Both the position numbers and the translations under genes were made by a program. From Candidatus Uhrbacteria bacterium (GTDB lineage Bacteria > Patescibacteriota > Patescibacteriia > UBA9934 > GWF2-40-263): a stretch of 54,870 nucleotides of DNA. Numbering within the stretch: the first letter of the stretch is position 1; each line of letters starts with the position of its first letter. The DNA lies in contig JACPHU010000023.1 in NCBI GenBank assembly GCA_016188495.1, forward strand, positions 1 through 54,870. Direction: 5' to 3'. The notes beneath the pieces are model-generated. The model worked only from the letters and a program-made list of their open reading frames with translations. It was not told the DNA's origin and searched no databases. This document shows, in pieces, positions 1-54,870 of this stretch.

Positions 1-177
1 ATCCATGTTCGTCTTCGTGGAAAATACCTTGCTTATAAAATTCTCCCTGAACGACCAATAAAGACAAAAACAACGACTTGGGTTCTTGCGAACAAACAGG
101 TTACCAAACCAGCGATCGACCATCCTTGGAGAAAACAAATCACCAAAGACTGTACCCTCTCACAACTCACTCACTAG
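1..177 (+). CDS. 3' fragment of an IS transposase (rve/DDE integrase-type, ISNCY/IS481-like); the 5' part lies outside the window
   Basis: Frame 1 is open from the window edge to TAG 175-177 (...IHVRLRGKYLAYKILPERPIKTK...AIDHPWRKQITKDCTLSQLTH*). The tail resembles C-termini of integrase-core IS transposases and is followed by short direct repeats. Confidence 0.4.
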   Translation: MHVRLRGKYLAYKILPERPIKTKTTTWVLANKQVTKPAIDHPWRKQITKDCTLSQLTH

Positions 178-212
178 GACATTTCTAAATCCCTGGAAGT
201 AGGACATTTCTA
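175..212 (+). repeat. 13-nt direct repeat TAGGACATTTCTA (175-187 and 200-212), possibly sub-terminal repeats of the left IS end
   Basis: Exact duplication read directly, immediately after the transposase stop. Confidence 0.6.
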
Positions 213-324
213 TTTCCCGTTGACATTTTACACTAATTCTATTGACAAAATGCTGGTTTTATAGTATCTTTCGCCGTTACAAAAACTCTTTTTTAAGGCG
301 TTTTTTAAGCATGATTTTGTCATC

Positions 325-1233
325 ATGGTTAAAAAAGGCTTTATAAAGCCTGAAACGAAACCTAAACAAAAGAGGAAACGCATGGAGCTCCGAGTACCCA
401 GAGAAGGCCATATCTATCGTGACAGTGATGGCAGCGTGGTAGTCACGGTGCAAGGTGACAAAAGGCACAAAATCGAACAACTCAGGAATTTGCAATGCCT
501 GACTCCTGACTACGAACCAAGGTTACAAATATGGGAGAGAAGATTTTTTACACGAAGACTCTATCTCCCTGGAGAATACGAGGCTGCGCGTGCGCACCTG
601 TATCCATCGCCTGAGACGTTAGTCCTGGCCGCGAACGGATATACGGACTTCGTCCAGGCACCCGGAACGCCCAGCCAACAAGAGTATGTCGACTGGAGCC
701 AGGAGATGATCGAAGGGTTAATCCTGACCTTGCGTCAAAAAGTCCCAAACATGGGTATATCCCTGGTGCAGGGCAGTATCTTGCAGGGAATCGACCAAGC
801 CATTATCCAAGCGGGACTGAGACTAGAAGTTCCGATGCTGGGATTCAGTTGTCCCTCTTGGATGTTCGGGTTCGACGACGACGAAGAGGCGTTCCCAATC
901 TTTGTCGGAAAGGATCCCCAAGAGTATTCCAGATTTTTCGCACACGATCCGGACGTACTGTTGACCTTCAACGGATCAGATCAGTGCTTCCGCGAGGCTG
1001 TGCGGATGCTTGAACGCGGGAAGCTCGTGTTCCCGGTAGACATCCTTGACCTGATAAGTCGCGGGAATGGACCCGCGAGTTTCAATCCTGACGGAGGCAT
1101 GACCAATGCCTCAAGAGTTCTCAATAGACTTGTCCGGTTGGAAGACAGGCCTTTCTCGACGAACTGTCAAAACCGGCAAGACCGGCTCAAAAAATGGATA
1201 GACAGGGTCGCCACATCGATCCTAACTCGTTGA
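325..1233 (+). CDS. SLOG/LOG-like (YpsA / MoCo-carrier-like Rossmann) putative nucleotide-ligand-binding protein
   Basis: 302-aa ORF. The central pattern LVQGSILQGIDQAIIQAGLRLEVPMLGFSCPSW then DVLLTFNGSDQCFREAVRMLERGKLVFPV resembles SLOG/LOG superfamily G-x-GxD and GG-x-T-x-E strands. An alternative start at ATG 382 has a GAGGA RBS 5 nt upstream. Confidence 0.35.
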   Translation: MVKKGFIKPETKPKQKRKRMELRVPREGHIYRDSDGSVVVTVQGDKRHKIEQLRNLQCLTPDYEPRLQIWERRFFTRRLYLPGEYEAARAHLYPSPETLVLAANGYTDFVQAPGTPSQQEYVDWSQEMIEGLILTLRQKVPNMGISLVQGSILQGIDQAIIQAGLRLEVPMLGFSCPSWMFGFDDDEEAFPIFVGKDPQEYSRFFAHDPDVLLTFNGSDQCFREAVRMLERGKLVFPVDILDLISRGNGPASFNPDGGMTNASRVLNRLVRLEDRPFSTNCQNRQDRLKKWIDRVATSILTR

Positions 1234-1246
1234 CAACGACTTTTAC

Positions 1247-1290
1247 TTCCGGTCCAGCTTCTTCAAAAAGCGCTGGACCGGAACATTTTC
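1247..1290 (+). terminator. intrinsic terminator after the SLOG-like gene
   Basis: 12-bp perfect stem TTCCGGTCCAGC (1247-1258) / GCTGGACCGGAA (1272-1283) followed by CATTTTC. Confidence 0.6.
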
Positions 1291-1395
1291 AACTCCAGAG
1301 ACATACACCTCATAATTTTGAGGTCTATATCTCTCCTCACGAACAAATGCTCGCGAGGAATCGTTCTCTAAGTACCTACAAAAAAGGAGAAAATC

Positions 1396-2817
1396 GTGCT
1401 GAAATCTCGTGTATTATATCTGGTTGGCGGAAGCCTCAATCCATCTGGAAAACACCACAAAGAAATGGTGCAGATAATTCAACCCATCTGCACAGGAGAC
1501 GATCTGATCGTTGTCGTGCCCTGTGGTATGAGACCTGATAAAGACACGACCAATGACATTAGTCCTATTCATCGGGCAGCAATGTGCACCATGACATTTG
1601 CCGGAATGGATAGGGTGATCATCGACCTCTCTGACCTGGAGAATACTGAATTCACCCGGACATGGGATTTGGAAGAGCGCTACCAACGTCTCTATCCGAA
1701 CGCAAAAATTGTTCACGTCATCGGAGCCGACCTTATCAAAGGTGGGCGGGCCGGAAATTCAGAAATTCATACATGGTATAAGGGCCCTGATCTCTTGAAC
1801 AAATCTAATTTCCTCGTCTTTCCACGAGGAGAAGAGTTGGACAAGAACGATCTCCCTTACAACCACCGGATAATTGAAACCCAGATCCATGGATCGAGTA
1901 CAGAAATTCGCAAGCTTCGAATGGAACGCGAATCGATAGAGGACCTCGTCACTCCAGCTGTAGCTGAATATATAAACCGCTGGCATTTGTATACCGGACG
2001 GCCCTCTTCGTTTGAAGCGACCCAATTCTGTCCCAAAGGTCGCGCCGACGTCATCATTGATAGAAAGCAGCCTCAAGCCTTGGAAATCCTGAAGATCGTC
2101 GAGAGAGTATACTCATCCCGAACAGGTCCGATAGATCATCTCATCGTGATCGGCGGAGACGGTTTTATGCTGGACGCGATCAACAAATTCCATCACCGCT
2201 GTCTCCCCTTTTTGGGATTAAATGCCGGAACGGTTGGGCATCTACTCAATAACGGTGGAAATGAGACAATCGAACGCTGTCTTCAAGCTTCATCATTCCA
2301 CTTACATCAATCCCCGTTGCTCTACGCCCAGGCAACAGGAGAAGATGGGAAAACCCATTCCGTATATGCGTTCAATGATCTCTTCCTGCGTACAGACACG
2401 CAATCAGCTGGATGGATGCAGGTTTCTGTGAACAAAAAGGTTCGCTTTGAACGCATGATGGGAGATGGGCTCATGCTCTCCACTCCTGCCGGTTCCACTG
2501 GCTGGGCGTACAAAAAAGGAGCCACACCTGTCATGATCGGCACGCCGCAAATCGTTCTGACTGGCGACGGTGTCAGCGATGATCGAGGAATCCGTTGGGT
2601 CAGTGCACCTCTTTCCAATACAGCCATTGTGGAAGTGGATGTGTTGGAATCATGGCGTCCCATGATTCTTGTTGTGGATGGTCACGAAGACGAATCCATT
2701 GGACGAGTCAAAAACGTGATCATGAGACAATGCCATGCCCATGCGGTAGAGCTCACCTTCTTTCCGGAAACGAACCTTGCAGAAAAAATCACCCGCCTTC
2801 AATTCGGAGGCATCTAA
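1396..2817 (+). CDS. bifunctional nicotinate/nicotinamide mononucleotide adenylyltransferase - NAD+ kinase fusion
   Basis: GTG start with AAGGAG RBS. The N-terminal half has GGSLNPSGKHH (nucleotidyltransferase HxGH-type motif) and SSTEIRKL (ISSTxxR motif). The C-terminal half has LIVIGGDGFML (NAD kinase GGDG) and GDGLMLSTPAGSTGWAYKKGATPV. Confidence 0.75.
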   Translation: MLKSRVLYLVGGSLNPSGKHHKEMVQIIQPICTGDDLIVVVPCGMRPDKDTTNDISPIHRAAMCTMTFAGMDRVIIDLSDLENTEFTRTWDLEERYQRLYPNAKIVHVIGADLIKGGRAGNSEIHTWYKGPDLLNKSNFLVFPRGEELDKNDLPYNHRIIETQIHGSSTEIRKLRMERESIEDLVTPAVAEYINRWHLYTGRPSSFEATQFCPKGRADVIIDRKQPQALEILKIVERVYSSRTGPIDHLIVIGGDGFMLDAINKFHHRCLPFLGLNAGTVGHLLNNGGNETIERCLQASSFHLHQSPLLYAQATGEDGKTHSVYAFNDLFLRTDTQSAGWMQVSVNKKVRFERMMGDGLMLSTPAGSTGWAYKKGATPVMIGTPQIVLTGDGVSDDRGIRWVSAPLSNTAIVEVDVLESWRPMILVVDGHEDESIGRVKNVIMRQCHAHAVELTFFPETNLAEKITRLQFGGI

Positions 2818-2827
2818 CACCTCTTCC

Positions 2828-2868
2828 CTGCGGACCAGTGACCTCACTGATCCGCAGCGGAATTTTTA
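2828..2868 (+). terminator. terminator-like hairpin after the NMNAT-NADK gene
   Basis: CTGCGGA-C-CAGTG (2828-2840) pairs with CACTG-A-TCCGCAG (2845-2857), loop ACCT. The T-run 2863-2867 is slightly displaced. Confidence 0.45.
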
Positions 2869-2970
2869 CAAAGACCTGTGCTCAACCCATTGAGCCTAGA
2901 TCTTTCCTCGTAAGGAAAAGGACTTATGAGGACGTGATCTTTCCAATCGAAGTAGAAAGAAGGAAAAAAC

Positions 2971-4077
2971 ATGAACCAAAAACATCGACGGTTTCAAGGG
3001 TCTCTCATGGGTGTCCGAATCGGAGATACTCTGGGTATGCCCTGGGAATCCATGAGCCACGAGAGCATTCTCGAGGCGACTGGACCTCTTGGCATCACCA
3101 CCTTTTGGAATCCGCAACAGAGGAACGATGCTCCGCCATGGACGCAGGGACTTAAGAGTCTGAATCCTGGCGATTACACCGACGACTGGCAAATGACCAG
3201 GGCGGGGGTAAAAAGCTACATCCATTGCAGTGGTTTTGATCTCCACCATTTAGCACTCAGCTATTTGGAAGAGATGGAACTCTCCAGACTAGGATGGGGT
3301 GGAACCACCCTGGCGGGAATGGAACGGGTGAAGAACTGGATGAGTGAAGGCCACTCAAATCTTCCCGTCAGCCTGCTGTCACACCAACTCGACACGGGCT
3401 CAGGCAATGGCGTGGTGATGCGCATCGCTCCCATGGCGTTGATGAACTACCGTTTGTACCTGGAAAAAAGACATCGCTTTTCAGGCATTCCTACCCCATT
3501 GCAACATGTCATTTGGGAAGTAGGAGGCCTGACGCATCCAGACCCTCGAGCCACCATCGGCGCCTTTGCCGTGGCAAGCTTGATCGCAAAAATCGTCTCT
3601 TTCGACAACGTAGTAACCGACCAAAAAACGCTTCTGTGTTTGCTGGATGGAACCCTGCAAGAAGTTCTCTTTATGGAAGAGAACAAGTGCCGTACGTTTT
3701 TTTCGCAAATACAAGCAGAGAGGTTTTCATCACGCCTGGCACAGATCAGCCAAGCGATCATTTCTGGAATATCGGCAGACGAAGTCCGTACTCAATTTGG
3801 AACATCCAGTGTTACTCTTGAGTCTGCAGCGTTTTCGATCGCCACGTTCTTGCGGCATCCGACGGATTTCAAAGCCGCACTCAAGGAGGCGGTAGAAGCC
3901 GGAGGCGATACCGATACAAACGCGGCAATCGTGGGAAGTCTGGTAGGGGCCAATGTGGGCCTGCACGGAATTCCCAAAGAATGGGCGGCCTTCCGCGAAG
4001 ATTTTGCGGAAGCGGAACGTCTAGGGGTAAGCCTCTGGACGACCTGCCAAAGAATTCATCAACCCCACAGGAGATAA
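2971..4077 (+). CDS. ADP-ribosylglycohydrolase (ARH/DraG family)
   Basis: N-terminal GVRIGDTLGMPWE and C-terminal GGDTDTNAAIVGSLVGANVGLHGIPKEW are the family's characteristic metal-binding motifs. 368 aa. Confidence 0.8.
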   Translation: MNQKHRRFQGSLMGVRIGDTLGMPWESMSHESILEATGPLGITTFWNPQQRNDAPPWTQGLKSLNPGDYTDDWQMTRAGVKSYIHCSGFDLHHLALSYLEEMELSRLGWGGTTLAGMERVKNWMSEGHSNLPVSLLSHQLDTGSGNGVVMRIAPMALMNYRLYLEKRHRFSGIPTPLQHVIWEVGGLTHPDPRATIGAFAVASLIAKIVSFDNVVTDQKTLLCLLDGTLQEVLFMEENKCRTFFSQIQAERFSSRLAQISQAIISGISADEVRTQFGTSSVTLESAAFSIATFLRHPTDFKAALKEAVEAGGDTDTNAAIVGSLVGANVGLHGIPKEWAAFREDFAEAERLGVSLWTTCQRIHQPHRR

Positions 4078-5376
4078 GTGATGGACAAAAAAAAGAATCG
4101 TCATGTTCTGGAACCGATTGTCCGCAATCTGGCGGACATCGACTTCTACAAGCTGACGATGCTTCAATTTATCTGGTGGTTTTTCTCGAAAGAAGTCGTA
4201 ACGTTCCGTTTCAAAAACAGAACGGACGTTCAGCTTCTGGATTATATCGATCTGGATGAGCTCAAACGCCAGCTCGACCGTGTCACCAAAATGCGGTTTC
4301 CCAAATGGGCGACGGCGGAGCTGAAACGAAGATATAGCCACCTGTTCAGCGACAATTTTCTTAGCTGGTTAGGCGAGCTACGTCTTCCTCAGGCGAGCGT
4401 AGAAATCGTCGACGGAAATCTCCTATTGGAGGTCACGGGCCCATGGCCGGAAGTCATGCTCTGGGAAACGATTGCGATGTGCATCGTCAACCGAATGTAT
4501 AAACTGGCAAAAATGTCAGAGTTGAAACTCGAAGAAAAAGTTGTTCTTGTCGAGGGTCTTCATCGAGCAGAGGTAAAGTTTGAAAGACTTTCGAAATATC
4601 CAGATCTGGTTTTTGTAGATTTCAGCACCAGACGGCGACATAGTTATGAACATCAGGAAGCCGTCCTGCGCACTGCCATGCGGATGATCCCGAATCAACT
4701 TAAAGGCACGTCCAATGTACTACTGGGCCTACGGCTGAAACTGCCGCTTGTGGGCACCATGGCGCACGAGCTGCCCATGGCCTTCCAGGTTCTCTTCTGG
4801 GATGAGGACGAGAAGTCTGAACGACTCGTCTCACAGGCAAAACTCTGGAAAATGTGGGAGGAATTCTACGGCGGTGCCTTGACGATCGCCCTTCCGGATA
4901 CCTATGGCAACGATTTCGGACTTGAGGACTTCAAGCCGTTCGCTGCCAAGTGGGCTGGTCTGCGTCACGACTCAGGCGACCCGTTCGAGTTCGGCGAGAA
5001 GGTCATCGCGTTTTATAACTCGCTGGAGATCGACCCAAAAGAGAAGACGGTCGTCTTCTCCGACGGCCTCACCGATGAAACAATGATCCAATTGTGGATA
5101 CGATTCCACGACCGCATCAATCTCAGCTTCGGCTGGGGAACCCATATGGGCAATGACATGGGGTTTGATGTCTGGCCCGATGGTGACCGAGGTCTCAAAG
5201 CCTTGTCGATCGTGATGAAGTTGGTGGCTGTTTTGAAAGATGGCCGTATGGTCGGCACAGTCAAACTCTCCGACAACCCGAGCAAAGCCTCGGGTCCGCA
5301 AGAGATGATCGAGCGGATCATGCGCAAAACCGACTACGACTTCGCCGCGCACGAAACCGTGGCATGCGAAGTCTGA
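4078..5376 (+). CDS. pncB: nicotinate phosphoribosyltransferase
   Basis: DFYKLTMLQ near the N-terminus, then GTMAHE and RHDSGDP. The GTG start directly abuts the TAA of the upstream gene (4075-4080 TAAGTG), which suggests translational coupling. Confidence 0.85.
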   Translation: MMDKKKNRHVLEPIVRNLADIDFYKLTMLQFIWWFFSKEVVTFRFKNRTDVQLLDYIDLDELKRQLDRVTKMRFPKWATAELKRRYSHLFSDNFLSWLGELRLPQASVEIVDGNLLLEVTGPWPEVMLWETIAMCIVNRMYKLAKMSELKLEEKVVLVEGLHRAEVKFERLSKYPDLVFVDFSTRRRHSYEHQEAVLRTAMRMIPNQLKGTSNVLLGLRLKLPLVGTMAHELPMAFQVLFWDEDEKSERLVSQAKLWKMWEEFYGGALTIALPDTYGNDFGLEDFKPFAAKWAGLRHDSGDPFEFGEKVIAFYNSLEIDPKEKTVVFSDGLTDETMIQLWIRFHDRINLSFGWGTHMGNDMGFDVWPDGDRGLKALSIVMKLVAVLKDGRMVGTVKLSDNPSKASGPQEMIERIMRKTDYDFAAHETVACEV

Positions 5377-5390
5377 CCCTACAACTCTCT

Positions 5391-5485
5391 CCATGAACCC
5401 CTCGGTTCATGGCTTTTCTCCACCACACCGAGGTTTCTCTCGGATGGTGAAGGTGAAGAATGTTCGTTACAAAGGAATATCCATG
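5391..5485 (+). repeat. structured intergenic cassette, copy A (terminator-like hairpin + CTTTTCTCCACC + second hairpin + GGTGAAGAAT + RBS + ATG)
   Basis: hp1 is CCATGAACC (5391-5399) / GGTTCATGG (5404-5412). The inner stem is CCGAG (5428-5432) / CTCGG (5439-5443). GGTGAAGAAT lies at 5452-5461 and the AAAGGA RBS precedes ATG 5483. Confidence 0.7.
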
Positions 5486-6538
5486 AAAAAATATCCGAGA
5501 CATATCGTCGTATTCATCGATATTCCGGATCCTGATAATTTCGTCCTATTGATTGTTCTGGGAATGCTATTTCCCCTTGCAAAAATGCATGTAGTGATTA
5601 CGGGTCGCCCCGTTCACCCAAACCCGTCCAAGAAAATCAAAACGTGGGAATGGGATGCGAATTTTTCTGAAGATGTCCTGAAGGTCAACGCAGGTCGGAC
5701 AAGAAACCTGCTTAAAATCTTTAAGATGAGCGCGAAGCTCTACCATGGAGGGATTGCGCCCAGAACTCCCGTGCCGCATTGGATGCACTTCCATGAGTAT
5801 TACAGGCTGGCTGATATTGATCCTGTTGTGGCTCTGCACAACGGACAAATGGAAAGTCTGAGCAAGCTGGCAAAAGAGCTTCTGAAGCTAGACGACCAGT
5901 CTGTTGCCGTTGTCGTGGGTGGACCCATGACAGGCCTGGCACAGTTGGTCAATCTGAATCCGGATGTGGCGAAAAAATTCTCCGAAGTCCACGCGATGTT
6001 CGCCTCCTGGGGAACCACAGAGCTTGCGAGTTTTGACGGGACATCCCGCGGAAAGAAGCAATTCAACGTGGACTGTGATCCGCAAGCGGCCTTCCAGGTT
6101 CTGACGGGACTCACCTGCCCCATCTACCTATTGCCCACCGAGGTCACGCGCGTAAGCGAAATCGGATTCCAAAATCCGAAAGCTCTGTGCGAGATCATGG
6201 GGAACTCACGCACAGAAAAAGCGAGGCTTATCCTACGGCTGTACGAGCTGTGGCATACAGTCACCGTGGAGAAAAAACAAAAAACGAATCCGTCTGAAAT
6301 GCTGTTTATCCACGACATGTCCGCAGGGCTGAGTCTGTGTCCTGAACTTCGGGAAGCCATCTATCAGTTCACCCCTATCGAGATTGATTCCGTCCCGCAT
6401 CTGGCACACGAAGCCGAGCATTGGGGGGAAGTACTCATGCGTCCGACGAATCGGCAAACCAACCGTTTTTCCGCAACAGGACTCCAACCAAACGGCACGG
6501 AACACTATTTGAACGTTCTGCACAATCTGTTCGCTTGA
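5483..6538 (+). CDS. inosine-uridine-preferring nucleoside hydrolase (IUNH) family protein, divergent
   Basis: VVFIDIPDPDNFVLL (degenerate DxDxxxDD), GGPMTGLAQLV, QFNVDCDPQAAFQVL and IHDMSAG match the IUNH block order. I chose the start at ATG 5483 (AAGGA RBS). The longer ORF from 5393 would begin inside the terminator hairpin. Confidence 0.65.
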   Translation: MKKYPRHIVVFIDIPDPDNFVLLIVLGMLFPLAKMHVVITGRPVHPNPSKKIKTWEWDANFSEDVLKVNAGRTRNLLKIFKMSAKLYHGGIAPRTPVPHWMHFHEYYRLADIDPVVALHNGQMESLSKLAKELLKLDDQSVAVVVGGPMTGLAQLVNLNPDVAKKFSEVHAMFASWGTTELASFDGTSRGKKQFNVDCDPQAAFQVLTGLTCPIYLLPTEVTRVSEIGFQNPKALCEIMGNSRTEKARLILRLYELWHTVTVEKKQKTNPSEMLFIHDMSAGLSLCPELREAIYQFTPIEIDSVPHLAHEAEHWGEVLMRPTNRQTNRFSATGLQPNGTEHYLNVLHNLFA

Positions 6539-6551
6539 ACAAAAATCCTAT

Positions 6552-6646
6552 CCACGAACCATCGCGGTTCGTGACTTTTCTCCACCGATCCGAGATCAAC
6601 TCGGACGATGGAGGTGAAGAATCGTTCGCAAAAGGAGACATCCATG
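6552..6646 (+). repeat. structured intergenic cassette, copy B
   Basis: hp1 is CCACGAACC (6552-6560) / GGTTCGTG (6566-6573), then CTTTTCTCCACC, CCGAG..CTCGG, GGTGAAGAAT (6612-6621) and AAAGGAG RBS with ATG 6644. It aligns along its length with copy A. Confidence 0.7.
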
Positions 6647-7378
6647 TCGCTATGCCAAAAAATCAACGAATGGTGCAAACGTTTTGTAAGAAGCGTACGG
6701 AACTACACCGGTCTCTCTACCCAAAAGTCCGATGCTCGTTTTACGAAAGCAGATACCCTTTTGAAGGGTTTCCTCCAGGTGGAAGAATGGGACGGAGGCC
6801 TCTCTTTTCCGCTGGTGGTCGTCCGTGCCAGCGACTCGATCGTGGGACTGCTCTATGACGCGACCAACGATCGCATTCTGCTCGTCCGCCAGTACCGTGC
6901 GCCCATGGTTCGGGAAGACAATCCAGAGGGCGCCATCACAGAGCTCGTGGCCGGGCGTTTCGACGTGAATCTCGGACCCAAGGCGCTTCTCGTGAAGGAA
7001 GCTAAGGAGGAAGCCGGAGTCAAGATCACGGAAGACGAGGTCGAACTCATCAACCTGGGCGTACCCATGTCGCTCTCTGCCGGTGTTCTGACCGAACGCT
7101 GCTACGGCGGTTTCGCTGTCATTCATCCCGATCGTATCGCCGAGGGTGACGAGAACTACGGTGTGGATGAAGGTGAGAATATCTGTCGGGTCTGGATGAG
7201 CACCGAGAAGTTCATCTCCCCCAACACCATCCACGATTGCTGGCGCGTCTACGCCATGGCCCAGTTGCTGGCCCGTCGTCGTCTGGAAGCCAAGCTTGTT
7301 CAGTTGGAAGAGGAACTCAACAATCATCGAATCGATCGGATCGTACGAGCATCTGCTCCCCATGGACATGGATGCTAA
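6644..7378 (+). CDS. Nudix hydrolase, ADP-ribose pyrophosphatase-like
   Basis: Nudix box GRFDVNLGPKALLVKEAKEEAGV. Start at ATG 6644 with AAAGGAG 6 nt upstream. Confidence 0.7.
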   Translation: MSLCQKINEWCKRFVRSVRNYTGLSTQKSDARFTKADTLLKGFLQVEEWDGGLSFPLVVVRASDSIVGLLYDATNDRILLVRQYRAPMVREDNPEGAITELVAGRFDVNLGPKALLVKEAKEEAGVKITEDEVELINLGVPMSLSAGVLTERCYGGFAVIHPDRIAEGDENYGVDEGENICRVWMSTEKFISPNTIHDCWRVYAMAQLLARRRLEAKLVQLEEELNNHRIDRIVRASAPHGHGC

Positions 7379-7386
7379 TCTCTCTC

Positions 7387-7487
7387 CCCGTCCCCGAGTC
7401 TGACTCGGCACGACGGGACTTTTCATCGATCACCCACAGGTATGTGTGATCGATGCTGAAGACCACAAACAGAAGGATACCCTCGTG
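7387..7487 (+). repeat. structured intergenic cassette, copy C (diverged)
   Basis: The outer stem CCCGTC (7387-7392) / GACGGG (7412-7417) encloses CCGAGT..ACTCGG, followed by ACTTTTC. hp2 is CATCGATCAC (7424-7433) / GTGATCGATG (7446-7455). Then come CTGAAGACC, AAGGA RBS and GTG 7485. Confidence 0.55.
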
Positions 7488-8543
7488 AACATCCAACGCT
7501 CCTTTCAATCGTTGAAAATCGTTTCTTTAACCGTTGCTCTGCATGCGGTGAGAGGATTGCTTCGTTTGAGCGAAACGGAAGGTCAGACGACAGAAGCCAC
7601 AAAGCGTCCTATCGCCCACGGTTCCGGCCAAATGCGGGCTCAGTCGATCTCAATCCAACTCTCAGATCGTACGCGTTGCACGGCGGGATGTCGGTTTTGC
7701 ATCAGCCGAACCACGCCTGGAACCGCGAATGCGGAAGTTCGCAATCTCAAAATCTGCGACATGGACCGACTGCGCGTTGGCTTCAACTATGCCAAGCAGC
7801 TGGGTGCCACCCACGCTGTTTTGACAGGTCGAGCCGATCCCACGCAGGAGGATGAAATCTATCTGCTGAAGGTGGTGCAAACGGCCAGAGAGTATCTGCC
7901 ACTGGTGGACATGCACACCAACGGATTCCTACTCTTGGACGGCAAGTCCAAGGACTACATGCTCGAGCGACTTAGAAATGCAGGGCTCACCATGATCACC
8001 CTGTCGATCGCTCATCATGAGAATGAGAAGAATCGCGAGCTCATGATCCAGAAGCAGAGTGCCGCCTCCCTGATCAAGAGAGCGCGCGATCTGGGACTGT
8101 TGGTCCGAGTGTCGGTCGTCATCAATCGCCAGGGAATCGTGGACGTTGATGGTCTCATGGAATACATCCGAGAGCTCGGAAATCTCGGCGCCCAGATGGT
8201 CGTCGTACGCGAAGTCTGGCGACCGGAGGTCTACGGCGAGTGGAATACCGAGGTCTACCAGTGGAATCACGATAACTGGATCGACATCGGTCCCCTCCAG
8301 GAAGAGTTCCACCGGATCGCTTCCCAGAAAAACAACACGCATGGCTTGCGCGAAGGTAATCCACTCCCCTGGGGTACACCTGTATTCCTGGTAGGCGGCA
8401 TCTTCGAAGATCCCACACACGGCGTGAACGTGACCTTCGCTCGATGCGAAGAAGCCGTCGGGACGGTCATGAAGTCCATCGTTCACAAGCCAGATGGTCA
8501 CGGCTATCGCAATTGGGATCATAACGGAGATGTTCTCTACTGA
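7485..8543 (+). CDS. radical SAM enzyme of unassigned function (MoaA/viperin-like core plus a Trp-rich C-terminal extension)
   Basis: CTAGCRFC gives the CX3CX2C cluster motif, followed by HAVLTGRADPTQ, VDMHTNGFLL and ITLSIAHHE core strands. I chose GTG 7485 as the start by analogy with the RBS spacing in cassette copies A and B. The ORF is open from 7446 and an internal Met lies further downstream. Confidence 0.6.
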   Translation: MNIQRSFQSLKIVSLTVALHAVRGLLRLSETEGQTTEATKRPIAHGSGQMRAQSISIQLSDRTRCTAGCRFCISRTTPGTANAEVRNLKICDMDRLRVGFNYAKQLGATHAVLTGRADPTQEDEIYLLKVVQTAREYLPLVDMHTNGFLLLDGKSKDYMLERLRNAGLTMITLSIAHHENEKNRELMIQKQSAASLIKRARDLGLLVRVSVVINRQGIVDVDGLMEYIRELGNLGAQMVVVREVWRPEVYGEWNTEVYQWNHDNWIDIGPLQEEFHRIASQKNNTHGLREGNPLPWGTPVFLVGGIFEDPTHGVNVTFARCEEAVGTVMKSIVHKPDGHGYRNWDHNGDVLY

Positions 8544-8568
8544 TCTGATCCAGAGTCCAACAACCACT

Positions 8569-8682
8569 GGGTGAGCCCTGCTCGCCCCTTTTCTCAACAA
8601 GTGGAAATTTCTCAACTTGTTGAGGTGAAGAGAAATGAAAAATATGCGCCAGATACCATAAACACCGGAGGAACACGTAGTG
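8569..8682 (+). repeat. structured intergenic cassette, copy D
   Basis: hp1 is GGGTGAGC (8569-8576) / GCTCGCCC (8580-8587), followed by CTTTTCTCAAC. hp2 is CTCAACAAGT (8593-8602) / ACTTGTTGAG (8615-8624). Then come GTGAAGAGAA, GGAGG RBS and GTG 8680. Confidence 0.6.
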
Positions 8683-9747
8683 CCTCAAAATATCATGTAC
8701 ATCGGCGAATTCGGAAATGATCCGGATGAAGAAAGTTCCCTTCTGTTTTTATTGGGTTTGGTCAGACTCAAACTCGTGAAGCTGCTTGCAGTCATTGCCA
8801 ATCGTTCTCCCGCGATCATGCGGGCGCGTCTGGCCAAAGGAACCTTGGAGATGCTCGGTTTTCCACAGATTCCCGTTATTCAAGGCACAGACTGCGGACA
8901 ACATCGCCAGGAGGATGACCGCATCCAATTTGCGGCCACGTATCTGAGCGACGCGCCAGAATTTCCCAAATTGGATGCCTTCTGGGACTTGCTTTCCCAG
9001 GCACAGGATCATTCTGTTGCTCTCGTGTGTGCATCGGGCCTGACAGATATCGCTCTGCTTCTGGCTCGCAACACCACACACTCCAAAGAACGACTGCGTC
9101 TGTTCAAACAAAAAATCGCCCGAGTCTCAATCATGGGAGGGGTGGTCAACGATCAGAATCAAATCCTTCTGGATGAAGATGGTCGGGTGATGCCTTCGTG
9201 GGATGCGACCAACAATCAGCACGACCGCATCGCCGAGTACGTGTATACGCAACTCCAGCGAATGGAAATCGAACTGATTGTTGTGACCAAACAGGCAGCG
9301 TATGCCGCACCTGTCCCACGCGAAATGTATCGGAACCTCGCCCGTCGGCATCATCCGGTGGGCGTGAGACTCGAACGCATCCAAAAAGGAATGATCCAAC
9401 ATCTGTGGTGGAGATGTAATCTTCCACCTGAATCCCCTGCACGAGATGGTCTTCCGCCGGAGTTGGGAACCCAGTGGTTCTCCAATGCCTTCTGCCGAGG
9501 GAAAAACCTTTCAAACATAAAACCGACGGACGAAATCTGGGAATATGTTGAGGTATTCAACCTCTATGATCCGATGGCTGTCATGGCGGCCATCCCGGAA
9601 ATCTCTGGGCAACATTTCGATCCGATCTTGATAAATGGAGGAAAAGTACAGGTAATCGGCATGAACCGTCAGTACCATCAAGTCTCTAAACCAGCAAAGA
9701 CGGCTGGCTTCCTGGAAGCCGGTATGCTCAGAGGGTTATTAAAATAA
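8680..9747 (+). CDS. IUNH-fold nucleoside hydrolase-like protein with a degenerate N-terminal Asp cluster
   Basis: YIGEFGNDPDEESSLLFL (the first Asp of DxDxxxDD is replaced), CASGLTDIALLLA, VSIMGGVV, ATNNQHDRIAEYVY and LYDPMAVMAAI follow the IUNH block order. Confidence 0.55.
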   Translation: MPQNIMYIGEFGNDPDEESSLLFLLGLVRLKLVKLLAVIANRSPAIMRARLAKGTLEMLGFPQIPVIQGTDCGQHRQEDDRIQFAATYLSDAPEFPKLDAFWDLLSQAQDHSVALVCASGLTDIALLLARNTTHSKERLRLFKQKIARVSIMGGVVNDQNQILLDEDGRVMPSWDATNNQHDRIAEYVYTQLQRMEIELIVVTKQAAYAAPVPREMYRNLARRHHPVGVRLERIQKGMIQHLWWRCNLPPESPARDGLPPELGTQWFSNAFCRGKNLSNIKPTDEIWEYVEVFNLYDPMAVMAAIPEISGQHFDPILINGGKVQVIGMNRQYHQVSKPAKTAGFLEAGMLRGLLK

Positions 9748-9904
9748 CACCCCCCGCGAGCCAAGTTGACGGGGTATTTACTCTGAAGGAATAAACGCTC
9801 CCCTGATACTCTCAGGGGCTATTACGCGAGAGAGTGAAAGAATTCATTTCGCTCCCTCACTAAGTAGTCAATGAATCGTTCTTTAAACAAACAAGGAGCA
9901 ACGT

Positions 9905-11929
9905 ATGAGTGTCTCGATTCAGAAAGTACAAGGTCGTCAAAAAAGTTTAGGATTTGCCCGCGTAGCAGCGGCCACGTTCTGGACCAAGCCGATGGGTGTA
10001 TCCGAAAATCTCGAGAAACATTGGGAGATGGCACAGTGTGTCGACGATGAACATATTCAGCTGATGGCGTTTCCAGAACTCGGACTATCCGGCTACGGGT
10101 GTCGCAATGCGTTTCGCGAACGCGCCCTTCAAATCGCTTCTCTGGAGGCTCTACAGGAATTCTGTGGTCTTACCAAAACCAGCACGGCCACCTTTGTTCT
10201 GGGATTGCCTTTGGCACTCAATCGTCTATTCAATGTGGCAGCGGTTGTCAATCAAGGTCGTGTCATCGCCTTCATCCCGAAAAGCTTCCTCGCTGCTCGC
10301 AGTGAATGGCAAGAGGACGAATGGTTTTCCCCCGCAAGCGAACTCCAGACCAATCAAGTGAAACTTCCTTGGCAAGACGAACCCGTTCCTATCGGCACGG
10401 ATATTCTCATATCGGTATGCGGTAAGGATGCAGAAGAACAATTTATCATGGGAGTAGAGATCTGCGAGGATGGTTGGCAGGCCAACTCCCCTGGAGACCG
10501 TCATGCGCACAACGGCGCAACGGTCATCGTGAATCTCTCAGCATCCAACTGGGTACTTGGAAAAGACCAATGGCGTCTGATTCAATTCCCTGCCAACTCC
10601 GGTCGCCAGAAGTCCGCTTATATCTATGTGACAATGGCAGGCGACTCGACCTCCAGCGTTGTGTGGGATGGACAATGTTTTATCGCTGAGGATGGGAACA
10701 TTCTTGCACAGACGACGCGTTGGAAAAAACCCAGGGAAAGTGAGCTCATCACGACGGACGTCGATATTCAGAAACTTCACCATGATCGCGAGATGGACGG
10801 TGGATGGGGAGAAGCAACACGCCTGAATCAGCATCCATACAGACAAGTTCAAGCGAACGTGCGTTCTTGGGAAGTCGACAATCTGCGTCGACCGCTTCCT
10901 CGTTTGCCTTTTGTTCCCAAAGATCCAAACGTCATGCGCAAAGTGGGTGAAGAGCTGTTCAATGCTCTGGCCCAGGGCGTGATCGGACGTCTGTGGCACG
11001 TTGGCAAAGGCCAGCCGTTTGATGCCTACATGGGACTCTCTGGCGGACTGGATTCCGCGCTTGCCTTCCTGGTGAGCGTTTATGCCTACGACCAGATGGG
11101 GTGGAATCGCAAACACCTGCATGCCGTGCGACTGCCGGGACCTGCTTCTGGCAAACGGACGCAGGACAATTCCCTCAAGCTTGCCAAAGCTCTGGGAACC
11201 GGGATCCATACGGCGAACATCACTCGTCTGGCGACCCAGGCTCTGCGCGACGCGGGACACGAGCCTTGTTGGCAATGTTTGCAATGCGAAAACGCCCAGG
11301 CGCGAGCCAGGACGTATATTCTCAAAACGATGGGGTTTAATCTCGGAACCGGGGATATGAGCGAGGCGGCCAAGGGCTGGTGTACCGAAGGCGGTGATCA
11401 ATCCAGTCACTTTCACGTCATTGCAAACATCCCCAAGACGCTCGTGCGATATCTGGTCAGGTACTACATCGAGCATCTGGCAGGTGATGTGAAAACAAAA
11501 AAGACGCTCGAAAGCATCCTCAACACGCTCATTTCGCCAGAGCTCGTGAAGGTCGAACCTGGCCAGCAGATCCAGTCCTCTGAAGATAAAGTCGGCCCTT
11601 ATGAGCTGACAGACTTCTTCATGAACCACATGCTGCGAACAGGGGCGGATCCTGCAAGGATCGCATTCCTGGCCAAAATCGCCTTCAGTCGCAAGGAGTC
11701 TGAGGGAGATATCGTCTATGACTCTGCAACCATCCTCAAATGGCTGCGAGACTTCTATGTCCAGTTCGGCAGAGCACAGTTCAAAAGAAATGCGAGTCCG
11801 GATTTTGTCCTCGTCGCTACTCTGGGACTTGGTGCACACGACAAGTGGCGCTGGCCTTCTGATGGTTCCATGCAAATATGGACGGATGAAGTAGAACTTC
11901 TCCAGGAAATAGAGAAGAACAGCGACTGA
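9905..11929 (+). CDS. nadE: glutamine-dependent NAD+ synthetase (CN-hydrolase domain + NAD synthase domain)
   Basis: N-terminal FPELGLSGYGC and VEICEDGW (nitrilase-type Glu and Cys). C-terminal GLSGGLDSA PP-loop. 674 aa. Confidence 0.85.
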   Translation: MSVSIQKVQGRQKSLGFARVAAATFWTKPMGVSENLEKHWEMAQCVDDEHIQLMAFPELGLSGYGCRNAFRERALQIASLEALQEFCGLTKTSTATFVLGLPLALNRLFNVAAVVNQGRVIAFIPKSFLAARSEWQEDEWFSPASELQTNQVKLPWQDEPVPIGTDILISVCGKDAEEQFIMGVEICEDGWQANSPGDRHAHNGATVIVNLSASNWVLGKDQWRLIQFPANSGRQKSAYIYVTMAGDSTSSVVWDGQCFIAEDGNILAQTTRWKKPRESELITTDVDIQKLHHDREMDGGWGEATRLNQHPYRQVQANVRSWEVDNLRRPLPRLPFVPKDPNVMRKVGEELFNALAQGVIGRLWHVGKGQPFDAYMGLSGGLDSALAFLVSVYAYDQMGWNRKHLHAVRLPGPASGKRTQDNSLKLAKALGTGIHTANITRLATQALRDAGHEPCWQCLQCENAQARARTYILKTMGFNLGTGDMSEAAKGWCTEGGDQSSHFHVIANIPKTLVRYLVRYYIEHLAGDVKTKKTLESILNTLISPELVKVEPGQQIQSSEDKVGPYELTDFFMNHMLRTGADPARIAFLAKIAFSRKESEGDIVYDSATILKWLRDFYVQFGRAQFKRNASPDFVLVATLGLGAHDKWRWPSDGSMQIWTDEVELLQEIEKNSD

Positions 11930-11943
11930 TCATGAAAGAATCA

Positions 11944-11972
11944 ACCGCTCACACACGTGTGAGCGGTTTTTA
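11944..11972. terminator. bidirectional intrinsic terminator between convergent nadE and dtd
   Basis: ACCGCTCACA (11944-11953) / TGTGAGCGGT (11958-11967) followed by TTTTTAT. Confidence 0.7.
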
Positions 11973-12416
11973 TATATCCAAAATAATGGTCGTAGGACCG
12001 TCATTGATAAGAGCGACTTCCATCATCTGACCAAACCTCCCTGTCTCTACGGTGATTCCAAGTGTTCGAATCTTCTCAATCACCGCTTCATAAAACGGGA
12101 TAGCCTTTTCAGGACGGGCCGAGGTAATGAAACTCGGACGGTTTCCCTCAGAGCAATCCCCATAGAGAGTAAACTGGGAAACCAAAAGAATCGAGCCCTC
12201 TATATCCTGGACGCTGCGCGACATTTTCCCTTCTTCATTTTCAAAAATACGAAGCTGTACAAGCTTCCGCGCCATTTTTTCAATCTTATCTTCGGTATCA
12301 TCCTGATGAATCGCTAAAAACACCAGCAACCCCTGGCTAATGGATCCAACCATTTCCCCCTCAACTCTGACAGAAGCTTGTTTCACTCGTTGTATGACTG
12401 CGCGCATAGTCTTCAT
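11970..12416 (-). CDS. dtd: D-aminoacyl-tRNA deacylase
   Basis: MRAVIQRVKQASVRVEGEMVGSISQGLLVFLAI... is the typical Dtd N-terminus. 148 aa. Confidence 0.85.
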   Translation of the reverse strand: MKTMRAVIQRVKQASVRVEGEMVGSISQGLLVFLAIHQDDTEDKIEKMARKLVQLRIFENEEGKMSRSVQDIEGSILLVSQFTLYGDCSEGNRPSFITSARPEKAIPFYEAVIEKIRTLGITVETGRFGQMMEVALINDGPTTIILDI

Positions 12417-12427
12417 TTCTTATATTT

Positions 12428-13171
12428 TTAAAAATCTGCACCATGCTTCTCACGAAAATCCACCGCATTTGGTAGTGATGATGGTTGTGCGAGGCTGACA
12501 AATGAAGGCAGATTAGCCACAATTTCTTTCCATGCATCTTCTATTTCTTCCAAAGAAGATTTTCGTTGTGTTGTAAATGAAATACTTGATGGTTCCACAT
12601 CCAGCACAACACCTTTTTTCGTTAATGCCTGAACAAATTCAGAAGAAGGAATAAAATCTTTCAGAAAATCTTCTTGAAAACTAATTCGTTGTTCTCCCTC
12701 AATTCCATAAAATCCTGATTCCCATGTGGAATAACCCTTTTGACGAAGAGTGCTGATAGCAGCTCGTACTTGAGGTTCAATGTTTTCAATATACGTTCCA
12801 AGAGCAAGCTCTTCTGGTGTCGGTTGCGGATCTTTCAATAAACGCTGTTCTAAATCTTCTTCCATTTTACTCAATGTTGAGTTGCGTAATACGGCAAAAT
12901 AACGAAAATGGTCAAGTTGTTCTTGACTTAAACCATATCGTTTACAAAGCACTTCTCTTTCTGCCTCAGTTCCAGAAACAAGAATTTGTTCAATAATTTG
13001 ATGATTTCCTAAATCCTTTATCGCCTCACCCCCAGAAGACTCCGGGCGAGATACCGACTGACAGAGATGACACGTACCTGAAAAATTTCCATGGTCACAC
13101 ATTTCTGTTCTTCGGTCTACAAAACCTTCTTCTTTTAACATACGCTTATCTTTATTTCTAAAAAGACTCAA
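12428..13171 (-). CDS. hypothetical protein (N-terminal Cys/His cluster CDHGNFSGTCHLC)
   Basis: 247-aa ORF in AT-rich backbone composition. I recognised no family. Confidence 0.4.
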   Translation of the reverse strand: MSLFRNKDKRMLKEEGFVDRRTEMCDHGNFSGTCHLCQSVSRPESSGGEAIKDLGNHQIIEQILVSGTEAEREVLCKRYGLSQEQLDHFRYFAVLRNSTLSKMEEDLEQRLLKDPQPTPEELALGTYIENIEPQVRAAISTLRQKGYSTWESGFYGIEGEQRISFQEDFLKDFIPSSEFVQALTKKGVVLDVEPSSISFTTQRKSSLEEIEDAWKEIVANLPSFVSLAQPSSLPNAVDFREKHGADF

Positions 13172-13216
13172 ACAAGTATATCAAAAAACCTGAACGGTTA
13201 AGTTCAGGCTAAGGTT

Positions 13217-14833
13217 TTAGGTTGTCATGAGCTCATCAATGGGATTATTCCCTTCGAGCTCCATACGATCAAGAACATCGCTCAAACGCCAGATCTGGAC
13301 GTCTTTGATGTCCATATATTGTGTCCGAGTTCCAACCAGATCTCCTATGTCCGTGATTCCCATAGGGTCCACAAACATCGCGAGACGTTCTACCAAACTG
13401 GTCAGATAATTGGCAAGATACTGCGCACGCAGTTCTACATCCAGTGCCTTGCCATTATTGGCCACGCCTGAGGGACACTCGCCTGCCTTATGGCACAAAC
13501 CGGCTGCAATACAGCCAAGGGCATACTTGGCTCCTCGAGCGGTCACGACCGCATCAGCTCCCAAAGCCATAGCGCGAGCTATGTGATCGGCCTGAAAAAG
13601 CTGTCCGGAAGCAATCAGTTTTACCCGATCGCGCAGATGATATTTACGCAAAAGAAGATCTGCAATTTGAAGGGCATCCAGAAGCGGAAGAGCTGCTTGG
13701 CCGAACACTTCCATATAGGCTGAACCCGTTCCCCCTTCGCCCCCATCAATCTGGATCGCGTCGGGGGCACCTTCCGGATAAAGAGAGATGGCAGAGCACA
13801 GCCGATCAAATTCCTTCACGGAACCGACGGCCATTTTGAAGGTAACGGGCTTGCCTGTGGCTTCCCGTATTTGCTCAATGAACCGCACCAAACCTTCTTC
13901 ACCGACAAAAGCCGTGTGGACACCAGACCCCACACAATCCCGATCCATGGGAATACCGCGGATCTGAGCGATCTCGGAGGTGATTTTCTCCTTCGGAAGG
14001 TTACCGCTATGTCCGGCTTTGGCTCCCTGAGATCCCTTGATCTGGATGGATCGTATCTGAGGATACTGACGGATTTTTTCAATCAGTGCATCCAAAGAAA
14101 ACGTTCCTTCCAGAGTCCGACATCCGAAATATCCAGTACCGAACTGGAACTCGATCTGGCACAGTTCGCCACCAGCTACGTGATAGGAAGCAATGCTCCC
14201 CTCACCTGTATTGACGATGGCTCCGGCTCGGGCCGCACCGATAGAAATGGCTTTAACCGCTTGGGGAGTCAGCGTCCCAAGAGCCATACCTGAGACTCCC
14301 AGAAGAGGTCTTTTGTGGAACACTTCCCCTTCACCAATCACGACGCCGCGGGAAATGGACTTAACGAGTTCACCTCGGTTATCCCTGGGTCGCAACGTAC
14401 GGGTACGGCGCACCATGACGCCTCTGCGGTTAAGATCCATTCCGGATTTATGGCTTTCCACAGCCAAATCTCCATGAGCCAGACTCTGAACGTTTTCCTG
14501 ATCGCGCCTGGAGGTTCCGATACGTTTATCCGGCTCGGCGTAATAATCTCGGCCCTTGGGACCCGACCACTCGCCAAACTCACGAATACTGGCAAGCTGT
14601 CCATAAAGTTGATAGATCGAATGCCGTTTTTGAAGACGGCAATAGACCTCAAAAACAGCCATACCAGAGAGATGTCCTGCCAAAAAAATCGGAGTGAGAT
14701 ACTTGAACGGATCAAAACTCTTGTTGAAAAGAGCGGTGACCACAAGGATCAAAAGGGTCAAACCCCAGAAAATCCCCAGGACCAGTCCATGAAGCTTGAG
14801 CATCCTGAAACGCTCGCCATTTCCCTTTGCCAC
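13217..14833 (-). CDS. FMN-binding glutamate synthase family protein (GltB domain-2-like), membrane-anchored
   Basis: N-terminal TM helices, then GSQGAKAGHSGNLPKEK and IQIDGGEGGTGSA motifs typical of glutamate-synthase-related FMN domains. Confidence 0.7.
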   Translation of the reverse strand: MAKGNGERFRMLKLHGLVLGIFWGLTLLILVVTALFNKSFDPFKYLTPIFLAGHLSGMAVFEVYCRLQKRHSIYQLYGQLASIREFGEWSGPKGRDYYAEPDKRIGTSRRDQENVQSLAHGDLAVESHKSGMDLNRRGVMVRRTRTLRPRDNRGELVKSISRGVVIGEGEVFHKRPLLGVSGMALGTLTPQAVKAISIGAARAGAIVNTGEGSIASYHVAGGELCQIEFQFGTGYFGCRTLEGTFSLDALIEKIRQYPQIRSIQIKGSQGAKAGHSGNLPKEKITSEIAQIRGIPMDRDCVGSGVHTAFVGEEGLVRFIEQIREATGKPVTFKMAVGSVKEFDRLCSAISLYPEGAPDAIQIDGGEGGTGSAYMEVFGQAALPLLDALQIADLLLRKYHLRDRVKLIASGQLFQADHIARAMALGADAVVTARGAKYALGCIAAGLCHKAGECPSGVANNGKALDVELRAQYLANYLTSLVERLAMFVDPMGITDIGDLVGTRTQYMDIKDVQIWRLSDVLDRMELEGNNPIDELMTT

Positions 14834-15018
14834 ATCAGCCTCCTTTGGTGAAATTTGCTAAAAGATGGACAGGAGAGAATACCAGAAAAATCCGGTTCTG
14901 TCAATCAATTAGACTCTAAAAACACAAATAAAAATAATCTTTTTTGGAGTTTATTCCAATAAAAACCGCATCTGCGATTCTTGGCTCAAAGAGTCAAGTC
15001 ATCGGATGCGGTTTGAGA

Positions 15019-15915
15019 TCAAAACGTGATGTCGCCCGGGTCTTTCCATGCATCGGGACGGACCACTACACTGCACAGCGGCTGCGAAAGCCCAGGCTGC
15101 ACGAACACGACGAGAAAACTCTCATCGATCACGAGGTTGGGCTTGGGCGCATTGTAGCACTCGAGGGTTACCATCCCAGCGAATGCGTCCTCCGCTTTGG
15201 CCCCGAGGTGATTCATGCGCAGCTTGAACTGCTGCAGTGCCTGGCTCAGCCAGGCTCGTGTGCCATCATCGAGGAAGGTATACATCTCCAGAAGCCAGGA
15301 GACATCCACATCGACGTCGAGATCCACCATGGGGAAATGAACACCACCGAAATCATAAAATCTCTTGGTTTCGAAAAAAATCTCGTCCACCTGAGCTGCA
15401 AGATCGAAGGCATCCAAATCCTGGTTGAACTTCGTAAGGTGCACGAGGACATCGCTCTGGGTAGAGAGCGTGACAATCGGTTCACTATGTCGCCTGGAGA
15501 CACTAAACGCGACGTTGGTCTGACGCAAGTGCCGTTCATATTCAATCAGCGCCCCAGGATAGGTTTCACCATTAGCCCCGTTGAGCGGCAACGACACACC
15601 CGGCACGATCCACGGAGCTCCAACCTTCATGATTGCCGCGAACCCGAACGTATCGGGTCCAAACGGCTGAAGCTCGATAGTCATGCCGTTGCGCTTCAGA
15701 AAGGCGTTAATGATGTCCGCCTCCCAGGAGACCTCGGTTTCTATCCCCTTGATGAGGTTGTTCCCCCGTCGCGTGATCGAAAAAATCTCCTGAAGCAGTC
15801 TCCTCTGCAACCTGTTCACACTGTACCAGGTACGGTTCGGGCCCAAAATCTTTTCCTCCGCAGCGAGAAGAGCTGCGGTCATAGCCCGGAAGGCAGAAAC
15901 ATACGATTTGGACAT
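15019..15915 (-). CDS. hypothetical protein with a weak serpin-like C-terminal pattern
   Basis: The 298-aa minus-strand ORF is preferred over the overlapping plus-strand ORF. FKLRMNHLGAKAEDAFAGMVTLE...IDESFLVVFVQ loosely resembles the serpin hinge/RCL and PFLF region. It is too short for a canonical serpin. Confidence 0.3.
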   Translation of the reverse strand: MSKSYVSAFRAMTAALLAAEEKILGPNRTWYSVNRLQRRLLQEIFSITRRGNNLIKGIETEVSWEADIINAFLKRNGMTIELQPFGPDTFGFAAIMKVGAPWIVPGVSLPLNGANGETYPGALIEYERHLRQTNVAFSVSRRHSEPIVTLSTQSDVLVHLTKFNQDLDAFDLAAQVDEIFFETKRFYDFGGVHFPMVDLDVDVDVSWLLEMYTFLDDGTRAWLSQALQQFKLRMNHLGAKAEDAFAGMVTLECYNAPKPNLVIDESFLVVFVQPGLSQPLCSVVVRPDAWKDPGDITF

Positions 15916-15992
15916 TTTTTATCCTCCTGTGAAGAACGTGAACGGAGGCAACATTACCTCGTGTTTATGCAACTTGTATAAGCAACACAAAC

Positions 15993-16033
15993 AAAAATTA
16001 ACGTTATCCTAAATTTAGGATAAAAAAATTAAC
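15993..16033. promoter_or_regulatory. operator-like site: 18-nt perfect palindrome flanked by direct repeats
   Basis: TATCCTAAATTTAGGATA (16005-22) is flanked by AAAAATTAAC at 15993-16002 and 16024-16033, in the AT-rich spacer upstream of the 15915 start. Confidence 0.35.
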
Positions 16034-16076
16034 ACATTTTATTATATCTGTCAATTGTTTATAACAAAAATGTTTT

Positions 16077-16104
16077 AACAAAAAAGACAGATGAATATCT
16101 GTCT
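16077..16104 (-). terminator. intrinsic terminator of the GNAT gene
   Basis: AGACAGAT (16085-92) / ATCTGTCT (16097-104), with a T-run on the minus strand. Confidence 0.55.
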
Positions 16105-16655
16105 TAAGGCGTTGGGATAGCTCCCGAGAGAATGACGCGCTGATCTGGAACCGATTGTTCAATACCATCAATCCATTTCAACGAAGTGACTTGCTGAACA
16201 CAAACGGTCTGGAATCCATAGATGTTGCGGTAAAGATCTTGAACGATCTTTTGTTGAAGAGAGGTTCGAACGACGGCTCGACGAAATCCGAGACTCCATC
16301 CTAGATTCAAGCGAGCTTGAGTTAACTGTCTCCCAATTCCATGCTCGCGCTTGTGAAGTGCCACGAATAGTTCTGCCATGTAGAGGCTCTCTGTTTCCTG
16401 CACGCCAGCCAACTCGAGTACATCGGATTTGCGCGAAAGCGAAAACGCAATCGCGCCTCCCACAATCTCTTGGCTTGATCCTTCTTCGCAAGCCACCAAA
16501 AAGATAGTTTCCTTCCAAGAAGCTATCTCTTCAAACTCGCGTTGAAGTTCGCATACATCAAAACGCTCATGCCAAGGCGGTTCTGCAAAACAAGCCTGAT
16601 ACAGATCAAGAACACGAACCATATCCGAACAAGGATCAAAAGAACGAATCGTCAT
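16104..16655 (-). CDS. GNAT family N-acetyltransferase
   Basis: ELFVALHKREHGIGRQLTQ is an acetyl-CoA-binding Q/RxxGxG/A-type motif. Start at ATG 16655 with GGGAGG RBS. The longer ORF would overlap the upstream terminator. Confidence 0.65.
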   Translation of the reverse strand: MTIRSFDPCSDMVRVLDLYQACFAEPPWHERFDVCELQREFEEIASWKETIFLVACEEGSSQEIVGGAIAFSLSRKSDVLELAGVQETESLYMAELFVALHKREHGIGRQLTQARLNLGWSLGFRRAVVRTSLQQKIVQDLYRNIYGFQTVCVQQVTSLKWIDGIEQSVPDQRVILSGAIPTP

Positions 16656-16680
16656 AGCAACCTCCCGTGTGTGTTGAAAC

Positions 16681-16716
16681 AAAAAAGACGCCTCCAAAAG
16701 GAGACGTCTTTTTTTA
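16681..16716 (-). terminator. intrinsic (bidirectional-looking) terminator downstream of the FMN reductase gene
   Basis: AAGACGCCTCC (16685-95) / GGAGACGTCTT (16700-10) with one mismatch, flanked by A6 and T7 runs. Confidence 0.6.
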
Positions 16717-16832
16717 TTGATACAACAAAATCTTACGACGTCTCCAAAGAAGCGCCGCGATGATGGATTTGGTTGTTGTTTTGAATAAGATTCATATCAA
16801 CAGTAAAAAACTAACAAGGAAACCTCTTCCTG

Positions 16833-17387
16833 TCAATGACTCTCCTCTCGTTTGTATTTAAGGGCACTGGCTAACCACACCAAATCATCAAACATCGTCT
16901 GAGTCATCTTTTCATAGGATGGATCTTTGATCGATCCGTCTTCGTTGAAAAGCATTTCGACATTTGGAAAATACAAAGCGTTTCGAATTGGGTACATTTT
17001 CAGCGTATGAGCCACGGAAACAAGAAGTTTCACGGCTCTAACTCCTCCTGTCCATCCGGAGGAAACGCCGCAGACAGCAAGAGCTTTATTGGTGTACTCC
17101 TTATAAATTTGATCGATCATCAATTTAAGCTCGCCTGGATATCCATGATTATATTCAGGGGTTACAATAATCAAACCATCTGCGCGAGTCATAATGTGCG
17201 ACCATTGTTGGGCGCGCGGATGCTCCATCGCCTCTGTGCGTCCTACAGAAACAAAATCGCGGACATCGAGCAATTCCGTTTCAAATGCTTGATGCTTTGC
17301 TTTCTCCAAAATATAACGCGCCGCTTTTTCAGATTGGCGACCCTCCCGAGCTGTGCCTAGAAGGATGGGGAGATAGAGTGATGTCAT
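16833..17387 (-). CDS. NAD(P)H-dependent FMN reductase family oxidoreductase
   Basis: LIIVTPEYNHGYPGELK signature. 184 aa. Confidence 0.75.
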   Translation of the reverse strand: MTSLYLPILLGTAREGRQSEKAARYILEKAKHQAFETELLDVRDFVSVGRTEAMEHPRAQQWSHIMTRADGLIIVTPEYNHGYPGELKLMIDQIYKEYTNKALAVCGVSSGWTGGVRAVKLLVSVAHTLKMYPIRNALYFPNVEMLFNEDGSIKDPSYEKMTQTMFDDLVWLASALKYKREESH

Positions 17388-17410
17388 AAAAATTCTTTTT
17401 TAAAACTCAT

Positions 17411-18385
17411 TTAACCAAGCGATGACACAGGAGTTAAATGACACTCGAGAACACGTGCTGCATTTTTCCAAGAAATCTTTTCTATCTGATCAGAGGTATA
17501 TCCTCGTTTTTCTAACTCTTGCCAAAATAAAGGAAGTGTTTCGAGTGAATCAAGTTGTGATACGTGTCCCGTGATAATCCCTCCAAAATCTGTACCCAGC
17601 GCAACGTGGTCTATCCCCATCACCCGTACAAGATGATCTATATGATTTGCTACGTCAGAAATTTCTGCCACAGATGTTCCCGTGACGTATGTACGTGCAA
17701 AGAAAACTCCTATGACTCCATTTGTTTGCGCAATCAAACGCAACTGTTCATCCGAATAATTTCTTGGATTCTCACAAAGAGCACACGCATTTCCATGACT
17801 CACTAAAAGAGGACGGTTTACGATTTTTGCTGCCTGTGCAAATGTAGGGGCGTTCATGTGCGCAAAATCAACAATCATTCCCTTTTTTTCGCACCATGTG
17901 ATCAGTTTTGCACCGAGGTCTGTTAATCCTGTAGAGGGATCTTTTGTTCCTCCTCCCAAACTATTGGTCACATTCCACACGATTCCTAATGATCGCCATC
18001 CAAGATCAAACCAACGTTCGCATATATCCCAATCACCATCAGTCATCGCGTTGAGGCCTTCAATATGAAGAATGATTCCCGTAGATGCATCTTTCTTTAA
18101 CGCCAAACGTAAATCATCGGACGTTCGAATAATCGAGTGATGTGTGCTCGTTTTACAGTAAGAATTATAGGTTCTAAAATCCTCCTCAATCATACGATTC
18201 GTGATTGGATTCAAATACTCTTCATTCTCCGGTACAGGAAAAGCTGTTGCTAACACCACCTTTGTATTTGTGCGAACCAACATATCAAAATCGGTTTGCC
18301 AATGATCTGGATATAAATCACGACGATTGATATGCAATAGTAAATCCTGATGCAAATCGACCAACGGAGGAAACACCTGTGTCAT
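17411..18385 (-). CDS. membrane dipeptidase (peptidase family M19)
   Basis: VDLHQDLL, ILHIEG, DFAHM and VSHGNACALCENPRNYSDEQL match the M19 motif order. Confidence 0.8.
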   Translation of the reverse strand: MTQVFPPLVDLHQDLLLHINRRDLYPDHWQTDFDMLVRTNTKVVLATAFPVPENEEYLNPITNRMIEEDFRTYNSYCKTSTHHSIIRTSDDLRLALKKDASTGIILHIEGLNAMTDGDWDICERWFDLGWRSLGIVWNVTNSLGGGTKDPSTGLTDLGAKLITWCEKKGMIVDFAHMNAPTFAQAAKIVNRPLLVSHGNACALCENPRNYSDEQLRLIAQTNGVIGVFFARTYVTGTSVAEISDVANHIDHLVRVMGIDHVALGTDFGGIITGHVSQLDSLETLPLFWQELEKRGYTSDQIEKISWKNAARVLECHLTPVSSLG

Positions 18386-18439
18386 AAAAAATATGAAAAA
18401 AGGTTGGAATGGATTCTGTCATCCTTTCCAACCAATGCG

Positions 18440-19570
18440 TTATTTTCGAGCCTGTCTATGGCGTGTTGCCACATGAATGAGCGTAGAAATCTGATCGACT
18501 GTTCCTTCATAGGCCCAGGGATGCACGTAAAACGAACGTCCGTGGAGCATGTCGTGCTGGGTAAAACAATTTGCCTGGCTGATGTCGTAAAAGACAACAT
18601 CAGCCACCAAGGCTGCCTCACGAAAACGCAACCCCGCTCTTGTTTTTTCTTCGGTACACTGTCCAATGACAGCCATTCGATCTTCGGATTTCACAGAACG
18701 AATCCTCTCGCTTCGGTCACGGTTTCCTTTTTCAAGAGATAACCATGCCTCAACAAGTTCATCGATTTCTGCTTTATGATCTATGTCACCTGCCAAACGC
18801 ACGCTCGCCACAGGTAACAAATGAAATACCTGCTGTTGTGGAAGTCCGATGCGACCAGCAACGAGATCGTAGACCTGTGTCAACAGGTCGGTCATACTGC
18901 CAATGTAATGTACCATATCCGGCCCTGAAAGATGGTACACTTCATTGAGACCCGTCCTTTCTGCTTCAATGATTCCATCTACAAGAACGTTGAGTACATT
19001 GGGCAAAAGAGCTCCGTGTTCTTCACATGTCAATCCATAGATGCCGCACTCCTGCAGCTCTTTCCAATTTTTCACCTGCAACGAAAGGCGTTCTCCTTCA
19101 GAGGAAACCTGATGCGTCCAGATCTGTGGATACTCGGATGTCGCAATCTCCAAAATCGCCAAAACCCGATCGACTCGGGCTTTCAAATAGTCGGTATACA
19201 CGACACATTCAGCCTGAGGCATCGCTCGGTGCATCGCTTCCATATGACAATCGATCAACCGCCTTCCTGGCGTAAACAGCGTCGAGCGTGTAGATGGAGA
19301 CTGTACATAAGCATGAGTCGTCAGCCTTGTGCCACAGGAGACGATTTCCGCCTCCTTATTGCAAATCAACTTATGTGGATGAAAGTTTCGGTCGCGTTGC
19401 CCAATGGTGCGATCGTAAAAGTTCATCAAAATTCCAGCATTCGCCATGATCAAATTGTTGGTATAGATATTCCCGACATGCGGAGTTTTCATGACGGAAA
19501 AACCTTGCTGGCGTAACACGGACAGTGCATGAATGGAAAGATCGGAACGAATGCGGACGGTAAAGCTCAT
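18440..19570 (-). CDS. hypothetical protein (376 aa) between two peptidase genes
   Basis: Start at ATG 19570 with GGAGG RBS. The ORF is open to 19636. I recognised no family motif. Confidence 0.4.
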   Translation of the reverse strand: MSFTVRIRSDLSIHALSVLRQQGFSVMKTPHVGNIYTNNLIMANAGILMNFYDRTIGQRDRNFHPHKLICNKEAEIVSCGTRLTTHAYVQSPSTRSTLFTPGRRLIDCHMEAMHRAMPQAECVVYTDYLKARVDRVLAILEIATSEYPQIWTHQVSSEGERLSLQVKNWKELQECGIYGLTCEEHGALLPNVLNVLVDGIIEAERTGLNEVYHLSGPDMVHYIGSMTDLLTQVYDLVAGRIGLPQQQVFHLLPVASVRLAGDIDHKAEIDELVEAWLSLEKGNRDRSERIRSVKSEDRMAVIGQCTEEKTRAGLRFREAALVADVVFYDISQANCFTQHDMLHGRSFYVHPWAYEGTVDQISTLIHVATRHRQARK

Positions 19571-19703
19571 GTGTTCCTCCAAGCAAAAACTTCTCGGACA
19601 CTGCCCCCGCTGACCTGTCAGAAAAAGAGCATCCATTTCCTTATTTAGAAATGGAGAGGTTCTTAAATAAACCTATTCAACAACCTCTCCCGCACCAAAT
19701 AAC

Positions 19704-19734
19704 AGAAAACCACCATTTTTACATGGCGGTTTTT
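19704..19734 (-). terminator. intrinsic terminator downstream of the M20 peptidase gene
   Basis: ACCACCAT (19709-16) / ATGGCGGT (19723-30) with one mismatch, and T-runs on both strands. Confidence 0.45.
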
Positions 19735-19895
19735 ATTTCTTCATTCAAGAAATTTTCTCTTTACACACCACCATGTTGATAGAAAAACAGTATCCCAAAA
19801 ATTGGAAGGATAATGTGTCCAATAGACATGGAAAATAGATGTGTGTTTATAGAAAGCATACCTATAAAGACATTAACAATATTCAACAAATCACG

Positions 19896-21014
19896 TCAAG
19901 TTTTTTCTGATTCAATGTTGAGATTAAATTTTTGGATAAAAGCAAAACAAATCTCATAAAAATCCACAAGGCTTTCTGTTTCTAACCATTCGTGTGGACT
20001 ATGCTGGTCTCCCGATGTTGGTCGAGAAACAATGATCGGAATCCCTAGCGAGGTAAAAAATCGCCCGTCATTGGAACCACAATGCTTATTGAACGTTGCC
20101 GGCGTGCCGAGATTTTCCTCTACACAAGAAGCATACAGCTGCACGAACGGATCTTGTGGATCGGTAAAAATAGGATCTCCATTCACCCGCATTTCAACAC
20201 AAACCTCATTTCCGACACAGGCCGTAATCTGCTCAAGCAACGCCTGGGCCGTGACGTCTGGCGTAAAGCGAATATCCAAGTCGCAAGAAGCGGAACCCGG
20301 AATCTGGTTGGCTGCCTCGCCTCCGGAAATCATCCCGATATTGAGCGTGTGGTACCAAAAATCAGTTGCGGTAGCTTGATTTGGAAACAATGTGCGCACG
20401 CGAGCATAGGCCGACAACAGCTTCTCAATCGCATTTTCTCCCAACCACGGACGAGACCCGTGTCCGGTCTTTCCCTTGGCTGTCATGCGAAGAAGAAGGA
20501 CGCCTTTATTTTGCAGCACAATATCATCCGGCGACTGACCTCCATCTGGAATCAAAGCAATTTTGCAACGGTAACCAACCTCGTTGACCAGATAGTTGAC
20601 CCCATTCAGACCTCCGATTTCTTCATCGCTGGTCAACATCAGTGCCAAAGAAGGTGGATGGGATTGCTGAGCAAATTCTTTTAAAAGCAACATAAGTACT
20701 GCACATTCGCTCTTCATGTCGCACGACCCGCGGGCAAATAACTTGGTTCCTTCGTAACGGGGTTCAAACAATTCATCCGGAGCCGGTACGACATCGATAT
20801 GTCCAACCAGTAAAATATCCGGAGTGAACGTCTCTTGTGTACTGATCACCACAGCAGGTTTTCCTGCACATGTATAACGATTGATAAAAAGACCCTCGGT
20901 CCCCTGAAAAAACTGCTCCACAAAATCGACACAGCGGTTCAACTCGTCTGGACGGTCTGCGGTTGTTTTTATTCTGACCAGATCTTCTGTGATGTGAAGA
21001 ATGACATCTTTCAT
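19896..21014 (-). CDS. M20 family metallopeptidase (ArgE/DapE/ACY1-like)
   Basis: LLVGHIDVVP, RGSCDMK and SDEEIGG motifs. Confidence 0.8.
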   Translation of the reverse strand: MKDVILHITEDLVRIKTTADRPDELNRCVDFVEQFFQGTEGLFINRYTCAGKPAVVISTQETFTPDILLVGHIDVVPAPDELFEPRYEGTKLFARGSCDMKSECAVLMLLLKEFAQQSHPPSLALMLTSDEEIGGLNGVNYLVNEVGYRCKIALIPDGGQSPDDIVLQNKGVLLLRMTAKGKTGHGSRPWLGENAIEKLLSAYARVRTLFPNQATATDFWYHTLNIGMISGGEAANQIPGSASCDLDIRFTPDVTAQALLEQITACVGNEVCVEMRVNGDPIFTDPQDPFVQLYASCVEENLGTPATFNKHCGSNDGRFFTSLGIPIIVSRPTSGDQHSPHEWLETESLVDFYEICFAFIQKFNLNIESEKT

Positions 21015-21050
21015 AAATAAAAAACCACCGGTTTCCCGGTGATTTATACA

Positions 21051-21542
21051 TTAAACTCCCTCTCCAAAAATATAGCGATCCGTAATTTTTTCGTAGTCAA
21101 ACAATTCTTCTTCTTTGAAGAATCGCTTGATTTCTGCACCAGCGCTCTCTTGTGAATCTGACGCATGGATAAGATTTGATGGCACGTTCATGGAAAGGTC
21201 CGCGCGAATGGTTCCGGCGTCAGCCTCGCGAGGATTGGTTGATCCTACAATTTTGCGAACTTCCGCGATCGCGTCATAACCCTCCAGCACCATACCCACC
21301 ACCGGGGTCTGCATCATAAACTGCTTGAGGCTCCCAAAAAAAGGCTTGCTGGAGAGATGGGCGTAATGTTCGTCCAACAATTCATCAGTCAGACGAATAA
21401 ATTTCATTGCTACAAACTTAAGTCCCTTTCGTTCAAAACGTCCAACGATTTCACCTAACAAATCTCTTTGAAGAGCGTCCGGCTTAAGGAGCACGAGTGT
21501 TTTTTGTTTGTCTGCCATAAAAAATAATGATTGATTTGTCAA
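21051..21542 (-). CDS. ndk: nucleoside diphosphate kinase
   Basis: TLVLLKPDALQRDLLGEIVGRFERKGLKFVAMK and NLIHASDS. The true start may be the internal MADKQKT. Confidence 0.85.
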   Translation of the reverse strand: MTNQSLFFMADKQKTLVLLKPDALQRDLLGEIVGRFERKGLKFVAMKFIRLTDELLDEHYAHLSSKPFFGSLKQFMMQTPVVGMVLEGYDAIAEVRKIVGSTNPREADAGTIRADLSMNVPSNLIHASDSQESAGAEIKRFFKEEELFDYEKITDRYIFGEGV

Positions 21543-21560
21543 AAAAATATCACAGAGCGC

Positions 21561-22469
21561 TCAAAAAGGCAATCGATGAACTTCTACCGTAGGTTCACCG
21601 CCATAGGAGGTAAGCAGAATATCACCCTCTTGATCGGTTCGAAAAATCTGTACATTTCGTTCCTGAAGTCGCTGCACAATCGTTGGATGAGGGTGTCCAT
21701 ACTCGTTGTCAGTTCCTAAAGAAAGGAAAGCAATTTCTGGATGAACCTGGTTCAAAAAAGACCAACTCGTCGAGGTCAGGCTTCCATGATGTCCTACTTT
21801 CAAAACATCGATATCTCCAGCGCTGGGTCCAAACATCTGTTCTGGATCTTGCTCTACGTCCCCGGTAAATAAGATACTTGTCTGACCATAATCCAATCGA
21901 ATCACGATGGAAAGATTATTTCGAGATGCAGACGGCTCTAGAAGAGATGGGTCATCTGGCCATAAAACGCTCAAGCGCGCCTCCCCAATAGAAAGCGTTT
22001 CCCCTGCCCGAAGTATTCGATGGGAAAGTCCTTCTTCTGTTTTTAATTGGGAAACAAAGGCCTCGTCAGGCGGTGTGTGAGCACGCACACCACTTTCATA
22101 AACAGCTCCGATCTCATAGCGATCCAGCACCGAAACGAACCCTGTCACATGATCGGCATCGGCATGCGTCAACACAAGAGCATCGATCTTTCGATCCCAT
22201 GGCGGCAAAACGCTTCCGAGTTTGGCTAACACCGCATCATCTGGTCCGCCATCAATAAGCCATTGTTCTCCTGTGGGAAATTCAATCAAAAGCGCGTCTC
22301 CCTGACCAACATCCAACATCCACACGCGCAATGGCTGCGCAACCCAAGGAAACACAAACCCACGGTCATGAATCCATAACCCCAAAGACACCATAACCAT
22401 CATCACGACCAAAGTGACAGACTGAAAGGATGTCGAAAAAAAAGACTGCTTAGGCTTCGCGCGAGACAT
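21561..22469 (-). CDS. MBL-fold metallo-hydrolase corresponding to the ComEC C-terminal domain, as a separate ORF
   Basis: LVLTHADADHVTGF and KVGHHGS motifs plus its own N-terminal TM helix. It overlaps the upstream comEC ORF by 20 nt in another frame. Confidence 0.7.
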   Translation of the reverse strand: MSRAKPKQSFFSTSFQSVTLVVMMVMVSLGLWIHDRGFVFPWVAQPLRVWMLDVGQGDALLIEFPTGEQWLIDGGPDDAVLAKLGSVLPPWDRKIDALVLTHADADHVTGFVSVLDRYEIGAVYESGVRAHTPPDEAFVSQLKTEEGLSHRILRAGETLSIGEARLSVLWPDDPSLLEPSASRNNLSIVIRLDYGQTSILFTGDVEQDPEQMFGPSAGDIDVLKVGHHGSLTSTSWSFLNQVHPEIAFLSLGTDNEYGHPHPTIVQRLQERNVQIFRTDQEGDILLTSYGGEPTVEVHRLPF

Positions 22470-23943
22470 ATCGACGATAGAACCAAAAAAGAAAAAAAGA
22501 AACCACGATCACCCCTGCCAGAAGTCGGCTGTGGACCGGTTGTATAGAAGCAAACGTCACAGAACCGAACAACCTCACAATGGTCAGCATCACGGAAGAA
22601 AGCGCCCATGCAGGAAGCAGAACAATCTGCGCGAACCCTCCCGTAAAAAACGCGGCAAACGCTCCTACAATGGTAAGAGCCATCGCGTAAGGAACCAGCG
22701 GAAGCACGAGGATATTGGCAAATGGCGCAATAAGGGACACTTGGCCGAAATGCCATAAAATCACAGGAAGCGTCAGAAAAATAGCCGCAAGAGATCCGGC
22801 AAAAGACTCGCGTAATCCAAAAAGTTCTGGGAGAAACACCAAACGTTCGCTCAAAGGCTTCGTGAAGGCGATGACGGCCATCGTGGCGACAAACGAAAGT
22901 TGGAATCCAACATCAAAGATTAAAAGCGGATTTAACAGCAGCATCACGCTCGCAGTCAAAAGAAACAAATTGAGCAGATACGCTTTACGGCAAACCCAAC
23001 GTTCTACCAGCACCAAAGATCCCATAATCCCCGCTCGTACCACCGCTGCAGAGGCGCCCGCAAGAACAACGTATGCGCACAAAAGAACAAGAGTAAGAAT
23101 CAGTCCCCTGCGGCGTCCAAATCCGGTAGAAAGAATAAACGAAAGGAAGGTGACAGAAAAAAGAGAAATATTAAATCCGGAAGCCGCAAGCACATGCGAA
23201 AGACCTGTTTGGGTAAAATCCTTTTTTAAATCTGGAGAAAGAGCAGAAGAGCCTCCGAACACCAGACCGGCAAGAAACGCGGCATGCGGCTCAGGAACAA
23301 ACGTTTGGATCTGTGCGATAAGATCTTGTTTGAATGAAAGCAGGCTCCCTCTCACGGATCCGTGTTCAGCAGAATGAACATCGATATACAGAGGCTGATA
23401 ACACACCGCAAAGATACCTTTAATCGCCAAAGACCGATCATAGGCAAAACCGTTAAACGGTTTTGGTTGTTCCACACGGCAATTGAAAACCAGTTCATCA
23501 CCAAATTGAACCTGAGGATATAACGGCGCCCACACAAGCAGCTTTCCTTCTTTGTTCTGATCCCCATACCGCACGTGATCTAGCACGAGCCGCTGCGCAT
23601 CTGTGCGTCGTTCAACTTCCGCATCCACGCGACCTTCGACACGAATCGCGGAACTGGGCACGGAAGCGACCGAAGAAACAACAGGCGAAAGAGTCCATGT
23701 GGCGCGAAAAAGAGCAAAAAAGAAAACGGCTAAAAGAATAACCACAAGTCGCCGTTCACCAGACGAGAAAAAAATTCCTGCAGCCATGAGCCCTGCGCCA
23801 ACACCCAAGAGCCATGGACACCATCCAAAAGGAAGAAAAAGTCCTAAGATGGTCCCAAAACAAAACACCGCCAGAGCACTGGCGAGTGTTTTAGAGGGAC
23901 TTTTCAAAATCTCATGAAGCGTCATATCTGCCAATACCCACAC
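22450..23943 (-). CDS. comEC: ComEC/Rec2 competence membrane channel (N-terminal OB/DUF4131 and competence domains)
   Basis: Polytopic membrane protein. The pattern FLAGLVFGGSSALSPDLKKDFTQTGLSHVLAASGFNISL is typical of the Competence domain. Confidence 0.75.
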   Translation of the reverse strand: MWVLADMTLHEILKSPSKTLASALAVFCFGTILGLFLPFGWCPWLLGVGAGLMAAGIFFSSGERRLVVILLAVFFFALFRATWTLSPVVSSVASVPSSAIRVEGRVDAEVERRTDAQRLVLDHVRYGDQNKEGKLLVWAPLYPQVQFGDELVFNCRVEQPKPFNGFAYDRSLAIKGIFAVCYQPLYIDVHSAEHGSVRGSLLSFKQDLIAQIQTFVPEPHAAFLAGLVFGGSSALSPDLKKDFTQTGLSHVLAASGFNISLFSVTFLSFILSTGFGRRRGLILTLVLLCAYVVLAGASAAVVRAGIMGSLVLVERWVCRKAYLLNLFLLTASVMLLLNPLLIFDVGFQLSFVATMAVIAFTKPLSERLVFLPELFGLRESFAGSLAAIFLTLPVILWHFGQVSLIAPFANILVLPLVPYAMALTIVGAFAAFFTGGFAQIVLLPAWALSSVMLTIVRLFGSVTFASIQPVHSRLLAGVIVVSFFLFWFYRRYVSREA

Positions 23944-25240
23944 CGCGATAGATGAATCCTAATCGTTCCAAATGAAGATCAGCGAGATAATTACGTCCAT
24001 CAAAAATACGCGGTTCCAACATTTGTAAACGCAGTGTATCAAATGAAACTTCTTTAAACTCAGGCCATTCTGTTAATACCACCAAAGCGTCAGCGCCCGA
24101 GGCAGCATCCATCGCGGTCGGAGCAAAGACGACCGTATCGGACAAAACACGTTTTGCGTTTTCAATCGCTTTTGGATCGTAAGCCACGATCTCGGCACCC
24201 TGGGCGCATAATCGTTGTGTGATTTCAATGGCGGCAGATTCCCGCACATCATCCGTATCGGGTTTAAACGCCAAGCCCCATACAGCAATACGACGGCCTT
24301 TTACCCCACCCAATTCGTCAACCAAACGTTTGAAAAAAGAATCACGCTGACGATTATTTACCTCGATAACGGAAGAAAGAAGTTTGAAAGAATAACCGTT
24401 TTGACCTGAAAGTTGTTCAAGCGCGGAAACATCTTTTGGAAAACATGAACCCCCGTAGCCGATTCCGGCTTTGAGGAAATGCGGTCCAATACGATGATCC
24501 AAGCCGATCCCTTGGGCAATATCCCGAACATCAGCCCCTACACGATCCGCCAAATTTGCCATTTCATTGATGAATGAAATTTTTGTGGCAAGGAAGGCAT
24601 TGGCCGCATATTTAATTAACTCGGCCGATTCGATCGTGGTCACAACGCGGGGAGCTTTGATCCCTTCGTGAAGTCGATCAACGGTTTGTGCCGCAATACC
24701 ATCATCTGCACCAATCACGATACGATCAGAAACAAGAAAATCTTCCAACGCCGTCCCCTCTCTGAGAAACTCGGGAACAGACACGATCTGAATCAGATCT
24801 GCTAATGCTTCCCGTCCTTTTTCCTTCATGGCCTTGCGAATATGCGCCAACACCTTGCGATTGGTTCCTACAGGAACAGTACTTTTTACAACGATCACCG
24901 CTTCGTGATCCAAAGAAAGACCAATCTGCTGTGAAGCCGCAAACAGGGCGTTTAGGTCTGCTTCTCCCGTAGACTTAGGCGGAGTTCCCACAGCTAAAAT
25001 AATGACATCTGCCTGTCCAATCACGCTCGCGAGATCTGTGGTGAACATGATATTTCCAAGGTTTTGTACCTGTTTCAACGCTTCCTGGAGGCCTGGCTCA
25101 TAAAAGGGCACTTCGCCCATATCCAGACGAGTGATCTTTGAAACATCAATATCCACACAAGCAACCTTGTGTCCTAACGTAGCAAAACCCACCCCAGTCG
25201 TAAGACCGACATAGCCGGTTCCAATCATGACAACATTCAT
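23912..25240 (-). CDS. ugd: UDP-glucose 6-dehydrogenase
   Basis: MNVVMIGTGYVGLTTG Rossmann N-terminus and GYGGSCFPKDV catalytic Cys motif. Confidence 0.85.
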   Translation of the reverse strand: MNVVMIGTGYVGLTTGVGFATLGHKVACVDIDVSKITRLDMGEVPFYEPGLQEALKQVQNLGNIMFTTDLASVIGQADVIILAVGTPPKSTGEADLNALFAASQQIGLSLDHEAVIVVKSTVPVGTNRKVLAHIRKAMKEKGREALADLIQIVSVPEFLREGTALEDFLVSDRIVIGADDGIAAQTVDRLHEGIKAPRVVTTIESAELIKYAANAFLATKISFINEMANLADRVGADVRDIAQGIGLDHRIGPHFLKAGIGYGGSCFPKDVSALEQLSGQNGYSFKLLSSVIEVNNRQRDSFFKRLVDELGGVKGRRIAVWGLAFKPDTDDVRESAAIEITQRLCAQGAEIVAYDPKAIENAKRVLSDTVVFAPTAMDAASGADALVVLTEWPEFKEVSFDTLRLQMLEPRIFDGRNYLADLHLERLGFIYRGVGIGRYDAS

Positions 25241-25582
25241 AGTGAAAAAAGCTTAGCAAAGACAAGGGAATGTTTCCAGAAAAATCTAAAATAAAAAGAA
25301 AAGCATCCACACTCTACCCACACTCTACCCTTGACCAAAAGACGATTCTTTGTTACGTTCTGTCCTTAACTTTTTAACGCCCAAATCCTTCTATGCGAAC
25401 CCGCATCACATTTGGTTCCGGATATGCAGCCAACGTTGTTGAAACAACGCTGGGTGCCTGTTTTGTTTGGGCGTGGAATTTCAATTTTTAAGTTGACCTT
25501 GAAAATATGAGATGTCTCGCCGTAAATGCGAGGCATTTTTCTTTGTTCTTTCGTTCTTTCCAAAAAACAATAGGAGGTCTTT

Positions 25583-27457
25583 GTGAAAGAAGCAGAGTGT
25601 TCTCGTGAGGATTCGACAACGATTTTCAGTTACCTGAAATCCATGAGAGAAACCTATGATGTTCTGCGCTGGTGTCGAGAACAATTCGTGAACGAAAAAG
25701 CTTACACGTTCATGAAAGGTATTCTCGTCTGGGCTGTCTTCTCTCGTATCGTAAGCCTGGCGTATCCATGGCTCATGGGTCTGGGAATCGATGGCCTCTA
25801 TCTTCACAATAGCCATTACGCAATAGGGGCGCTCGTAGGTATTTGGCTGACCTACGTGATCGGATCTGTGTTTGAGTGGAGGACGGTACGTTTTATCGAA
25901 CTGACTCTGGGAGAAAATCAACGGACGATTGAACGACGCATCAATGAGCTGTTTTTTTCCAAAAATCTTGGTCTTCATTTAGAAGAAGGCGGACTGCTCA
26001 CGCAAGAAAATATGGAAAAGGGATGGAATCGTCTGGAAACAGTCCAAAACTCCATTCTGTTTGGAGGTGTTGATTCAAGCCTGTCTCTGATCCTTTCCTT
26101 TGGCATGCTCATGATCTTGAGTCCTGTGTGCGGAATGATTATTTTTTTCACTCTGATAGGAAACTTCTTCTTATCCCTGCACCTGAATCGATTTGTGACC
26201 CAGCACATGGAACCCATTGAATCTCTCTTCCGAAAACTTCACCGCAAACGCGGGGAACGGTGGCAGGGGGTCGAACGAGTGATTACCTCCGGTCGAGAGT
26301 TAGAAGAAATTGAAGAAATGGATCAGGAACATACCATCGCCCTCAATGGTAACCTTGAAATATGGCTCTATTATATTCGAGGAACGATTCCTCGATCTCT
26401 CTTGGTAGGATGTTCTGTGACGCTCGTTGGTCTGTATGCTGGATGGTGCGTCTGGAATAATACGATGACGGTCTCTGACCTGATTCCCATTCTGACGTGG
26501 GCTGGAATGGCAAGCCAGCAAATGCGCTTTCTGGCTCGTACGGAACGCGAAATCAATTGGTGTACATCTAGCCTTAAATCGTTGCGTCATGCCTTGAGCC
26601 TTCAATCTCAATTCACAGAACCTCCACAGGCAGAAGAATTAGATGATGCGTGTGTGGAAATTGAGTTTAAGGATCTCGGCCATAGCTACGACCACAAACG
26701 ACGCGGACAGACGACGATACCCGTTACCGTGTTGAGTGGATTGTCCTTCAAAATCAAACCGGGACAAAAGGTCGCTTTTATCGGTCCAAGCGGTGCTGGA
26801 AAAAGCACGATCACACGACTCATCCAACGCTATATGGATCCCACAGAAGGATCAATCGTCATTAACGGACATGATCTTCGACACATTTCATTGCGTTCAT
26901 GGCGCCGGATTATCGGGTATATTCCCCAGCAACCAAAAGTGTTTGATGGAACCCTGCGCGATAATCTGCTCTACGGATTATCCGCACAACAACGTCTCTC
27001 TATTTCTGATGAGGAAATTCTCAGAATCATGACTTTGCTACGGGTAGATTTCGGTTCGCGTCTGACGCACGGTCTGTACACCAGGGTTGGACGTAACGGC
27101 ATGAAACTCTCCGGAGGAGAAGCTCAGAGAGTTATGATCTGCGCGGCAATCCTCAAGCGCCCAAAATTCATGATCATTGATGAGGCGACGAGTTCGCTGG
27201 ACGCAGAAAATCAGGCGGCCGTGCAATCCGGAATCGACCAGTTGTTAGCCCACGAAGAGACAAGTGCCATCATCATCGCTCACCGTCTTTCCACCATCAA
27301 GCGATGTGATCTGTTCGTCGTCTTGAAACCGATCGATTCTCTCGCTCCTGGAGAAAGTCAGATCGAATACATTGGAACAAATCTGGAAGATGTTTCCAAA
27401 CATTCAACGATCTTCAAACGCCTCGCGCAGCTTGAAGGTATAGATCTCGCAGCATAA
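25583..27457 (+). CDS. ABC exporter, fused permease/ATP-binding protein (MsbA-like)
   Basis: GTG start with AGGAGG RBS. Walker A GPSGAGKST, signature LSGGEAQR and Walker B FMIIDEATSSLD. Confidence 0.85.
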   Translation: MKEAECSREDSTTIFSYLKSMRETYDVLRWCREQFVNEKAYTFMKGILVWAVFSRIVSLAYPWLMGLGIDGLYLHNSHYAIGALVGIWLTYVIGSVFEWRTVRFIELTLGENQRTIERRINELFFSKNLGLHLEEGGLLTQENMEKGWNRLETVQNSILFGGVDSSLSLILSFGMLMILSPVCGMIIFFTLIGNFFLSLHLNRFVTQHMEPIESLFRKLHRKRGERWQGVERVITSGRELEEIEEMDQEHTIALNGNLEIWLYYIRGTIPRSLLVGCSVTLVGLYAGWCVWNNTMTVSDLIPILTWAGMASQQMRFLARTEREINWCTSSLKSLRHALSLQSQFTEPPQAEELDDACVEIEFKDLGHSYDHKRRGQTTIPVTVLSGLSFKIKPGQKVAFIGPSGAGKSTITRLIQRYMDPTEGSIVINGHDLRHISLRSWRRIIGYIPQQPKVFDGTLRDNLLYGLSAQQRLSISDEEILRIMTLLRVDFGSRLTHGLYTRVGRNGMKLSGGEAQRVMICAAILKRPKFMIIDEATSSLDAENQAAVQSGIDQLLAHEETSAIIIAHRLSTIKRCDLFVVLKPIDSLAPGESQIEYIGTNLEDVSKHSTIFKRLAQLEGIDLAA

Positions 27458-27470
27458 CGCGAACAAAATC

Positions 27471-27503
27471 AAAACCGACGTTCACACAAAACGCCGGTTT
27501 TTT
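27471..27503. terminator. bidirectional terminator between the convergent ABC exporter and giant ORF
   Basis: CCGACG (27475-80) / CGCCGG (27492-97) with one mismatch, flanked by A and T runs. Confidence 0.5.
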
Positions 27504-27506
27504 CTG

Positions 27507-30500
27507 TTAAAGCTCTAAACCTATTTCTTCCTTCACTGGAACAAAGCGAAAGGGATAAAGACCATCTCCGGAAATCGCTTCCAAGGCGGGGCCTTCAATC
27601 TTGAAATGGACAACCGCCCCTGTTTTATCAACGAAACGCATCCGCTCAATATAGGCCCTTGCACTAGGATGAGCAATCGCTTGCGCGGAAGTAGTGCCTC
27701 GGCAGTCCATCGTAATGGTTTTTGTATTTAATCGTGGATCGCTTGCAACGTTTCTCATCAAAGCCAGAAGAAGTTTTCCTCCCGTCCCTTTTCCCTTAGC
27801 TGTTGTGGCCGTATCGGTGATATAAATTTCATTCTGTCCTCTTTCAAAAGCAATAAGATACCCGAGGTAATCCGTTTTTTCTTCCGTGTGTTTGGTATGG
27901 ATAAACGCAAGAGGCGGATATCCGCGATGTTCTGTCTGCAAACATGATGCGTACAATTCCCTTGTCATATGTACGAATCCCGTGACGTACTGCTCACCTG
28001 CACTTCGTTCAAAAGCAGACTGTTCCATCAACGCCAAAGCAAATGCATCCTCAGGTCTTGCCGCTCTTAAATCCGGTTGGGATATCTGAGAAACGACCGA
28101 GTGTCCCTCTTGAAGCAAAACGGCCTCCGAAACCATATGCGGATTATCCGAATAGGGAATCAGTGTCTGCCAGATACCTTTATTTTCCGTTCGGGGAAGA
28201 TTCGGTTCATTAAAGTAGGAATATTGCATGCCTACCACAGCCTGTGCTGCATACATCGGCTGTTTAGCGGACATTCTCGTGAATGCGTGCTGGAACAATT
28301 CGTGCATCTTCTTGGGAGTAATCCGTTCTTTCATATTAGGAAGAACTTCCACGCTGTCTAATCCTATTTGATCAGGACTGCGGCTATAACGCTCCAAAAA
28401 GTCATTAATCGTGCCCTTAAATCCGCAGGCTCGCAATGCAGGACCGATCTTTCCCTGATTTTCTAACAGGGCTTGAATGAACGCCTCTCGTTGCGAAGCA
28501 TGTTCAAACAATAACTTATCTTTGGTAAGTGTCGATTGTGCGACCAAATGTTCATCCGTCCACTCAGAAGGTTTCCCTTGACGGCTTTCTTGAAAAATAA
28601 GTTGCGCGGTCCCGGGATTGAAAAGGAAATTTGTCTTTTTTCCATGTCCGAACGCATCGCATTGTCCTGTGGTGGAACCGGCTGTCGCCGACGTCGGATC
28701 GCTCGGAGCCAATACGGCTGCTCGATACCACGTCACCTGGGCTCGAGACTGGACGGCCTTTGTCATCTCCGAAATAACCTCTTTTAATTTATTCCGCAGC
28801 CGCAGATCCGTATCCACGGACGCCGCCAGCCAGTCTTGAGTGCTTTCATACGCCTGTCCTGTCATTCGCTTAGCTAGATTCACCAGATAAGTGTCATCAA
28901 CCCAGCCTGTGGCGAAAATCTCTTCCCAAAAACGGCGAAGTGTTTCTTCCTTATTTCTTGTTTGATGTTTTAAGAGATCCAGAGCAGCTCCTCGAAAACG
29001 CCCTATACGTACTCTGATCGATTCTTCCTCTGCATCAAGTGATGCGAGTTTTTCTTCCTTCTTTTCTAGACGAGGATTGTTAAGAATCTTTCGTCTTCTT
29101 GCAACAAAAGGAGTTAATTCTCTTTTTTCTTGAAAATCATAAGCAAGACGAATAATATTCTCACCCTTCGTTTGTAAATGTGTAAAAAACATCTCTTTGT
29201 GAGACTCTGTGGATATCACATCTAAAAAAAGATCTTTCACAAAAGCCTGGTAACGCTCCTGAAAAAATCGTTCTGAACTTCCATCAAATTTCGTGAACTG
29301 CTCTTGAGCAAACATCAACAATGCTTTTGTTGACAGATCATTTCCCTCATATCGGCTCAATGTTAATTGAACATTTCTTTCCAATTCATCCATCTGGGAA
29401 TTATCAGACCATTCCACACTCACAGGTTTAAACGCGTTTAACCGATCATACACGCCCTCCACCAGTGCGTCGCGTGATTGTTCCGCATTCCACTCCGGAT
29501 AGTTCTCAGGAGACAGAGCGGTAAGCATCTGATCTACAGACGGGTTATGTTCGCCTTCCCCGCTTCGGCTTGAAAAAAGATCTCGAGGAGATTCAATAAA
29601 CTGGCGCACCGCATCCACCTTAACCGTCGGATGACGCATGAGAGCGAGCCCATAGTGCTTGAGTTTAGATTGAGCGGGGGGAATACGAAAAATTGCTTGG
29701 CGAATTTCCGGCGTTTCCAAAAGTTTGATTTCATTTTGAAGACGAAACAGGTTTAATGTATGAATATCGCGCAAGGGAGGAGATTGATCCGGATACATCG
29801 ATTCCTTCTCCAGTGTTTCCATAATGGAGGAAGTCATCGCACCCATGATGTCTCTCAATACGAATGCTTGGTTTCCTGTACCCATCCCTCCCATCTGCAA
29901 TAGACGTTCAACAAAAGGTTTCTGATCTCTTCCTGTTTTAACCTGATAGTCTTTTACGTGTTCTACAAATCTTCCTATACCTTTAAGAAGTTCCCATCGG
30001 TCGCGTAATCCCAAGTAATTCCAAATGAGGCACTCTGCTTTCTTGTCTGCTCCTAAATACTCATAAAGAAATTGGTAGTGACGTTGAATAAAGTATGGAA
30101 ATTCAGAGGCGACAAGATTTTGTCGGATATTCGATTCTAATTCGGATGTCAGATCGATCGGAAAAGAAGCTTCTTTAAGGCGTGTATAAACAGAGGAAAT
30201 CTCGTGATCTCTTATATTCATTTTTTTAAGCTGATCAAGAACGCGCAGGATTTGTGTTTTTCGTTTACCTTCAGTAAGTAATGAGAGCATCTGATCAATT
30301 TTTCGGGCAGACTGATTGCTTGGCCATTTCAACTCACTTTCTAATTTATCGAAAATAACATCCTCTGAAATCACTTCTGCATCTGGTTTGAGTCCAAAAA
30401 ACGGTTGTAACTCAGCCAAAACAAACAAATCGTCACCTGACTCTCTCCATGCATACTTATACAATAAACGGATCTCCTTTAACGACACACCAGCCTCCAG

Positions 30501-31268
30501 AACAGTCGTTTCACCCGAACGATAAATTTTTGAAATACGACCAAATTTTAATCCCAAATGTTCTGAATCGAGAACGTCCACATACGCTGCCTGGATGATT
30601 TGCCTTACATCGACCAGAGCGACAACAGAGGAGGGAAGGGTTTTTTTATTTTCAAGAAATGACAGGCGTCCTTCAGGTGATTGTAACGATGCATCTATCA
30701 ATTCTTTTTGTTCTTTTTCAGAAAAAATCGTCCAGGGAATATTGGCTAGTTTGGATCCGATAAACTTCTGCTCAGAGGATTGCCAACGTTTTTTGATCCA
30801 CAGTTGAGAAAATGTCACTTGCGCTTCTGTTGGAAGTTCTCGCGGATCAAGCGACAACTCGCTTGTAAACCTATCTAAAAAAGACTCGTCTTGCCGCAAC
30901 GAATCCGGAAGACAAAGATAAAAATCTGAATAACGTATGTGAAATATATCCGACAGTTTAGCCAAAAAAATTCTTGCGACATCTTCTTGAAGAAGGGTAT
31001 ACCAAAATTGCTCGTCACGATCTACATTAGGAACAATATCTGTAATAAAATCCTTAAGAGAGCGATAACCACCATTGACCCATTCTTGATTGCTCTCATC
31101 GTAATATTCATCCGCTGTCCAATTATATTCGCGGATCTTTTTTACGATTCCTTTTCCAAGCTCCTCTTCTAAAAGTTCGTCTGGCGTACAGGGGGGGGTG
31201 ACCTCTTTAGACTCATGGAGTAGTGAATCTGTTTGTTGTTTAAACGATTCGCGTTGATATTTCTTCAT
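27507..31268 (-). CDS. giant hypothetical protein (about 1250 aa) with a C-terminal GNAT-like acetyltransferase domain
   Basis: Uninterrupted ORF, very AT-rich, mostly helical K/E-rich sequence. The last roughly 190 aa contain IYITDTATTAKGKGTGGKLLLALMRNVA (GNAT beta4-alpha3 acetyl-CoA motif). The ORF is open to 31349, but that extension overlaps the Nudix gene, so Met at 31268 is preferred. Confidence 0.6.
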   Translation of the reverse strand: MKKYQRESFKQQTDSLLHESKEVTPPCTPDELLEEELGKGIVKKIREYNWTADEYYDESNQEWVNGGYRSLKDFITDIVPNVDRDEQFWYTLLQEDVARIFLAKLSDIFHIRYSDFYLCLPDSLRQDESFLDRFTSELSLDPRELPTEAQVTFSQLWIKKRWQSSEQKFIGSKLANIPWTIFSEKEQKELIDASLQSPEGRLSFLENKKTLPSSVVALVDVRQIIQAAYVDVLDSEHLGLKFGRISKIYRSGETTVLEAGVSLKEIRLLYKYAWRESGDDLFVLAELQPFFGLKPDAEVISEDVIFDKLESELKWPSNQSARKIDQMLSLLTEGKRKTQILRVLDQLKKMNIRDHEISSVYTRLKEASFPIDLTSELESNIRQNLVASEFPYFIQRHYQFLYEYLGADKKAECLIWNYLGLRDRWELLKGIGRFVEHVKDYQVKTGRDQKPFVERLLQMGGMGTGNQAFVLRDIMGAMTSSIMETLEKESMYPDQSPPLRDIHTLNLFRLQNEIKLLETPEIRQAIFRIPPAQSKLKHYGLALMRHPTVKVDAVRQFIESPRDLFSSRSGEGEHNPSVDQMLTALSPENYPEWNAEQSRDALVEGVYDRLNAFKPVSVEWSDNSQMDELERNVQLTLSRYEGNDLSTKALLMFAQEQFTKFDGSSERFFQERYQAFVKDLFLDVISTESHKEMFFTHLQTKGENIIRLAYDFQEKRELTPFVARRRKILNNPRLEKKEEKLASLDAEEESIRVRIGRFRGAALDLLKHQTRNKEETLRRFWEEIFATGWVDDTYLVNLAKRMTGQAYESTQDWLAASVDTDLRLRNKLKEVISEMTKAVQSRAQVTWYRAAVLAPSDPTSATAGSTTGQCDAFGHGKKTNFLFNPGTAQLIFQESRQGKPSEWTDEHLVAQSTLTKDKLLFEHASQREAFIQALLENQGKIGPALRACGFKGTINDFLERYSRSPDQIGLDSVEVLPNMKERITPKKMHELFQHAFTRMSAKQPMYAAQAVVGMQYSYFNEPNLPRTENKGIWQTLIPYSDNPHMVSEAVLLQEGHSVVSQISQPDLRAARPEDAFALALMEQSAFERSAGEQYVTGFVHMTRELYASCLQTEHRGYPPLAFIHTKHTEEKTDYLGYLIAFERGQNEIYITDTATTAKGKGTGGKLLLALMRNVASDPRLNTKTITMDCRGTTSAQAIAHPSARAYIERMRFVDKTGAVVHFKIEGPALEAISGDGLYPFRFVPVKEEIGLEL

Positions 31269-31285
31269 ATGTTGTTGTAAAAATT

Positions 31286-31852
31286 CTATCCGTAAATCAT
31301 TCTGTAAAACGCTTCGCGGCTGGCAGGATCGTATTTCGCACGAATACATTTCTCTCGGATGGTTTCGCAGACACGTTTCAACTGATGCGAATCGACCAGT
31401 TCGATAAACTCATCAAAGGTCACAAACAACACTTCAATCCGTTCTCCTGGATCAAGATGTTGTTCGCTTATTTTCTCACAGTTACGTGCAGCATAAATAA
31501 AATTTTTCCAATCCACCTTATTGGAACCGTCGTAGGTATCCAAATGTGTCCATAACTCTGAAGCGTAACCGGTCTCTTCGAGCATCTCCCGATGGGCGGC
31601 TTCAAGCGGATCCTCCCCTTCTTCTATCCGACCTCCAACCAAAGACAAGAAGGCGATGTCGCTATCAGGCTGCTCTTGGCGCTGGATGATGATTTTACCC
31701 TCAGGAGTCGTGGCAATAATTTCCACCGTATATGAACGCCGGAGTTTCTCAAAAATCTCCTTGGTGCCGTCATACATTTCCTGTTCCCACTGGTAGACAT
31801 CAAAAATCTGTCCTTTAAAAACCCGCTTCGCTTGTGTTGGTATTTCTCCCAT
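31286..31852 (-). CDS. Nudix hydrolase
   Basis: Nudix box GGRIEEGEDPLEAAHREMLEETGY. It starts 4 nt after the leuS stop. Confidence 0.75.
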   Translation of the reverse strand: MGEIPTQAKRVFKGQIFDVYQWEQEMYDGTKEIFEKLRRSYTVEIIATTPEGKIIIQRQEQPDSDIAFLSLVGGRIEEGEDPLEAAHREMLEETGYASELWTHLDTYDGSNKVDWKNFIYAARNCEKISEQHLDPGERIEVLFVTFDEFIELVDSHQLKRVCETIREKCIRAKYDPASREAFYRMIYG

Positions 31853-31855
31853 AGA

Positions 31856-34165
31856 TTATTTAAGAACGATATTGAAAATTCGCCCAGGGACATACACGAT
31901 TTTGACGATCTCTTTCCCTTCTACATATTTCTGGACATTCGCTTGGGCAAGAGCGATGGTCTGTGCCGTTTGTTGATCAGCGTCGGGTGCTAGCGCAATG
32001 GTCGCACGGGCTTTCCCGTTAATCTGCACGGCCATTTCAATAGAAGTCTGGACCAGAAGTGCTTCATCAAACGTGGGCCATGGTTGTTCCTCCACAAGCC
32101 CAGTCTCCCCGATCATCTCCCAACACTCATTGGCAAGATGGGGAGCAAAAGGTCCCAAAACAATCAAACAGCGTTTTAATTGATCGCGAGTCATGACCTT
32201 GTCTGTCAGATCATTGAACAAACGCATGAATGCGGACACAGCCGTATTGAACTTGAATGCATCGATATCATCAGAAACTTTTTTCAGATGCGGCTCGATC
32301 ACGGTTCCAAGATCTTGCGCATTGGTCTCATTCCAACCAGAGGCGTATCTCTCAACCTTATCCAAAAAGCGACGCACGCCGATGAGTCCGTTTAAGCTCC
32401 AGGGCACAGGCTCCTCAAACGGCCCCATGAACAAGATATACAGGCGAAGAGAATCCGCTCCGTACTCGCGGACGATCTCGTCCGGATTGACGACATTGCC
32501 TTTGGACTTGCTCATTTTTGTTCCGTCAGAGGCCAAGACAAGCCCATGGCTATGACGACGCGTGTAAGGTTCACTCACAGGAACATGTCCTCGATCAAAT
32601 AAAACCTTATTCCAAAACCTGGAGTACAGCAGATGCAGAGTCGTGTGTTCCATTCCCCCGTTATAAAGATCTACCGGCATCCACTGTTTCAGTTTTTCTT
32701 GAGAGGCAAACGCTTCGTTATTGTGCGGGTCGATATAACGCAAGAAATACCAGCTTGATCCGGCCCAGTTAGGCATCGTGTCTGTCTCGCGCTTGGCAGG
32801 ATTACCACACATGGGACAGGTTGTGTTCACCCACGCATCAATCGTTGCCAAAGGCGATTCGCCTGTATCTGTTGGTTCGTATTTTTCTACCTCAGGCAAC
32901 ACGACAGGCAATTGATTTTCAGGAACAGGAATCCATCCTCCCGTTTCTGGTGAACAGTGCTTGCACTGCACAAGGGGAATTGGCTCTCCCCAATATCGCT
33001 GACGGGAAAACACCCAGTCACGGAGTTTATACTGCACGGTCTTTCTGCCTCCTGTGCGCTCAAGCGCTTCATCAAACGAAACAAAAGGCTTATCAACAAT
33101 AGGAAGACTAAATTGCATGGCAAATGCACGATCGCGCTCATCATGCTGCGGCACGGCCATAATGGCCCCAGTGCCGTATCCCATCAGTACATAATCAGCA
33201 ACCCACACAGGAATTTTTTCCTGCGTGGCAGGATTGATCGCAAAACTTCCGGTAAAGACACCAGTCTTCGTTTTTTCCTCATTGCCGCGCTCAATGTCTG
33301 TTTTGGCAGACGCTTGCCGCACATACTGTTCCACCTCAGTGCGTTGAAAATCTGTTGTAAGACGTCCGACCAATGGATGTTCTGGTGCCACGACCATGTA
33401 CGTCACACCAAAAATTGTGTCCGGTCGCGTTGTAAACACCGTAATTTTTTGTTCCATTCCCTCCACAGGAAAATCAATCTCTGCCCCTTCGCTTTTTCCG
33501 ATCCAGTTGCGCTGCTGTGTTTTAATTTTCTCAAGATAGTCGACGGTCTCTAAATCCTGCAATAAACGCTCAGCATATTTGGTAATGGCGATCATCCATT
33601 GTTCCTTGTCGCGTTTTTCTACACGCCCACCGCAGCGTTCGCACACACCACTCACCACCTCTTCATTGGCAAGACCGATCTTGCATGAGGTGCACCAATT
33701 GATAGCCATCTTTGCTTTATAGGCAAGACCCGCTTTAAAAAATTCCAAAAACATCCATTGGGTCCACTTATAATACGCGGGGTCTGTGGTATTCACTTCT
33801 CTGGACCAATCAAAAGAAAGTCCGAGGCTCTTTAATTGGCGGCGGAACGTGTCGGTATTTTCACGTGTGATCTCTTGAGGCTTACGACCTGTTTTGATGG
33901 CGTAATTTTCTGTGGGAAGGCCGAAGGCATCCCACCCTATCGGATACAAAACGTTATAGCCTTGATGACGTTTTTTGCGAGAAAGCACATCAAGCGCGGT
34001 ATAGCTGCGCGGATGTCCAATATGAAGACCGGCACCCGATGGATAAGGAAACTCAATCAGACAATAAAATTTTGGCTTATCCACCCCTTCTTGTGCCTGA
34101 AAAACACAGGAGGATTCCCACCTTTCTTGCCACTTCTTTTCTATTTCTTGATGGTTATATGACAT
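31856..34165 (-). CDS. leuS: leucyl-tRNA synthetase
   Basis: FPYPSGAGLHIGHPRSY (HIGH) and KMSKSKGN (KMSKS). 769 aa. Confidence 0.9.
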   Translation of the reverse strand: MSYNHQEIEKKWQERWESSCVFQAQEGVDKPKFYCLIEFPYPSGAGLHIGHPRSYTALDVLSRKKRHQGYNVLYPIGWDAFGLPTENYAIKTGRKPQEITRENTDTFRRQLKSLGLSFDWSREVNTTDPAYYKWTQWMFLEFFKAGLAYKAKMAINWCTSCKIGLANEEVVSGVCERCGGRVEKRDKEQWMIAITKYAERLLQDLETVDYLEKIKTQQRNWIGKSEGAEIDFPVEGMEQKITVFTTRPDTIFGVTYMVVAPEHPLVGRLTTDFQRTEVEQYVRQASAKTDIERGNEEKTKTGVFTGSFAINPATQEKIPVWVADYVLMGYGTGAIMAVPQHDERDRAFAMQFSLPIVDKPFVSFDEALERTGGRKTVQYKLRDWVFSRQRYWGEPIPLVQCKHCSPETGGWIPVPENQLPVVLPEVEKYEPTDTGESPLATIDAWVNTTCPMCGNPAKRETDTMPNWAGSSWYFLRYIDPHNNEAFASQEKLKQWMPVDLYNGGMEHTTLHLLYSRFWNKVLFDRGHVPVSEPYTRRHSHGLVLASDGTKMSKSKGNVVNPDEIVREYGADSLRLYILFMGPFEEPVPWSLNGLIGVRRFLDKVERYASGWNETNAQDLGTVIEPHLKKVSDDIDAFKFNTAVSAFMRLFNDLTDKVMTRDQLKRCLIVLGPFAPHLANECWEMIGETGLVEEQPWPTFDEALLVQTSIEMAVQINGKARATIALAPDADQQTAQTIALAQANVQKYVEGKEIVKIVYVPGRIFNIVLK

Positions 34166-34265
34166 ATGGACAGATCATAACAAAAACGGCTTTTTTAAGC
34201 CAAACAATTGACGTTTCTCGTATATTCTTTTAAGTTAACCCGGCAACTGAACCAAAGGAGGTCAC

Positions 34266-35123
34266 GTGTACGATTTATTCGTATTCGGCCATCGAGAATT
34301 TAGTCTCATAGATGCAAGGCGAATCTTTCTCTCAGACAACGCCTTCTACGTTGCGGGTGATCTTGCGGCAAGTTCACTCAATCCTTCAATCCTCACAGAC
34401 ATCAATAGCACGAGTTCCATGAAAGACCATGTAACTCTTGCGAAGCAATGGCTTGAAAAGCTCTTGAAGCATTACCCGGGTTTTAGTCCCTGGGAACAGT
34501 TCTTAGTGGAAGCCATCCTTTTGAATAAAGCCGCGCTGATCCTCACCAATCTGGGGTACATGGGAAGTTTTTCCGCTTCCTTGGGAGCAATGATCCAACA
34601 ACGCATGACTCTCGTATTGTCTGTTGTGGAAAAGAATCAATGGTCGCGTATTCAGGGAATGCACAAGCTTCGCGGGGTGGACGGCGATCAGTGGAAGCGG
34701 CATATTACCGGTGCAGATGCGGCAGCCTATGTGCTTACGTCGCTGGCAAATAGGGAGAATGCCAGAATTTTTCTTCCCAGCATCTACGAAGACGCAAAAG
34801 ACGGTATCGATCTATTCTGGCTGGAGCACCCGTTTCGAATCGCGGTAAGTGTAAAATGCGTGCGGGGAAGCGAAATTCAGGCATGGCACGCGACACAGGA
34901 AATGACAGAAACAAGTCGGATAGACATGGAACGGTTGTTGAAAGGCTTGCGCCACATCCAAATGTTTCCGGGGGTTGATGTAGAACCGGTCGTGGTTCAT
35001 GTGGGAAATATAAATGGAGGTTCTGTTTCGACAGGGAACTTCAACATCAACTGGGCCGAAGAGCTACTCACCCAGATACATGCTCAACGAAGACGCGGAC
35101 TGCTTTCTTTGGTAAGAGAATAA
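34266..35123 (+). CDS. hypothetical protein with a possible PD-(D/E)xK (Mrr-like) nuclease core
   Basis: GTG start. EDAKDGIDLFWLEHPFRIAVSVKC resembles the D-G-x-D ... x-V-K core of Mrr-type restriction endonuclease folds. Confidence 0.3.
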   Translation: MYDLFVFGHREFSLIDARRIFLSDNAFYVAGDLAASSLNPSILTDINSTSSMKDHVTLAKQWLEKLLKHYPGFSPWEQFLVEAILLNKAALILTNLGYMGSFSASLGAMIQQRMTLVLSVVEKNQWSRIQGMHKLRGVDGDQWKRHITGADAAAYVLTSLANRENARIFLPSIYEDAKDGIDLFWLEHPFRIAVSVKCVRGSEIQAWHATQEMTETSRIDMERLLKGLRHIQMFPGVDVEPVVVHVGNINGGSVSTGNFNINWAEELLTQIHAQRRRGLLSLVRE

Positions 35124-35134
35124 TGAAAACACTG

Positions 35135-35160
35135 ACCGTCTCTCAACAGAGGCGGTTTTA
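35135..35160. terminator. bidirectional terminator between convergent genes
   Basis: ACCGTCTC (35135-42) / GAGGCGGT (35149-56) with one G-U pair, followed by a T-run. Confidence 0.5.
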
Positions 35161-36381
35161 TATTTTCATCGCCTGTTCAAGCCGTTCAAGAGCGATGACA
35201 AATGCAGCACGACGTAAGTCTGTGTGAAGATCTTGGGATCTGTGAAAAATAAGCTGTGCCTCTTGATGCATAATGCTTTTAAGTTTCGCAAACACATCTT
35301 CCTCGCTCCAGTGTTCATGTTTCACATTTTGTTCCCATTCAAATGTCGAAACGGTAACGCCGCCTGCATTAGCGAGAATATCCGGAATCACAGCAATACC
35401 GCGCGCGAACAACCTGTCATCAGCTTCAGGCGTCGTTGGACCGTTGGCAAGCTCCAGGACAATGTGTGCTCGTAAACGATCGACATTATCTTCTCGAATC
35501 TGATTTTCCAACGCCGCTGGAATCAACACGTCACATTCTTGATACAGTAATTCATCTCTTTCAAATGTTTCACCTCCGGCAAACCCAGCCACAGATCCTG
35601 TGGCTTTTTTATGTTCATACAATGCCAACACATCCAACCCTTCCGGATTTCGTATCGCGGCTTTGGAATCAGACGTGGCAACCAGTTTGTGGCCGGCTTT
35701 TGTCCAAATATCTGCCGCATGTTCACCAGCGTTCCCAAAACCTTGGATGACAACCTTGCAGACTTCTGGCAAACCAAGTTTTTCTTTCAATGCTTCAAAG
35801 ACGTAAAAACCTCCCTGCGCAGTAGCCGTTGCACGGCCTTGCGAACCCCCTGCCTCCAGAGGTTTACCCGTAATCACCGCCCCGGTCGTGTCCCCTGTCC
35901 TTTTTGCATACTCATCGGCCATCCAAGCCATAATCTCAGGAGTGGTATTCACGTCAGGAGCTGGGACATCTTTCTGCGGACCCACAACATCGACAAGCGA
36001 TCGCATCCAAGCGCGTGACAAGGCTTCGAGTTCTGTTTCTGAGAGCTCTTTTGGATTCACGGTTACTCCTCCCTTTCCTCCACCCATCGGAATATTGGCG
36101 ACCGCGCATTTAAGCGTCATCCAAAAAGCCAGTGCTTTGACTTCTTCCATATCGGTGTCTTGATGAAACCGAATTCCTCCTTTGTAGGGTCCACGGGCAT
36201 TGTTAAATTGGACGCGATATCCTTCGTAAATATTCAATGTTCCGTTATCCATGTTAACAGGAAGAGAAACGCGAATCTGTCGATTAGGTTGGGCAATGCG
36301 CTTCAAAAAATCAGCAGGAAAAGAAACAAGTTTTGTGGCTCGCTCAAGCTGAGAGAGAGCGTTTTGGAATGGAGTATTCAT
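35158..36381 (-). CDS. gdhA: NAD(P)-specific glutamate dehydrogenase
   Basis: KGGIRFH, PMGGGKGGV and GFGNAG motifs. Confidence 0.85.
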   Translation of the reverse strand: MNTPFQNALSQLERATKLVSFPADFLKRIAQPNRQIRVSLPVNMDNGTLNIYEGYRVQFNNARGPYKGGIRFHQDTDMEEVKALAFWMTLKCAVANIPMGGGKGGVTVNPKELSETELEALSRAWMRSLVDVVGPQKDVPAPDVNTTPEIMAWMADEYAKRTGDTTGAVITGKPLEAGGSQGRATATAQGGFYVFEALKEKLGLPEVCKVVIQGFGNAGEHAADIWTKAGHKLVATSDSKAAIRNPEGLDVLALYEHKKATGSVAGFAGGETFERDELLYQECDVLIPAALENQIREDNVDRLRAHIVLELANGPTTPEADDRLFARGIAVIPDILANAGGVTVSTFEWEQNVKHEHWSEEDVFAKLKSIMHQEAQLIFHRSQDLHTDLRRAAFVIALERLEQAMKI

Positions 36382-36413
36382 AGTCTTAAAACGGTATCAC
36401 TTCCCCACATAAA

Positions 36414-36446
36414 CAAAAAGCAAGGCTCGTTAAACCTTGCTTTTTT
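36414..36446 (-). terminator. intrinsic terminator after trxB
   Basis: AAAAGCAAGG (36416-25) / CCTTGCTTTT (36435-44). Confidence 0.55.
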
Positions 36447-36464
36447 CTCAAAAAACTCTTGAAA

Positions 36465-37403
36465 CTATTCTTGACCAGCCAACCAACGTTCAGCGTCTAA
36501 AGCTGCCATACATCCCGTTCCAGCGGCCGTGATGGCCTGACGATAGACGTGGTCGGCAACATCCCCTCCGGCAAAAACACCTTCGATATTCGTGGCGGTA
36601 GATCCGGATTTGGTGACGATATATCCTTTTTGATCCAATTCGATCTGACCTTCAAAAATCTGTGTGTTGGGTTTGTGGCCAATGGCGACAAACAATCCAT
36701 CGGCTTTGATTTCACTTGTTTGGTTTGTTTGATTATTCAAAACTCTCACTCCTGTCATTTTCGTTGCGTCTCCCAACACCTCCTGAACTTCTGTATTCCA
36801 GACAAAACGAATTTTTGGGTTCTTCATGGCACGCTCTTGCATAATCTTTGAAGCGCGCAGCTGATCCCGGCGATGAATGATGGTAACACCAGAGGCGAAA
36901 CGAGTAAGAAACAAAGACTCTTCTAACGCAGAATCTCCTCCGCCTACCACCAAAATCTCCTTATCTTTAAAGAAAAATCCGTCGCAAGTGGCGCAGGCGC
37001 TCACTCCATGACCTTGATACTGTTCTTCTCCAGGGACTCCGATCCACATAGCTTGGGCACCCGTGCAAATAATAACCGTACGAGCAAAAACGTCTTTTCC
37101 TCCAGCTGTTAATTTAAACGGACGGATCGAAAAATCGACCTGCGTGACGTCTTCAGAAACAATACGTGTTTCAAAACGCTGTGCCTGCTTCTTGAACTTG
37201 TCCATCATTTCTGGACCCATCAAGCCTTCTGGAAACCCAGGAAAATTTTCTACCTCGGTTGTAAGCATGAGCTGTCCTCCCGGTTGTCCTCCAAGACGCT
37301 GGCCTTCAAATAACAGAGGTTTCATATCTGCGCGAGCGGCGTAAATAGCGGCTGTATACCCGGCAGGGCCAGATCCGATAATGACAACGTTTTCGACATC
37401 CAT
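36465..37403 (-). CDS. trxB: thioredoxin-disulfide reductase
   Basis: IIGSGPAGYTAAIYAAR and redox-active CATCDG. Confidence 0.9.
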   Translation of the reverse strand: MDVENVVIIGSGPAGYTAAIYAARADMKPLLFEGQRLGGQPGGQLMLTTEVENFPGFPEGLMGPEMMDKFKKQAQRFETRIVSEDVTQVDFSIRPFKLTAGGKDVFARTVIICTGAQAMWIGVPGEEQYQGHGVSACATCDGFFFKDKEILVVGGGDSALEESLFLTRFASGVTIIHRRDQLRASKIMQERAMKNPKIRFVWNTEVQEVLGDATKMTGVRVLNNQTNQTSEIKADGLFVAIGHKPNTQIFEGQIELDQKGYIVTKSGSTATNIEGVFAGGDVADHVYRQAITAAGTGCMAALDAERWLAGQE

Positions 37404-37406
37404 ACA

Positions 37407-37724
37407 TTAAAGATGACGCTGAATTTTCTCTCGAAGTTGGTCCTTAGACATAGATCCGGAAAACTGTTCAACCACCTGTCCTCCTTTAAAAATAATAAAG
37501 GTTGGAATAGAGAGGATATTAAATTTCTGAGCAATCGCAGAATGCTCGTCTACGTTTACTTTTCCTACAATAATCTCTTCCATCTCCATGGCAAGCGATT
37601 CCACAATAGGCGACATCACTTTGCAAGGACCACACCAAGGAGCCCAAAAATCAACAATAACAGGTTTTTTCGCTTGTAAAACAGAAACATCAAAATTTTC
37701 AGACGTAAGAATAAGTTCCGACAT
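37407..37724 (-). CDS. trxA: thioredoxin
   Basis: WAPWCGPCK active site. 105 aa. Confidence 0.9.
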   Translation of the reverse strand: MSELILTSENFDVSVLQAKKPVIVDFWAPWCGPCKVMSPIVESLAMEMEEIIVGKVNVDEHSAIAQKFNILSIPTFIIFKGGQVVEQFSGSMSKDQLREKIQRHL

Positions 37725-37774
37725 AAAAAGAGGATTAAATGAATTGCAAAGTCATTTTAAAGGGCATCCTTTAT

Positions 37775-37810
37775 AAAGTAAACACGACCCCTTGTGAGAG
37801 GTCGTGTTTT
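37775..37810 (-). terminator. terminator-like hairpin after infB
   Basis: AAACACGACC (37780-89) / GGTCGTGTTT (37800-09). Confidence 0.45.
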
Positions 37811-37812
37811 AC

Positions 37813-39843
37813 TTAACGCAGGTTAATTCCTTCGATTTTTAATTCTTTATTGATTCGATCTTCCGTGTAGGCCTCAAAAAGATCTCCTTCTTCTGGTTTC
37901 ATTTTCCCCTTATAACTCATTCCTATTTCTTGACCAGCATGAGCTTCTTTCAATTCAGATCTTCCCAACTGAAGACTCTCGATAGAACCTTCACCCACAT
38001 ATTCTCCGTTGCGAGAAATACGAAGCTTGGCACCTCTGGTAATTTTTTCTCCTTTTACTCGACCTCCGACAATCCAACCGTGATCGGTCTTTTTGAAATT
38101 CTTTAACACTTCAAATCTTCCTTGTTCTTCAATCACTGTCTCAGAAGGAAGACGTTTTTTCAATTCTTCAATGACGTCTTCAAAGAGTTTGTAAATAATT
38201 TTGTACTGGCGCAAGTCCACGGACTTGTCGCGAGCGAGTTCTTCTGCTCCTCCCCCGGGTCGGACATTGAATCCAACAACAATCGCATTGGAAGCTTCAG
38301 CGGTATTGATGTCGGCATCAGTAATATTTCCTAATCCTTTTTGAATCACCTTAACCCCCACCTGTGGATGTTGAATTTTATCAAACATTCCCAAGATAGC
38401 TTCAAGGGACCCTAGAACGTCCGCGCGAATAATCAAATTCACTACTTGTTTGGATGCCTCATCATGACCTTCTTCTGATTCTTTCGTGACGTGTTTAATA
38501 GACGCCACTTCCTCGGTCGCCTTCAAAGAGGAATCCGTTGACTTGATCTTCTTGAGCTCTTTGACGTCTAAGGGGACTTCCATCACGTCTCCAACCGTAG
38601 GAGCAAGTTTCCAACCAATAATTTTGGCTGGGGTTGAGGGAGTCGCTTCTTTCAAGTCCTCTCCTTTCCAGTTTTGCATGGCGCGCACACGACCGTAGTG
38701 CAAAGATCGCACACCCAAATCATCACCAACGCGAAGTGTTCCACTTTGGACCAAGACAGTGGCAACCGGGCCAGTTCCTGGATTAAGATTGGATTCGATG
38801 ACGGTTCCGATCGCTCGAGCCCTTGGATTGGCCACGATATGTTCTTTTTCCATTTCTTCGACGATCAAGAGCATATCCAGAAGTTCCTCAATGTGTTCTC
38901 CTGTTTTGGCACTGAGTGGAACCATGACGGTTTTACCACCCCAATCTTCTGGAATAACATCTAATTCAGAAAGTTGTGTTTTTACTTTATCAATATTTGC
39001 GCCTTCACGATCGATCTTGTTCAACGCAACAACAAAAGGTAAGTGAGCTGATTTGATAATATTGATCGCCTCTTTTGTCTGTGGCTGGACACCGTCGTCT
39101 ACGGCAACAACCAGAATCGCAATATCTGCTACCTTTGCTCCACGAGAACGCATCACCGTAAAAGCTTCGTGACCTGGCGTATCAATAAACGTGAGCTGTT
39201 TGCCCTTTCGTTCTACTTGATAGGCCCCGATATGCTGAGTGATTCCTCCAGCTTCTGTGGCCATGACGTTTGTCTGACGAATGGCATCCAACAGTTTGGT
39301 TTTTCCATGGTCAACATGCCCCATCACCACAATAACCGGCGGACGTCTTTGTAAATCTTCAGGGTTTTCTCCCTCTGCTCGATTTCGGATTTTATCAACT
39401 CCCTCTGTATCCATTTCTTTATTGCCTTCTTCTCTTTGCGCTTTAAATCCAAGATCCTCCGCAAGAATAGAAGCGGTATCAAAATCGATACGCTCATTAA
39501 TGGCGGCTAAAATACCGTTGCGCATCAGCTCTTGCATGACGCGGGGAACAGGCATATTTAAGGCTGAGGCAAAATCACGAACCGTCATCACGGAAGGCAA
39601 ATTCACCGACGGACGCTCGGAATCAGGAATGTCTCTTCGTGAATTCAACGCTTTTTGCTGTTGGACTTTCTCGGCCAAACGTTCCTTCCGGCGCATTTCA
39701 TTCCAAGCTTCGGTGATATTTTGTGCCTGGCGTGTATCGATTTTAATCGCCTTTTTTCCAACGCTAAAACCCAATTCCGGAAGCTTATTACGGAGTTCTT
39801 CGGGATGGACTCTAAGGCGTCGAGCAAGCTCTGTGATGTTCAT
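37813..39843 (-). CDS. infB: translation initiation factor IF-2
   Basis: GHVDHGKTKLLD, DTPGHEAF and NKID GTPase motifs. The likely start is MNITELARRL at 39843. The ORF is open to 39912. Confidence 0.9.
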   Translation of the reverse strand: MNITELARRLRVHPEELRNKLPELGFSVGKKAIKIDTRQAQNITEAWNEMRRKERLAEKVQQQKALNSRRDIPDSERPSVNLPSVMTVRDFASALNMPVPRVMQELMRNGILAAINERIDFDTASILAEDLGFKAQREEGNKEMDTEGVDKIRNRAEGENPEDLQRRPPVIVVMGHVDHGKTKLLDAIRQTNVMATEAGGITQHIGAYQVERKGKQLTFIDTPGHEAFTVMRSRGAKVADIAILVVAVDDGVQPQTKEAINIIKSAHLPFVVALNKIDREGANIDKVKTQLSELDVIPEDWGGKTVMVPLSAKTGEHIEELLDMLLIVEEMEKEHIVANPRARAIGTVIESNLNPGTGPVATVLVQSGTLRVGDDLGVRSLHYGRVRAMQNWKGEDLKEATPSTPAKIIGWKLAPTVGDVMEVPLDVKELKKIKSTDSSLKATEEVASIKHVTKESEEGHDEASKQVVNLIIRADVLGSLEAILGMFDKIQHPQVGVKVIQKGLGNITDADINTAEASNAIVVGFNVRPGGGAEELARDKSVDLRQYKIIYKLFEDVIEELKKRLPSETVIEEQGRFEVLKNFKKTDHGWIVGGRVKGEKITRGAKLRISRNGEYVGEGSIESLQLGRSELKEAHAGQEIGMSYKGKMKPEEGDLFEAYTEDRINKELKIEGINLR

Positions 39844-39953
39844 GGAAATGGGGTTAAGACAAAGTAACGAAAAGTCTTTCGAGAGTTTAGCGAAAAATAC
39901 AGAAAAGGTCAATGATTGTCAGAGATGAAGATCCCGTTTAAAATAAACCGACT

Positions 39954-40664
39954 ATGCAAGGTTTTCTTCTTGTAAATAAACCGTCCGGGATGACCAGTCA
40001 CGACGTTGTTAACCGTGTCAGAAGATTCACGGGGGAAAAGTGCGTTGGTCACGCCGGAACACTGGATCCTTTTGCTACAGGACTTCTTATCGTTGGAGTC
40101 GGACGTCCGGCAACTAAAGAAATGAACCGCTTTGTCGGTCTCGACAAAACCTACGAGGCAGTTTTTCTTTTGGGAGCCCAGTCGGATACGGATGATAAGG
40201 ACGGTCATATTCAACCAGCTCCGCTCAAAACGATTCCAAAAAATAAGGAGGAATGGGAACAACGACTCAGTGAGTTTGTAGGAGAATTGGAACAAATCCC
40301 CCCTGCCTATTCGGCCATAAAAATTGGAGGCAAAAAAATGTACGAAGCGGCACGATCAGGGAAACCCATTGAAGCAAAGGCCCGAAATGTAACGGTATAC
40401 TCTATTGAGTTAACAGGCATTCCATCACCCCACGACCCCACGACCCCATCACTCTCTCTTAACATCCACTGTTCTACCGGGACCTATATTCGAGCGATTG
40501 CACGGGATCTAGGAAAAAAACTCGGGGGCGGAGGGTATGTGGAAGAACTTAAACGTACTTCCATCGGTCCGTTCTCTCTTCATCAATCTTACAATCTGGA
40601 ATCTCTGAAAGAAACCGCTGAACAGGCGCTTATTCCGGTTGAAAAATTGATTGAATCTCTTTGA
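39954..40664 (+). CDS. truB: tRNA pseudouridine(55) synthase
   Basis: GFLLVNKPSGMTSHD and GHAGTLDPFATGLL. Confidence 0.85.
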   Translation: MQGFLLVNKPSGMTSHDVVNRVRRFTGEKCVGHAGTLDPFATGLLIVGVGRPATKEMNRFVGLDKTYEAVFLLGAQSDTDDKDGHIQPAPLKTIPKNKEEWEQRLSEFVGELEQIPPAYSAIKIGGKKMYEAARSGKPIEAKARNVTVYSIELTGIPSPHDPTTPSLSLNIHCSTGTYIRAIARDLGKKLGGGGYVEELKRTSIGPFSLHQSYNLESLKETAEQALIPVEKLIESL

Positions 40665-40883
40665 CACACACCCCTCTTATTGTTACTGTATGAAAGAGAA
40701 TTATTAATGATTATTGACTGGAAGATGCTCACGGATCTCGCGGAAAAAGCTTATTTTATGCAACATTTTGAGTCTAAATTGTCTGTAGTAAAAACGTGTT
40801 CCTTGTTAGGGAAACGTTTGTTGTCGTAAAAAATTCTTCCGAAAATCTGTAAAAATGAGCTTCTCCATACGTAGAGAAGTTTT

Positions 40884-42443
40884 ATGTTATTTGAAATTAT
40901 TTTAGTCATTATTGCTATCCTGCTTGGAGGAGGCATCGGCTACGCACTGCGAAAAGCTCAAGGAAAAAAATCAGCAGACCAAGCCGAAACACGAGCAGAA
41001 AAAATACTTGCGGAAGCCAAAGTCAAACAACAGGAAATCCTCCAGGAAACAAAAACACGTGAACAAGAGGTTCTTATTCAGGCGAAAGAAAAAGCCCTAA
41101 AAATAATCGACGAAGCCAAACAAGATGAACAAAGTCGTCGCAGAGATCTTCAGGACCAACAACGAAGACTAGAAAAACGAGAATCACTCTTCGATCAAAA
41201 AATCCTGGAGGTCGAAGACAAGAAAACGAAATTAGAAGAAAAAAGTAAAGAAATAGAAAGCATAAAACAAAAAATTACTCAGATAAAAGAAGAACAATCT
41301 GCAAAACTTCAGGAAATTGCGGGAATGAATAAAGAACAGGCGGAACAAAAATTATTGCACGCTATCGAACAGGATTCCCAAGAAGCTCTCATGAGCCGCC
41401 TGCGCAAATTAGAACAAGACAATGAAGAAGAGCTGGAGATAAAGTCTAGAAAAATCCTCTCTTTGGCTCTTACCCGCTATGCGTCTTCTGTCTGCAGCGA
41501 TACCACCACCACAGCGGTAGAGCTTCCAAATGACGAAATGAAAGGTCGTATCATTGGAAAAGAAGGACGTAATATCAAAGCGATTGAAACCCTCACGGGA
41601 ACAGAAATTATTGTCGACGATACCCCTGAACTCATCACGATTTCTGGTTTCTCCCCTATTCGCAGACAAGTCGCCAAACGAGCGCTAGACGAACTGATTA
41701 AAGACGGCCGAATTCATCCCGCGCGTATCGAAGAAGCGATTGCAAACGCAAAAAAAACAATTGCAAAAGATCTCCGAAAAGCAGGTGAAGAGGCCCTGTA
41801 CCAACTGGGAATTCCGGTTTCTTCCATCGATCCAAAACTGATCTCTATTTTGGGTCGTATGAAATACCGTACCAGTTACGGTCAAAACGCACTCCAACAT
41901 TCCATCGAAGTAGGAACGATCGCCGGAATGATTGCTGAAGAACTCGGAGCCGATGTGTTTATCTGTAAAAAAGGCGGTCTCTTCCATGACATCGGGAAAG
42001 CCGTGGACCACGACATGCAAGGAGCACACCCGGAAATCGGATACAACATCATGAAAAAATTCGGATTCCCGGAAGAACTTTGCTATCAATCCATTGCCCA
42101 CCACGAAGACCGTCCTCGAACCATCGAGGGAGCTGTGGTCAAAGCCGCTGACGCCATTTCAGGAGCCCGGCCTGGAGCGCGCAAACAAAGCCTTGAACAA
42201 TTCATTCAGCGTATGGAAGAACTTGAACGCACGGCTTCTGCTTTTGAGGGAGTTGAGAAAGCGTATGCGATTCAGGCCGGACGAGAAGTACGCGTGTTTG
42301 TCCAACCAGATAAAATCGATGATTTGACCGCTTATCGACTGGCAAAAGACGTGGCAACCAAAATCGAGGCAGAACTGTCTTATCCAGGCGAAGTAAAAGT
42401 AACGGTCATTCGAGAAACGCGAGTCATCGAATTTGCAAAGTAG
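40884..42443 (+). CDS. rny: ribonuclease Y
   Basis: N-terminal TM helix, K/E-rich coiled coil, KH motif GRIIGKEGRNIK and an HD domain (LFHDIGKA, HHEDRP). Confidence 0.9.
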   Translation: MLFEIILVIIAILLGGGIGYALRKAQGKKSADQAETRAEKILAEAKVKQQEILQETKTREQEVLIQAKEKALKIIDEAKQDEQSRRRDLQDQQRRLEKRESLFDQKILEVEDKKTKLEEKSKEIESIKQKITQIKEEQSAKLQEIAGMNKEQAEQKLLHAIEQDSQEALMSRLRKLEQDNEEELEIKSRKILSLALTRYASSVCSDTTTTAVELPNDEMKGRIIGKEGRNIKAIETLTGTEIIVDDTPELITISGFSPIRRQVAKRALDELIKDGRIHPARIEEAIANAKKTIAKDLRKAGEEALYQLGIPVSSIDPKLISILGRMKYRTSYGQNALQHSIEVGTIAGMIAEELGADVFICKKGGLFHDIGKAVDHDMQGAHPEIGYNIMKKFGFPEELCYQSIAHHEDRPRTIEGAVVKAADAISGARPGARKQSLEQFIQRMEELERTASAFEGVEKAYAIQAGREVRVFVQPDKIDDLTAYRLAKDVATKIEAELSYPGEVKVTVIRETRVIEFAK

Positions 42444-42484
42444 ACCTTGTTAAAAACCGAAATCTCTGCTATGCTTAGAGCAAT

Positions 42485-42775
42485 ATGAACAAAGCAGATT
42501 TAGCTACACTCCTTGCAGAACAGTTAGATGTGTCTAAAAAACTGGGGGAAGATTTTGTTGCTGCTCTTGAAGAAATCATCACACGGGCTCTGGCCAATGG
42601 AGAAGAAGTCACAATCGCCGGATTTGGAACCTTCAGCTCTCGTATGAGGAAGGGACGCATCGGAGTCAATCCCCAAAACCCTTCTGAAAAAATCGAAATT
42701 CCATCCGTGTTAGTACCCAAATTCAAAGCAGGAAAAGCACTCAAAGATACACTGAAAGGAAAACGAAGTATCTAA
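42485..42775 (+). CDS. hup: HU family DNA-binding protein
   Basis: MNKADLATLLAE..., GFGTFSSR and RIGVNPQNPSEKIEIP. Confidence 0.85.
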   Translation: MNKADLATLLAEQLDVSKKLGEDFVAALEEIITRALANGEEVTIAGFGTFSSRMRKGRIGVNPQNPSEKIEIPSVLVPKFKAGKALKDTLKGKRSI

Positions 42776-42776
42776 T

Positions 42777-42806
42777 AAAACAGCCCCAAAATGGGCTGTT
42801 TTATTA
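42777..42806 (+). terminator. intrinsic terminator after hup
   Basis: AAAACAGCCC (42777-86) / GGGCTGTTTT (42793-802) followed by ATTATT. Confidence 0.7.
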
Positions 42807-42905
42807 TTGACAACATTTTTATTTTTCATTATCTTTACCTGTCGCAGAGTTGTATATACCAACAACTCTGCACTCAAAACCCTTCTACGTTAGGAGTGGT
42901 CGATC

Positions 42906-43292
42906 ATGGCTGAAACTCGCAGAATTACCCTTGGTGTACTAATCCTCATGTTCATCTTGGGTATCATTGCAGCCGAATGCTCAAACTCTCAAAAAGAAGC
43001 GGATTTGGTCAGTAAACTTGGTGATTTTTGTAGTAATGTTAATAACAAAAATTGGTATACCGCGGCCTGGGCGCCCAAGTCAGCCCAGAAGATGTGCGAG
43101 ACCAAAGCCAAACGCGAAATGCGGAACTTCGTCCTTGAGGGCAATCTCAGACCTTGCAGCTTCGGTGGTATTCCCATGTTCTGCCGGACTCTGTCCAACG
43201 GGAACCTGGTCCTCTATCAGTCCGACAGGGAGTCACTTGAAATCACGGTGGCTGATCTGGATCGGATCCGTCCACACCTTGCTGTTTATTGA
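42906..43292 (+). CDS. small secreted/membrane-anchored Cys-containing hypothetical protein
   Basis: The N-terminal hydrophobic segment ITLGVLILMFILGIIAA is followed by a 100-aa domain with 5 Cys. TAGGAG lies upstream. Confidence 0.45.
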   Translation: MAETRRITLGVLILMFILGIIAAECSNSQKEADLVSKLGDFCSNVNNKNWYTAAWAPKSAQKMCETKAKREMRNFVLEGNLRPCSFGGIPMFCRTLSNGNLVLYQSDRESLEITVADLDRIRPHLAVY

Positions 43293-43317
43293 TAAGTCAA
43301 TTGAAAGGAGAACGTTT

Positions 43318-43431
43318 ATGCTTGGATGGCTCGTATGGATGTCGTGGTGGCTGGGAGTCGGCGTGATCTTGTTGGCAATCATAGCTCTGATCTTGCTAAC
43401 CGTTCTTGCCTACATGGGTAAGATTCAATAA
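43318..43431 (+). CDS. 37-aa hydrophobic micro-protein (single or double TM)
   Basis: ATG 43318 is preceded by AAGGAG at 7-nt spacing. Sequence MLGWLVWMSWWLGVGVILLAIIALILLTVLAYMGKIQ. A strong terminator follows. Confidence 0.5.
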   Translation: MLGWLVWMSWWLGVGVILLAIIALILLTVLAYMGKIQ

Positions 43432-43485
43432 TCTCAAACGCAACGAAAACGATCCTCTACACACGTCTTTAAGACCACACATAAA

Positions 43486-43520
43486 CCCCCACTTGATTTG
43501 GTCAAGTGGGGGTTATTTTA
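43486..43520 (+). terminator. intrinsic terminator
   Basis: 11-bp stem CCCCCACTTGA (43486-96) / TCAAGTGGGGG (43502-12) followed by TTATTTT. Confidence 0.75.
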
Positions 43521-43538
43521 AAAAATAGGAAAGAAACA

Positions 43539-43567
43539 TTGACATTTTTTGAAAAAAAAGATATGGT
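43539..43567 (+). promoter_or_regulatory. sigma-70-like promoter for the vWA cluster
   Basis: TTGACA (43539-44), a 17-nt spacer, then TATGGT (43562-67). Confidence 0.5.
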
Positions 43568-43572
43568 CGTCG

Positions 43573-43601
43573 ATCTCATACACACAACGTCTGTATGAGA
43601 T
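43573..43601 (+). promoter_or_regulatory. 10-bp inverted repeat just downstream of the -10 (operator or 5' leader hairpin)
   Basis: ATCTCATACA (43573-82) / TGTATGAGAT (43592-601). A second imperfect inverted repeat TTCTCAGAAAA/TTTTTTGAGAA follows. Confidence 0.45.
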
Positions 43602-43661
43602 TCTCAGAAAATATCTTAATTTTTTGAGAAAAGTGTTCTCTCACAACCAAAGAGGAAAACC

Positions 43662-45308
43662 ATGAAGAACGTGCAAAGAAACCTTCTGCTTCTTATGGGT
43701 TCGTTGCTACTGCTGTTTACCTCCTGCAAACCCAGAGAGGAACAGTCGGATGTTCCCACTCAGTCACAGACTCAGAATGGCCCTGAAACCTTCCGTGTGA
43801 TCGCCGGATCCGAAAATAAGGATCTGGAACCGATCCTCCAGCGTTTTGCCAAACAAGAAGGCGCCTCTCTGAACGTAACTTATCTGGGCAGCGTGGATAT
43901 CGCCCTGCAATTGGAATCGGGAAACGTCGAGGCAGACGCTGTCTGGCCGGCGAGTTCTCTCTGGATTCAGTTTGCGGACCGCAACAAGATCGTCAAAAAT
44001 ACCAAAAGCGTCGCACGTTCGCCGATCGTATTTGGGGTCAAGATGTCCCGAGCAAAGGAACTGAAGTGGACGGACCGTACGGTCTCTGTGTCGGATATCC
44101 AATCTACTGCAGAAAACGGCAATCTCAGATTTGCTATGACCTCGGCGACACAATCCAATTCCGGCGCCTCCGCCTATCTGGGATTTCTTTCCGCTTATGC
44201 TGGAAGTCCGGATGTTCTCCTGTCAGAGCATCTGCAAAATGTAGACGTTCAGGATAAGACAAGAAAACTGTTGGCAACCGTGGATCGGTCATCGGGATCA
44301 TCCGGTTGGCTTCGGGACCAGATCGTCAAAGACCCGACGTCGTTTGATGCGATGGTCAATTACGAAGCCATGCTCATCTCTGCCAATCGAGACCTGGTCG
44401 CCCAAGGACAAGAGCCTCTATGTGCCGTGTATCCCCGTGACGGGCTGACTATGGCAGACTTCCCTCTGGGATTTATCGATCACGCAAACCCGGCGAAGGT
44501 AGCCTTTTTCGGAAGGCTCCAGGATTACTTGCTCTCAGCCCCGGTCCAATCAGAAATTGAACGGCTGGGACGCAGAACAAGCTTGGTCGGAATCGAATCC
44601 AACGCCACAGACATTTTCAATCCCGCGTGGTGCATCGATACCAAACGAACGATTTCGTCTGTGCCGCTGCCAAGCGCGCAGGTTATTCGCGAAGCGCTCG
44701 AGCTGTATCAGACTCTCCTGCGCAAGCCCTCCTTTTCCGTATTCGTTCTGGATTACTCGGGCAGTATGAGCGGTGAGCGCGAACAGGCCATGAAAAAAGC
44801 CATGGGAACGCTTCTGAATCCCGAATCGGCGCGCAGATATATGTTGCAGCCCTCTGGCAGAGATATTAACGTCGTTATTCCCTTCAGCGCCGAGGTGATC
44901 GACGTGTGGAAAACCGAAGGGAACGATCCTCCTCTGCTTCACCACCTGCTTCAAAACATTCAGCAAATGAACACGAGCGGGGGAACAAGCCTCTATACCG
45001 CCACAGCAAAGGCTCTGGCGTATATGGAGGACTATCAAGCGGAACATCCCAATCGGAAAGATCCCAAACATCTCTCTGCATACTTTCCGGCGATCATTCT
45101 GATGACGGATGGGGAAGCTACGGACGAAAAGAGTATTCTGGACGAATACCTGCGACAGCATCCAACAGCCAAAGACACGCCGATCTTCGGTATTCGTTTT
45201 GGTGAGGCCAGCGAAAGTCAACTGGATGCGCTTACCCAAAAGGGACGGGTATTTGATGGAACAAAAGACTTGGCGAAAGCCATGAGAGAAGCCAAGCAGT
45301 ACAACTGA
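43662..45308 (+). CDS. lipoprotein fusing a periplasmic solute-binding-like domain to a von Willebrand factor A (vWA) domain
   Basis: Signal/lipobox LLLLFTSC. An SBP-like N-terminal half (FRVIAGSENKDLEPILQRFAKQEGASLNVTYLGS). A vWA MIDAS motif (VFVLDYSGSMSG, TSGGTSLY, ILMTDGEATD). Confidence 0.7.
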   Translation: MKNVQRNLLLLMGSLLLLFTSCKPREEQSDVPTQSQTQNGPETFRVIAGSENKDLEPILQRFAKQEGASLNVTYLGSVDIALQLESGNVEADAVWPASSLWIQFADRNKIVKNTKSVARSPIVFGVKMSRAKELKWTDRTVSVSDIQSTAENGNLRFAMTSATQSNSGASAYLGFLSAYAGSPDVLLSEHLQNVDVQDKTRKLLATVDRSSGSSGWLRDQIVKDPTSFDAMVNYEAMLISANRDLVAQGQEPLCAVYPRDGLTMADFPLGFIDHANPAKVAFFGRLQDYLLSAPVQSEIERLGRRTSLVGIESNATDIFNPAWCIDTKRTISSVPLPSAQVIREALELYQTLLRKPSFSVFVLDYSGSMSGEREQAMKKAMGTLLNPESARRYMLQPSGRDINVVIPFSAEVIDVWKTEGNDPPLLHHLLQNIQQMNTSGGTSLYTATAKALAYMEDYQAEHPNRKDPKHLSAYFPAIILMTDGEATDEKSILDEYLRQHPTAKDTPIFGIRFGEASESQLDALTQKGRVFDGTKDLAKAMREAKQYN

Positions 45309-45323
45309 AAGGAAGGAACGACG

Positions 45324-45947
45324 ATGACCGCAGGACAACGCGAACTCGTAGCAGGAACTGCGGCAAGCACAACGTTCCTGCTCTTATTCCTGCTTACGCC
45401 GATCCCCATCTTGCTCGCCGCAGGTCTTGCCAGCGGCATGTACCTAGGAAGCCGGTTATTGATTCGTGAACATGGTCCAAAAAAACTCACGGATGGATTT
45501 GAAGAACTGGTACGAACAGGTCTTTCCCAATCAGAACGTTTTCTTGTACTGGCCTCGGCTATCAAAAATGAAGCCATCCAAGAACGCGTGAAGCATGTCG
45601 GTGAACGGTTAGGACGCATTTTTCAAGAACTGGCACACCATCCGCAGAACACGGAAAAGGCGAGATTGTTCGTCACCTTGTATCTACCTAAAACTATCGA
45701 GCTGATTGAGGTCTACATCCGCCTTACCGCTCTGACTGGACTCAACGATGAAGACCGGCAAAGAATCCAAGAGATGGAGACGACGATCAATATGGCGGCA
45801 GATGCTCTTAAAGAGCTCCACCGCCAGATGAGCCAAGAAGATGTCATGGAATTTGATGCGGCCAATGGTACGCTGCAACAAATATTACGCATGGAAACCG
45901 ATTACACATCGACATATGCGTCGATGCACAAAGGAGTAGAGGAATGA
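45324..45947 (+). CDS. XpaC-like (5-bromo-4-chloroindolyl phosphate hydrolysis protein family) two-TM helical protein
   Basis: Two N-terminal TM helices, then a helical domain of about 140 aa (LVLASAIKNEAIQERVKHVGERLGRIFQEL...LYLPKTIELIEVYIRL). Size and architecture resemble B. subtilis XpaC. The assignment is by recollection only. Confidence 0.4.
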   Translation: MTAGQRELVAGTAASTTFLLLFLLTPIPILLAAGLASGMYLGSRLLIREHGPKKLTDGFEELVRTGLSQSERFLVLASAIKNEAIQERVKHVGERLGRIFQELAHHPQNTEKARLFVTLYLPKTIELIEVYIRLTALTGLNDEDRQRIQEMETTINMAADALKELHRQMSQEDVMEFDAANGTLQQILRMETDYTSTYASMHKGVEE

Positions 45948-47038
45948 AATGGGACCGAGTGTTGGGAGTCCTACTGCTACTGGCAGTGGTCGTCAGTTCT
46001 GTGGTGTATCTCAGACGTGGGAGTAAAGAAGAAAGCCTGCGAGAACAGACGCAGGAAGAGGTTACAATCAGTCTATTGGTAGGAGGAGAAAAAATCGCCT
46101 TCCTCCAAAATCCGAAAATGGTCGAAATCCTCAAAAACCGCTATGGAATCACCCTGGATGCAAGCAAGGCCGGAAGCATGCAGATGGTGGCAACAATCAA
46201 TCCTGGAAAAGACTGCCTTTGGCCGTCCAATCAGGTTGCATCAGAGTTCTTCCAGCACCGTGGTGGGACTTGGGCTGCCAAAGAAAACATCTTCAGCTCG
46301 CCCCTGGTGTTCTACGCCTGGGACAAAGCCGGAGAGAGTCTTGCAAAAGCTGGAATGATCACGAAAAAAGACACCAGCTATTACCTGGACCTGAACCTTC
46401 TGGTATCCGCCATCTCCGCAGGGAAAAAATGGTCGGATATCGGCCTGACAGATCTGTACGGAAAAATCCGAGTATCTTCCACGGATCCCAATCAAAGCAG
46501 TTCGGGAACCATGTTCACTGGCCTATTGCTTACCATGCTCAACCATGGGGAAACACCCACAGAAAGCACGGTGGACACGGTACTGCCACAGGCGACAGAT
46601 TACTTCAGGCAAATGGGAACAATGGAGCAGAGCTCCTCAGATCTGTTTACCAACTTCCTCAAGCAGGGTATCGGCGCCCGACCCATTATCGCTGGGTATG
46701 AAAACCAGCTGGTCGAGTTCTCGCTCACCAATCCTGAATATCAGCAAATCCTCAGAGACCGAATCCGGACAATCTATCCGGTTCCCACGACCTGGAGTGA
46801 ACATCCGCTCATTGCCCTAAACTCGAAAGGAAAGAGACTCATTCAGGCTCTGAAAGACCCAGAAATCCAAAAGATCGCCTGGGAAGAGCATGGATTCAGA
46901 TCCGGGCTGATGGGGGTGCAAAACGATCCGAAAATCCTGGCAGTAACAGGAATTCCGGAACAAGTAACCTCCGTTATTCCGATGCCCAGTGCCCCGGTCA
47001 TGGAAAAAATCTTGACCAGCCTGGGGACAGGAAATTAA
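45944..47038 (+). CDS. membrane-anchored solute-binding-like protein, paralogous to the N-terminal half of the vWA lipoprotein
   Basis: ATGA start/stop overlap with the upstream gene. An N-terminal TM helix, then ISLLVGGEKIAFLQNPKMVEILKNRYGITLDASKAGS, which parallels the SBP half of 43662-45308. Confidence 0.55.
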   Translation: MKWDRVLGVLLLLAVVVSSVVYLRRGSKEESLREQTQEEVTISLLVGGEKIAFLQNPKMVEILKNRYGITLDASKAGSMQMVATINPGKDCLWPSNQVASEFFQHRGGTWAAKENIFSSPLVFYAWDKAGESLAKAGMITKKDTSYYLDLNLLVSAISAGKKWSDIGLTDLYGKIRVSSTDPNQSSSGTMFTGLLLTMLNHGETPTESTVDTVLPQATDYFRQMGTMEQSSSDLFTNFLKQGIGARPIIAGYENQLVEFSLTNPEYQQILRDRIRTIYPVPTTWSEHPLIALNSKGKRLIQALKDPEIQKIAWEEHGFRSGLMGVQNDPKILAVTGIPEQVTSVIPMPSAPVMEKILTSLGTGN

Positions 47039-47064
47039 TCCTCTTTGACTCACTCAAAACGAAA

Positions 47065-47097
47065 ACGACCCTCCAATCAGGAAGGTCGTCTTTTTTT
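47065..47097. terminator. bidirectional terminator between the vWA cluster and proS
   Basis: ACGACCCTCC (47065-74) / GGAAGGTCGT (47080-89) with one mismatch, followed by T7. Confidence 0.65.
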
Positions 47098-48367
47098 ATT
47101 CATGTGATGTCAGTCGCTCTGGGGCACGAAACCACTCGTGTACCTGTTCCACAATCTCTGAAATCTTGACCAGACGTGCATCCGTCTCATGTCGCTCTTT
47201 CCATTCAACGGAATCTTCTGCGAGCGTTTTTTCAGATATCACCAGGCGAAGCGGCAGACCAATCAGATCCGTATCAGCAAACTTTTCTCCTGGACGAAGA
47301 TCGCGTTCATCCCACAATACCTCTATTCCAGAGGCTTCAAGATCATCATGGATGTCTGAGGCGACCTCTTCAAGACGTTGCGATCCGTCTTTTCCGCTAA
47401 TGGTAATCAAAGACACATGAAAAGGAGCCACGGCTTTTGGCCAAAGGATTCCCTTTTCATCGTGATGGACTTCAACGATAGATCCCATCACGCGAGAAGG
47501 GCCGATACCATAAGACCCCATAATAACCTTTGTAGGCTTACCGTTGGCGTCTGTGACAGTAAAATCAATCGCGTCTGAAAACCGAGACTCAAGAGGGAAA
47601 ATATTTCCAACCTCAATGGTCTTTTTAATGTCATACAACTCTGTATTTTCCCAATCACCCTCTGGAACCACTTCTCGGTTAAATGCCTCACCTGTCTTTT
47701 TATCAATATACACACGATCTTCTCCGGCATCCGTCTCTACCTGAAATTCGTGAGAAAAACGCTTCGTGAAATCCCCACCGCTGGCTTTCACAACCAAGGC
47801 ATTCAAGCCGCAGCGACGATAGACGTTCAGGTAGGCTTGCTTTGATTTCTCATAAAATTCCTCAAACCCTTCCTGAGTCAAATGGAAGCTATACAGATCT
47901 TTCATGGAAAACTCGCGACCGCGCAACAGTCCGGATTTGGCTCGAGGTTCATTGCGAAATTTATCGTTGATTTGATATAGAAGTACCGGAAAATCTTTAT
48001 ACGAACGGACATATTCCTTCACTAGTGGCGTGACCATATCCTCTGCAGTGGCTGCAAGGGCCAATTCTTTCCCACCGGCGCCTTCCAATTTAAAGAGAAC
48101 ATCAATCCCCCATCGACCCGTATCCTCCCATACTTTTTTGGGAGTAAGCATCGGAATATTGATCTCCTGCCCTCCAATGGCATCCATTTCTTCACGAACA
48201 ATTTGTTTCACTTTATCAAGGGCACGCAAACCCAAGGGGAGATAGGTATAGGCTCCTGCCATGAGCTGATGAATAAAACCGCCTTGAGTGAGGAGCTTCG
48301 CATTGAAGCAATCGGCATCGTGAGGTGCCTCTTTTGTCGTTTTTCCAAAAAGGTTTGAATAGCGCAT
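47096..48367 (-). CDS. proS: prolyl-tRNA synthetase (short form without the insertion editing domain)
   Basis: MRYSNLFGKTTKEAPHDADCFNAKLLTQGGFIHQLMAGAYTYLPLGLRAL is the typical bacterial ProRS N-terminus. About 423 aa. Confidence 0.85.
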   Translation of the reverse strand: MRYSNLFGKTTKEAPHDADCFNAKLLTQGGFIHQLMAGAYTYLPLGLRALDKVKQIVREEMDAIGGQEINIPMLTPKKVWEDTGRWGIDVLFKLEGAGGKELALAATAEDMVTPLVKEYVRSYKDFPVLLYQINDKFRNEPRAKSGLLRGREFSMKDLYSFHLTQEGFEEFYEKSKQAYLNVYRRCGLNALVVKASGGDFTKRFSHEFQVETDAGEDRVYIDKKTGEAFNREVVPEGDWENTELYDIKKTIEVGNIFPLESRFSDAIDFTVTDANGKPTKVIMGSYGIGPSRVMGSIVEVHHDEKGILWPKAVAPFHVSLITISGKDGSQRLEEVASDIHDDLEASGIEVLWDERDLRPGEKFADTDLIGLPLRLVISEKTLAEDSVEWKERHETDARLVKISEIVEQVHEWFRAPERLTSHE

Positions 48368-48468
48368 AGTGCACAAATCCTATCAAACTCGAGGTGTTTC
48401 GCCAACAAAAAAACCGCAGGCGTTTTAAGGCATGCGGAGATCGTTCTGTTTCGGTGGCAAACTTTCGA

Positions 48469-49074
48469 TCATGACGTGAAATCATTATCGCGAATAATGA
48501 ACGTGACGAGCCCGCGGTTTACACCCACACGATAGCTATCCCCACGCCAATTCTTGATCGAATAGACAGCAGAAGGAACTTCCCGACGTGCAGTCATCCT
48601 TATAGCCGCGACGATTTCGGTAAACTTCGAAACTGAACATCCGTACTGGATGAATTCTCGCCGCTCTCCTTCTTCTTCCATGTATCCCGACTGTGTCTTC
48701 TCAATGCCTTCAAACCATTCCTGCATGAACTGACTTCTAGGAATGATGAGGGATTCCATTTTCCTGGTACGAAAAAAGTTGGCGAGTTCTTCATATCCTT
48801 CCGTTATGGGACAGATTTCCCAAGCCGGAGTTGTATCGAGCACGGCCCCTGCAACCCACATGGCAAAATCAACCTGCGTATCAAGGATATAAAGCTCTGG
48901 ATCGTCCTTTTGTACATTCACATTTGAAGGAGAAGACACGACTTTCTCAGCCATGTCGTCTAACACTTCCACCATTTTATTCCGTTTGTTTCTCCATTCT
49001 GAAAACAGAATCGCCCCAAACACGACAACACAAAATCCCAACAAAAGACAACCGACAACGATAGAAGTCATCAT
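48469..49074 (-). CDS. hypothetical membrane-anchored protein
   Basis: N-terminal TM helix IVVGCLLLGFCVVVFGAILF. A GGAGG lies just upstream of the internal ATG ATG. I recognised no family. Confidence 0.4.
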   Translation of the reverse strand: MMTSIVVGCLLLGFCVVVFGAILFSEWRNKRNKMVEVLDDMAEKVVSSPSNVNVQKDDPELYILDTQVDFAMWVAGAVLDTTPAWEICPITEGYEELANFFRTRKMESLIIPRSQFMQEWFEGIEKTQSGYMEEEGERREFIQYGCSVSKFTEIVAAIRMTARREVPSAVYSIKNWRGDSYRVGVNRGLVTFIIRDNDFTS

Positions 49075-49115
49075 AAGTCCTCCCATTCAAGTTTGAGTTC
49101 AGTATCCTATCCTGT

Positions 49116-49604
49116 TCAATAGTCTCGGACATACCGATCCCTGGCGATCACCAGGCGTTGGCCATCTTGTCGCTCCAACACTTCAAGATCCTGATGTTTT
49201 TCCAGATACCTCTCAAGCGTAAACCGACTCACAAAATTGAGGGTGTCCTCGTATTCGTGAACATAATTCCTCTGATGGTAAGACCCATCAGCCCCCTCTT
49301 CTGTTTCCGTCAACGCAACAGCCCTGAAGGTAATCTTGAGCTTCCAGCACCATGAAGTCATGCTGGAGAAACAAAGTCTGCCGAAGGAAATGCCTCTCAC
49401 ATGAATGAAGGCAAGAAAACCAACAAACTGAAAGAGACATGTACCGACGACAACAAGGGCAAGAAATGGATAAACATTATTCACCATTCCACCCAAGATA
49501 AAAATAATCGTCATGACCCCAACGATAATCCACTGAAAAACGAGACCTGCCTTCACCCCTTCAAACCTTAAATAATCTCGAATCACCGATTTTAACTCTT
49601 CCAT
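49116..49604 (-). CDS. hypothetical two-TM membrane protein (bacterial PH-domain-like architecture?)
   Basis: ATG 49604 with AGGAG RBS. Two adjacent TM helices are followed by a soluble domain of about 90 aa. Confidence 0.4.
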   Translation of the reverse strand: MEELKSVIRDYLRFEGVKAGLVFQWIIVGVMTIIFILGGMVNNVYPFLALVVVGTCLFQFVGFLAFIHVRGISFGRLCFSSMTSWCWKLKITFRAVALTETEEGADGSYHQRNYVHEYEDTLNFVSRFTLERYLEKHQDLEVLERQDGQRLVIARDRYVRDY

Positions 49605-49725
49605 CAACAGTCTCCTTATGTAACACTTTAAAGAACACGCTTTTGAGAGAACGTTCAAAAGACCAAGAAATATACTCTTTTCTCAAAAAAAGTCAATGAC
49701 TTCGTTTGGATTTATCGTTAAGGCC

Positions 49726-49752
49726 ATAAAAAACAGGCTGATTTAGCCTGTT
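49726..49752 (-). terminator. intrinsic terminator after the AstE/AspA-like gene
   Basis: AACAGGCT (49732-39) / AGCCTGTT (49745-52), with T6 on the minus strand. Confidence 0.65.
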
Positions 49753-49766
49753 GTTTTGATAAATTC

Positions 49767-50654
49767 TTATTTCACGCGTTTTGCCAGATAAGCCAATGGC
49801 TTGCCAACTTTCCGATGTTCTGGAACTTTTGGAAAGACAATCACCCCATCATAACCCACAACAAACGGGGTAGGACCGTGATGTCCTAGCGTCGTCCCTT
49901 GTGTAAACAGTTCCCAGGATCGTTCACCAAACCCCTCTGCAAAGGTAAATCCATTCTGGGTCAAAATGATCGGTTCTGTCAGTTCGTAAAGTTCATGTTC
50001 ACAAATAGAAGGTGTAACAACACCCTCAACCAACCCTTGATCGATCAACAGATTGATGGCGTTTTGCGTGACTTCATCCACCCTTGCCAAATCAGATGCC
50101 TGACCGGTCTCATAGCACAATCCAATCCCTCCGTGTGCATCTGTATATTCATCTGTGGTCACAGGCTCTCCTGCCAATACAGCCCCTGGGTCTGATAATA
50201 CCTTTTGGCAAGGAAACCACTGATACACCTCCTCGTGATAGGGGGAATGCATGGAAGCGACAAAGGGTTCTGAAGGCTTATTGGTAGCATGCAGATCCAC
50301 AACGATATCGCTCTTTTGTAAGATCGGAGCGATCTCTCGTGCACGAGTATCCTCATACACTCCTGTGGGTTCATTCATCAACAGACTAATAGGAAAGGAG
50401 CGGTTCAAATCTAAAAATGGTTCACTTCCCCGTTCACTGATTTCGATCGCTCGTGGGTTTCCATGAATAAGATAAACCGTCCCTGTTTTAAGGAATAGTT
50501 CTCCTGACTCGATCATCGATTTTAATTTCAGCACCACCTCGACGCCCGTTCGTTCATTTCCATGCGTTCCGCCGATAATCGTAATCGTTTTTCCAGAAGC
50601 CTGACCTTGAGCTTCCCAAATACAGGGTTTAATTTGTTGCATCATATCCCTCAA
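49767..50654 (-). CDS. succinylglutamate desuccinylase/aspartoacylase family zinc hydrolase
   Basis: ITIIGGTHGNERTGVE and DLHAT motifs. TTG start. Confidence 0.7.
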   Translation of the reverse strand: MRDMMQQIKPCIWEAQGQASGKTITIIGGTHGNERTGVEVVLKLKSMIESGELFLKTGTVYLIHGNPRAIEISERGSEPFLDLNRSFPISLLMNEPTGVYEDTRAREIAPILQKSDIVVDLHATNKPSEPFVASMHSPYHEEVYQWFPCQKVLSDPGAVLAGEPVTTDEYTDAHGGIGLCYETGQASDLARVDEVTQNAINLLIDQGLVEGVVTPSICEHELYELTEPIILTQNGFTFAEGFGERSWELFTQGTTLGHHGPTPFVVGYDGVIVFPKVPEHRKVGKPLAYLAKRVK

Positions 50655-50690
50655 GGATACGCTGAACTTGCCTCCGTTGCCAAGCTATGA

Positions 50691-50829
50691 GAGGATGAAT
50701 CCGGTATGATTTTCACCCTTCTTCAAAAGAAAGATTCAAAGAAACCGTCCTTTTGGGAAGTGTTTATTTGAGCTGAGAAATTCATCCTCAAAGAAAAACA
50801 TCTCCCTCAGGAGATGTTTTTCTTTTTTA
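50691..50829 (+). ncRNA. candidate structured leader or small RNA: long-range 10-bp helix followed by a strong terminator in a divergent spacer
   Basis: GAGGATGAAT (50691-700) pairs with ATTCATCCTC (50780-89). Next come AACATCTCC (50797-805) / GGAGATGTT (50810-18) and a T-rich tail. No upstream plus-strand gene exists for it to terminate. Confidence 0.3.
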
Positions 50830-50864
50830 CGTTATCAAGACCCTCCAACCTTAAAGGAGTCCGC

Positions 50865-51590
50865 ATGCTACTAACCAGAAGAGAACAGTTGGCTCGTGAC
50901 ATGTCTCATTATACGGCTTCTGACGTCTCTACAAGACTGAAAACAAGCTTTGTCGGAGGAAGCATTCTGACACAATGGGGAAAACGACAAACCCCTGGAA
51001 TCGACTATCTTTCGGGAAGCGATCTGCTCACCTTCGATCAACGATGGTATCAGGAGATCGAAGTCATCACGCGCGCGGAAAAGCATCTCCTTACCAAGAC
51101 GCGCCAGGAACTCGAACCTGCCACGCAAGACGGACGGGTCATCATCGCTATCGACACGACAGAAAATAACCGCGTGGTTGGTTGTATCGTCTTATGGGAG
51201 CTGGATCAGGACGATCAGCGCCGTATGTGGTACGAACTGGGAACGTTCGTCGTCGTCCCTGACCATCGCTACAAAGCCAGAGGTCCTAAGGCCATGCCCA
51301 TTGGCGACGTCCTGTACCGAAAACTCCTTCATGTCCATCGCGATAAAAATATCCTTGGAACAACAACCAACCTGAAAGCGATCCATACGGGCTTGCGCCA
51401 TGGAATGCAGATGATCGGTTTCCAAGAACTTCCTTTACGCGTCCACCGTTCAACCTGTATCTGTCCGATAGAAAAAACGGGAGTCCGCGACAATCTCTTT
51501 TGCCAGATCAAAAATCAATCCTGCCGCATGCGCGTCAGTTTTCACACATGGATACGGATGGGATATCCCAAACGTCTACCTACTCCCTAA
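50865..51590 (+). CDS. hypothetical protein, possibly GNAT-like
   Basis: ATG 50865 with AAGGAG RBS. VVGCIVLWELDQ...WYELGTFVVVPDHRYKARG is loosely acetyltransferase-like. Confidence 0.35.
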   Translation: MLLTRREQLARDMSHYTASDVSTRLKTSFVGGSILTQWGKRQTPGIDYLSGSDLLTFDQRWYQEIEVITRAEKHLLTKTRQELEPATQDGRVIIAIDTTENNRVVGCIVLWELDQDDQRRMWYELGTFVVVPDHRYKARGPKAMPIGDVLYRKLLHVHRDKNILGTTTNLKAIHTGLRHGMQMIGFQELPLRVHRSTCICPIEKTGVRDNLFCQIKNQSCRMRVSFHTWIRMGYPKRLPTP

Positions 51591-51739
51591 CCTACGAGCT
51601 TACGAAAGCTCGTTTTTGTATCCAAAACATATCGATAAAAATAAGGATCTTGTGTTTAGATAAAAGATATGATTGAGTACCCGTGACCAAAGATCTCCGA
51701 ATAGACATCGGAGATAACACAAGTCAAAGGAGAGATAAC

Positions 51740-51877
51740 ATGACTCCACTGATTCTAGGACTCACGATCTCCCATCCCTCTTCGGTCGTGGCTATGGCCG
51801 GAGGAGGCCTCTGGGAATTTCTCCTGGTCATAGGGCTCCTCCTTCTGGTCATTGTCTGTATGAGACGCATGGAATAA
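51740..51877 (+). CDS. 45-aa hydrophobic micro-protein
   Basis: ATG 51740 with AAAGGAG RBS. Sequence MTPLILGLTISHPSSVVAMAGGGLWEFLLVIGLLLLVIVCMRRME. A terminator follows. Confidence 0.45.
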   Translation: MTPLILGLTISHPSSVVAMAGGGLWEFLLVIGLLLLVIVCMRRME

Positions 51878-51886
51878 ACAACCATA

Positions 51887-51926
51887 AACCCATCTCACAA
51901 AACGCGTAGAGATGGGTTTTTCTTTT
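51887..51926 (+). terminator. intrinsic terminator
   Basis: AACCCATCTC (51887-96) / GAGATGGGTT (51909-18) followed by TTTCTTTT. Confidence 0.65.
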
Positions 51927-51931
51927 GTAAC

Positions 51932-51960
51932 AAAAATCCCTTAGAAAAATTCCTAAGGGA
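51932..51960 (-). terminator. intrinsic terminator of the 591-aa gene
   Basis: TCCCTTAG (51937-44) / CTAAGGGA (51953-60), with T5 on the minus strand. Confidence 0.6.
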
Positions 51961-51975
51961 TGAGGAGCAAAAATA

Positions 51976-53751
51976 TTACGACACGTCCTCGAAAGATCCA
52001 TCCGGTTCAGATTCTGTAGTAGGATCTTCGCTATCGAGATTCTCATCCAAAGCCGTGCCTGTATCGGTTTGCGATGCAAGATCCGCCGAAGCTGCCAATG
52101 CCGCATCTTGTGCGGAAGTATCGTCAAACTGATGTTCAACCGCCCCATCTATCTGAGCGTAGTAAGCTCGATCAGCCGGACCGTACTCCTCACGATAGGA
52201 TCCGATCTCGGGAATGATCTGACAAGCGAACGCTTCCGAAGGCATCCGCTCTTCAGCAGCACGAGCAAACATGTCATAGATCAAGATATCTGTCGTCCGA
52301 TCCAAAAGATAATCCAGTGCTGTATAGTCGCCGTAGGTATAGACATTCGTGTGCATGACGTGTACACGGGAAACATACTGATGAGTGGTAACCGTCTTCT
52401 GCTGCGGTCCTTTAACCAACCATTTGGTTTTGGCCGCAGGATTTTTGAGAGAATTGTAAGGCTTCTTCCTCCACTTGGGGAGAACCTTCTCAACGCCACA
52501 CATCCGTTTTTCGCGATCAACGATCTCACGACCAAGTGCGTCGAGCATCCCCTGGAAATACTTCGCCTTTTCCTTGAGCGCGATAATGGTCGTCACCGTG
52601 AGCTTCGCGGAAACAGACACGCCCTTACGGATCTCATCGAACCCTTCGCAGGATTCTAAATGTCTAGAAAGTGCTTGGCGCAGGCGATCCAACGCTTTGG
52701 CATCAAACGTCTGAAGTTCTACACAGAGTTCATCGTATTCCTGAACAAGCGAGCGAAGATTTTCCTGCTTTTTGGCAACTTCTTCCACTGAGGTTCGAAC
52801 AACCGATTCTTCAGAGACCAATCGATCATAACGCTCTGCTACCTCAAAAAAAGATGCTCCAAACATGTCGTGAATACGACGCAACAAGGCCGCATCATCG
52901 ATCACACGTCTGGATTCATGCAGATGAACGGAGGCGCATTCCTTCAGGCGCGTCACTTCCTCGCCTTCTGATTTGATCTGTTCATACTCTACAACAACAT
53001 CTGAAAACGAAACCTTGCTGAAAGATCTCAGCAGCTCTTTCTCACGACGCCGTCGCAATCCATCGACAATAAGACCAAACAATAGGACCGTGCGCAGGAA
53101 CCCCCAGAACCAACCGAAGGGTTCTTGATCCTGTCGTTTAACCAATGCCACAAATTCGGCATTCTTTTCGAATCGAGCCCGCTGATCATTCAGATGATCC
53201 AAAGACATTTCATGTCCCTGAATTTCCTGCTCGTACTGATAGACTCCTGCCACGGCACGCGCTTCCTCCGCAGGCACAGCAGCCTGTGCAAGCACGGGAT
53301 CAGTCCGCCGCTTATACAAAGCCATGAATTCGAGATTCTGATTCAGGTGCTCACGTTCTTCTGCCAATGAAGCCAATCGTCCACGAAGTTCCGCAATGGT
53401 TTGCCCGTCTTCCTGAAAACTGACTTCCTTACGGGAAAAACGATCACTTCCTTCAATCACCTGAAGGCGCTGTTGCTTTCCCTGCCGTTCACGTATCAAT
53501 TCACCGAAGAGGACAGGTAAAGACATCATGCCAAGTTCATTGGTCGCCCGATCAACGGACTCGCGATCAAAACTTGAAAGATATCCGAGGGTCAAATCCT
53601 GTCGAGCTGTTTCGAGTTTTTGGTGTACCTCGGCCAGGCTCTTGCGAACAACCCCCTGTTCAGTACGAAGTTCCTCACGTTGTTTACTATACGTCCTGAT
53701 TGCTTCTTCACCGGCACGAATGCCGTCCTGATGCGTTCTGAGTTCCGACAT
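51976..53751 (-). CDS. hypothetical coiled-coil protein with a central hydrophobic segment and an acidic C-terminal tail
   Basis: 591-aa ORF with AAGGAG RBS. Long heptad-like E/R/Q/L-rich stretches, a hydrophobic segment FGWFWGFLRTVLLFGLIVDGL and a tail ...LDENLDSEDPTTESEPDGSFEDVS. Confidence 0.55.
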   Translation of the reverse strand: MSELRTHQDGIRAGEEAIRTYSKQREELRTEQGVVRKSLAEVHQKLETARQDLTLGYLSSFDRESVDRATNELGMMSLPVLFGELIRERQGKQQRLQVIEGSDRFSRKEVSFQEDGQTIAELRGRLASLAEEREHLNQNLEFMALYKRRTDPVLAQAAVPAEEARAVAGVYQYEQEIQGHEMSLDHLNDQRARFEKNAEFVALVKRQDQEPFGWFWGFLRTVLLFGLIVDGLRRRREKELLRSFSKVSFSDVVVEYEQIKSEGEEVTRLKECASVHLHESRRVIDDAALLRRIHDMFGASFFEVAERYDRLVSEESVVRTSVEEVAKKQENLRSLVQEYDELCVELQTFDAKALDRLRQALSRHLESCEGFDEIRKGVSVSAKLTVTTIIALKEKAKYFQGMLDALGREIVDREKRMCGVEKVLPKWRKKPYNSLKNPAAKTKWLVKGPQQKTVTTHQYVSRVHVMHTNVYTYGDYTALDYLLDRTTDILIYDMFARAAEERMPSEAFACQIIPEIGSYREEYGPADRAYYAQIDGAVEHQFDDTSAQDAALAASADLASQTDTGTALDENLDSEDPTTESEPDGSFEDVS

Positions 53752-53777
53752 GACGATTCTCCTTCTTAGGAAAAAGA

Positions 53778-53932
53778 TTACGCCGCAATGGAAGGCAACA
53801 TCGCCTCTTGATGCGACTGACGAAGCTTATCAATATAGGAAGACAAAGCTGTTGAACTAGATACAGGGATTTGATCGAAACGCTTAAACAATGCGATAAA
53901 TTTGGATTCGTTCAATTGCAGTTCAGCCTGAA
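53778..53932 (-). pseudogene. 3' remnant of a gene interrupted by the IS insertion
   Basis: The minus-strand frame is open from the IS junction to TAA (53778-80) and encodes QAELQLNESKFIALFKRFDQIPVSSSTALSSYIDKLRQSHQEAMLPSIAA*. There is no start codon outside the IS. Confidence 0.5.
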
Positions 53933-53969
53933 GCCGTGAACCCAAAAATTCATTTCATCGCTAAATAAA

Positions 53970-54039
53970 TACAAAAAGGACATCTGGTATCCTGTGAGGT
54001 GTATAACTCTTCACAAGAAAACCGTATGTCCTTTTTGTA
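53970..54039 (+). promoter_or_regulatory. 14-bp perfect inverted repeat whose 3' arm contains the transposase start codon
   Basis: TACAAAAAGGACAT (53970-83) / ATGTCCTTTTTGTA (54026-39). Confidence 0.5.
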
Positions 54040-54853
54040 TTCTGAGAATATCACTGAACTTTTTATTTGGGTAGATTCTCTTTTACCGACACGTTGTATT
54101 GGTCGTGCTGTGGGTCGTCCACGAGCACTCTGCGAGAGTGAAATGGCGACTATTTTTATCTGGAATATTCTGGTGTTAAAACAAAAGAACTGGAAAGATT
54201 TACATAAATTTCTCTATGCCTACCATCGCCGTGAGTTTCCCACGTTACCAAACTACAATGCGTTTCTCATGTCGTGCCACCGAGTAACTTCGACCTGTTT
54301 ATCTGTGTTGCAGAGCCTTCTGGTTACGGATGCCCCGCTAAAGTTTATGGATGGAACGATGCTTCCTGTGTGCAAGCATAAACGAGCAGACGCACACAAA
54401 GTTGCTCGCAACGTAGCGAATTTTGGAAAGAATTGGCAAGGATGGCACTTTGGATTCAAGCTGCATGCATCCGTCACGCTCGATGGAAAACTTTGTGGAC
54501 TTGTGTTCACAACCGCCAGCGTTCACGAAAAACATTCTGTCGAAAAACTACTTGGACAGAAGACAAAAATAGCTGTCGGAGACACCTCCTACGGCGGAGC
54601 CGAGTTGCGCAAACGTTTGTGGGAAAAATATGGAACTTATATTCTGGCGCCTGGATTTGTCAGTCAGAAAAACTTGATGGCTGGTTGGCAGAAAAACTTG
54701 CTTGAAGAACGTTCCTGTATTGAGTCAGTCTTCGACTATCTCAAAGAGCATCTTCATCTGGTCACTTCTTTTCCAAGATCTGTTTACGGATACCTCGTCC
54801 ATTACGCGATGGTTCTTTTAGGTTACCAAGTGATGAAATTGTTGGGAATTTGA
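54026..54853 (+). CDS. DDE transposase, IS982 family-like
   Basis: N-terminal ITELFIWVDSLLP. DDE-like blocks FMDGTMLPVC, GWHFGFKLHASVTLDG, AVGDTSYGG and ERSCIESVFDYLKEH. The ORF is open from GTG 53999. Confidence 0.65.
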   Translation: MSFLYSENITELFIWVDSLLPTRCIGRAVGRPRALCESEMATIFIWNILVLKQKNWKDLHKFLYAYHRREFPTLPNYNAFLMSCHRVTSTCLSVLQSLLVTDAPLKFMDGTMLPVCKHKRADAHKVARNVANFGKNWQGWHFGFKLHASVTLDGKLCGLVFTTASVHEKHSVEKLLGQKTKIAVGDTSYGGAELRKRLWEKYGTYILAPGFVSQKNLMAGWQKNLLEERSCIESVFDYLKEHLHLVTSFPRSVYGYLVHYAMVLLGYQVMKLLGI

Positions 54854-54870
54854 ATTTATGGGTTCACGGC

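Follow-up and report, generated by a model that had tools for sequence, protein, structure and literature searches.

Gene content and layout of the locus

The window analysed here is a stretch of 54,870 nucleotides from Candidatus Uhrbacteria, near the start of which nine genes follow the end of an insertion sequence (IS):

1..177, +, ISNCY-family transposase gene, 3′ end only, the window starting inside the gene (tail homology)
175..225, +, IS right end, with subterminal direct repeats TAGGACATTTCTA at 175-187 and 200-212 and terminal ...CCCGTTGACA
242..270, +, promoter-like site TTGACA-17-TATCTT (10/12 consensus matches)
382..1233, +, SLOG-fold protein of a small uncharacterised family (ORF1, open from 325; AF2 model, Foldseek)
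1396..2817, +, NMNAT (NadD-like)-NAD kinase fusion (TIGR00482, NF003406, PF01513)
2971..4077, +, ADP-ribosylglycohydrolase, nearest ARH3 and MJ1187 (PF03747, ARH3 structures)
4078..5376, +, nicotinate phosphoribosyltransferase PncB (TIGR01514, NAPRTase 1ybe)
5391..5462, +, intercistronic RNA element, copy 1 (covariance model, 67.8 bits)
5483..6538, +, divergent IUNH-fold ribohydrolase (ORF open from 5393; PF01156)
6553..6623, +, intercistronic RNA element, copy 2 (69 bits; MFE z-score -4.1)
6644..7378, +, ADPRase-like Nudix hydrolase (ORF open from 6608; YffH/AdpP)
7399..7465, +, possible weak, divergent RNA element copy before the radical SAM gene (12.5 bits, E 0.15)
7446..8543, +, radical SAM enzyme of an uncharacterised family (start uncertain; PF04055)
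8566..8634, +, intercistronic RNA element, copy 3 (68.5 bits; an 8-codon mini-ORF comes next)
8680..9747, +, XopQ/HopQ1-like IUNH-fold hydrolase lacking a secretion N-terminus (NF041355, XopQ structures)
9905..11929, +, glutamine-dependent NAD+ synthetase NadE (NF002730)
11943..11968, both strands, GC-rich hairpin of 11 bp, T-runs on both strands (bidirectional terminator; the NadE and Dtd genes converge on it)

All nine ORFs that a preliminary description had listed at 325-11929 are present there on the plus strand, tightly packed and in one direction, and the TAA of the ADP-ribosylglycohydrolase gene (4075-4077) does directly abut the GTG of the PncB gene (4078-4080). Profile searches run for each ORF bore out the family calls, the SLOG assignment of ORF1 being reached by fold only. 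Three genes likely start downstream of the point from which their ORFs are open, namely ORF1 (382, open from 325), the IUNH-like gene (5483, open from 5393) and the Nudix gene (6644, open from 6608), and the radical SAM gene likely starts at 7446 or slightly later, its conserved core beginning at ~7596. The cluster is also GC-richer than its surroundings, as described (51.6% versus 46.2% for the rest of the window; GC3 0.50-0.67 versus 0.22-0.58 outside the cluster). LeuRS, IF-2, RNase Y and ProRS are encoded in the window as well.

The transposase tail, correctly placed by the preliminary description ~150 nt upstream of the cluster, is an ISNCY-family C-terminus 49-78% identical to the tails of nine metagenomic loci; its full-length relatives L029 and L027 match NF033594 (5e-117 and 2e-116, respectively). 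The repeat TAGGACATTTCTA occurs twice, versus 0.04 expected, and homology between IS copies ends directly after GTTGACA, placing the IS end at ~225. The promoter-like site, 17 nt downstream of this end and the sole plus-strand site upstream of the operon, is the probable operon promoter, and the nine genes would be read as one transcript from just past the IS end to the strong terminator after nadE.

A scan of genome contigs returned 19 related loci, each in a MAG that is Patescibacteria by its title or its placement (Uhr-, Falkow-, Komeili-, Buchananbacteria and others); two of the loci repeat L001 and L002, which leaves 17 distinct loci.

NAD(P) synthesis

The proposal that PncB, NMNAT, NadE and NAD kinase form a full Preiss-Handler route from nicotinate to NADP is upheld by homology, the basis of the substrate assignments for all operon enzymes. 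PncB scores 276 bits against TIGR01514 (cut-off 269.55) and matches the NAPRTase profile (5e-44) and the NAPRTase structure 1ybe (1.5e-73), while NadE, with its CN_hydrolase and NAD_synthase domains, reaches 568 bits against NF002730 (2e-170; cut-off 473). In the fusion protein, an N-terminal NadD-type half (TIGR00482, 1e-21, residues 9-199), below the NadD equivalog cut-offs, precedes the NAD kinase half (NF003406, 1e-40, residues 224-471; PF01513, 2e-7). This family comprises 77 clusters, all organism-named ones being from Patescibacteria, and its alignment keeps the GGDG and ISSTEIR-type motifs, with GxHH standing where HxGH would be expected. Related triple fusions also carry a separate canonical NadD, and the fused NMNAT domain could therefore be regulatory in some lineages. 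As is well supported by homology, PncB would convert nicotinate and PRPP to NaMN, the NMNAT half would form NaAD, NadE would amidate it to NAD+ and the NAD kinase half would produce NADP+. Genes for PncA, NrtR, Prs and a transporter are all absent within the 55-kb window.

Proposed ADP-ribose recycling

The ADP-ribosylglycohydrolase matches PF03747 at 3.7e-52 and ARH3 structures at 6e-15. The preliminary description had recognised two IUNH proteins, of which the first stands: it matches IU_nuc_hydro (PF01156, 2.5e-14), conserves the DxPDPDNF motif and shares 49% identity with a homologue from the L018 NAD cluster. The second matches this profile more weakly (5.7e-7) and NF041355 at 6e-42, but scores 144 bits there where the cut-off is 500; given its matches to the XopQ structures 4kl0, 4p5f and 7jlu (~7e-29, ~30% identity), it is better described, on sequence, as XopQ-like. 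The Nudix protein reaches only 1e-3 against the NUDIX profile, 6e-7 against YffH/AdpP and 3e-3 against ADPR pyrophosphatase structures; its homologues at 12 distinct related loci are 36-52% identical, and the family alignment conserves AGRFD...(K/A)E-x2-EE-x-G, in which (K/A)E-x2-EE-x-G is the catalytic part of the Nudix box.

The SLOG/LOG-like designation of ORF1 is supported by fold but not at the level of sequence. Its family has 73 representatives in 1.84 billion proteins, Pfam gave no match and hhalign against LSDAT was negative, whereas the AF2 model (pLDDT 91) resembles LOG proteins and the TRPM MHR1/2 SLOG domain in Foldseek with probability 1.0 (E-values to 2e-6; 2e-6 to 5e-4 across LOG, Moco-carrier protein and TRPM SLOG domain matches). 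The NAD clusters of both L009 and L018 encode homologues of ORF1, which is a candidate nucleotide phosphoribohydrolase or ADPR-type ligand binder.

Family membership thus upholds the earlier metabolic logic, in which the ADP-ribosylglycohydrolase, Nudix protein and ribohydrolases make up an ADP-ribose and ribosyl breakdown side. The ARH3-like and XopQ-like enzymes would liberate ADP-ribose from conjugates in which ADP-ribosyl is O-glycosidically bound, the Nudix enzyme would cleave ADP-ribose to AMP and ribose-5-phosphate, and the IUNH-like and SLOG/LOG-like proteins would convert pyridine or purine nucleosides and nucleotides to bases plus ribose or ribose-5-phosphate. The ribosyl units and pyridine rings could then re-enter PRPP-dependent NaMN synthesis.

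A repeated intercistronic RNA element

Several cistrons are preceded by an RNA element consisting of a GC-rich hairpin followed by a CUUUUCUCC tract paired with the GAGGUGAAGA Shine-Dalgarno region. The window holds three copies, versus 0.01 expected; a further stretch at 7399..7465, scored with filters off, has hairpins visible in the sequence, which is only suggestive of a fourth. The covariance model yielded 17 plus-strand matches (E < 1e-4), all intergenic within NAD clusters and located before radical SAM, NadE, Nudix, XopQ-like, IUNH and SLOG genes. The covariation score is 0.406, whereas shuffles gave 0.19 (0/500 reached 0.406) and slid controls 0.09-0.15. New here is a hairpin, covarying and specific to this operon, that masks the Shine-Dalgarno region and recurs before many cistrons; by pairing with that region, the CUUUUCUCC tract would throttle the translation of several cistrons.

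The radical SAM enzyme

The radical SAM protein matches PF04055 above the gathering score (4.5e-8) and belongs to a family of 151 homologues (47-95% identity among the 120 matches listed), encountered here only in Patescibacteria MAGs. It conserves CxxxCxxC and a C-terminal KSIVHKPDGHGYRNWDHNGD motif and lacks auxiliary-cluster cysteines. We found it inside the NAD operon at all 17 distinct loci, where it is the best-conserved operon protein (47-73% identity versus 24-64% for PncB and NadE), and a distant homologue (25% identity) adjoins nadE in another lineage. The protein thus appears to be an integral, co-regulated operon member, and this conserved family, Patescibacteria-only in our data, is new.

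Among solved structures, MoaA and viperin come nearest, and by analogy with these enzymes the most likely reaction class would be radical chemistry at the ribose of a nucleotide of the NAD or ADP-ribose type. It is conceivable, albeit unlikely, that the radical SAM enzyme and the variant fusion, together with the His_Phos_1 and Prs-like proteins seen in relatives, produce or alter a modified nucleotide derived from NAD or ADPR, which would serve as a lineage-specific cofactor or as a signal and which the SLOG and LSDAT proteins would bind or hydrolyse. The high conservation of the radical SAM enzyme, its missing auxiliary-cluster cysteines, its nucleotide-ribose-modifying nearest folds, its share in the operon-specific translational element and its distant relative beside nadE are consistent with such a role, as are the non-canonical GxHH of the fusion and the likeness of ORF1 to the ADPR-binding TRPM2 SLOG domain, SLOG domains being known to sense or hydrolyse nucleotide ligands. 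However, the MoaA and viperin likeness concerns the generic radical SAM core (TM ~0.5-0.67, 14-19% identity), no product can be inferred, and ordinary salvage and recycling explain all the other genes. Moreover, the operon of L034 has no radical SAM gene while its remaining genes are the same; the enzyme is therefore not needed for the core pathway.

Conservation and origin of the operon

A core of the fusion, PncB, Nudix, radical SAM and NadE genes recurs across the 17 distinct loci, the ADP-ribosylglycohydrolase, XopQ-like, first IUNH and ORF1 families are patchy among relatives, and NrtR, PncA, a Prs-like gene, His_Phos_1 and LSDAT appear as extra NAD-regulon genes. Synteny with L001 extends through NadE-Dtd-GNAT-FMN_red, with flank proteins 49-68% identical, on par with the cluster proteins; in L002 the context is NadE-GNAT...ComEC-UDPG dehydrogenase-LeuRS. 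We therefore consider it probable that the operon belongs to a Patescibacteria (CPR) bacterium whose nearest relatives are Candidatus Uhrbacteria MAGs, that it is resident there and inherited vertically, and that it serves NAD(P) salvage and the recycling of ADP-ribose. Inheritance has not been purely vertical, as PncB is 64% identical to that of L003 versus 35% to L001, and NadE 60% to L017 versus 40% to L001; these discordant closest relatives indicate that genes were exchanged or replaced within the operon.

The preliminary description had instead suggested a mobile, self-contained NAD(P) cassette beside an IS, countering NAD+-depleting defence as a cellular analogue of phage NARP. The adjacent transposase, the 5-point GC excess, the gene flux evident from patchy accessory genes and discordant core-gene relatives, and the kinship with XopQ, an enzyme proven to act against TIR signalling and able to block type VI Thoeris as well (bioRxiv 10.64898/2026.06.15.732069), would accord with this origin, which we nevertheless regard as highly improbable. 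The same gene set and order at a syntenic chromosomal place in related MAGs largely refutes it. The GC excess is real, yet all 16 loci compared show an operon richer in GC than its flanks, the difference ranging from 1.5 to 8.5 points (sign test p ~3e-5), in genomes spanning 33% to 67% GC and in step with host GC, so the excess is a property of the operon itself and does not signal recent transfer. The IS lies on one side only, the window showing neither a second IS copy nor an integrase or flanking repeats, and is an incidental neighbour. Searches of IMG/VR and phage records turned up no radical SAM relatives, and no PADLOC model matched any of the nine operon proteins. The phage systems also differ, being two-gene systems of other enzyme families (NARP1, Adps and Namat; NARP2, Nampt and Nmnat; NARP3, PnuC and NadR). 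The operon is best read as chromosomal and common to a group of tiny host-dependent bacteria, in line with the symbiont scavenging role that had been offered as the alternative.

A related idea, likewise highly improbable, is that the XopQ-like, ARH3-like, SLOG and Nudix proteins mainly degrade ADPR-based immune signals of the TIR-made, 2′cADPR type and feed the products into NAD, quenching signals and restoring NAD for an episymbiont in conflict with its host or with phages. Degradation of ADPR signals by phage proteins, which thereby fuel NAD synthesis, has been reported. ARH3 cleaves, in poly(ADP-ribose), the linkage type that XopQ cleaves in 2′cADPR. XopQ itself hydrolyses the 1′′-2′ ribose-ribose bond of 2′cADPR to give ADPR (bioRxiv 10.64898/2026.06.15.732069), and the window protein is a clear homologue. 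Its score far below the XopQ equivalog cut-off and its modest identity, however, mean that XopQ specificity is not transferable to it; the gene occurs in only three of the 17 distinct related loci (L011, L017 and L018) besides the window, and the chromosomal, housekeeping-like operon is not linked to TIR, Thoeris or other defence genes. The embedding of a XopQ-like hydrolase and a SLOG protein in NAD metabolism is new.

Gene content and layout

Nine open reading frames on the plus strand (325-11929), separated by intergenic gaps of 0-160 nt, make up the NAD cluster. Profile searches (Pfam, NCBIfam) bore out the family assignments made in the preliminary description, with the first product, ORF1, belonging to the SLOG group at the fold level only, and the junction at 4075-4080 indeed consists of a TAA directly abutting a GTG.

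Features in and around the NAD cluster (window coordinates)
1-177, C-terminus of an ISNCY-family transposase
242-270, promoter-like site, the single one, 17 nt past the end of the insertion sequence (IS)
325-11929, plus strand, nine-gene NAD cluster
5391-5462, plus strand, RNA element copy 1, before the IUNH-like gene
6553-6623, plus strand, RNA element copy 2, before the Nudix gene
7399-7465, weak copy of the RNA element
8566-8634, plus strand, RNA element copy 3, before the XopQ-like gene
8680-9747, plus strand, XopQ-like gene
11943-11968, strong bidirectional terminator, the only one, 3′ of nadE

The genes are predicted to encode the complete line from nicotinate through NaMN, NaAD and NAD to NADP, as had been proposed earlier. 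PncB passes the curated threshold for nicotinate phosphoribosyltransferase (NAPRTase; TIGR01514, 276.1 bits against a cut-off of 269.55), its nearest solved structure being the NAPRTase 1ybe (1.5e-73), and NadE is of the glutamine-dependent type (NF002730, 568 bits against 473), with the CN-hydrolase and NAD_synthase Pfam domains both present. Both halves of the fusion protein score below the equivalog cut-offs. Its NMNAT half is NadD-type (TIGR00482, 1e-21; 77.8 bits, under the cut-off of 112.45) and carries the SSTEIR motif, with the canonical HxGH replaced by GxHH throughout the fusion family. The NAD kinase (NADK) half matches NF003406 (1e-40), exceeds the gathering score of PF01513 and contains the GGDG, LNAGTVGHLL and AGSTGWA motifs, with a score (139 bits) below the equivalog cut-off of 211. 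The GxHH fusion is represented by 77 clusters of proteins, and all those with an organism name are from Patescibacteria. Separately, proteins P0255-P0257 (762-769 aa) combine a MazG-like domain, a canonical NadD with HxGH, a degenerate-motif NMNAT-like domain and an NAD kinase, in that order; this predicted architecture suggests that in some lineages the NADK-fused NMNAT-like domain may lack catalytic activity or serve regulation.

Among the remaining enzymes, the ADP-ribosylglycohydrolase (ARH) matches its profile at 4e-52, with ARH3 and MJ1187 as the closest solved structures, and the first IUNH-fold protein is divergent (E 2.5e-14). The Nudix protein matches its profile weakly (1e-3; YffH/AdpP type, 6e-7) and scores 29 bits against the ADP-ribose pyrophosphatase family TIGR00052, where the cut-off is 79.55. 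Its Nudix box reads G-x5-L-x7-KEAKEEAGV as compared with GX5EX7REUXEEXGU, so that the catalytic EE pair is kept and the first E and the R are replaced.

A proposed build-and-recycle pathway

Judging by family functions, the operon would pair synthesis with recycling. The ARH3-like and XopQ-like enzymes would release ADP-ribose (ADPR) from O-glycosidic ADP-ribosyl linkages, the Nudix protein would convert it to AMP and ribose-5-phosphate, and the IUNH-like and SLOG/LOG-like proteins would cut the N-glycosidic bonds of nucleosides and nucleotides of the pyridine or purine type; the loop would be closed by Prs and PncA in the relatives. Patescibacteria represent much of the diversity of bacteria, have for the most part not been cultured, obtain building blocks from their hosts and, as far as is generally known of the group, lack de novo cofactor synthesis. 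An operon that both builds and recycles fits such a host-dependent life. To our knowledge, the upkeep of the NAD pool in these bacteria has hardly been studied, and no description of this cluster was found in the literature on LSDAT, radical SAM and NAD operons, on NAD salvage in CPR bacteria or on this gene combination. The operon offers a concrete, testable picture, in which a complete nicotinate-to-NADP line is joined to an ADP-ribose/ribosyl recycling line.

The nearest known arrangement is the NrtR-type Preiss-Handler regulon of many bacteria (pncA-pncB-nadD-nadE with prs and a Nudix ADPR pyrophosphatase), with which the cluster shares PncB, a NadD-type NMNAT, glutamine-dependent NadE and an ADPRase-like Nudix protein in one operon. 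The likeness extends to the relatives, where NrtR, PncA and a Prs-like gene lie at the 5′ end of the cluster or inside it; the NrtR gene itself is present in eight related loci (L002, L003, L006, L008, L010, L021, L033 and L034). In contrast to that regulon, the window copy lacks NrtR, PncA and Prs, its NMNAT is fused to an NAD kinase and bears the GxHH motif, it adds a radical SAM enzyme, a SLOG protein, an ARH3-like protein and two IUNH-fold proteins, and a conserved hairpin that sequesters the Shine-Dalgarno (SD) region lies between its cistrons. The cluster thus works like a member of this kind of Preiss-Handler and ADPR-recycling regulon with unusual additions, namely the GxHH fusion, the radical SAM enzyme, a new SLOG family, the XopQ-like hydrolase and the riboregulatory element. 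Taken as a whole, an under-studied lineage here carries out an ordinary function with several new parts, among them a radical SAM family of high conservation, the new SLOG family and the XopQ-like hydrolase.

Conservation in Patescibacteria and the question of mobility

The preliminary description had taken the cluster for a mobile cassette, on the grounds that it adjoins an IS and differs in composition from the backbone. Both observations are correct. The first 177 bases do encode a transposase tail, identified through full-length relatives: the 58-residue fragment had no match by NCBIfam, Pfam or plasmid tblastn, and an exact DNA search in metagenomes found none, after which a protein-based scan yielded the relatives. 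Comparison with nine related IS copies places the IS end at about 225, with two subterminal TAGGACATTTCTA repeats and a terminus reading ...CCCGTTGACA. The cluster is also GC-richer than the rest of the window (51.6% against 46.2%), with raised GC3.

The wider distribution speaks against mobility. Scanning an alignment of the radical SAM family against 185,579 species genomes returned 19 loci, two of them repeats of the syntenic comparators L001 and L002, which leaves 17 distinct ones. All belong to Patescibacteria-type metagenome-assembled genomes (MAGs; Uhr-, Falkow-, Komeili-, Buchanan- and Parcubacteria, with a few generic "uncultured" titles), and in all 17 the radical SAM gene sits among NAD genes. 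A core of NMNAT-NADK (fused or as two genes), PncB, a Nudix-like protein, the radical SAM enzyme and NadE recurs across related loci, with ARH, XopQ-like, IUNH1 and ORF1-family genes present in subsets. Relatives also hold genes for which tblastn found no counterpart in the window: NrtR, PncA, an LSDAT-type SLOG protein, a His_Phos_1 protein directly upstream of the radical SAM gene, a divergent Prs between the radical SAM gene and nadE, and a fusion of an NDT-like with a Nudix domain.

Around the cluster, the window is ordinary chromosome (Dtd, GltB-like, GNAT, FMN reductase, peptidases, UDP-glucose dehydrogenase, LeuRS, IF-2, RNase Y, ProRS). In L001, from the Uhrbacteria MAG BH28, NadE, Dtd, GNAT and FMN reductase follow in the order of the window, the flanking proteins being 49-68% identical, and L002 shares NadE-GNAT...ComEC-UDPG dehydrogenase-LeuRS. 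The IS flanks the cluster on the 5′ side only, and the 3′ side is occupied by Dtd and housekeeping genes. As for composition, in each of the 16 related loci tested the NAD cluster exceeds its own flanks in GC, by 1.5-8.5 points, over flanks of 33%-67% GC, and the excess scales with the GC content of the host; because it recurs in all 16, it is inherent to the operon whatever the lineage and no evidence of recent transfer. The gene-neighbourhood comparison thus shows essentially what the preliminary description had set against its own proposal, an operon that is common among relatives and unconnected with mobility. The operon has not been static, for the closest relatives differ from gene to gene (PncB is 64% identical to that of L003 as compared with 35% to that of the syntenic L001, and NadE is 60% identical to that of L017), which, together with the patchy accessory genes, shows that Patescibacteria have exchanged or replaced genes inside the operon.

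Most of the nine related IS copies (L023-L031) carry a promoter-like TTGAC(A/T)-N17-TAnnnT 15-25 nt past the IS end, which suggests either that the IS inserts just upstream of promoters or that an IS-terminal -35 hexamer builds hybrid promoters.

Two minus-strand ORFs in the rest of the window also deserve mention. The first (247 aa, 12428-13171), between Dtd and the GltB-like gene and outside the NAD cluster, has no Pfam match and, with its strikingly low GC (38%, GC3 0.22), departs further in composition than any other gene of the window; the second (1280 aa, 27507-31349) has no NCBIfam match and is typical of the large lineage-specific surface proteins of these bacteria.

Comparison with phage and defence systems

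A role in counter-defence, the other part of the earlier proposal, found no backing in the comparisons made. No members of the radical SAM family were found in IMG/VR or in 50,697 phage records, none of the nine proteins matched a PADLOC defence model, and PHROGs gave generic superfamily matches only. Phages are known to restore NAD+ by NARP1 (Adps and Namat), NARP2 (Nampt and Nmnat) or NARP3 (PnuC and NadR), and none of these pairs is present in the window. The cluster resembles them in that NAD+ is rebuilt from breakdown products and that PRPS-like and PRTase-like folds are shared at the superfamily level; however, the NARP systems are two-gene, phage-borne and nicotinamide-based, whereas the cluster is chromosomal, comprises nine genes, starts from nicotinate and includes NadE and NADK. 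Prs-like protein and PncB were considered as a NARP1-type pair and dropped, PncB being a standard, bona fide NAPRTase and not Namat-like; the Prs-like protein of the relatives, absent from the window, is a divergent Prs with no specific evidence for Adps. The known phage NAD-restoring systems and this cluster are unrelated in architecture. The cluster lies outside the phage NARP systems, the PADLOC defence systems and the MoaA and XopQ equivalog families, and the finding adds no new counter-defence island.

A repeated hairpin element pairing with the Shine-Dalgarno region

Between its cistrons, the operon carries a repeated RNA element that begins with a GC-rich, terminator-like hairpin, followed by the U-rich tract CUUUUCUCC. 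In a long second hairpin, this tract on the 5′ side pairs with GAGGUGAAGA on the 3′ side, the SD region directly before the start codon. The pattern occurs three times in the window, against 0.01 expected, and also in L011 and L017, immediately 5′ of XopQ-like start codons. A covariance model recovered 17 plus-strand copies (E < 1e-4) in the window and eight loci (L002, L003, L005, L006, L010, L011, L017 and L018), all of them intergenic and within NAD clusters and none in the flanks, preceding rSAM, NadE, Nudix, XopQ-like, IUNH and SLOG genes. Pairing in the alignment, itself fitted to the model, covers 87.6% of cells as compared with 74.7% in shuffles, and the covariation score is 0.406 against 0.19 in shuffles (0.406 was reached in 0 of 500) and 0.09-0.15 in slid controls; double changes occur at twelve pairs of this model-fitted alignment. 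The element gives direct evidence for co-regulation of the radical SAM gene and the accessory hydrolases with the NAD genes. It may be a new cis-regulatory RNA, confined to a single metabolic operon.

Hairpins of this kind might instead be DNA operators or attC-like recombination sites, which we judge unlikely given strongly strand-asymmetric scores, conserved G-U pairs and a 3′ arm that is the SD region before start codons. Among RNA regulators, the element is most like FourU-type and other SD-occluding hairpins, with which it shares the U-rich tract pairing to the SD region right before the start codon. It differs from them in being repeated up to three or four times per operon, in the preceding terminator-like hairpin and in its conservation, with covariation, across genomes of 45-67% GC. 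An Rfam search of window positions 1-12600 matched no riboswitch or other family, the element included. Candidate triggers of this riboregulatory element are temperature, a ligand, a protein and coupling to translation upstream; its long, regular stem speaks against a classical aptamer.

Eight-codon mini-ORFs (5458-5484 and 8632-8658) begin right after the sequestered SD of copies 1 and 3, and the former closes with ATGA, which overlaps the likely start codon of the IUNH gene at 5483; they may reflect translational coupling via a leader peptide. A further motif, GAATCGTTC(T/G)nnAA, lies about 25-35 nt upstream of the start codons of NMNAT-NADK (1358-1371), Nudix (6619-6632) and NadE (9873-9886), and occurs elsewhere in the window once only, on the other strand.

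The radical SAM enzyme

The radical SAM enzyme is the best-conserved gene product of the operon. Its CTAGCRFC motif is invariant in 24 aligned sequences, and its score against PF04055 (33.9 bits; gathering threshold 29.5) places it in the radical SAM superfamily. We found 151 homologues, and among the 120 matches listed identities are 47-95%, all named ones being Patescibacteria MAGs; an exact-protein look-up of the longest ORF, whose start codon is wrong, returned no record. Apart from CxxxCxxC, cysteine conservation is limited to two positions, of which one is nearly invariant and the other variable, and the C-terminal beta domain is unique, with the motif KSIVHKPDGHGYRNWDHNGD.

By profile, the nearest solved relatives are MoaA (E 1e-6) and viperin (E 0.1), and the AlphaFold2 model (pLDDT 89.8) is closest to MoaA, SkfB, viperin and BlsE (TM 0.5-0.67), whose substrates are mostly nucleotide ribose or sugar, SkfB acting on a peptide. 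MoaA (a GTP 3′,8-cyclase) and viperin (a CTP dehydratase), which share the CxxxCxxC core, are the best matches by profile and fold and both act on nucleotide ribose, at 14-19% identity to our protein. Unlike MoaA, the enzyme lacks the C-terminal cysteines of the auxiliary [4Fe-4S] cluster, and it scores 27.9 bits against TIGR02666 (cut-off 284), outside the MoaA family.

As a working proposal drawn from genomic context and nearest folds, the enzyme may transform the ribose of an NAD- or ADPR-type nucleotide by radical chemistry. It is an accessory step outside the core pathway, since at least one operon of this type (L034) lacks it. A replacement for PncA was considered and dropped, as PncA and the radical SAM enzyme co-occur in most loci. 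A more ambitious reading strikes us as improbable: that the enzyme performs a new radical step on an NAD- or ADP-ribose-type nucleotide and that, with the SLOG, XopQ-like and ARH3-like proteins and under the control of a dedicated riboregulatory element, the operon goes beyond salvage, either making a lineage-specific NAD-derived cofactor or signal, or returning ribosyl-ribose ADPR derivatives (2′cADPR-like immune signals, poly- or oligo-ADPR) to NAD(P) in host-dependent Patescibacteria.

In seven relatives (L009, L012, L014, L015, L016, L019 and L020), a His_Phos_1 phosphatase/mutase, weakly CobC-like, lies directly upstream of the radical SAM gene, and a divergent Prs-like protein (TIGR01251, 111-125 bits; cut-off 113) is encoded near it and nadE in L009, L012-L015 and L021. 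This bracketing hints that the radical SAM step is linked to ribose-phosphate handling. A distant homologue (25% identity) with the same N- and C-terminal architecture is found in another lineage, on the minus strand of a 1.5-Mb contig (L033, 14042-14995), where it is convergent to nadE and adjoins an NrtR-PncA-fusion-PncB-NadE operon; the tie between this type of enzyme and NAD genes may thus be wider than the close family.

The XopQ-like hydrolase and the SLOG-fold protein

The second IUNH-fold protein is XopQ-like (NF041355, 6e-42; XopQ structures, about 7e-29), at about 30% similarity. With the XopQ/HopQ1 type III effectors, which are 2′cADPR O-glycosidases, it shares the IUNH-derived fold and the family, and the acidic N-terminal cluster D/E-x3-D-x-D-(D/E)-E is kept across CPR homologues. 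Its score of 144 bits against NF041355, where the equivalog cut-off is 500, leaves it outside the effector family proper; in contrast to the effectors, it is encoded inside the NAD operon of a non-pathogen.

XopQ-like genes in NAD operons (all lacking the secretion N-terminus)
Window, 8680-9747
L011, 5245-6279
L017, about 8836-9884
L018, 4323-5555

The window protein begins directly at the hydrolase domain, with no N-terminal secretion region. According to a June 2026 preprint (bioRxiv 10.64898/2026.06.15.732069), XopQ cleaves 2′cADPR, an immune signal of plants and bacteria, to ADPR, which makes the XopQ-like gene the most suggestive link to the immunity idea of the preliminary description. 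Against that link stand the low similarity, the presence of XopQ-like genes in few related loci and the lack of linked defence genes. The NAD-operon homologues may represent the housekeeping context from which the effector family came, and could so reveal its ancestry.

For ORF1, the earlier SLOG/LOG assignment held at the level of the fold and failed at that of the sequence family, where Pfam gave no match. Its AlphaFold2 model (pLDDT 91) matches, in Foldseek and with a probability of 1.0, both LOG proteins (TM normalised to target 0.54-0.61) and the SLOG domain that binds ADPR at the N-terminus of TRPM channels; Moco-carrier proteins are matched too. The predicted fold is accordingly the Rossmann-like one of the LOG/SLOG superfamily (cytokinin-type nucleotide phosphoribohydrolases, TRPM MHR1/2 and LSDAT ADPR-binding domains), from which ORF1 differs by an extra N-terminal beta-rich segment and by the lack of LSDAT profile similarity. 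The LOG motif PGGxGTxxE was not found in it, hhalign gave a probability of 0.3% against LSDAT, a profile search of the PDB was likewise negative, and one of 32 family members matches LSDAT_prok (E 0.022). The family counts 73 representatives among 1.84 billion proteins. In L002, L006 and L010, LSDAT_prok proteins take the 5′ operon position equivalent to that of ORF1.

Follow-up and report, generated by a model that had tools for sequence, protein, structure and literature searches.

What is the role of the structured repeats that lie between consecutive genes of a NAD-related operon in a Patescibacteria chromosome? The stretch of DNA analysed here (54.9 kb, hereafter the window) comes from a bacterium near Uhrbacteria, within the candidate phyla radiation. 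It carries an 11.6-kb cluster of nine genes on the + strand (325-11929), which include genes for NAD-kinase-like, ADP-ribosylglycohydrolase, NAPRTase, nucleoside-hydrolase-like, NUDIX, radical SAM and NadE proteins. This NAD/ADP-ribose cluster is conserved and modular, and no earlier description of it seems to exist. The window starts 324 nt before the cluster, and only one sigma-70-like match was found on the + strand ahead of it. Judged from its sequence, this match is likely to be the start of the nine-gene operon. A scan of the window found no promoter-like sites within the spacers that hold the repeats.

Twin hairpins in five consecutive spacers

Five consecutive + strand spacers (5377-9904) each contain a GC-rich hairpin, H1, and an abutting hairpin of ~45 nt, H2. 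We refer to this unit as the cassette and to its copies as A to E. The features of the operon are as follows.

242..270, + strand: sigma-70-like promoter match, TTGACA-17-TATCTT (consensus match only)
5391..5412, + strand: copy A H1, 9-bp GC-rich stem, 14 nt past the NAPRTase stop codon at 5374-5376 (fold; terminator-like in scan; pairs confirmed in alignment)
5413..5459, + strand: copy A H2, CUUUUCUCCACC paired with GGUGAAGGUGAAGA, apical stem CCGAG/CUCGG (fold)
6553..6573, + strand: copy B H1, 8 bp, paralogue of copy A with the compensatory pair C6555-G6571 (fold, alignment)
6575..6620, + strand: copy B H2 (fold, z = -4.8)
7387..7417, + strand: copy C H1, bipartite 12-bp stem, 8 nt past the NUDIX stop codon (fold)
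7419..7462, + strand: copy C H2, base CUUU/GAAG, apical stem CAUCGAUCAC/GUGAUCGAUG unrelated to those of A and B (fold)
8569..8587, + strand: copy D H1, 8 bp (fold, terminator scan)
8588..8631, + strand: copy D H2, base CUUUUCUC/GAGGUGAAGA, apical stem CAACAAGU/ACUUGUUG (fold)
9800..9818, + strand: copy E H1, degenerate, 7 bp, upstream of NadE (fold)
9819..9867, + strand: copy E H2, anchors now CUAUU/AGUAG yet still paired, no linker to H1 (fold)
11943..11968, bidirectional: canonical terminator, 11-bp stem then T-runs, closing the operon after NadE (terminator scan)

The original prediction described a repeated twin-hairpin architecture in consecutive spacers, and this was seen in the sequence and folds of all copies. 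The minimum-energy fold of every copy consists of two abutting hairpins, with z-scores of -2.2 to -4.8. Copies A and B are identical at 82 of 112 positions between stop and start codons, and the predicted compensatory change in H1, T5394-A5409 in A against C6555-G6571 in B, is present in both the sequence and the alignment. The pattern CTTTTC-N15-45-TGAAGA occurs five times on the two strands of the window, compared to 0.92 expected, a count reached in 0 of 100 shuffles; four of the five matches lie in four consecutive spacers. Folding revealed a pairing that was absent from the original prediction: the CUUUUC and GAAGA anchors are the two strands of the H2 basal helix, in which the tract after H1 (CUUUUCUCC) is paired with a purine run (GGUGAAGA). 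H2 has ~20 bp and keeps to a narrow length range, about 41-52 nt, despite unrelated sequences. The linker between H1 and H2 is 0-2 nt, and the hairpins thus follow each other without intervening single-stranded RNA. The predicted spacing of about 12 nt from the cassette to the ribosome-binding site (RBS) holds for copies A, B and C but not for copy D, in which GGAGG (8667-8671) lies 36 nt past H2. The RBS and ATG both fall outside H2 in copy A (5471-5477 and 5483) and in copy B (6632-6637 and 6644).

The cassette is conserved, covaries and is restricted to one operon

The same cassette was found in equivalent spacers of more than 20 related clusters. The original prediction had proposed a covariance-model search; a model built on H2 yielded 38 sense-strand copies in 22 sources, all of them in spacers of the same gene cluster. 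Within the window the model matched copy A at 5405-5464 (55.7 bits), copy B at 6567-6625 (48.6 bits) and copy D at 8580-8636 (58.3 bits), and copy C only weakly at 7411-7467 (16.7 bits, E = 0.12). Ten of the 17 H2 pairs are altered on both sides. Paired cells amounted to 88.8%, compared to 39-52% in controls with the partners slid, and none of 500 shuffles reached the observed values. Among close relatives of the window, G-C/C-G and A-U/G-C swaps occur in copies B and C: H2 of copy B shows a G-C to A-U swap relative to L030, and H2 of copy C differs from that of L031 by two pairs altered on both sides, its H1 being unchanged in both relatives. The further copies and the covariation, on which the original reading of a functional element depended, are thus both present in homologous clusters.

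Strong matches to the covariance models R1 and R2 were on the gene strand only; antisense matches scored 14-26 bits, compared to 48-79 bits for strong sense-strand matches (the seed and closely related copies). Beyond the 11.6-kb cluster, the remaining ~43 kb of the window gave no R2 matches, nor did L034 or L036. The cassette is restricted to one operon in three genomes, and up to ~10 repeats can occur in one operon. Of 28 in-cluster spacers, 22 had twin abutting hairpins; of 28 co-directional spacers elsewhere, 4 did (Fisher p = 2.4e-6). H2 together with the RBS is the best-conserved 60-nt segment of the locus, identical at 50 of 51 positions in four genomes, in which the four-fold sites of the radical SAM gene are 44-62% identical. 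This conservation includes the loop and the C-A and C-U mismatches of H2. Stems can also be specific to a lineage and common to the paralogous copies of one genome; examples are CCACGAGC...GCUCGUG in L033 and CGCCGAC...GUCGGCG in L003-L008. In the distant clusters L006, L014, L017 and L020 the twin hairpins are kept without any U-run, and some spacers of L018 and L019 have far longer second hairpins. An Rfam search, also proposed in the original prediction, gave no gathering-score matches in the whole window and none at E <= 10 in 5300-10000; the classes checked in the window included NAD+ riboswitches, fourU and T-box.

Position between cistrons and the competing explanations

The H1 stems comprise 6-15 bp, with a median folding energy of -10.8 kcal/mol, and mostly begin 7-25 nt past the stop codon, which lies inside H1 in 7 of 35 cases. 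As a GC-rich stem-loop directly downstream of a gene, H1 matches an intrinsic terminator in this respect, and a terminator scan flagged copies A, B and D, but not C. The tract that follows (CUUUUCUCC) has four consecutive U, compared to the 7-9 nt of a canonical U-tract. In relatives the run is 3-6 U, and the canonical terminators of the window have at least 6 T; the terminator at the end of the operon has a long T-run, whereas the internal cassettes have short CUUUUC tracts instead. At the other end of the cassette, the start codon lies 2-15 nt past the 3' GAAG of H2 in 21 of 39 cassettes, and in these the Shine-Dalgarno sequence of the following gene coincides with the purine run, as in GAAG followed by GAGnnnnnnnATG and in GAGGTGAAGAtATG. 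In window copies A-D the true RBS lies 11-36 nt beyond H2 and is not base-paired within it, so masking of the RBS cannot be the whole function there.

The best explanation, which we consider to have roughly an even chance of being right, is that the cassette is a sense-strand punctuation element in a polycistronic NAD-salvage mRNA, with H1 acting as a weak terminator or 3' protection and H2 heading the next cistron. Most likely, the cassette tunes the expression of each operon gene. The cassettes would be cis-acting elements that mark the boundaries between cistrons. H1, a fast-evolving GC-rich stem, would with its short U-tract form an intrinsic terminator of low strength, open to suppression by a nearby ribosome, or alternatively a 3' exonuclease barrier protecting the upstream cistron. 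H2, abutting H1, pairs CUUUUCUCC with a Shine-Dalgarno-like run (GGUGAAGA or GAAGGAG). Jointly the two hairpins would set the transcription, survival and translation of each downstream cistron, and the result would be graded, gene-by-gene expression from one promoter. From this arrangement we infer termination, masking of the RBS and an agent (the ribosome, RNase III, RNase Y or another factor) that would open or cut the cassette.

The ribosome represses terminators that lie a few bp past a stop codon (PMC4824070). The cassette resembles leaky, ribosome-gated intercistronic terminators and attenuators such as tR2, for which the position effect was measured (PMC4824070), and mccA-mccB (PMC4231749) in having a GC-rich hairpin and U-tract a few to ~25 nt past the stop codon, inside an operon, between co-directional genes and with no promoter behind. 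Its U-run, by contrast, measures just 3-5 nt and is absent from distant members, a conserved second hairpin always takes the tract into a new pairing, and the unit recurs ahead of nearly every gene in one operon. H2 also recalls Shine-Dalgarno-sequestering hairpins, including fourU thermometers (RF01795), in which a U-run is paired with a purine-rich RBS in the second of two hairpins, just 5' of the start codon. The cassette, however, has no Rfam match even at E <= 10 and lies between cistrons rather than in a 5' leader, the RBSs of the window are outside its hairpin, and its ~20-bp helix is far more stable than a thermometer.

Several observations count against punctuation. The copies in the window leave the true RBSs unmasked, and the U-run, 3-5 U where present, is absent in L006, L014, L017 and L020; since distant twin hairpins lack it, termination cannot be the ancestral core function. 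Seven serial leaky terminators would strongly starve the distal genes. Loops included, H2 is more conserved in sequence than a plain spacer hairpin would need to be, and a generic role leaves the restriction to one operon unexplained. The sense strand is the more stable in just 14 of 38 copies, and neither folding energy nor G-U counts favour it. The strand of the cassette is assigned only from context, and in this reading RNA rather than DNA would be the active form.

The restriction to one operon in three genomes would fit better if the cassette were the binding site of an operon-specific RNA-binding protein or of a small molecule of NAD or ADP-ribose metabolism, as in a riboswitch. Such a factor or ligand, acting at the H1/H2 junction or the base of H2, would switch all cistrons together; we regard this as a tentative and rather unlikely reading. 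It is consistent with an H2 that is far more conserved than synonymous sites, loop and mismatches included, with a basal helix kept without an RBS inside (window copies A, B and D; L030 and L031), and with stems common to the paralogous copies of a lineage, as in co-evolution with a factor. The apical stems, however, can be unrelated within one genome (C and D compared to A and B) and can be exchanged between relatives that are 95% identical, which leaves the short basal helix as the only candidate for a common site; in copy D, the apical stem stands in place of the A/B-like stem of the close relatives L030 and L031. Moreover, no RNA-binding domain was found among the cluster proteins scanned, H2, a plain hairpin, offers no obvious pocket for a ligand, and the lack of any Rfam riboswitch match extends to E <= 10. 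Riboswitches repeated ahead of every gene would also be unusual. Processing of the mRNA by an endonuclease, either of the RNase Y type at the H1/H2 junction or of the RNase III type within H2, is doubtful as the main function. It would leave the upstream cistron capped 3' by H1 and the downstream cistron with a 5' hairpin or a freed RBS, a form of selective RNA processing and stabilisation. The 0-2 nt abutment is kept even in lineages without a U-run, the length of H2 stays narrow among unrelated sequences and would be compatible with a ~20-bp RNase III stem, and, since the 3' strand of the H2 base contains the purine run or Shine-Dalgarno sequence, a cut would set it free. RNase Y is encoded in the window (40884-42443). 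Against this, no RNase III gene was seen in the window, the hairpins leave no single-stranded target for an enzyme of the RNase Y/RNase E type, the second hairpins of L018 and L019 are much longer, and processing overlaps with punctuation rather than excluding it. The phage T7 early RNase III sites, like other selective processing elements, are also structured intercistronic repeats whose lower helix is conserved and whose upper stems vary, placed to cap the 3' and 5' ends of processed cistrons, but each is one hairpin with an internal loop and not two separate abutting hairpins.

It is quite improbable that the repeats serve mainly at the DNA level, as recombination substrates by which a cassette plus its gene is moved or deleted, with RNA structure secondary. 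Gene order and content of the clusters vary while the cassettes are always at the junctions. L030, 95% identical by its radical SAM protein, lacks IUNH1 between A and B, where a single hybrid cassette joins a B-like H1 to an A-like 5' flank; in L031 the gene 5' of a near-identical copy C is a different one. Both cases lend support to the modular-cassette idea of the original prediction. In addition, the NadE of the window is 60% identical to that of L016 whereas the radical SAM protein of the window has its closest counterparts in L001-L005, and the GC content of the cluster is 5-8 points higher than that of the remaining genome. On the other hand, the orientation is always that of the genes, the positions are tied to stop codons and RBSs, no recombinase was seen adjoining the clusters, and the rearrangements are explained as a side effect of ordinary homologous recombination among similar repeats. 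Pfam scans of the window genes, which reach only 324 nt upstream of the cluster, and the gene lists of related loci revealed no integrase near the cluster. Integron attC sites also keep structure while sequence varies, with one element per gene and units of gene and element apparently gained and lost; they were considered and rejected, the core sites RYYYAAC (R'') and GTTRRRY (R') being absent as a pair from all five spacers on either strand. Unlike in integrons, gene order here is largely conserved across phyla-level relatives and the element is tied to stop codons and RBSs. REP/BIME elements are likewise tandem palindromic units of intercistronic spacers that could stabilise upstream mRNA, but REP is spread genome-wide in one consensus, whereas the cassettes are confined to one operon and variable in sequence. 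A role for the palindromes as operators, bound by NrtR or another DNA-binding regulator of NAD metabolism, is, finally, highly improbable. Hairpins are inverted repeats in DNA, the strand-asymmetry tests were neutral, and the related cluster L033 begins with a gene carrying NUDIX and WHD_NrtR domains. The NrtR domain is present in that relative only, and the NUDIX protein of the window resembles ADP-ribose pyrophosphatases and has no winged-helix match. A single dimeric factor, moreover, could not read palindromes that vary from spacer to spacer within one genome, and NrtR boxes are not known to lie inside an operon ahead of every gene with fixed asymmetric anchors.

Implications for regulation in reduced genomes

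To our knowledge, almost nothing is known of how Patescibacteria regulate their genes, and recognisable regulators are very scarce in them. One conserved RNA-type element, under constraint above that of synonymous sites and with no Rfam family, offers a concrete handle on expression within the operons of such reduced genomes. It is conceivable, though on present evidence unlikely, that the cassette represents an operon-specific regulatory RNA of the candidate phyla radiation, read at its conserved basal helix and junction by a protein or metabolite of NAD or ADP-ribose metabolism that switches every cistron, the repeats serving also as joints for the exchange of gene modules. If a ligand or protein does read the element, it would constitute a new class of regulatory RNA tied to NAD metabolism.

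Twin hairpins in the spacers of the NAD-salvage operon

The window is part of a bacterial chromosome that carries housekeeping genes, including those for IF2, LeuRS, RNase Y and ComEC, and its LeuRS and radical SAM proteins have their nearest relatives in Candidatus Uhrbacteria and other Patescibacteria. The NAD-salvage cluster (325-11929) consists of co-directional genes in the order hypothetical, NAD-kinase-like, ADP-ribosylglycohydrolase, NAPRTase, IUNH1 (nucleoside-hydrolase-like), NUDIX, radical SAM, IUNH2 (second nucleoside-hydrolase-like) and glutamine-dependent NadE. No promoters were found within the spacers (+ strand, 271-12000). The original prediction of a GC-rich hairpin (H1) immediately 5' of another hairpin (H2) in five consecutive + strand spacers at 5377-9904 was correct.

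Features of the cluster; cassette copies A-E were located from spacer sequence and fold
242-270, promoter-like site, the only one ahead of the cluster
5391-5412 (H1) and 5413-5459 (H2), + strand, copy A
6553-6573 (H1) and 6575-6620 (H2), + strand, copy B
7387-7417 (H1) and 7419-7462 (H2), + strand, copy C
8569-8587 (H1) and 8588-8631 (H2), + strand, copy D
9800-9818 (H1) and 9819-9867 (H2), + strand, copy E (degenerate, before NadE)
11943-11968, canonical bidirectional terminator, 3' of the cluster

Folding revealed that the CTTTTC and (G/C)TGAAGA anchors are the opposing strands of the H2 basal helix, and the tract 3' of H1 is therefore re-paired by H2. Folding z-scores across the copies ranged from -2.2 to -4.8. 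The pattern CTTTTC-N15-45-TGAAGA was observed five times in the window (0.92 expected), four of them in cassette spacers. From stop codon to start codon, copies A and B are identical at 82 of 112 positions, and the compensatory swap reported between them (T5394-A5409 in A, C6555-G6571 in B) is genuine. The placement of the RBS ~12 nt 3' of H2 failed for copy D, where the RBS lies 36 nt beyond H2. Eight-codon mini-ORFs at 5460-5486 (A, stop codon overlapping the IUNH1 start codon) and 8635-8661 (D) start 0-3 nt 3' of a GGUGAAGA run; these candidates were rejected for lack of conservation in copy B and in L030 and L031, two close relatives of the window.

Co-directional spacers of the window and of the related stretches L033/L034 (one contig) and L035/L036 were searched by objective criteria for pairs of simple hairpins that abut. 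Such pairs were present in 22/28 in-cluster spacers compared to 4/28 elsewhere (Fisher p = 2.4e-6). The other ~43 kb of the window contains ordinary single hairpins with runs of at least six T and no twin hairpins. In three different genomes, the GC content of the cluster exceeds that of its surroundings by 5-8 points (51.6 for 325-11929 versus 46.2 for 11970-54870 of the window; 58.5 for L033 versus about 49-52 for L034; 49.3 for L035 versus 41.7 for L036).

Other structures were also observed in the operon. A 26-nt inverted repeat (290-347, 85% complementary), in the region leading from the promoter-like site to the first start codon (325), could serve the operon as an operator or as a leader hairpin. 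Two upstream cluster spacers (1247-1359 and 2828-2932) have a different, three-hairpin arrangement, in which a terminator-like hairpin is followed by AUUUUCAA or AUUUUUAC and then by two more hairpins. Its counterparts are conserved in related loci (L002 3720-3879; also upstream of NAPRTase in L004, L005 and L008) and feature a CUCACGAAC...GUUCGUGAG hairpin, which recurs among them and is similar to H1 of A and B. In the upstream spacers of L018 (1348-1546, 2963-3174) and L019 (1023-1246, 2690-2916), the second hairpin has ~60-nt arms built of tandem repeats of the GTAGAAAG type and of the complement of these repeats.

Conservation and covariation in related loci

A radical SAM alignment used to scan genome contigs identified 21 loci, which belong to Uhrbacteria, Falkowbacteria, Komeilibacteria, Buchananbacteria and others; all of these loci carry variants of the NAD cluster and hold the same cassette in internal spacers. 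In one Uhrbacteria group H2 has the consensus CUUUUCUCCACYCGCCGAC-loop-GUCGRCGYGUGAAG. Two rounds of covariance modelling on H2 (R1 and R2) yielded a model that detected 38 sense-strand copies in 22 sources. Within the window, A, B and D scored 49-58 bits and C 16.7 bits, with no match elsewhere; antisense matches (14-26 bits) were limited to the palindromic apex. The exact H2 sequence gave eight matches in metagenomes, five in the same cluster and three inside unrelated ORFs, the latter being chance matches.

In an 18-sequence alignment, 88.8% of cells were paired in H2 compared to 39-52% with slid partners, the pairing being somewhat inflated as the alignment was fitted to the model, and 10/17 pairs had changed on both sides. 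None of 500 shuffles reached the observed pairing and covariation values. Independently of the model, MAFFT/RNAalifold on the window's nearest relatives recovered the same two hairpins, with changes on both sides in 9/26 pairs for the A/B family and in two pairs for copy C. Strand-asymmetry tests were neutral (G-U pairs, 69 versus 64; sense strand more stable in only 14/38 cases), and it is therefore from context that we infer RNA as the form of the element.

Across four genomes whose radical SAM four-fold degenerate sites are 44-62% identical, H2 and the RBS in the NUDIX-to-radical-SAM spacer are identical at 50 of 51 positions, and the adjacent H1 is wholly replaced. Between the related loci L003 and L008, the 60 nt bearing H2 are the best conserved of the locus. 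H2 as coding sequence was rejected, as L003 has an in-frame stop upstream of the radical SAM start and orthologue spacing varies by 1-2 nt.

H1 comprises 6-15 bp and mostly begins 7-25 nt after the stop codon, which lies inside H1 in 7/35 cases; H2 is about 41-52 nt long. In 21/39 cassettes the start codon follows the 3' GAAG of H2 by 2-15 nt, so that the purine strand itself constitutes the Shine-Dalgarno sequence (GAAG|GAG..ATG or GAGGUGAAGAuAUG). The window and its close relatives retain the purine run, with the real RBS 11-36 nt further 3'. In distant clusters the hairpins still abut and a U-run is lacking altogether. Of 53 cassettes, 17 have a CAAC motif in the 16 nt 5' of H1 (background 6.8%, p = 4e-8; for example in the window at 5383-5386 and 8557-8563), and in the 53 the 9 nt 5' of H1 are strongly depleted of G.

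Possible functions of the cassette

The invariant features of the cassette are its gene-matching orientation, its position between a stop and a start codon, the 0-2 nt linker between the hairpins, the pyrimidine/purine basal helix of H2 and the fast-evolving H1. All of these fit an RNA punctuation element between cistrons, and we consider there to be about an even chance that the cassette is such an element. H1 would then be a weak terminator suppressible by the ribosome (compare PMC4824070) or a 3' protective hairpin, and H2 a hairpin heading the next cistron, which would conceal the pyrimidine tract as well as, in many lineages, the RBS. Mechanistically, the cassette resembles leaky intercistronic terminators, hairpins masking the Shine-Dalgarno sequence, and processing and stabilisation stem-loops; its resemblance to attC sites is looser. 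Punctuation leaves unexplained the restriction to a single operon and the strong sequence conservation of H2, including its loops. Because of these two features, a site for a specific trans-factor or ligand is retained as an improbable alternative. A role in processing by RNase III or RNase Y, which overlaps with punctuation, is slightly less probable still.

The cassette is a member of none of the families tested. Rfam gave no match at the gathering score or at E <= 10, tRNA or tmRNA mimicry was not found, and a literature search returned no description of the element or the cluster. An integron attC site was rejected as core sites are absent, and a three-way junction in which the H1 5' flank pairs with the H2 3' flank was rejected on a mean run of 1.88 compared to 2.00 for shuffled partners. 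An NrtR operator was likewise rejected, since the window NUDIX is of the ADP-ribose pyrophosphatase type without a winged helix and the palindromes differ between copies. In L033 (GCA_900089805.1), a syntenic relative with an opposite-strand Dtd gene after the cluster, an NrtR-type regulator (NUDIX + WHD_NrtR; 4854-5525) heads a 13-gene NAD cluster. No such gene is present inside the window, which starts 324 nt before the cluster.

Gain and loss of cassette-gene units

The cluster is a mosaic (9905-11929 versus 7485-8543): the window's NadE shares 60% identity with its counterpart in the related locus L016 and only about 38% with those in L003-L005. For the window's radical SAM protein, identity is about 61-72% with the proteins of L001-L005 and L008, and 50% with the L016 protein. 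L030, with a radical SAM protein 95% identical to that of the window, has the arrangement NAPRTase-cassette-NUDIX without IUNH1, and its single cassette is a hybrid with the 5' flank of A and the H1 of B. Comparison of window 5483-6538 with L030 1-560 shows that IUNH1 and one of the window's cassette copies are missing from L030. This indicates that they were gained or lost via recombination between cassettes A and B. In L031, a near-identical copy C is preceded by a different gene, and the apical stem of copy D in the window is swapped relative to L030 and L031. No recombinase was seen. Together, these comparisons suggest that units of a cassette plus a gene are gained or lost at the cassettes, likely by homologous recombination between the repeats.
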